A stretch of 29,124 nt of DNA from Verrucomicrobiota bacterium (lineage in GTDB: Bacteria > Verrucomicrobiota > Verrucomicrobiia > Limisphaerales > CANJXF01), in NCBI GenBank assembly GCA_038214755.1, contig JBBQRQ010000062.1, forward strand, positions 1 to 29,124, in the 5' to 3' direction. A program made the translations under genes and the position numbers. The notes below the pieces were generated by a model, which saw nothing but the letters and a program-made list of their open reading frames with translations, ran no database searches and was not told the origin of the DNA. Of the stretch, positions 1 through 29,124 are shown in pieces. Position 1 is the first letter of the stretch; the number at the start of each line of letters is the position of its first letter.

Positions 1-132
1 AACTATTTTTTATATATTTTCACCATCACTTTTCGTTCCCGGGTCTCTCCTCCCTCCTAAAATTATCACAATAAACCCCCCGCCCCCCCCCCCCCCCCCC
101 CGCTACAACACGCCGCTACAAATTTTCCAAAC

Positions 133-672
133 GTGAATAGCGAAGAATTCGGCTCGAACCGTTGCACAACTTCGGAGATCAACTCAATGAATGACTCGGA
201 GTTCATCCGAGTGATTGGACCTGTTTTTGAACACTCACCTTGGATCGCAGAGAAAGCCGCGAGTCTGCGCCCATTTACGAATTTGGAAACTTTGCACCAA
301 GCTCTTTGCAAAATTATTCTGGCGTCCGATGAACAAATACAAGTGGCGCTGATTCAGGCCCATCCCGATTTGGTTGGCCGCGCCGCGCGACAAGGCGCGT
401 TGACTGTGGAATCAGCGCGCGAACAAAACGGCGCGGGACTGGGACAACTCAGCCGGGAAGAAATTGCGGAATTCCAAAAATTGAATGCGGCTTATCGCGC
501 GAAATTTGGTTTTCCGTTCGTAGTTTGCGCGCGGTTAAACAAAAAGGAATCAATCCTTCGTGGGTTTGAGGCGCGTTTGAAAAATTCACGCCCATCAGAA
601 ATCAAAACTGCGCTCGAAGAAATTTTTAAAATCGCAAAGTTGCGTCTGAGAGATGTTGCGGCACGCCCGTGA
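133..672 (+). CDS. uraD: OHCU (2-oxo-4-hydroxy-4-carboxy-5-ureidoimidazoline) decarboxylase
   Basis: Family motifs FEHSPWIA, AHPDL, S..EQ..AGL, LNAAYRAKFGFPFVVC and KIAKLRL. Start is uncertain (GTG 133 or later). Confidence 0.9.
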   Translation: MNSEEFGSNRCTTSEINSMNDSEFIRVIGPVFEHSPWIAEKAASLRPFTNLETLHQALCKIILASDEQIQVALIQAHPDLVGRAARQGALTVESAREQNGAGLGQLSREEIAEFQKLNAAYRAKFGFPFVVCARLNKKESILRGFEARLKNSRPSEIKTALEEIFKIAKLRLRDVAARP

Positions 673-702
673 CCGCCGCCATTTGCATTGCGAAACTTGA
701 AG

Positions 703-913
703 CCGGGTAACATCTGCCTCCGGCGGGTGCGAAGACATTTTCGTTGGATGGTTGGATGGTTGGATGGTTGGATTTTCGATGTTCAGTATGAATGTTGGTT
801 TTAATTTTCAACCAACCTCGAACATCCAATATCCCAACATCCCCACATCCAATTATCCAATTATCCAACCATCCAATCTCGGATCGCACCCGCCGGAGGC
901 AGATGCTACCCGG
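703..913. repeat. REP-like inverted doublet enclosing 8-mer tandem repeats
   Basis: CCGGGTAACATCTGCCTCCGGCGGGTGCGA (703-732) is the reverse complement of 884-913 with 1 mismatch. Inside are GTTGGATG x3-4 (743-774) and opposing ATCCAA(T/C)-type units (~820-877). Confidence 0.85.
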
Positions 914-1307
914 AAATGTTTCCAAAAATTAATTAACCAGACTTTTCGGGGCGACAAATTGGAAGTGCGGGATGCGGAATCTCACTTCGCGTTCTCTCTC
1001 ATAAATTCCAACGTAGCCGCGTCGTTTCATTTCTTCGGTGGAACCCGCCGCGCAATCACCCGGCTCGCCGATTAAAAACTTTTGCCGTAAACTTTTTTTG
1101 TCGGGACCAAGAAGATCAAGACTGGTCGCCAGGCGATTTCCCACAAAAGTGGCGTCGTTGCAGGGGGAGTCAGGACTGTTATTCATAGATTACTTTTGGT
1201 TGTGTTACTGCGTTGAGTCTAGCCAAATATAAAAAAACGGACAACTGGGCGCGTCCCTGAAAGTTGCGTCAGGGCTTGAACTTATTCCCGCCATCGCGCG
1301 CAACTTT

Positions 1308-1679
1308 TTAAACTTTCTCTAAAACTTCGCGAACCGCATTGAGCAATTGCTCGGACGTAAACGGTTTGGAAAGCGTGCGGTCCACACCCATCAACTCCGC
1401 CAGTGTGCGATTGTCATCTGTCTTTTTTTGAAACCCCCCAGAAATTCCGATGATTTTTATATTCGGAAACTCACGCTTCATTTCGACAATCGTTTCCAGT
1501 CCGCCTTTTTCCGGCATCAAAATATCGATGACGATCACGTCACTGGGTTTTTCTTTGTAAAGCTTTAGTCCCATTTCGCCGCCGGTCGCCTCGCGCACTT
1601 CGTGACCAGCCTGAGTCAGCATTAAATTCAACATCTCGCGAAGTTGCGCGTTGTCATCAATTATCAAAATTCCAGCCAT
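1308..1679 (-). CDS. Single-domain response regulator receiver (CheY-like)
   Basis: ILIIDDN, phospho-acceptor in DVIVIDILMP and KPF motif; 123 aa with no output domain. Confidence 0.9.
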   Translation of the reverse strand: MAGILIIDDNAQLREMLNLMLTQAGHEVREATGGEMGLKLYKEKPSDVIVIDILMPEKGGLETIVEMKREFPNIKIIGISGGFQKKTDDNRTLAELMGVDRTLSKPFTSEQLLNAVREVLEKV

Positions 1680-1816
1680 GTTTAAGTTGTAGTCTAAGAG
1701 TCCCCTTAGGGTAAGACTTTTTTTTCAGCGGCCACAAAATGCGTTTTTACAAGTCCGCGCGCAACTCTGCGCCGCGATGAATGAGTTCAACGACGCCGGG
1801 TAACACCTGCCTCCAG

Positions 1817-2106
1817 CCTTGTCATTACCCACATCTCCACTGGGATTTTTTCAATCCTGAAAGGATTGGTATCACTTAGCCCAGCGTTGCGAGGCACGAG
1901 CTACCCTGGGTGACGTGAAGAAATTCTCCAACCCCAACGGGATTGTATCTCATTCGAACTAACGATGTGTTCGGGCTGCAACCCCGTCGGGGTTGATTTC
2001 TCTCTGTCCGCTTGACCCAGGGTAGCTCGTGCCTCACAACCCTGGGCTAAACGATGCAATCCCGTTGGATTGAGTAACCGCCGACGAATTGTGGGTAATG
2101 ACAAGG
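1817..2106. mobile_element. MITE-like non-autonomous element (290 bp)
   Basis: Perfect 17-bp terminal inverted repeats CCTTGTCATTACCCACA (1817-1833) and TGTGGGTAATGACAAGG (2090-2106). Flanked by CTCCAG (1811-1816) and CTCCGG (2107-2112), a near-perfect 6-bp target duplication. No transposase ORF. Confidence 0.7.
1851..2073. repeat. Large palindromic repeat element inside the MITE
   Basis: 36-bp arms 1876-1911 and 2015-2050 (2 mismatches). Small hairpins at both ends (CAATCCTGAAAGGATTG; CAATCCCGTTGGATTG) and internally (CAACCCCAACGGGATTG; CAACCCCGTCGGGGTTG). Confidence 0.8.
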
Positions 2107-2157
2107 CTCCGGCGGGTCCGAAGATGTTCACTTCGTTTTTCCGCACCCGCCGGAGGC

Positions 2158-2390
2158 GCGAGACGCCTGTCCTACTTTCTGCCGACAGAATGTCGGCAGC
2201 ACCTTTCGGCATCGAGACCATTTGGAAAAATCAAATCACTGATGAGAAAGGTTTTGAGCGAATCTACGGCGCCACGTTGCGCTCCGTCGGAGTCGGGGCG
2301 CGTTTGAATGCGGAAGGCGCGGCGGAGTTTTGGACGGGTTCAGAGTGGAAATCCGCGCCCCGTCCATTGATCGTGAGTTGGATTCGATGA
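2158..2390 (+). pseudogene. 3' fragment of a paralog of the 18548-20479 gene
   Basis: Encodes ETPVLLSADRMSAA..GIETIWKNQITDEKGFERIYGATLRSVGVGARL..SWIR, matching the C-terminus of 18548-20479. About 85% nt identity to the reverse complement of 18548-18786 by manual alignment. No 5' part. Confidence 0.85.
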
Positions 2391-2481
2391 AAGTCTTTGT
2401 GAAAATATTTTCATCTGCTGTCGTTTTCATTTATCTTCCTCGGCTCTGACAGAAGATTTTTATTCTATCCGAAATCAAAAC

Positions 2482-3468
2482 ATGCTTTATTTTTTAAAAA
2501 GGTCTGCTACTTTCCGCCGCATGTATCGAACAACGCTTTATCGAATCACGCTCGGCTCGTGTTTCATTTTCACGGCGGTCGCGCCGATTTTTTCTCAGAC
2601 GAACATCATCCAAGCCGTGCCTGTTTTGCCTGCCGGGCCGCCGCCCGCCGCGCCAACGGCGTCAGTGGTCGCGCTCGCTCCGGCTGTGGCCGCAGCGGCC
2701 GCATTGGTGTGGGACGCTGACGCAAAGGAGTACACCGCCAAGCCGGGCGATCTCAACGCGCCATTCATTTTCAATTTCACCAATACTTCTTCGACTCTCG
2801 TCGTCATCAGCAATGCGGTCACTTCTTGCGGTTGCACGGTGGCCAGTTTGCCGGTGCAACCGTGGCCCATCCCGCCGGGTTCCAACGGGCAAATAAATGT
2901 TTCCATGAATCTTGCGGGCAAACAGGGGCGCGTGACAAAACAGGTTACGATCAATTCATCGGAAGGCAGCAAAGCCTTGACGGTGAATGTGAACATGCCC
3001 ACAACTGCGCCTGTCTCCGCCGAAAATATGAGAGGCGACCGCAATTTAAATATGGCCCTGGCCAAAGCCGACCGGCAGGCGGTTTTCAAAGGCGATTGCC
3101 GCTCGTGCCACGTCGATAAAGGCGTCGGCAAAATGGGCGCGGAACTTTTTGCGGCGGACTGTGGGATTTGCCATGACTCACCGCATCGGGCGGCGATGGT
3201 GCCGGATTTGCGCGCGCCCAAAGCTCCACGTGACCAGGATTATTGGATGAGCTGGATTACTTATGGTCGCCCCGGCTCGATGATGCCGGCCTTCGGCGAA
3301 AAAGACGGCGGGCCACTGACAAAACAGCAAGTTGATTCTCTGGTGGTTTATTTATTTCAGAATTTTCCTCAGGGAATTGTGACTCCCGCGCCTGCAGCGC
3401 CACCGGCGAATGTTCCACTGCCAACTTTGCTGCCAATTCCCGGGCCGAAGACTGGCGCAAGCCAGTAG
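2482..3468 (+). CDS. Exported DUF1573 (Ig-like) domain fused to a di-heme c-type cytochrome
   Basis: Signal-peptide-like N-terminus, Pro/Ala linker and TSCGCT motif typical of DUF1573. Two CxxCH motifs (CRSCH, CGICH) and GRPGSMMPAF. Start may be ATG 2521. Confidence 0.8.
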   Translation: MLYFLKRSATFRRMYRTTLYRITLGSCFIFTAVAPIFSQTNIIQAVPVLPAGPPPAAPTASVVALAPAVAAAAALVWDADAKEYTAKPGDLNAPFIFNFTNTSSTLVVISNAVTSCGCTVASLPVQPWPIPPGSNGQINVSMNLAGKQGRVTKQVTINSSEGSKALTVNVNMPTTAPVSAENMRGDRNLNMALAKADRQAVFKGDCRSCHVDKGVGKMGAELFAADCGICHDSPHRAAMVPDLRAPKAPRDQDYWMSWITYGRPGSMMPAFGEKDGGPLTKQQVDSLVVYLFQNFPQGIVTPAPAAPPANVPLPTLLPIPGPKTGASQ

Positions 3469-3577
3469 CACTGAGCCGGAACAATGCAGTAGAAGAAGAT
3501 TCCAACCACGGATGAATACGGACACCGGTGCAAAGCAAGTTTGAGCGACAAATTTAGGGCGCGAAAAAGTTAGTCTT

Positions 3578-3709
3578 AGAGCGCGTTTTAGAATTGTAGG
3601 AGCCGAGGTAACGAGGCTCATTTCTCGCTCCGGGGGTGCCGATTTCCCAAGAAATTTGAGCCTCGTTACTTCGGCTCCTACTTTGAAAACCAATTTTAAA
3701 ACACGCTCT
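3578..3709. repeat. Nested inverted repeats: GTAG-type REP doublet inside a MITE-like outer pair
   Basis: Inner arms GTAGGAGCCGAGGTAACGAGGCTCA at 3596-3620 and 3657-3681 (1 mismatch). Outer arms AGAGCGCGTTTTAGAATTG at 3578-3596 and 3691-3709 (2 mismatches). Confidence 0.8.
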
Positions 3710-3775
3710 TAAGAAACGACAGAGTAGTTTCAGCACTGTCGGAGCACCGGGCTACTTCTGTCCCGGCGCGAGCAA

Positions 3776-3985
3776 TTACACCGCTGAGAGGGAATGCTGA
3801 GCGAGATCAGACCAGAGATAGTCCCGGATTTCCAGATTCATCCGGTCAATCTCGGTTAGGAATCCGGCGGCGGATGTCCGGTAGTTTTCGCTGTTGGTTT
3901 CCGCCTTGCGAATTTGCGCGACCTGCCGCTCGAACTGGCGGATGCGCTCCTGGGTGATTTCAAGTTCGCGGTTGTTCTTAATCAT
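3776..3985 (-). CDS. Small helical protein, putative antitoxin/partner of the upstream nucleotidyltransferase-like gene
   Basis: 69 aa (MIKNNRELEITQERI...EIDRMNLEIRDYL); overlaps the end of the upstream ORF, suggesting translational coupling. Confidence 0.6.
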   Translation of the reverse strand: MIKNNRELEITQERIRQFERQVAQIRKAETNSENYRTSAAGFLTEIDRMNLEIRDYLWSDLAQHSLSAV

Positions 3986-4421
3986 GATTCATTACCTCCA
4001 CGATGCCGCGTTTCCCGCCGTCCCGCTTGATTTGCCAGTGGGCAATCGTTGCCTCCTTGCCACCGAGCGCCGCCGCGCGACGAATCCAAAACACGCTCGC
4101 GCCGAGGAGATTCTGCGCCGCCGCGTGTTCAAACACCAAACGCGCTTCTGTTGAAACTTTGCTCACGTCAAAGGAATCCTCCCTCAGCAGAAAAATGTCA
4201 ACGTCGTTGGGTTATGCTTTGGCCGTGATGAACGAACCAAAGACGATGAATCGGGCAAGATGAGTGGTGGAGTAAGCTAGCGCGTGAATTCGTTCTAACC
4301 GCCGCGCGATCACTGCCCGGTGGGGTGTTGCTGCGAAATGAGCGAGAACGACTTCAAGCGTCGCCGGGTGGATGCCTTCGGGCAAATCGCCACGCTCGTT
4401 GAACTCGGACAAGGTTTTCAC
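3978..4421 (-). pseudogene. Pol-beta-type minimal nucleotidyltransferase (DUF6932-like) with in-frame stop
   Basis: ORFs 4212-4421 and 3978-4166 share a frame. Reading through TAA (4214-4212) gives FIVFGSFITAKA*PNDVDIFL, the GS..DxD nucleotidyltransferase motif. N-terminal G.LPEGIH. Confidence 0.75.
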
Positions 4422-4431
4422 GAAATTTTCT

Positions 4432-5712
4432 TCAACGCGCCTTGATCCACTTCATCGCCTTCTCCGCCAGTTTATCGAACGCAATTACGCTCAGCTCCAG
4501 ATGCTCCTCCCTCGTGTCCTCAATTTTGTTGTGGCTGATGCCGTGGAGGCTTTGCACAAACATCATTACGGTGGGAACTCCCGCGCGCGCAACCTCGGCG
4601 GCGTCGTGCAAGGGGCCAGAAGGAAGGCGATGAGTTTGGCCGCACGTTTCGCGAATCGATTGATCGCAAAGAGAAATTAAATCCGGGTTGAACAACACGG
4701 GTTGGATTTGCCAAATCCGTTCCCACGAGACTTTCACATTTCCTTCCTCCGCAAATTTTTCGCTCGCGTTCCTTGCTTCCTGCAACATTTTCTCAAGTTC
4801 TCTGGCATCAAGATGTCGCTGATCGAGTGTGATGCGGCATTCCTCGACGACGCTGGTGACGATGCCGGGTTTGGTTGTGCATGAGCCGATGGTGCAAACG
4901 CCGGCACGCTGTCCAGTGGCAGGCAGGATGCCTGCCCCACTAATGCTGCGTTCCGCGATGCGATAAATTTCCGGACTCATTTTCGCGGCGGCGAGAAAAG
5001 CGTCTTTGCGGCGATTCATGGGCGTGCTGCCGGAATGCGCCGCCTGTCCGTGGAACGTGATGGCGTGTCGCGCAACGCCGAACGTGCCGAGCACCGCGCC
5101 GAGCGGCAAATCAAGGTCGAGCAAGACCGGGCCTTGTTCGATGTGCAATTCCAAATACGCGGCGGCGTTTTTCAATTCTTTGCCGCTGTCCTTCACACGC
5201 TCGAAATCAATTCCAATTTCTTTCAACGCATCCGGCAAAAGGATTCCATCTTTGTCTTTTAAGTTTCGCGCCTCCTCCAGATTTAAGTTTCCCGAACACG
5301 CGGAGGAGCCGAACAAACTTTTTCCGAACCGCGCGCCTTCTTCGTCGGCCCAATCCACCAGACGAGTCGTCACCGGAGGTTTGCCGGAAAATTGATTATT
5401 TATTCTCCGGAGAATTTCCACGCCAGCCATCACGTTCAAACAACCATCGAGCCAGCCTCCGTTCGGGACCGAATCCATGTGACCGCCCATGAGCAAAGAT
5501 TTTTCCGATTCACCGCGTAAAGTTGTCCAAAGATTCCCAGCGGCGTCGGTGTGAATTTCCACTGGAAGTTCTTCAAGTTTTTTCCGCAACCACGCTCGGG
5601 TCTTGCTCCACATCGGCGTGAACGCAACGCGTTGCGCGCCATTTTCATCAGCGCTGAAACTGCGCAGTTCCTTGAGTTCAGCGACAGTGCGTTTGGGATT
5701 TAACGCGCTCAT
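4432..5712 (-). CDS. M20-family Zn amidohydrolase (allantoate amidohydrolase / N-carbamoylase type)
   Basis: GGHMDSVPNGGWLDG, DEEGARFG, YLELHIEQGP, HSGSTPM, SGPLHDA and GISH..E motifs. Likely start ATG 5712 (ORF track extends to 5757). Confidence 0.9.
   Translation of the reverse strand: MSALNPKRTVAELKELRSFSADENGAQRVAFTPMWSKTRAWLRKKLEELPVEIHTDAAGNLWTTLRGESEKSLLMGGHMDSVPNGGWLDGCLNVMAGVEILRRINNQFSGKPPVTTRLVDWADEEGARFGKSLFGSSACSGNLNLEEARNLKDKDGILLPDALKEIGIDFERVKDSGKELKNAAAYLELHIEQGPVLLDLDLPLGAVLGTFGVARHAITFHGQAAHSGSTPMNRRKDAFLAAAKMSPEIYRIAERSISGAGILPATGQRAGVCTIGSCTTKPGIVTSVVEECRITLDQRHLDARELEKMLQEARNASEKFAEEGNVKVSWERIWQIQPVLFNPDLISLCDQSIRETCGQTHRLPSGPLHDAAEVARAGVPTVMMFVQSLHGISHNKIEDTREEHLELSVIAFDKLAEKAMKWIKAR
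4915..4941. repeat. REP-like palindrome inside the amidohydrolase CDS
   Basis: AGTGGCAGGCAGGATGCCTGCCCCACT forms a hairpin and is translated in frame as SGAGILPAT. Confidence 0.65.
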
Positions 5713-5864
5713 ATCGACGAATCGTGGAGGAGGAAAAATGTTTTTTAAAGAAAACAAAAAGAAGTCGCAACTGGCGATAAGATTTCTCTCGTTGGGAAAA
5801 CTACCGTGATCACACGCGGTATTTTGCTTGCCATAGCGAACTGTTCTGTCACAGCTTATTTGAT

Positions 5865-7928
5865 ATGATTTTACGTGTTATGCCACGGTTGCTGCCAGGT
5901 TTGCGCGCCGCAAAGATTGGTGCGTGGTTTTGCCTTTTTTGTCTGATCTGTGCCCGGGCTGGGGCGCAAGCGCCGTCATTGACGATTGATCGCAGCGCAG
6001 GGCCGGCGCGTATCGGCATCAACGGCAACATCGGTGCCGCCTACACGCTTGAGAATTCCACCAACCTCGCTTCCGGCGCGTGGGATTTTTTGCTGACAGC
6101 CCCCCTGACCAACTCCCTCCAGACGTGGTTCGATTCCGCCTCCATGCTTGCGCCTCGCCGCTTTTATCGCGCCCGACGGCTGGATTCATTGCCAGTTGAA
6201 TACGCCGATGACTTCAGTCTGATCGATCATCTGGGCCGCTCACAATCGCTTTATTATCACTCCCTCAATCCGAACGTCCGCGCGATTGTGCTCATCTTTA
6301 CGGGCAACGGTTGCGCCACGATCCGCGACATGATTCCGGCCATCAAATCCCTCACGAACCAATTCGCCCCGCAACGCGTCCTGTTCTGGCTGGTGGATTC
6401 GTATCCGCAGGACAACCGCTCGAACATTCTGGCCGAGGCCGTTTCGCTGGGCATCAGCAATGGGCCGCCCATTTTGCATGACGCTGCGCAATTGGTTGGC
6501 CGCGCCTACAATGCCTCTACCGCGTCGGAGGTCGTCGCGGTGAGCACAGCGGATTTTTCTATTTTCTATCGCGGCACTATCGATGATCGGATCGGGAGCA
6601 ACACGGTCGCGACGACGCAAAGTTATCTTTCCAACGCGCTGGCGAAATTCCTGGCGGGCGGCGTGGTTTCCCCAACCGCCACGCGCCCCGCCGGCTGCAC
6701 CATTCCATTCTCGCCGCGCTTCACGAATCTTTTGTATTCCACTGACATCGTGCCGCTGCTTGAAGCCAAATGCGCGCGCTGCCACAACCCGGGGAACATC
6801 GCGTCCTGGGCCATGACCAATTACGACATCGTCCGCCAATTTGCGCCGTCCATCCGCGAGGAGGTCATGGCGGGGCGAATGCCGCCGTGGAAGGCTGATC
6901 CCTATTACGGTGTGTTCACGAACGATTACTCCTTGACGCCGGATGAAGCCAGGAAACTGGTTCAATGGATTGATGCCGGTGCGGTCAAAGGCCCCGGTGA
7001 ACCCGATCCGCTCGCGACCTTCTCGCCGCCGACGAATTATCCCTACGCCTGGCCGACGGAACTCGGTCCGCCCGACGCCATTCTCCGAATACCCCCGCAA
7101 AGTATTCCCGCATCCGGCGTGGTGGGTTACCGCTACCTCAATGTCACAAACACCTCCTTTTCCAGCAACGTCTGGCTGCGCGCGGCGGTGGTGCGTCCGA
7201 CCAATACGCGAGTGGTCCATCATGGTTTGGTCTTCGACGGGAGCAGTTCAGGCACGGGTTTGGACGGTTTTTTTGCCGGCTACGTTCCGGGGGCCGACGC
7301 TACCGCGTTCCCGACAGGCACGGGAAAATATCTGACGAACAACCAGATTCTCCAATTTCAGATGCATTACATCACCGTCGGTACCCCTCAAACCGACCAG
7401 ACGGAGATCGGCCTCTACGTCATGCCGGTTCCGCCGACGCGTCCGCTCCTGACACGGTCGGCATTCAATGTCACTTTCTCCATTCCCGGAAATGCGGGGG
7501 ATTTCCAAGCCATCGCGAAGTTCCCGTCGCCGCCTATTTTCAATCCGGGATCCAACCCGACGTTGACGACCAACATTCTGGTTTACGAAATGAGTCCGCA
7601 CATGCACCTGCGCGGCGGGCGCTTCAAATATGAAATCATTTATCCAGCGGGCCACGTGCCAGCCACCGAGGTGATCCTCTCGGTGCCGAGTTACGTCTTC
7701 CATTGGCAGTCCATGTTCCGTCTGGCCCAGCCAAAGTACATTCCGACCGGCTCGCGCATCCTCTGCACTGCGGCTTGGGACAACTCCGCTCAGAACGCCG
7801 ACTTAATGCAGGCGTATGCGGACACTGGCTTTGACCCGAACTATTCTCCCAGCCGCACCCTGGGATTCGGGGAACAGACTTACGACGAAATGTTCATCGG
7901 TTACATCAATTACGCCGAAGTGCCGTAG
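5865..7928 (+). CDS. Exported fusion: redoxin-like domain, mono-heme cytochrome c, copper type II (PHM/DBH-like) monooxygenase domains
   Basis: Signal peptide; thioredoxin-fold segment (IFTGNGC...YRGTIDD); CARCH then MPPW; Cu-ligand-like motifs VVHH, QMHY, PHMHLRG and EQTYDEM. Confidence 0.75.
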   Translation: MILRVMPRLLPGLRAAKIGAWFCLFCLICARAGAQAPSLTIDRSAGPARIGINGNIGAAYTLENSTNLASGAWDFLLTAPLTNSLQTWFDSASMLAPRRFYRARRLDSLPVEYADDFSLIDHLGRSQSLYYHSLNPNVRAIVLIFTGNGCATIRDMIPAIKSLTNQFAPQRVLFWLVDSYPQDNRSNILAEAVSLGISNGPPILHDAAQLVGRAYNASTASEVVAVSTADFSIFYRGTIDDRIGSNTVATTQSYLSNALAKFLAGGVVSPTATRPAGCTIPFSPRFTNLLYSTDIVPLLEAKCARCHNPGNIASWAMTNYDIVRQFAPSIREEVMAGRMPPWKADPYYGVFTNDYSLTPDEARKLVQWIDAGAVKGPGEPDPLATFSPPTNYPYAWPTELGPPDAILRIPPQSIPASGVVGYRYLNVTNTSFSSNVWLRAAVVRPTNTRVVHHGLVFDGSSSGTGLDGFFAGYVPGADATAFPTGTGKYLTNNQILQFQMHYITVGTPQTDQTEIGLYVMPVPPTRPLLTRSAFNVTFSIPGNAGDFQAIAKFPSPPIFNPGSNPTLTTNILVYEMSPHMHLRGGRFKYEIIYPAGHVPATEVILSVPSYVFHWQSMFRLAQPKYIPTGSRILCTAAWDNSAQNADLMQAYADTGFDPNYSPSRTLGFGEQTYDEMFIGYINYAEVP

Positions 7929-8260
7929 CAAGGGGCATCGTCCTGATCTCGATTTTGCGTTTAGTTAATTCTAATCGCGGCAAGAGACGGATGAAGATTC
8001 CGTTACTCTTCTCAATCCAGCGATTGACGGCGGCGCGTTTAATTTTCTCGTCTGCAACTCAAACTGGCTACACCTAAAACGAGCAATACATTCCTCCGCT
8101 GAATTCAACCAATTAGTTACCTTTCCGAACTTGATCCGCCACGGATCAGTTGTGCAAGTTATGAATTCCAGCCTGACGAACTCTGGCGTTCCGTCCTCGC
8201 ATCTTGAATCTGTAAAAGCACGACAGAGTTTTTCTCAAAGATGTGTCGTTGCGAGTTTTT

Positions 8261-10198
8261 CTATTCCTTCAAATCGTCGAAATAATTTTTTACCGCGCCT
8301 TGATAAGCGCGCGGAACCTGATCGTGGCTCAACGCGCTTTGCGCTTCGCTTTGCGCGGCGTTGACGGCTTCCTGATAACCCACCTTGCTCTGACCTTTGA
8401 TGCTCACACCTTTCAACGTGATGCTCGGCATCGGGCCGCCGGGATTGATCTGTCCTTTGATTTTTGTCGGCGCAAGATTGTCGGCCAGTTCCGCTTCGCC
8501 GCGATCGGTCAAACCGCGCGGCATCATGTCCGGGCGCACTTGCCCCGAATTGTCCCAGCGCTCCGTCATCTCGGGATAATAAAGCCAGCCGGTATCATCC
8601 GTCCAGGTGCCGACGCCGCGTCCCGGTTTTCCGCCTTTGCCAAATCCAGGATTTTTGCATTGGCCCCAGCCTTGGCCGGTGCCGACGCACATCTGGGCTT
8701 TTTCTAAGGCCGCCAGCGTCGCCGCCAACGATTGCGCGTCGCCCATTTGTTGCAAAAGTTTTTCCAGTTCCTTCGCCGCGTCGGCCAGCGATTGCGACGC
8801 TCCCGGTTTTTCGCCCTGCTTCATCTGGCCGACGGCTTGGTTAAGAAAATCTTTTACCTTTCCGTATTCGCCCGCCGGGTCCACGGCTTTGGAAACCTCG
8901 TCTAATAATTTTTTAATTTGTTCCGCGGAAAGATTTGATTCCTTCAATTGCGCCACCATTTTTTCCAAAGTTTTTTGCGCGGCCTCGGCTTGTCCATTTT
9001 TCAATTGTTCGGCCAAATCTTTTCCAATCTTCGACGCCGCTTGTTGCTGAAGTTGCTGCAACGTCTTCGCCATTTGCTGCAACTTTTCCAAGTCATTCAT
9101 CGCCGTGTCGAGGTCTTTCAAAAACATGTCGGTTTGATTGGCCTGTAGCGCCGCGATGGCTTCGTCGAGATTAGCCAGAGGCACGCCCATTTCTTTCGCT
9201 TGTTGCGCGAGGTTGGCGAGCGATTGGGCAAGCTGCTGTTTCGCGGCGGCGTTCTCCGGCGAATTTTTCCCCGGCATTCCGGCAGCGGCTTGCTGCGCTT
9301 TCTGCAAATCACTTTTCAATTTGTCGAGCGCGTCCGCATCGCGTGCTTTGTCCCCGAGACTTTTTTGCAATGAATCAATTTGTTTTTGCAATTCTCCGGG
9401 AACATTCCCGCTGTTGGCGCGGGCCGGTTCGCGAGCGGCGCGTTCCAGCGGTTTGAGCGCGGGATTGCGCCCAAGTTCTTTCAAGTCGGTTTTTAGTTTG
9501 TCGGTCGCGCTGGACAATTCTTTTAAAGCATCGCTACGAGTGAGAGACGCTTTGGTGAGTTGATTTCCAAGCTGCTCGATCGTCTCCAAATTTTCCCTGG
9601 TTTTTTCCAAAGCGGGCGGGCGTTGCGCGAGATTGCGCCGGGTCAAATCGCTGATTTGTTTTCCAACTTCTTTGATGACGGCTTGGTCGTTTTGTTTTTG
9701 CAGAAAATTTTTGCTGCGATATTCAGGAATAAATCCGAGACCGGCGCCCAGCGCGAGAACGAGCAGCGCCCAACGACTGGCCACCGGCAAATGCGCGGGA
9801 AGCAAGCGGCGCGGGTCGAGCGCGCGCGCGTGTTTCGCGGCGTCGGCCAACAACAAATCTTTCCAATTGCTTTGCGTCGGTGTGCCGGAAAGTTCGAGCG
9901 CGGTGCTGAGTCGTTCCTGAAGTTTTTGCTGTTCATCGATCCAACGGGCGGTTTCGAGCAGCGACATCGGACGCAACCAGCCGTGAACAAATCCGATGAT
10001 CAAAAACAAAAGGGCGAGCGCCCCTGCCGCCAAAACAATTTCAAACGGGATGGGAAAAATTTTGTAGCAGCCGAGTGCCAGCAACCAGAGCAAAGCGCCC
10101 GCGAACAATCCTTGCCAAAACCCGCGCCACCCCCGCAGCCAGCGTCGCCGATTAGCCGCGCGGCCTACCGCAGCTTGGATGATTTCGAGATCGTTCAT
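8261..10198 (-). CDS. Membrane-anchored long coiled-coil protein (DUF4175-like)
   Basis: N-terminal TM helices, L.ERLSTALE motif, Q/K/E/A-rich heptads, Gly-rich segment and C-terminal VP..Y...VK.YF. Likely start ATG 10198. Confidence 0.7.
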   Translation of the reverse strand: MNDLEIIQAAVGRAANRRRWLRGWRGFWQGLFAGALLWLLALGCYKIFPIPFEIVLAAGALALLFLIIGFVHGWLRPMSLLETARWIDEQQKLQERLSTALELSGTPTQSNWKDLLLADAAKHARALDPRRLLPAHLPVASRWALLVLALGAGLGFIPEYRSKNFLQKQNDQAVIKEVGKQISDLTRRNLAQRPPALEKTRENLETIEQLGNQLTKASLTRSDALKELSSATDKLKTDLKELGRNPALKPLERAAREPARANSGNVPGELQKQIDSLQKSLGDKARDADALDKLKSDLQKAQQAAAGMPGKNSPENAAAKQQLAQSLANLAQQAKEMGVPLANLDEAIAALQANQTDMFLKDLDTAMNDLEKLQQMAKTLQQLQQQAASKIGKDLAEQLKNGQAEAAQKTLEKMVAQLKESNLSAEQIKKLLDEVSKAVDPAGEYGKVKDFLNQAVGQMKQGEKPGASQSLADAAKELEKLLQQMGDAQSLAATLAALEKAQMCVGTGQGWGQCKNPGFGKGGKPGRGVGTWTDDTGWLYYPEMTERWDNSGQVRPDMMPRGLTDRGEAELADNLAPTKIKGQINPGGPMPSITLKGVSIKGQSKVGYQEAVNAAQSEAQSALSHDQVPRAYQGAVKNYFDDLKE

Positions 10199-10276
10199 GG
10201 TTGAATTGAACATGCGCTTCCCGAAAATTTTCGCGAGTTAAATTTTGCGAATTTCGTGAACGTGGAAGCACAGAGC

Positions 10277-10625
10277 AAAAGTAGGACAGCGCGTCTCGCT
10301 TGTGCGGGTAAAAGGGGGAAATCAGAGTTGAGAATTCCGCCCTTCCCCAGGCAGGCGAGACGCGCTGCCCTACTTTTCAAACGCCACACCCTCTCGAGAA
10401 TTTTCGCAGCAAAACAAAATTTTTATCGAGAGCGTGACGGAGACACGGAGGAAGGAGCGCCGGTTTGCAACCGGCTTAACCTCGGCGGATTGACTCAAAG
10501 CCGGTTGCAAACCGGCGCTCCGGTGTGGATGCGGAGGGCCGTCGCACTCCAAGGACGCTCGCGCGAATTTCGATGGCGCATGAATGGCGCGAAGCGTCTT
10601 GGAGTGCGCCAGTCCTCTGGCGCTC
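10277..10625. repeat. Cluster of three different REP-like inverted pairs
   Basis: AAAAGTAGGACAGCGCGTCTCGC arms spanning 10277-10377. Perfect 24-bp arms GGAGCGCCGGTTTGCAACCGGCTT at 10454-10477 and 10498-10521. CGCACTCCAAG/CTTGGAGTGCG pair at ~10533-10625. Confidence 0.85.
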
Positions 10626-10729
10626 TTGTTCTGACCGCCAGTTGAAATCACACCCCACGCTCACGCGCCCCTTAAAATTTTTGGGGCAAAGGCTTTTCAA
10701 AATTTTTAAAACGGATTTAATCTTCAATC

Positions 10730-12229
10730 ATGTTTTCCAAAAATGTTCTCGGCGCTCTTGTTATTTTTTTTATGACAACGATGGCGAAGGCTGTCAGCGA
10801 GATTCCTCCCGTGCCATTGCGCGAGTTCCGCGCCGCGTGGGTTCCGTCGGTGGGAAATATCGAATGGCCTTCTCAGCGCGGGTTGTCCACCGCAGAGCAG
10901 AAAACGGAATTGCTCGCGATTTTGGATCGCGCTCAGTTGTTAAAATTAAATGCAATCGTGTTGCAGGTTCGCCCGGCGTGCGACGCCCTTTACTCCTCCA
11001 AAATTGAGCCGTGGTCGGAATATCTCACGGGTCAAATGGGTCAGGCGCCCAAACCGTTTTACGATCCGCTGGCCTTCGCCGTCGCCGAAGCGCACCAACG
11101 CGGTCTGGAACTTCACGCGTGGATCAACCCATTTCGCGCGCGGGTGGTCGCTGCCAAATCTTCCATCGCGCCCAATCATGTCAGCAAAAAATATCCGGGC
11201 ATGATCGTCGCTTACGGAAAATATCTCTGGCTCGATCCCGGTTTGAAAGCGGCCCAGGACTATTCTCTCAGTGTCATTATGGACATCGTGCGCCGCTACG
11301 ACATCGATGGCCTGCACATGGACGATTATTTTTATCCTTATGTTGAAAAAGACGAAACGAAAAAGGATGAGCCGAAGAAAAATCTGATGTTCCGGGATGA
11401 CGCGAGCTATCAGAAATATCAGGTCGGCGGCGGAAAAATGTCTCGCGGTGATTGGCGGCGCGAGAATGTGAATTCCTTTATCGCGCGAACCTATCACAGC
11501 ATCAAAGCGCAAAATCCCCGTGTGAAATTTGGCGTCAGCCCGTTCGGGATTTGGAAGCCGGGCCATCCTTCTTCCACGTCGATGAAGTCGGGAAATATGT
11601 ATGAGGAAATTTATTGCGATTCGTTGAAGTGGTGGACCAATGGCTGGATGGATTATTTGTCGCCGCAACTTTATTGGGCGATCAATCCGCCGGATCAAAG
11701 TTTCACGGCCTTGTTAAAATGGTGGGCGGAAAAAAATGCGAAGGGCCGGAATCTTTGGCCAGGGATGAACACCGCCAACGTTGGGGGAAAATGGAAGGCG
11801 CAGGAAATCGTCGAGCAAATTAATGCGACGCGCGCGCAGCCGGGGGCGAGCGGCCACGTTCATTGGAGCATGAAAAGTTTGATGCGCAACAGCGGCGGAA
11901 TTTCGGATGAGTTGAGGGCGCTTTATCAGGAACCGGCTCTGATTCCCGCCGTGCCGTGGCTCAACAATATTGTCCCCGGAAAACCCACGGTCTCGGTGAA
12001 GCGCCAGGGAAAAGATCTGAAGGCGCAGTGGAATTCAGCCGGTGAAAAACCTTTCCTCTGGGTGGTGCAGCAGCGCGCGGGCGGGAAATGGAAAACTAAA
12101 ATTCTGCCCGGGGAGAAAACCTCGCTGCTGTTTACTGCCAACGAGACGGGGATTGATGAGATCGCCATTTCCGCGATCAGCCGCACTGGAATTTCCAGCG
12201 CGGCGGCGGTGTTTGAGTTTGAGAAATAA
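10730..12229 (+). CDS. DUF187 / GHL10 (YddW/DigH-like) glycoside hydrolase
   Basis: Signal peptide, EFRAAW, QVRP..DALY.S..EPWS, GLELHAWINPFR, YDIDGLHMDDYFYPY, FGVSPFGIW and DYLSPQLYW. Confidence 0.9.
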   Translation: MFSKNVLGALVIFFMTTMAKAVSEIPPVPLREFRAAWVPSVGNIEWPSQRGLSTAEQKTELLAILDRAQLLKLNAIVLQVRPACDALYSSKIEPWSEYLTGQMGQAPKPFYDPLAFAVAEAHQRGLELHAWINPFRARVVAAKSSIAPNHVSKKYPGMIVAYGKYLWLDPGLKAAQDYSLSVIMDIVRRYDIDGLHMDDYFYPYVEKDETKKDEPKKNLMFRDDASYQKYQVGGGKMSRGDWRRENVNSFIARTYHSIKAQNPRVKFGVSPFGIWKPGHPSSTSMKSGNMYEEIYCDSLKWWTNGWMDYLSPQLYWAINPPDQSFTALLKWWAEKNAKGRNLWPGMNTANVGGKWKAQEIVEQINATRAQPGASGHVHWSMKSLMRNSGGISDELRALYQEPALIPAVPWLNNIVPGKPTVSVKRQGKDLKAQWNSAGEKPFLWVVQQRAGGKWKTKILPGEKTSLLFTANETGIDEIAISAISRTGISSAAAVFEFEK

Positions 12230-12313
12230 TCGAGCGTGATTTTTCCAGCGCATTTCCCAGATATGTTCTCAGGAGAATTTTGGGCATTCGATCTGCGAAA
12301 AGAGGCGGCAATG

Positions 12314-12517
12314 GCCGATCTCCTGATCGGCATTGGAACGCTCCACATTTTCCGCGAGCCGATCGGGAGATCGGGCGTTCCGTTCTTTTGCAACAAACTG
12401 AGAGTGTGTTGCCCAAACTAATTAGGAGCGCGGACGTTCTCCTCCGCGTGAATCGGGAGGGGCGAAATCACGGGGTTTTCTCCGTTTTGAAACGCGCGGA
12501 CGACAACGTCCGCTCCT
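12314..12517. repeat. Two REP-like inverted pairs
   Basis: GCCGATCTCCTGATCGGC (12314-12331) with GCCGATCGGGAGATCGG (12358-12374). AGGAGCGCGGACGTT..CCGCG (12424-12450) with CGCGGAC..AACGTCCGCTCCT (12493-12517). Confidence 0.75.
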
Positions 12518-12652
12518 TTTCATTAGGGCAACACGCGCTCGAGATGCGCCCGCATTCGCGACAGAATTGTTTTATTGCTTGTCTGCTTATTTTTTCCTTT
12601 TACTGTGCGCGTCGTAGCCGGAGATCGTCTTCGGGAAAAAAAGATTAAGCTT

Positions 12653-13414
12653 ATGTCAGGAAAAAATTTAAAATCTCAAACCCCAACAAACTTAAAAACT
12701 CCAGCTCCACCGGCTCCTGCTAAGTCAAACATTTCCAACACTTTCACCGCCAAAAAAAATCCCACCCGCATTCTGATTGTCGATGACCATCCCCTCTTGC
12801 GGCAAGGCATCGCGCAACTGATCAATCACGAGAAAGACATGATGGTTTGCGGCGAGGCGGAAAACGGCCACAAGGCTTTGGACGCCATCGCGACGACCAA
12901 ATGCGATGTAGCCATCATCGATATTTCGCTCGGCGGCAGCAGCGGGATCGAACTGTTAAAAAACATCAAAGTACGTTACCCAAAACTTCTCGTGCTCATT
13001 CTTTCGATGCATGACGAATCCGTTTACGCCCAACGCGCTCTCCGTGCCGGAGCGGCCGGTTACATCATGAAGCAGGAAGCGACCGAAAAAGTTTTGACCG
13101 CGATCCGAAAAGTTTTGAGCGGCGAAGTTTATTTGAGCGAGAAACTCGGCACGCGCATGTTGAATCAACTCGTGGGCGGGCGCAGCGCCACGTTGACCGG
13201 CTCGCCAATCGAAGAATTAAGCGACCGCGAGTTGGAAGTCTTCGGGTTGATTGGTCAGGGACATGGCACTCGCCCCATTGCGGAAAAACTTCATCTCAGC
13301 GTGAAGACCATCGAATCGCACCGTGCTCACATTAAAGAAAAATTGAATTTAAAAAACGCCACGGAATTGGTGCATCACGCCATCCAATGGGCGCAAAGCG
13401 AAAGCCTCGGCTAA
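12653..13414 (+). CDS. NarL/LuxR-family response regulator
   Basis: ILIVDDHP receiver, IIDISL, LSMHDE, AGAAGYIMK and LSDRELEV..HLSVKTIESHR HTH. Likely start ATG 12653. Confidence 0.92.
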   Translation: MSGKNLKSQTPTNLKTPAPPAPAKSNISNTFTAKKNPTRILIVDDHPLLRQGIAQLINHEKDMMVCGEAENGHKALDAIATTKCDVAIIDISLGGSSGIELLKNIKVRYPKLLVLILSMHDESVYAQRALRAGAAGYIMKQEATEKVLTAIRKVLSGEVYLSEKLGTRMLNQLVGGRSATLTGSPIEELSDRELEVFGLIGQGHGTRPIAEKLHLSVKTIESHRAHIKEKLNLKNATELVHHAIQWAQSESLG

Positions 13415-13626
13415 AGCAATAATCAAAATTGTTTTTTCAACCCGAAGTCGCCCTCGTGGGAACTTCGGGTTTTACTTTTAAGGCGATTACCTAGTCGGTA
13501 AAACGGGTTCACCCGTATTGTTTGCGTTTCTCCCGCGCCATAATTTTTTTCCAGTAAAAATGCCAAACCAAGTCCGCAACGCGACCGTTTGGCAGCGTCG
13601 ATAAAAAATTCAACCCAGGAGGCATT

Positions 13627-14211
13627 ATGGCAAAAGCAGTTTTTTGTATAGCGACCAACGGAGCGCAGGCTGAAAATATTGTCAACAACTTGAAAACAGC
13701 CGGCTTCAGCGGCAATGACATCTCGGTTTTGTTTCCCGATAAAACAGGCACAAAAGATTTCGCGCACGAGCAAAACACCAAAGCTCCCGAAGGCGCTGCG
13801 GTGGGGGGAAGCACGGGCGGTCTGCTGGGCGGCGCGTTCGGTTGGCTGGTTGGAATCGGCGCGTTGGCCATTCCCGGCGTCGGCCCGTTCATCGCGGCGG
13901 GACCGATCATGGCGGCGTTAAGCGGCGCGGCGGTCGGTGCGGCTCTGGGCGGCATTACCGGCGCATTGGTCGGGATGGGCATTCCCGAATTTGAAGCCAA
14001 ACGTTATGAGGGCAAAATTAAAGCGGGCAATATTTTGATTTCGGTTCACTCGGAAAATAGTGACGAGACCAAACGCGCCAAAGAAATTTTCGAACGGGGG
14101 GGAGCGCAGGACATCTCCAGCAGTTCGGAAGCAGGGGTAAAAGGGGAGAAAGCCGCTCAGCGAGAATCAAAAAAAGAAGGGGTGCGACAAGAGCAATGGG
14201 AAAAATATTAA
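13627..14211 (+). CDS. Gly-rich membrane general-stress-type protein (DUF3341/YflT-like)
   Basis: Gly-zipper TM hairpin GLLGG..GIGALAIPGVGPFIAAGP..GIPEFEAKRYE; RBS AGGAGG upstream. Confidence 0.75.
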   Translation: MAKAVFCIATNGAQAENIVNNLKTAGFSGNDISVLFPDKTGTKDFAHEQNTKAPEGAAVGGSTGGLLGGAFGWLVGIGALAIPGVGPFIAAGPIMAALSGAAVGAALGGITGALVGMGIPEFEAKRYEGKIKAGNILISVHSENSDETKRAKEIFERGGAQDISSSSEAGVKGEKAAQRESKKEGVRQEQWEKY

Positions 14212-14232
14212 TTCACGTTGAGTGATGGACTG

Positions 14233-14263
14233 AGGCCCGATTACAAGATCGGGCCTTTTTTTT
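14233..14263 (+). terminator. Rho-independent terminator
   Basis: 9-bp stem AGGCCCGAT/ATCGGGCCT with a 6-nt loop, followed by a T run, ~20 bp after the 14211 stop. Confidence 0.85.
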
Positions 14264-14330
14264 GAGTTCCAAATATCTCCTCACCCACGTCGTCTTGCGC
14301 TAGTGCTGAGTCAAACATTTTTCTGATTAG

Positions 14331-15304
14331 ATGAGAGGCCGCTTGAAATTTAAAAATATTTTTCCGCTGTTGAAAAAGACAGCCTCAGAATGGATGGCGG
14401 ATAAAGCGCCCAGACTCGGCGCGGCTCTGGCCTATTACACCATTTTCTCCATCGCTCCTCTGCTCCTCATTGCCATTACGGTTGCCGGGCTGATTTTTGC
14501 CGACGCGCAGCAACAAGTAGTCGCCCAGGTTCAGGTTCTCGTCGGAGAAAAAGGAGCCGAAGCCATTTCCGCCATGATCAAGGCCGCGCAAAAACCAGCG
14601 CAAAGCGCCTTCGCGACTCTCTTCGGATTCGCCACCTTGATCTTCGGCGCGGCAGGGGGTTTTTGTGCAATTGAAAGACGCGCTCAACACGATCTGGAAC
14701 GTGCCCGAAACAAACGCCCAAGGTGGAATCGGGTCCTTCGTAAAAAAATACTTCCTCTCATTCAGCATGGTTTTGGGAATCGGTTTTCTCCTTCTCGTCT
14801 CTCTTTTGTTGGAAGCTGGGCTGGCCATGGCCGGAGAAGTCATAAAAAATTATATTCCCGGAATGGAATTCGTCGCACGAGCCGCCGCCGTTATTGTTGG
14901 CTTTAGTGTCATTACTTTTCTCTTTGCCATGCTTTTCAAATTTTTACCGGACGCAAAAGTTCGCATGGCGGGACGTTTGGCTCGGAGCGTTGCTCACCTC
15001 GGCTCTGTTCGTCATGGGAAAAATTGGTTTGGGAGTTTATCTAGGAAAGGCGGCGGCCGCCTCCGCCTATGGCGCGGCGGGATCGCTCGTGATTGTTCTA
15101 CTCTGGGTCTATTACTCCTCGCAGATCCTGTTATTTGGAGCGGAATTTACGCAAGTTTACGCGCAACATCACGGCTCGCATTTTAGTCCGGCAATCCAAG
15201 AAAGAAATTTGTCAGCCAAACAAAAATTGGTGGCGGAGAGTGATAAACAACGTGAACGTCTGGCTTCTATTTTGGAGAAAAGTGTTGAACCGTTGAACCG
15301 TTGA
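14331..15304 (+). pseudogene. YihY/virulence factor BrkB family membrane protein with two +1 frameshifts (possibly assembly errors)
   Basis: Three overlapping ORFs carry consecutive YihY motifs (RLGAALAYYTIFSIAP; QLKDALNTIW; WRDVWLGA..YGAAGSLVIVLLWVYYSSQILLFGAEF). Extra G in G5 at 14655-14659 and an extra base at ~14960. Span 974 = 324 codons + 2. Confidence 0.8.
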
Positions 15305-15370
15305 ATCGAACGTCACATCGAACGATTCACGTTTTAACGATTCAACGATTCACGTTTCAACGATTAACCG
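15284..15370. repeat. Short tandem repeats (TTGAACCG / AACGATTC) at a convergent gene junction
   Basis: TTGAACCG TTGAACCG TTGAATCG followed by several AACGATTC units, which are roughly complementary and could form a bidirectional hairpin. Confidence 0.6.
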
Positions 15371-16883
15371 CTTTTCCATTCGTCTCCTTTTTTCCCAACG
15401 ACTTCCCCGCCGCTTCCGCGGTGTTCGCCACAAACTTTTCCAAACGCGCTTTTTCCAGCGGAGTGACTTCAAGTTTCAACGCATCTTTGTAAGCCTGATT
15501 TGCCGAAGCCGGCTTGCCCTGCGCAAAATATAAATCACCGAGCTTTTCCATTAACACCGCGCTGGTTTTTGTGATCGGTTGCGATTCCAGATAAGCGACA
15601 ACCTCAGCAAGCGGATAGTCTTGGGCGACGTTTAAATCCACGACGCGCAGATGGGACCACTCAATTAATTTACTTTTTCGCGCGAGCAAATCTTCATGCA
15701 ACTCCTGCGGCTTTCTCGCAAATGGGCGATAAAGCGGATCGCCCACCACCGTGATTTGCCACGACAACCCGCCTTGTGACGCATAGGCCGCTTCACCAAA
15801 ACTAAATCCAAAAAACATCAGCCGCGCGAAAAAAGTTCCGACATCCGGCGTCCCCATTAAATACGGTTCATCCACTGCGCCCATCGTGGCGGTCACGCCG
15901 CTGGCCAGCATCGGCCCGACCCAATTTTGATTGGTGCTGCGAACAGAAGCCGCGCTAAAAGAATGAAGATGATAACCGATCGCCCCCGGCATCCACTCGA
16001 CGCTCGGTTTGGCGAACGGGCCGGAAACAGTCGCGTCATACCAGCCAGCGTAGAGAGCAATCTGGCTCATCGGAAAATCCGTGGAAAAAGTTTCAGGCTT
16101 GTCATCCACGATCACATCGAAACCAAAATGCGCGCAAACATTGGCCGCGTTGCGAATCCAATCGTCGCCCAATTTATATTCGTTGGTCACCCCGCGCAGA
16201 TCGAAATAAGTCCGGCCCCAAAGTCCGTTTGTTTCCGCCGCCATCGCTTTATCCACGAGTCCGCGCGCGATGGCCGCGCTCGGCCCATCGATGCGGGCGA
16301 CCATTAAAATTCCATTCGTTGGATGAAGCGTCGCGGCATTGGTCGTGCCGTAAAACGGGTTCACCGCCGGCCCGGCCAGCAGTCGTTTTGGATCATTCAA
16401 CGGCAGCGTGGCGAGTTCGGAATCGACCGCTGCTTCGTTGCGGCGCAATTCGGGTTTCAATTTTTCCGCGCCCGGTTCGATCAAGCCGTTGTCGCGGGAA
16501 ATTTTCAACGGCACGCCGTAACACAAAACGGTGTAACGAATTTTCGCCTCCTTCAATTTCCAATTCGGCCCGTCGTCCGTGCTTTTGGTGGAATTGAAAT
16601 CCGCGCGAAAAGAAAAAAGTCCTTTGCTCTCCAGGAATTTGAGCAGTGGTTTTTCCAAATCGTTTCGATACTCCGCGCGGCTCATCGTTTCGCCGGTGGG
16701 CAAATCAAATCCAATGACTTGTTGGGCGGGAACTTTCCGGCGTTCAGCATAATGGCGCGCGACCTCTTTGGATTCCGGCAATCGCGAATTATAAACCACC
16801 ACAACCGCCTCGCCGGATTCCGCCGCGCGAGAAAATAAAATTCCTCCCAGAAAAATGATAACAACCGATACAACTTTTTTCAT
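15357..16883 (-). CDS. TIGR03790 family exported protein with C-terminal TPR-like helix
   Basis: Signal peptide, VVVVYNS..ES..VA.HY..RR, GVPLKI, AAVDSEL, GAIGYHLHSFSA, ATMGAVDEPY and VVGDPLYRPF. Likely start ATG 16883. Confidence 0.8.
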   Translation of the reverse strand: MKKVVSVVIIFLGGILFSRAAESGEAVVVVYNSRLPESKEVARHYAERRKVPAQQVIGFDLPTGETMSRAEYRNDLEKPLLKFLESKGLFSFRADFNSTKSTDDGPNWKLKEAKIRYTVLCYGVPLKISRDNGLIEPGAEKLKPELRRNEAAVDSELATLPLNDPKRLLAGPAVNPFYGTTNAATLHPTNGILMVARIDGPSAAIARGLVDKAMAAETNGLWGRTYFDLRGVTNEYKLGDDWIRNAANVCAHFGFDVIVDDKPETFSTDFPMSQIALYAGWYDATVSGPFAKPSVEWMPGAIGYHLHSFSAASVRSTNQNWVGPMLASGVTATMGAVDEPYLMGTPDVGTFFARLMFFGFSFGEAAYASQGGLSWQITVVGDPLYRPFARKPQELHEDLLARKSKLIEWSHLRVVDLNVAQDYPLAEVVAYLESQPITKTSAVLMEKLGDLYFAQGKPASANQAYKDALKLEVTPLEKARLEKFVANTAEAAGKSLGKKETNGKAVNR

Positions 16884-16903
16884 GTATGCCGAATTTTGGT
16901 TAA

Positions 16904-17692
16904 TCAGCACGCAAACTTAACCTGTAAACCGTCGTACGCCAGTTCGACCGTTGGCGGCAATTCCGCTTGCGCACGGTCATGGTCGTAATCATGGGTGAGG
17001 TGCGTCAGAAAAGTTTTCTCCGCGCCGATGCGCCGGGCGGTGGTCAGCGCCTCGTCCAGACACATGTGCGTCGGATGCGGTTCGCGGCGCAAGGCGTCGA
17101 GCACCGCGACTTCCACGCCACGAATTTCTTCAATCACCGCGGCGGGAACTTCTTTGCAATCGCTCAGGTAGGCGAGTCGTTTTTTTCCAGCTTGAACAAA
17201 TAAATAGCCGTTCGTCTCCGTTCGTCCATGCGGCAGAGCAAACGGGAGGATCTCCAAATCTCCCAGCGCAAACCGCCCTGAAATAATTCTTGGGTCTGGA
17301 ATAAAATAACCTTTCGGGATCGGTCCGCCGTGAAAGGCATAGGCAAAAACACGTTTCAAATCGGTCATGGTCGAGGCGCTGGCATACACCGGCAGCGCTT
17401 TGCCGCCGAGCAAATCGCAGATGCGCCGGCAATCGTCGAGGCCCATGATGTGGTCGGCGTGCGAGTGCGTAAAAATCACCGCGTCGAGCCAGCGAATATT
17501 TTCGCGCAACATCTGAATGCGAAACTCCGGCGTGGTATCGACGACGAATTTGATTTTATCCGTCGCCACATAAATGGACGGACGAGTGCGATGATTCTTT
17601 TTGTTGGCCAGAAATTCGGCTGGATATTCTTTGCCAATGATGGGCACGCCTTGAGAAGTCCCGGTGCCGAGAAAAGTGAATGAAAACGACAT
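16904..17692 (-). CDS. Metallo-beta-lactamase-fold phosphodiesterase (PhnP-like)
   Basis: [24 protein letters not shown] (HxHxDH), H.THM, LTHLTH and LAYDG. Confidence 0.9.
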
Positions 17693-17702
17693 CTAAAATT
17701 GT

Positions 17703-17962
17703 TTAAAAAAGTTTGTCGAAGTTGGAGTGGCTGCCGATCCAAAACCAACGAAGCGTATCACCAGTGCGTAAAGCGGTTGCTCGATAATGCGGGCCGATGC
17801 GAACCGAATAAACATTATTGTGTCCGCGCAATGGTTTGAAACGCAATGGAGGGTGGTTTGGATTGTCCTGAAAGATTTTAAAATTAACGCGGGCTTGCCT
17901 CTGAACTTCCAGAGGCAATTGATGGAAAAGATCCAGAACTCTGAAAGAGCGCGATTGATCAC
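17703..17962 (-). pseudogene. RelE/HigB-like toxin with one-base deletion
   Basis: GTG at 17962 overlaps the antitoxin stop. MINRALSEFW joins DLFHQLPLEVQRQA..HPPLRFK..YSVRIG.HYRA..WFWIGSH if one G is restored at 17933-17934 (260 nt = 87 codons - 1). Confidence 0.75.
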
Positions 17963-18213
17963 ATTCGGTTTGGATCGAGTGGTTCGTCTTTTCCTTCCGC
18001 AATCAATTCTTCCAGCTCTTTGATCTTGGCTGCGAGCTTTGGTCTTGGTCGAGGATCGCTGATGATCCGATCCCATTCCGCATCGCCGTCGAGTTCCTTT
18101 TCTTCCGTTTCTTTTTTTCCAGCAAGCGAACGGGCGAAATCCAAAAGTTCCGCTGCCTTGCGCGGCGGCAAGGATTCTGAAATCCGGGTAATTTCTTCGA
18201 TGTCGCTTTTCAT
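17959..18213 (-). CDS. Putative antitoxin
   Basis: Small acidic protein (LPP....ELLDFA..L; EWD) directly upstream of and overlapping the toxin-like gene. Likely start ATG 18213. Confidence 0.65.
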   Translation of the reverse strand: MKSDIEEITRISESLPPRKAAELLDFARSLAGKKETEEKELDGDAEWDRIISDPRPRPKLAAKIKELEELIAEGKDEPLDPNRM

Positions 18214-18320
18214 GGGCAGAAGATAACCAAGCATCGCGCGAGCGGCAATATGTGACTCGGAAAAAACTCTTTGCTCAACTTTCGCGCAGCCTCCAAAATC
18301 TTCGCGAAAGAAAATTTGAA

Positions 18321-18527
18321 ATGTTGACCACGCTCCGTATCAAAAATCTCGCGCTGGTTTCTGATCTCACGTTGGAACTTCAACCCGGCTTCAACGCGAT
18401 CACCGGCGAAACCGGCGCGGGCAAATCCATCATCATCGGCGCGTTAAATCTCGTTCTTGGCGAACGCGCCGACCGTTCGCTCATCCGCAACGGTTGCGAG
18501 AGTTGTTCGGTGGAAGCGGTCTTCGAT
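18321..18527 (+). pseudogene. recN: 5' fragment of DNA repair ATPase RecN
   Basis: MLTTLRIKNLALV..LELQPGFNAITGETGAGKSIIIGAL.LVLGERAD..LIR.G...SVEAVF is the RecN N-terminus with Walker A. Similarity ends after ~69 codons; the rest of the ORF is the antisense of the next gene. Confidence 0.88.
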
Positions 18528-18547
18528 GCGCAGGACCATCGCCCGCT

Positions 18548-20479
18548 TTATCGAATCCAACTTGTAATCAATAGTCGTGGTGCCAATTTCCATTCCGCGC
18601 CAGTCCAAAACTCCGCCGTGCCTTCCGAATTCAAACGCGCTCCGACTCCGACGGAACGCAACGTGGCGACGTAGATGCGCTCAAAACCTTTTTCATCAGT
18701 GATTCGATTTTTCCAAATAATCTCAATGCCAGTTGATAAATGTGCTGCCGACATTCGGTCGACAGAAAGTAGGGCAGGCGTCTCGCCTGTCCGGGAAAGT
18801 AGGGTGGGCGTCTCGCCTGCCCGCGAGGATGAGGGATTGGACTGAACAGGCGGGACGCCCGTCCTACTTTGAAGACTAATGGTCACGCGCTCGCGTAAAT
18901 TTCTCACCACAATTTCCGCCGCTTCTTCGGGGCTGTTTTCTTTGCGGATGCGCGGATAAAAGAATTCCCACAATGGACGCCGCCAATCCAATTCCTCAGC
19001 GGTAGGATGCATCACTCCGTGCGCGCCGGGACTCTCAACGGTAGGGCGCGTCAGTCCGTGCGCGCCGCTCTTAGCGGATTGAGTCCCGGCGCGCACCGAG
19101 TGACGCGCCCTACCTTCATCGTCCGGGTCAATCATCGGCGAAAGCACATAGTCATTGTAAATCTCCTTATCCACTTTCCAGTTGATCAGTTCATACACGC
19201 AATAATTGGCCAGCTCGACGTGCGTCAGCAAAGTCTTGAGTCGTTGACCGCGCCAATATGATTTGGCGGCAAGCGTTTCAAAATCTTCTTTCCATTTGGG
19301 CGGGATCAAAAACTTGCGCGCGATTTTTAAGGTGGTTTCGTTCACGGCAAATCGTGGCGTGCCGAGATGAATGGCCGTATCCGCAATGGCGAGTGTTGCC
19401 AGAATAATGGCGGTCATGCGTAAGGCGATTTCCCATTTGTTTAACTTTGATTGTAGCGGCGCGTCTATGACCGCCGTTGAACGAGTGTCTGGCGCGACGC
19501 CAGCCACGGCACGCGGGACGCGCGCGCTCCCCTTCCGCAAATAAAACCAAAAGGCTGCCCACGCGAAAGCTGGTGCAATACAGAGTAGGAAAGGAAAATC
19601 TTTCGTCACTGGAAACTCCGGCAACGGATGTTCCGGCGTGAGTTGCGCTTTGATGTATTCGCCGACATTACGGATGACCACCGCGCGATCCGCATCGAAC
19701 GCATGACTTTTGCCGGGAAGAATTTTTAATTCAGTAGAGATTCCGTTTGTTCGGAAAAATGCGGCGACTTGTTTCGCTTCGGCGACCGGAAAGATTTCAT
19801 CATTCTGACCGTGAACCAATAAAACGTGAGTTTTAAGTTTTAAGTTTTCAGTTTTAAGCTCTGCGAGAGGTTGCGAGCCACCCGCGAGCCGAACATAAAG
19901 TTGTGGTTGAGTTTCAGGATGGTTCAGAAGAAATCTTAAAGTTCTCTCCGCGCCTAAGCTGAACCCCACCCAACACTCTGGATTTTGCATTCCGCGCTCC
20001 GCATTCCGCGTTCCGCGTTTGGATAGTTCCGCGTTTCCTGCTGCCCATTTCCTTACTGCCTTAAACTGTTCATCAAACGCCGCCTCATTCGTCTGATTAT
20101 ATTCAATCGCGACCGCCGCCATGCCGAGTTCCGCCAATTGCCGCAACTCATTCCCGCAATTGATTAAATCCCCGCCCGAACCATAAACATAATAAACAAC
20201 TGGCAAAGTGCGCTGATGTTTGCGGTCTTCATGTTGAGTGACTTTGGACTTTGGACTTTGAACTTTGAACTTTTCCCGCACCGGCAACACCGCCACTCCT
20301 TTGACCTTCCCATAATGAGACGTCTTAACCGTGAACCAAATCCGCTCAAACGGATCGCGCGACTTCGCCCAAATCATCGAGCCGAAAAAAGCCAGGGAAA
20401 TAAACAACCAGAAGCCCGCGTCTTTGCTTGCGAGAAATTTTCGCCAGTTCATTTGCCGCCAGCGAAGGAGATTGCTCAC
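18548..20479 (-). CDS. Membrane protein: alpha/beta hydrolase domain plus transglutaminase-like C-terminal domain, with multiple in-frame repeat insertions
   Basis: GFSLG nucleophile elbow, HGQNDE and GKSH; TM segments; C-terminal YVLSP..WR....YVATLRSVGVGARL...EFWTG.EW resembles a transglutaminase-like core but lacks Cys. Confidence 0.65.
   Translation of the reverse strand: MSNLLRWRQMNWRKFLASKDAGFWLFISLAFFGSMIWAKSRDPFERIWFTVKTSHYGKVKGVAVLPVREKFKVQSPKSKVTQHEDRKHQRTLPVVYYVYGSGGDLINCGNELRQLAELGMAAVAIEYNQTNEAAFDEQFKAVRKWAAGNAELSKRGTRNAERGMQNPECWVGFSLGAERTLRFLLNHPETQPQLYVRLAGGSQPLAELKTENLKLKTHVLLVHGQNDEIFPVAEAKQVAAFFRTNGISTELKILPGKSHAFDADRAVVIRNVGEYIKAQLTPEHPLPEFPVTKDFPFLLCIAPAFAWAAFWFYLRKGSARVPRAVAGVAPDTRSTAVIDAPLQSKLNKWEIALRMTAIILATLAIADTAIHLGTPRFAVNETTLKIARKFLIPPKWKEDFETLAAKSYWRGQRLKTLLTHVELANYCVYELINWKVDKEIYNDYVLSPMIDPDDEGRARHSVRAGTQSAKSGAHGLTRPTVESPGAHGVMHPTAEELDWRRPLWEFFYPRIRKENSPEEAAEIVVRNLRERVTISLQSRTGVPPVQSNPSSSRAGETPTLLSRTGETPALLSVDRMSAAHLSTGIEIIWKNRITDEKGFERIYVATLRSVGVGARLNSEGTAEFWTGAEWKLAPRLLITSWIR
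18742..18870. repeat. Intragenic REP cluster (AAAGTAGG..GCGTCTCGCCTG family)
   Basis: Direct copies at 18766-18791 and 18796-18821, an inverted copy at 18846-18870 and a hairpin at 18742-18767. Related to the intergenic pair at 10277-10377. Confidence 0.85.
19001..19114. repeat. Intragenic REP triplet (GGTAGGGCGCGTCACTCCGTGCGCGCCG family)
   Basis: Direct copies at 19001-19028 and 19040-19067, inverted copy at 19087-19114. Confidence 0.85.
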
Positions 20480-20964
20480 GGGCGGACAACAGCAGTTTCA
20501 TTCGACAAAGCGGAAGCCTCCTTTTTGTGTGTTTCTCTCCGAAGCAGAATGAAAAATAAAATACTTCCAAGCCAAAGGTAGGCGGTGACGAATGCCAGCA
20601 GAAAGTTCATCACACCCGTTGAAACGCCGAAATTCCAAGCCATTGTGTCATAATACGCGCCAATCGTCTTCACTCCGAAGTAAAGCAGAGCCAATCGGTA
20701 TAGAAGCAGAGTCGAGGTAAACCACAAAACAGAAATGATTTTGAAATCCGTTTCCTTAAAAAACAGGCAAACCGTGGCGACCAGAACCTCTAGCCCCGCA
20801 AGCACCCAGAAAACATGGCGCGTGGAAATACCGAACACAGGATCGACCGGCTGTAGCACGTTCTCCCCTTGATTTCCGATTATATGCAGCATCGCCATGG
20901 CAATCAGCAGCAACCCTGCGGATAAACTAAATCGTTGAATGAATCTTGAAATCATGATGCCCAA
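20476..20964 (-). CDS. MauE/DoxX-like membrane protein lacking the CxC motif
   Basis: Four hydrophobic helices. DPVFG, LE..VA..C and W......YR align with 25082-25621, but the CSCLG position reads KTIGAYY. Confidence 0.6.
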   Translation of the reverse strand: MGIMISRFIQRFSLSAGLLLIAMAMLHIIGNQGENVLQPVDPVFGISTRHVFWVLAGLEVLVATVCLFFKETDFKIISVLWFTSTLLLYRLALLYFGVKTIGAYYDTMAWNFGVSTGVMNFLLAFVTAYLWLGSILFFILLRRETHKKEASALSNETAVVRP

Positions 20965-20967
20965 AGT

Positions 20968-22678
20968 TTAATTGCGCGACAGGAAGTCCGCCATTTCTTC
21001 CACTTTAGCTCCTTCGGTTGTCCTGGACCATGAGGTATGGCGGGCGTTCGGGTAAATTATAACTCGCGTGGCTATGCCGTGCCGTGCGGACTCATCCAGA
21101 TAAGGTGGAATTCGCTGGCGTGCTTTAGGGTCTTTCTCTCCTATTTGAATCAGCATCGTGGATATTTTGGTTTTCAACACGTCGGGTAATCCCTCTGGAC
21201 TTTGCATCACCACACCTTTCCATAAGTCCGGCCTTTCCGCGGCCAGATGGCTGATAGGATCAGTTTCCGCGCTGAATCCAAGGAGAAAAACCCGGCTAAG
21301 GTCAATGTGCGGATCTTTCGCCAACTCTTTATAGGCGGTCATCACATCAGATTCCCAGGTGTCAATTCCCTCCTCCCAACTTTTCCGGTTGATTGCCAAA
21401 AAATAATACCCAGCACAAGCTGCCATGTTTGGGTAGGGAGTCCAGCGATACGGAGTTTGGGTCAGAATCAACGGATACTTGCGTCCGGATGGAAGAGTCG
21501 TCGGTCGCCAGAGTTGACCTATTATCTCCTCATTTCCGTTACTAATCACTACTGAGCTATGGGTAATCGTCTTTGCAAAACTGAATGGCCTTTCGGTGGG
21601 CCGAACCACGCAACGCGTGTCATGGCTTGTTAAATCATGCTCCCAAATTCCCGATGGTTCAATTCCTTCGCTGCCGAAAATAAATAACCGGTCCTGCCTA
21701 TCCCTGAATTCTATAACATCTCCTTCGGAAAAAATTTGCGTAAATGCAGCGGAACCGTCCGGGCTGACATACAGCGTATGTCCCCAATGATCAGCCACCT
21801 TAAAAGCATATCCTTTTCCTTGGTTCCCAGTTTAAGCTCTCCACCTCGGGAAGATTGATCTGGTTTAAAACTTCAAATGCTCCCGTTGCCGGATGGTAAC
21901 TGCCAATCTGATAGCTATTGTCCTTGTTTCGTGCGCTGATGATCAGTTTTTCGTTGTCAGGAGAATAGGAGAAGCTCACCAGATCGTTGGTCTTTGGTTG
22001 CCAAAGTTTCACTGGCGCATTGGTCAACAAGCTCCACTTCCAGATTGCGCCGTCCTGCTTCCAAGCCAGCGTCGTTGGAGAAATGGCGGTGAAGTGCGTG
22101 ATGGCCCTGCGAGAAAGTTTCGTCAACGCCCCGCTCTTGACCCAGCGACCATTTCCCACACGACTCACCACGTGAAGGTGGTTGCTGTTATTACGATAGG
22201 CGAATGAACTGGGGGTCAGCCAACAAAACTCCTGAACATAACCCAAAGCCGTCGGGGAGGCATTGGTCGTCCCATCGCGGGCATTGCATAACACGATCTT
22301 TTGCTTAGAGCCTTTGATCGGTTTGGCGTAGGCGCAAAACTGGTCATCCGGCGACCACACCAAAAGCGAGAGACTCCCGCTAAGAACCTGACTTTCGGCC
22401 ACCTCGAAAAGTTTCTGTTTTCTTACCGTCACGAGATTCATCAAATAAACACCGACGCCTTTCTCCGTGCTTTGCGCGTACAAGAGTTGATCCCCTACAT
22501 GATTGGGAATGGGATGGTTGACGATCTTGACCGCGGAAGCCAGTTCCCGGGCGATCCGATGAATATGCCCGGCCTTGGCATAGACGCCCAGCCGCCAACC
22601 GAGAACCAACAGGATAATACAGAGCGCGTAAACCAGGTTTTTCCCTCGCGATGGTTCCCATGACTTTTGCGCATTCAT
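20968..22678 (-). CDS. S9/prolyl-oligopeptidase-like protein (beta-propeller plus alpha/beta hydrolase), split by a +1 frameshift near 21827
   Basis: N-terminal TM and WSPDD/YSPDN propeller repeats. C-terminal KYPLIL, ID.SRVFLLGFSAE, GEKD and YPNARH. The downstream frame is open upstream as NQGKGYAFKVADHW. Span 1711 = 570 codons + 1. Confidence 0.7.
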
Positions 22679-22682
22679 ATTT

Positions 22683-23447
22683 TCATTTCGACGTTTTGGG
22701 CATGGCAAAATCCTGCGAAATACTTCGCACGGACAACCATTGCCTTTGCGGCACCCACCTCGCATGGCCATCACAGAAATTCATGTTGCCGCCATCGGCT
22801 TGATGGTTGTCATCCTTCCAATCAGGATAGTTATTTTTATCTTTCGGATCGGTTGAATCGTCCGCGTCCGTCATCAAAAGAATGTCGGATGCGCTCACCT
22901 TTCTATGCTCCCTTTCCGGCGCGGCGCGCAGAAGAGTGTGACTGGCGATTGATTGAGTTGTTTTCTTCGGCCCCTCATCGCCACTAAACAGCCCGAAGGT
23001 CTCATAGCTAAGCCCTTCTTCTTTTCTCCTTTTTGCAATGAATACCATGCCGCGAGGCACCTTTTTACCGTCCGGCTTGGCGATGGTGTTGTTCAGGTTG
23101 ATAAAATGCTCGGTGCTGGGGCAGAGGAAACTTTTTACATTGGCAATTTGGGAAGGCCAGAGCCAAGTGAGATCGTCATCTCTGCTATCCCTGTCCCAGA
23201 AATCATTCTGAATCTCCATACACCAGGTTGCGCCCGTTAGGTTGCCTTCATTATCCGTTGCATACATCTGGCTGCCGAGACCAAGTTGTTTCAAGTTATT
23301 CAGGCAAGAGATACGATGCGCACGTTCCTTCGCCTTACTTAACGTGGGCAGAAGGAGCGCCGCAAGAATTCCAATAATTGCAACCACCACCAGCAATTCA
23401 ATCAAAGTGAATGCTTTCTGGGATACAATAGAGGTTTCGTTTTTCAT
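22683..23447 (-). CDS. Prepilin-type N-terminal cleavage/methylation protein with H-X9-DG motif (DUF1559-like)
   Basis: [37 protein letters not shown] and [13 protein letters not shown]. Confidence 0.92.
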
Positions 23448-25054
23448 GCCAGAGTCCCACTTTGAACCTTAAACGTGGTACCTTGAACTTTATTCTGCGC
23501 CTCACTTTGAACATTAAACTTTAAACTTTGAACTCCGTGCTCGGAGCCAAGTTCAAGCAGAATCCAAAACGTCGCGCCAGTTGCCAGTTTGAATAACCCG
23601 CCGTCAAAGAAGAACCCGACCAGTAACACAATCGCCCCCGCACGACAGGTAATCCGCAGCCAGTTCTCTTCTGAACACTGAAAACTGAAAACTGAAAACT
23701 TTCCCCCTTTCGATGTTGAATGTTCAATGTTGGATGTTCGATGTTCCCTTGTTCCTCGCAACGACAAGTAGAGATACGCTACAAAACATGCCAACGCCGG
23801 AATGCCCAGGGTAGTTCCCAATGTGAAATAATCATTCATCTGAATCGCCATCCCTTCATCGACTTTCTGTGCGCGATAAAAACGATCATAGATAGGCTCC
23901 GGCTGATTCCAACCGAAGCCGAACCACGGCTTGTCGGCGATCATTTGCAACGCGCCTTCATACGCCGAAAGCCGTTTGCGCCAAGAAAAGTCATTTGCGT
24001 TTGCCACTGATAAAGCCCTTCGCGCCGTGGCATATTCCGCGTGACGAAAGTTCAACAATGCCAGCGCGCCTATTGAAACAAGGATTAGCGCGAGTGGAAT
24101 CCATCGTCTCTGAATGAACCCGATGTAGCGTCGAGGCTGTGCCTCGAAAATCCTGCCAACCCGTCGAGCCACAGGCTCGAAGCTACATCTGACGAATTGA
24201 TAAATCAGAAATGAAATTCCGATGAAGGCCCCGAGCCACGCCCCACGACTGTAACTTTTTACAAGCCCAACCAACATCACTCCCGCCGCCGCAAAGAAGA
24301 AAATCACTTTGATCGAAATCCAGGCGCGAGAAGCCCATATTCGATGTTCAACGTTCGATGTTGGATGTTCGATGTTCCCGCCTTCTAACTCCTGACTCCT
24401 GACTCTTGACTCCGTTCCCCAATTTTGAACCTTAAACCTCAAACCTTGAACCAGCGCGCCGAGCGCGAGCGCAATTCCAACCGCCATCAGCATCCCAAAC
24501 GAATTCGGATTATCCCATACCCCAGCCGACCGCTGTTTCCCTCGATAGTGAAAATCTTGAAAAGCCTCAATACCGAGTACCGTTCCCAGAATGAATAGTG
24601 TCACAAATATTCCAATCGACTTGGCGAGCACATCCGCGCTTTTATGATGTTGCCAACCGCGCCACACTAATGCACCACTGCCAAGCGCCGCTCCACCGAG
24701 CAGCACGAGCGCTTGTGTGCTGCCCGATGCCGATGCGTAGTTAAAGGAAAATGCCAGACTTACCAGCGCAAGCATGAGCGTAAGCCAGAGGCCGGGATTA
24801 AAGCCTCGCAAAAACAATGGCTTTGCTCTATGCTGTTGCACGAGCCTGAATCCAACGAAATAGACGCCCAAGCAAACGAATACCACCCATTGCGTGGACG
24901 TATCGCGAAAAACGGCGACCAGTTCTGCCACAAAAGAGTAAAAAAACTGCGGGGCATGAGCGACTGGCGAACCGGCAACTAGGCAGAGTGCCAGCAACCC
25001 TACCACTCCTGTTAGCCACAGAGCTTCACCGAAAAATCGAGCGTTGCGTTTCAC
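23444..25054 (-). CDS. O-antigen ligase / O-oligosaccharyltransferase-like polytopic membrane protein (Wzy_C) with in-frame heptamer insertions
   Basis: R..G...[15 protein letters not shown]......[12 protein letters not shown] and N.Y..L....GI motifs; many TM helices. Confidence 0.78.
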
Positions 25055-25081
25055 TTGACAACACGCTGTCTGCGAACAGAC

Positions 25082-25621
25082 TTAAATTTTAGGGGCAGCT
25101 TCCGAAACTGGCGCGAGATACTGCCGATCAGCGCTCAATCTGTTCTGCCACCAATGTGTAATCAGCAGGCCGTAACTTCCGATTAGCAGATAGGCCAAGA
25201 TGGCCTTCATGACATTATCTGCCGTTTGAGGCGGGATATGGAGGGCGTCCGTGAGATTGCCGAGACAACTACACGGACGGTGCCAATCCATCCACCATAA
25301 GCCGAGACGATACACCACAAAGGTGGTGGAAAGCCATGCCACTAATCCCAATGCTAGAGTTTGTCGCTTCGTAAAAAAACAGGTTAGCGCAATCGCGATT
25401 TCAACCACCCCAACCGCCCATATTAATTGACCAAATTTAACTCCGATGATAGGATCATTCACAGCTAGGAACTTGGAGTCGCCCAATCCACTCCAGATCT
25501 TCGCAGCCCCGGTTATGATCAAGATCACCCCTGCGCCCCAGGCAAACGATTTTAGAAATACATTCTTTGCTCCCTTTCCTGGATCGACTTTGCTCCCCAC
25601 ATTTTGTATTACCCTAGTCAT
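25082..25621 (-). CDS. MauE/DoxX-family redox-associated membrane protein
   Basis: TGAAK, DPIIG, VEI, and a CSCLG (CxCxG) loop between TM3 and TM4. Confidence 0.75.
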   Translation of the reverse strand: MTRVIQNVGSKVDPGKGAKNVFLKSFAWGAGVILIITGAAKIWSGLGDSKFLAVNDPIIGVKFGQLIWAVGVVEIAIALTCFFTKRQTLALGLVAWLSTTFVVYRLGLWWMDWHRPCSCLGNLTDALHIPPQTADNVMKAILAYLLIGSYGLLITHWWQNRLSADRQYLAPVSEAAPKI

Positions 25622-25657
25622 GCTTTGCGCGGGTGTAATAATTACGACTCTGCGTTT

Positions 25658-26110
25658 CTAGGAACAGGCATCGGCCCCAGGTGCAGTGGTCCCAGGGACA
25701 ACGGTCCACGTTCCGAAGGTAGGGCATCCGCAGCTACTTAGAGGTAATAGAGAAATTCCACAAGCAGAGGATTCCACCTTGCTGGTGCAACCCCCCGCTG
25801 GAGGATTGCACTTTGATAGCCCGCCAACACAATCGTGACATGAGGTGTAGGCCAATCTATTACATGATCCAGTACACGTGCCAGAGGCGGTTGTGCAGGG
25901 AGTGGGACCGGAAGGAAACGCGGTACCATTGCCGCGAGTAACACACCATTCCCAAGAACCTTCTTGAGCAACGGAAAAAAGGCTGGTCGTCACCAAGATA
26001 AAAGTGACTGCTATGCCCTTTTTCACCAGATCCAAGGTTCGATTGCTCAAAGCTAGAGGTCTGATTGAGTCATTATTATTCATACGTGTTCCTGTGTTTT
26101 GTGTTTTCAT
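25658..26110 (-). CDS. Secreted cysteine-rich small protein 2 (12 Cys)
   Basis: KK plus hydrophobic signal ending SVA, then a ~100-aa G/T/S/P-rich region with 12 Cys, the last penultimate. Alternative starts at 26110 and 26083. Confidence 0.8.
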   Translation of the reverse strand: MKTQNTGTRMNNNDSIRPLALSNRTLDLVKKGIAVTFILVTTSLFSVAQEGSWEWCVTRGNGTAFPSGPTPCTTASGTCTGSCNRLAYTSCHDCVGGLSKCNPPAGGCTSKVESSACGISLLPLSSCGCPTFGTWTVVPGTTAPGADACS

Positions 26111-26134
26111 GCGTGTTCCTGTGTTTTGTGTTTT
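26081..26134. repeat. 27-bp tandem duplication containing RBS and start codon
   Basis: Minus strand reads AAAACACAAAACACAGGAACACGCATG AAAACACAAAACACAGGAACACGTATG (1 mismatch). Confidence 0.9.
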
Positions 26135-27195
26135 TTCAGTTTCCAGAAGAAAAGCAAAGTTGAAGTTAGGAGGAAGAATAGAACCGCAGAGCGTACAACT
26201 TTTGGATTTGCAACCTTGGTAATATGGTTCCGATTGACAAATGCTTTCTGTTTCTTTTCGTTAAAAAGACGGAGGAGCACTGGGTTTGTCGCGGCTATCC
26301 AATGAAAATTCGTTACCGAATAAGAGATCTCGTCCACTCCGGCGACCGCATCACTAAATCGATAATCCCCTATGCTGTATCTGCCAAGTGACTCCGGAAA
26401 CGGACTAAAATCACCGACTTCTTCCAAGGACTCGACTATTCCTTGATATCGTTGGACTGGAAACGAGCCTTGAGGGGAGTGAGCGTACACTGACAAAGAA
26501 AACTCTTTCGGAAAAACTGATTCATTCCAATTGGTGGCTTGTCCCACCCTATATTCAGCATCTACAACTCCGTCGGTTACATTATTTAATGCCTCCTTAA
26601 TTACGTCATCCTTAACCGCATGTGAAAGAAAAGAACTGGTTTTCAATGCCGAAACTGAAACCTTCGCTTGAATAAAGTCTAAAGCAGAGGGCAAGAAACC
26701 AGCTCCATCGAGCCAGGTAACGTTTGTAAGCTTGAGAGCGCAACTGAAAGGATTTTGGAAAGGCATATTCCATAACGCTGGAAGAATCGCGCCGGATCGG
26801 ACCAAATTCGTATCGGTCGCCAGTGCAAGCCATATCACACGAGTAATGGGTTCTGAGTGACAGGGATAGCTGAAAGGCGTGATCACGGCAACGTTTCCAT
26901 TCTTAATAGTTTCGGGGAAATCGACAGGGCTAAATTCGAGCACTGAACAAAGCTCCTTCCCATCAAATCCGCATAACTCGGTGAATCCAGTACCATATTG
27001 AACCCGCATCTGCCAAATTTTACCCCACAGTTTAACTTCGAATGGAGCCCTGAAGTTATGTTGCACTGTGCCTAGTCGATCTAACGTTTGGACGACAATA
27101 GTGCCACGAACCATAGCCTTTTCCGTCGCGGTTGCAGCTTTTGTCAGAAGCACAAAAGCAAAACTGCTCAGGAAAATTCCGACACATAATTTCAT
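26107..27195 (-). CDS. Exported protein with C-terminal membrane anchor (cassette partner 2)
   Basis: Signal peptide, C-terminal TM plus basic tail; shares ordered motifs with 27664-28767. Confidence 0.75.
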   Translation of the reverse strand: MKLCVGIFLSSFAFVLLTKAATATEKAMVRGTIVVQTLDRLGTVQHNFRAPFEVKLWGKIWQMRVQYGTGFTELCGFDGKELCSVLEFSPVDFPETIKNGNVAVITPFSYPCHSEPITRVIWLALATDTNLVRSGAILPALWNMPFQNPFSCALKLTNVTWLDGAGFLPSALDFIQAKVSVSALKTSSFLSHAVKDDVIKEALNNVTDGVVDAEYRVGQATNWNESVFPKEFSLSVYAHSPQGSFPVQRYQGIVESLEEVGDFSPFPESLGRYSIGDYRFSDAVAGVDEISYSVTNFHWIAATNPVLLRLFNEKKQKAFVNRNHITKVANPKVVRSAVLFFLLTSTLLFFWKLKKHKTQEHA

Positions 27196-27381
27196 GTTTT
27201 TATAGGCTTTACTGTTCGGTCAAAAGCTTGAGCTAATTCCGCTTGCGCCAAATTCAACTTCTTTAGTTCTTTCTGAAATATCCATCCCGCCTTTTCCGGT
27301 TTTAGAACGCTCTCCCGATTTGCGTCGATACTCGGTTGACCTCTTTACTTATAATTACTCAAGGCTGACCTCTTTCCCAAT

Positions 27382-27651
27382 TCAAATGCACGAGGGACCT
27401 GGACCACACACACCACTGACCGGCGGTTTACAAGTGGTTTTTGGGGTGCAGGTACCTGAAGGTGCATCAACACAACCTATGGTTGTACAAGTCGTTTTGG
27501 TGCAACTAGTAGGGCAGTTCCTCGTCTCCGGCTGAGTGAGCGTAAATGGTGTGCCGGGTTTTTTTCCTTCGACTGCCATAATTTGTAACGCCAGTAAAAC
27601 CATGCTTGCGATCAAGCATGCCAATATTGTTTTTATTCTTTTGTTTTTCAT
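27382..27651 (-). CDS. Secreted cysteine-rich peptide 1 (8 Cys in mature part)
   Basis: MKNKRIK plus hydrophobic signal ending IMA; predicted 63-aa mature peptide with 8 Cys and 14 Thr, last Cys penultimate. Confidence 0.8.
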   Translation of the reverse strand: MKNKRIKTILACLIASMVLLALQIMAVEGKKPGTPFTLTQPETRNCPTSCTKTTCTTIGCVDAPSGTCTPKTTCKPPVSGVCGPGPSCI

Positions 27652-27663
27652 AGCTTTAATCTG

Positions 27664-28767
27664 TTATCGACTTGTTTTACTTTGTTTCATCCTGCACCAC
27701 CATGTGGCAAATACCATAGGCGGTACAAAAATTAATACTCCGATCAGAATTCGGGCCAAATTGGACTTGGGAGGAAATGGGTTAGACGTTCGTATTATTT
27801 GAGTAATTACTGTTACCTTGCTTTTGATGGATGGAGCATCTTTATTGAGCCAAACACCATTCGTAATAATATACGTAAGAGCGGGACGTAGAACCTCGGG
27901 CTTCGTGTTAAACTCCTTGTCGTAGCGAAAATCGTAAACTTCGGTTTGCCTAGCGATTGTTCGCGGAAGCAGTGATCCCAAGGTCGCGTTTAAAATGAAA
28001 TTTGTTACCTGAAACTCTGCTTTGTAAACAAACTGAAGATCATTTTTGTCCAACGCATTCGGAAATTTCGGAATGTATTGTCTGTATTCGAATATTCTAG
28101 GAAAAATCAAACCCCCAACATTGGTTGTTTCTATAACCTGAAGCTCCCAAACCTTGTATTCATTATTATACGCCTTCGGTAAAGTCATCACTTTGTCCTT
28201 CACCAGAAACGCTGGCGAATAACCCTCTATTCTAACTGGTAGTTTAGGCTCATGCGTAGACCACTCTATTTTGCTAGTCGTTGCGTTAGTGGGAACGTAT
28301 GAAAGATCATTCAATGGCAAAAAACTTCCCTGAGGAGAAAGCAAATATTCCGTAGCCGAGGATAGTAGCCATATACATTGCACCGGCTTCAGCGATTTGA
28401 CGGGAAATGCCCCAGAACTTACATACCCCACTTCTTTATACCCACTATTCTTCCTTTTGTCGTCCCACGATGGCCATTGCTGTTCAAGAAAATAATTATC
28501 AATTCCATCACTCCCCGTCTCCTCGTCCCAATAGTACTCACCATCAACCGACCTTGCATTTATGCGATATGACTTATCGCGAACCTCGAGTGAAAAATTC
28601 CAGTGATCAGCAACAATCGCTTTGCCATCCTTTAAAAGTTTCCAAGTGAAATTACCCTGAGCAATATATTCGTCTGCGTAGCTTTTATCAATGTTAGTTA
28701 AATTTACTAACATTAAAAATAAAAATATAGGGATATGTTTCAGATCGGTGGACATCATAATCATCAC
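27664..28767 (-). CDS. Exported protein with C-terminal membrane anchor (cassette partner 1)
   Basis: Signal peptide, C-terminal TM plus basic tail; divergent paralog of 26107-27195; visibly AT-rich. Confidence 0.75.
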   Translation of the reverse strand: MMIMMSTDLKHIPIFLFLMLVNLTNIDKSYADEYIAQGNFTWKLLKDGKAIVADHWNFSLEVRDKSYRINARSVDGEYYWDEETGSDGIDNYFLEQQWPSWDDKRKNSGYKEVGYVSSGAFPVKSLKPVQCIWLLSSATEYLLSPQGSFLPLNDLSYVPTNATTSKIEWSTHEPKLPVRIEGYSPAFLVKDKVMTLPKAYNNEYKVWELQVIETTNVGGLIFPRIFEYRQYIPKFPNALDKNDLQFVYKAEFQVTNFILNATLGSLLPRTIARQTEVYDFRYDKEFNTKPEVLRPALTYIITNGVWLNKDAPSIKSKVTVITQIIRTSNPFPPKSNLARILIGVLIFVPPMVFATWWCRMKQSKTSR

Positions 28768-28836
28768 CGCCGGGAACTTGAACGTGGTTTGGCAGGCTGA
28801 ATCAGGCGGGAACGGAGCAAGACAAGAATGAAGGAG

Positions 28837-28864
28837 TTTGTACCCCCCCCCCGCGTTTTCTCAA
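28837..28864 (-). promoter_or_regulatory. Candidate sigma70-like promoter with G10 tract in the spacer
   Basis: Minus strand TTGAGA-AAACGC-G10-TACAAA (16-nt spacer), ~70 bp upstream of the first cluster gene. The -10 match is imperfect. Confidence 0.3.
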
Positions 28865-29009
28865 ATTTATTGTTCATAAATTTTCCCTGACAGAGAGCCA
28901 AAATTCTGTCGGCAAAATCTGGTGATATGAATTGACCTTATGGAAATTTCTGAATGTGTCAAACTTTCTTTTGCAAATTCGCGAATTATTTTTTGGAGGG
29001 AAGCTTCTC

Positions 29010-29124
29010 AACGCAGAAGTCGGAACGCGGAACGCAGAATGCGGAGAAAGAGAGGATCGAAGATGGAGGATGGAGGATAGAGGGGTTAACATCGAACATC
29101 CAACGTCCAACATTGAACATCGAA
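29010..29124. repeat. Mosaic of heptamer tandem repeats
   Basis: GGAACGC-type, GAGGATG-type and AACATCG/AACATCC-type units in succession, running off the window end. Confidence 0.8.

Follow-up and report, generated by a model that had tools for sequence, protein, structure and literature searches.

A cassette-plus-core locus of a Verrucomicrobiota bacterium that may mature variable disulfide-rich mini-proteins in the cell envelope

The window analysed here is the whole 29,124-nucleotide stretch of contig JBBQRQ010000062.1, from an uncultured Verrucomicrobiota bacterium found in sediment. Its locus is apparently one copy of a widespread, hitherto undescribed gene system and contains the following features.

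27664..28767, minus strand: partner 1 (367 aa), with an N-terminal hydrophobic segment, a LolA-like domain (by family) and a C-terminal membrane helix
27382..27651, minus strand: Cys-rich mini-protein 1 (89 aa), with a signal-peptide-like start and 8 Cys in the mature part
26107..27195, minus strand: partner 2 (362 aa), with a predicted LolA-superfamily fold, a C-terminal membrane helix and no conserved Cys
25658..26110, minus strand: Cys-rich mini-protein 2 (150 aa), with 12 Cys and an all-beta model
25082..25621, minus strand: MauE with a CXC motif (CSCLG), PF07291 E 1.6e-9, a likely DsbB-like disulfide oxidase
23444..25054, minus strand: Wzy_C/O-ligase-like membrane protein, PF04932 E 9.6e-17, with MNDY instead of HNDY
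22683..23447, minus strand: DUF1559-type prepilin (Pfam and NCBIfam) with H-X10-DG; the slot is held by different paralogues across loci
21800..22678, minus strand: 5' half of an S9-type hydrolase (membrane anchor and propeller), cut by a frameshift near 21835
20968..21798, minus strand: 3' half of the S9-type hydrolase, PF00326 E 4.1e-5, with the Ser, acid and His residues kept
20476..20964, minus strand: CXC-less MauE paralogue, E 5e-8 to the first MauE, of a type that typically adjoins the S9 gene
18548..20479, minus strand: alpha/beta-hydrolase (Ser-Asp-His) with two membrane helices and a Cys-less transglutaminase-like domain
18262..18530, plus strand: 5' stub of recN, the downstream junction of the island

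A preliminary description, made from the letters alone, had claimed co-oriented and tightly spaced genes. Every gene that it named was found, all on the minus strand and in the order given, with gaps of 12, 186, -4, 36, 27, -4, about 4, 1, 3 and -4 bp; the gap of about 4 bp between prepilin and propeller takes 22678 as the likely start, on a reading of the letters. Its count of ten genes stood as to order and failed at the single propeller-S9 gene, which here consists of two open reading frames (21800-22774 and 20968-21798). The cassettes are indeed the AT-richest part (40.5% GC in partner 1 versus 52.7% in the genome). The locus had also been said to start at a broken recN, which is wrong: the operon ends at the recN stub and is convergent with it. 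The stub (269 bp of homology) matches the start of the intact recN on contig C51, its 5' end, at 92% identity, and its junction is spanned by one contig of a separate assembly. Upstream of partner 1 only 357 bp remain before the contig end. The assigned families MauE, Wzy_C, N_methyl/DUF1559 and Peptidase_S9 were all matched in the Pfam search.

Mini-protein 1 had no homologue among the fetched loci (best E 0.15). It passed a genome-wide filter for open reading frames with a hydrophobic N-terminus and at least 8 Cys; mini-protein 2 itself fell outside this filter, and three of the four frames that passed sit in partner cassettes. In mini-protein 2, 11 of the 12 Cys are invariant in an alignment of 6 sequences, and its differences from a homologue are concentrated at third codon positions (38/30/58 for positions one to three). 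The structure model is all-beta (pLDDT 88.3). An alternative start at 26083 would give 141 aa, a 27-nt duplication (repeat D16) having created the two starts.

Alignments (A1-A3) place partners 1 and 2 in one family, and partner 1 had no match in Pfam or NCBIfam. The family comprises more than 3,600 clusters and was previously unannotated. Hydropathy analysis gave partner 1 a hydrophobic N-terminus and a C-terminal membrane helix; the partner's tail beyond this helix is short, about 10-15 residues. The partners are predicted to form an open beta half-barrel with a helical lid, a model that would place them in the LolA/LolB superfamily. Conserved Cys are absent from the family (best column 21/81), and a partner therefore cannot act as a redox relay.

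A Cys-rich small open reading frame lies directly downstream of 37 of 66 partners, versus 11 of 267 control frames in the same loci (3 partners at locus edges were dropped, and 2 of the 37 are doubtful frames). The other 29 partners have no passing peptide downstream; some have broken or upstream peptides and several seem to be orphans. Three partner-peptide loci occur within the window genome, and arrays reach five cassettes (locus L065). The nearest homologues of partner 2 (63%) and peptide 2 (49%) lie side by side. When the 12-Cys peptide class was mapped on a partner tree of 40 rows, it required 5 changes versus a shuffled mean of 11.8 (0/500), and both groups of the tree are present inside single genomes. 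Partner subfamily tracks peptide class, a relation beyond what the preliminary description could see; co-inheritance alone can explain this co-divergence. The genomes compared are kin, and the counts are therefore not independent.

It can be seen that an even number of Cys is present in 32 of 35 mature paired peptides, which suggests that no thiol is left unpaired. In composition the peptides are rich in T, G, C, S and P and are not cationic (K+R about 5%). The signature CxGxC...CxC, which we take to be that of growth-factor cystine knots, was counted in 10 of 54 peptides, versus a mean of 0.77 and a maximum of 5 after shuffling. Because of the C-terminal membrane helix, and because a lipobox-like pattern was found in merely 3 of 35 paired peptides, the partners are not canonical soluble LolA carriers with lipoprotein clients. 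Their identity to carriers of the superfamily (9tp6, 2w7q, 3bk5; RseB/MucB) is 6-10%, and they differ from these in their length of about 300 aa, their membrane helix, their several copies per genome and their non-lipoprotein clients.

The first MauE (PF07291, 38.6 bits versus a cut-off of 27) carries CSCLG and keeps the Lys and Glu of the first two helices, as read from the translation; the second has no such motif. The presence of CSCLG in one and its lack in the other are as previously described. The CXC motif is present in 39 of 55 aligned MauE homologues and missing in 7 of 10 MauE-like genes next to an S9 gene. MauE is fused to a partner in 7 open reading frames from 6 genomes, and in at least 2 loci a prepilin is joined to a MauE that lacks CXC. 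The disulfide role proposed for MauE is now backed by a preprint (10.64898/2026.03.05.709764), the available text of which reports CXC-dependent replacement of DsbB by two other MauE proteins. By analogy, MauE is likely a quinone-linked CXC oxidase. No match to DsbB, VKOR or DsbA-like proteins (PF13462) was obtained in the 97%-complete genome, and no thioredoxin family was recurrent near partners. A TlpA-like CXXC protein encoded elsewhere (C63) could be a helper of MauE.

The ligase-like protein scores 61.6 bits to Wzy_C (cut-off 31.7), and its gene bears in-frame short-repeat inserts. The usual catalytic His before N-D-Y/W was found in 0/13 and 0/22 aligned ligase-like sequences, the position being held by a hydrophobic residue or Thr/Ser; at the aligned column, three further Wzy_C proteins of the window genome do have the His. 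The enzyme shares the Wzy_C domain and conserved Arg motifs with O-oligosaccharyltransferases/WaaL (PglS, PglL), but differs at the His position and in its frequent fusion to the Cys-less transglutaminase-like domain; in PglS the His is needed, H324A being inactive according to the accessible part of PMC12800693. The domains assigned to the hydrolase/transglutaminase-like gene stood (Transglut_core E 6.5e-6 in homologue L045), while the conserved catalytic Cys is absent: before the LRSVG-type motif, which we assume marks its position, no fixed Cys was found in 25 matched sequences, 6 of which have a Cys at varying positions. Of 58 partner loci, 20 have a ligase or another gene of membrane-glycosyltransferase type no more than 3 kb away, versus about 2% of random positions and 5 of 93 prepilins of the window genome; the queries for this count were drawn from the same loci, and several of the families are without Pfam support.

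For the S9-type hydrolase the family had a Pfam match, and the intact single gene described earlier was not found: homologues are a single frame in 11 of 11 aligned, while the window copy is split by the frameshift near 21835, and another assembly of what is probably the source run has identical letters there. Ser and His are kept in 12 of 12 aligned sequences, and Pfam scores are close to the cut-off. With the gene frameshifted, either trimming is dispensable here or this copy is in decay. The prepilin motif, previously read as H-X9-DG, is H-X10-DG, and the prepilins adjacent to the system are polyphyletic in a tree. With a ligase lacking His, a prepilin from a much expanded, interchangeable family and a broken S9 gene, the roles once proposed in export, trimming and glycosylation are weaker than first put forward.

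The dedicated pathway proposed in the preliminary description, with a variable cassette array ahead of a conserved core, fared better. Comparison of neighbourhoods across genomes showed that the core recurs and that the partner-peptide cassettes accompanying it vary in number, which supports that reading. In 23 loci seeded with the transglutaminase-like domain and having at least 6 kb of room, ligase was found in 21, MauE in 18, prepilin in 15, a Cys peptide in 13 (one doubtful) and S9 in 11. Cassette and core are separable, because an A2-type partner occurs in just 31 of 47 genomes carrying the core domain, and for 77 genomes with a partner the core was without a match.

Among known systems, the mauE-mauD-mauA cluster likewise encodes a CXC MauE next to a small exported protein in which up to six disulfides could form (available text of 10.64898/2026.03.05.709764). 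In contrast, mauA, mauB, mauD and mauG had no Pfam or NCBIfam match among the window locus genes, so that MauD/thioredoxin, MauB and MauG are lacking here; the client here is hypervariable and present in multiple copies, and the fusion slot of MauE holds a Cys-free LolA-fold protein rather than a thioredoxin. Glycocins such as sublancin combine disulfides and a glycan with a dedicated oxidase and immunity logic, but neither a cytoplasmic glycosyltransferase nor a peptidase-ABC exporter is present in the window locus. The candidate RiPP clusters predicted in Streptomyces (decRiPPter, PMC7794033) share mauE beside a precursor with at least 8 Cys and no other mau genes; they belong to another phylum and are uncharacterised predictions, and the accessible text does not mention a LolA-fold partner, ligase or prepilin.

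The strict one-to-one pairing and co-divergence of partner and peptide might also be expected of polymorphic toxin-immunity cassettes, in which the oxidised mini-protein would be an exported antibacterial that MauE and the core mature, with the LolA-fold partner as the matching immunity protein in the periplasm. Arrays of up to five cassettes, their AT-rich and patchy character and the extreme diversity of the family agree with this, as do the apparent orphan partners, orphan occurrence being often seen for immunity genes. However, the MauE-partner fusion in 6 genomes suits maturation better than immunity, the non-cationic composition of the peptides speaks against it, and no recurrent dedicated exporter was found among the partner neighbourhoods examined; we consider this explanation unlikely, though not far-fetched. 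A signalling pair, in which the tethered partner would be the receptor of a secreted mini-protein just as the LolA-fold RseB/MucB bind a peptide ligand, is very improbable, since the partner tail is so short and no recurrent kinase or anti-sigma gene lies near partners. A periplasmic metallophore would resemble the bufferins, Sec-exported Cys-rich small proteins with a DoxX/MauE-type neighbour in the available text of PMC11626156; yet the locus has no MNIO or DUF2063 gene, the sole MNIO of the genome being on C47, and the even Cys counts suggest that every thiol is paired, which makes this reading hardly credible.

Alternatively, two modules may share a variable site, the ligase, the transglutaminase-like domain and the hydrolases modifying the prepilin or an envelope lipid, with only MauE serving the peptides. 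Pilin O-oligosaccharyltransferases do modify pilins, and the frequency of prepilins near the core (15 of 23 loci), the fusions of CXC-less MauE to prepilin, the separation of core and cassette in many genomes and the location of 3 of the 6 PMT_2 genes of the window genome near prepilins are all in its favour. Against it stand the polyphyly of the prepilins beside the system, the presence of such transferases within 3 kb of merely 5 of 93 prepilins of the window genome, and locus L058, where PIG-V-like and GtrA genes are repeated with the MauE/partner-peptide units and no prepilin lies inside. This arrangement seems decidedly unlikely.

By a narrow balance of probability, we favour a conserved cassette-plus-core system for the maturation, within the cell envelope, of mini-proteins that are variable and rich in disulfides, a reading built on observed gene content, linkage, fusions, cysteine parity and motif states and on modelled partner and peptide folds. 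In such a pathway the mini-protein is predicted to leave by Sec, and its own partner, tethered to the membrane and with a predicted LolA fold, would hold it; from gene context, each partner probably binds its own mini-protein. The adjacent MauE would then oxidise it without a thioredoxin relay, and that MauE oxidises these mini-proteins is highly probable. The ligase-like enzyme may glycosylate the product; judged from context, the chance that the mini-protein is the glycan acceptor is close to even, if slightly short of it. By the same kind of evidence, the S9 hydrolase possibly trims it and release might proceed via a pilin-type apparatus.

For a family of more than 3,600 clusters that had no annotation, these results would supply a modelled fold as well as a client that can be tested. 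They also provide a direct test case for the MauE pathway, namely whether client oxidation is possible without DsbA/MauD, in a genome that gave no DsbB, VKOR or DsbA-like match. The fusion of a dead transglutaminase-like domain to a conserved Wzy_C ligase without the His hints at unknown glycosyl-transfer chemistry. To our knowledge, bacterial disulfide-rich mini-proteins with 4-6 bonds are rare, and they are sought as scaffolds; a matched oxidase-chaperone pair would help to produce them. Tentatively, and with the odds against it, we suggest that one Verrucomicrobiota order has a line for oxidative folding and glycosylation that needs no thioredoxin. Tethered chaperones of LolA fold, numbering in the thousands, would each present a cognate mini-protein directly to a quinone-linked MauE, and a His-less ligase or swapped-in GT-C enzyme would then glycosylate it. 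If true, this would be a bacterial library of disulfide-stapled glyco-mini-proteins with a diversity like that of venoms or defensins.

The gene set listed in the preliminary description was confirmed at minus-strand positions 28767 to 18548, with nearly all genes abutting. The operon, previously read as starting from a broken recN, runs the other way and ends at a 269-bp recN stub, 92% identical to the intact recN on contig C51 of the source genome (97% complete, 52.7% GC). The propeller-S9 gene was also present, but split by a frameshift near 21835 rather than forming one ORF, whereas its aligned homologues were whole in 11/11. When the probable source run was assembled separately, a single contig covered 20244-28940 with zero differences, so the split cannot be put down to an error peculiar to one assembly. 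The one run containing the window DNA is labelled sediment metagenome. Pfam matches in the locus were MauE, Wzy_C, a DUF1559-type prepilin and two serine-hydrolase domains, while Pfam and NCBIfam searches gave no match for either partner, either peptide or the second MauE-like gene.

27664-28767 (-), partner 1, membrane-tethered, predicted LolA fold
27382-27651 (-), peptide 1, Cys-rich mini-protein
26107-27195 (-), partner 2, membrane-tethered, predicted LolA fold
25658-26110 (-), peptide 2, Cys-rich mini-protein
25082-25621 (-), MauE with CXC motif (CSCLG)
20476-20964 (-), CXC-less MauE paralogue

Because the recN-flanking interval carries differing inserts in congeners, and the core (ligase, transglutaminase-like domain, MauE, prepilin, S9 hydrolase) adjoins recN in related genome G005 and sits elsewhere in G001 and G003, the locus behaves as a variable accessory island. 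Other features of the window were as follows.

2150-2391 (+), remnant of the 3' end of the hydrolase/transglutaminase-like gene, 83-85% identical to 18547-18794 but in inverted orientation; left from a previous copy of the island
2482-3468 (+), secreted Ig-like protein, two CxxCH motifs (label read from translation)
5865-7928 (+), secreted multidomain protein, redoxin/cytochrome/monooxygenase-like (label read from translation)
17703-18234 (-), ParE-like toxin paired with a DUF2281 antitoxin-like gene, between MBL hydrolase and recN; at the same site in G007
18765-18824, 18995-19114, 20238-20270, 23456-23748, 24340-24451, seven-base tandem and palindromic repeats (genome-wide families) lying within the ligase and hydrolase genes, in frame and translated as loop inserts
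26079-26132, partner 2/peptide 2 junction, 27-nt tandem duplication giving two possible peptide 2 starts

Partners 1 and 2 share only 17-18% identity, and both align with homologues adjoining MauE genes in relatives. The partner profile detected two further partner and peptide loci in the source genome, ordered peptide-MauE-partner-prepilin on contig C80 and partner-peptide on C44. Matches occurred in 108/301 genomes of the order (including the source genome itself and one unpublished genome, G009, which contributed to this tally alone) and in 1/250 other genomes drawn from the phylum; the profile also matched 3,612 clusters at 50% identity. In the ESM Atlas, the nearest partner clusters were mostly from Verrucomicrobiota. 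Other proteins also adjoin Cys peptides.

L021:10367-11569, L042:2613-3797, L043:2384-3637, L050:11354-14057, L105:492-1658, L110:7779-8912, secreted tail-anchored proteins of further families missed by the partner profile
L025:3505-4332, L065:1796-2584, another single-helix-anchored unknown protein, 3' of some Cys peptides

Across 60 fetched loci, a Cys-rich small ORF lay directly 3' of 37/66 partners (three edge cases excluded; two of the 37 doubtful), compared with 11/267 control ORFs, at least two of these positives being genuine cassette peptides. The mature Cys count was even in 32/35 credible peptides, mostly 8, 10 or 12. For peptide 2, 11/12 Cys are invariant among homologues, differences from the closest homologue fall mainly at third codon positions, and the structural model predicts an all-beta mini-protein (pLDDT 88). 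No homologue of peptide 1 was found among the fetched loci.

The CXC motif was kept in 39/55 aligned MauE homologues. It was absent from 7/10 copies adjoining an S9 gene, and most remaining CXC-less copies were broken genes or motif variants. A preprint (10.64898/2026.03.05.709764) shows that two proteins of the MauE family can stand in for E. coli DsbB via the CXC motif; it reports that thioredoxin fusions make up 8.2% of MauE entries and suggests a thioredoxin intermediary. In contrast to those fusions, MauE is here fused to the Cys-free partner (7 ORFs, 6 genomes). No recurring thioredoxin family was found near partners, two loci having an unrelated DUF255 neighbour. The source genome gave no DsbB, VKOR or PF13462 match; it has one TlpA-like protein (contig C63), and the two CXC-bearing MauE genes found both lie within peptide loci, two other weak PF07291 matches being separate small membrane proteins. 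Other arrangements were also seen.

L122:6881-8242, L128:5472-6854, L056:14236-15597, CXC-less MauE fused to a complete prepilin across a small linker bearing a Cys pair (zinc-ribbon-like), pilin motif mid-protein
L058 (G136:C1), about 4200-19900, repeating units of GtrA, MauE or MauE-partner fusion, peptide and PIG-V-like transferase

The transglutaminase-like domain occurred in 47/301 genomes, and an A2-type partner was detected in 31/47 of these versus 77/254 of the others. Reverse seeding on this domain yielded 40 new loci, 23 of them with 6 kb or more available upstream; these 23 held the ligase in 21, MauE in 18, prepilin in 15, a Cys peptide in 13 (one doubtful), S9 in 11 and a profile-detected partner in 6. 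In 6/9 loci where a peptide occurs and the profile detects no partner, a different tail-anchored protein flanks the peptide. Ligase and transglutaminase-like domain are fused into a single ORF at 5 earlier loci and at 15 new ones. In the ligase, the His that precedes N-D-Y in other Wzy_C proteins of the source genome is missing; PglS requires this residue (PMC12800693). No Cys is fixed in the transglutaminase-like domain. Ser and His are kept in both hydrolases wherever the hydrolase domain is present. Where the ligase is absent, other membrane glycosyltransferase-like genes are often present: Pfam identified PMT_2, PIG-V-like, GtrA and GT2 among them, and a PMT-like family was recognised from Atlas features alone. 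Either kind of gene lay within 3 kb of 20/58 partner loci versus about 2% of random positions and 5/93 prepilins of the source genome, a contrast that is overstated since the locus-count queries were drawn from the same loci. System-adjoining prepilins were scattered over several branches among about 50 paralogues; the prepilin N-methylation motif occurs in 93 ORFs of the source genome.

The simplest reading, which we slightly favour, is that each mini-protein would leave the cytoplasm via Sec, be captured by its own tethered LolA-fold partner and be oxidised by MauE, and at core-bearing loci may additionally be glycosylated and trimmed. The same data could be read as toxin and immunity pairs, as the cassette arrays and apparent orphan partners would suggest; the MauE-partner fusions and the neutral peptide composition argue against this. 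Such pairs seem rather unlikely. Ranked third, and improbable, is a core directed at pilin or lipid and merely sharing the site with the cassettes.

The disulfide step would work like that of MauE in the mau cluster. The locus falls outside that cluster, as it does outside canonical LolA, canonical O-ligases and bufferins (PMC11626156). The source genome has one MNIO gene (C47:33620-34402). MauE adjoining Cys-rich precursors has been predicted in Streptomyces (PMC7794033). No published description of the system was found in the literature searched. Taken together, the locus represents a real, widespread and apparently unpublished envelope system of putative function.
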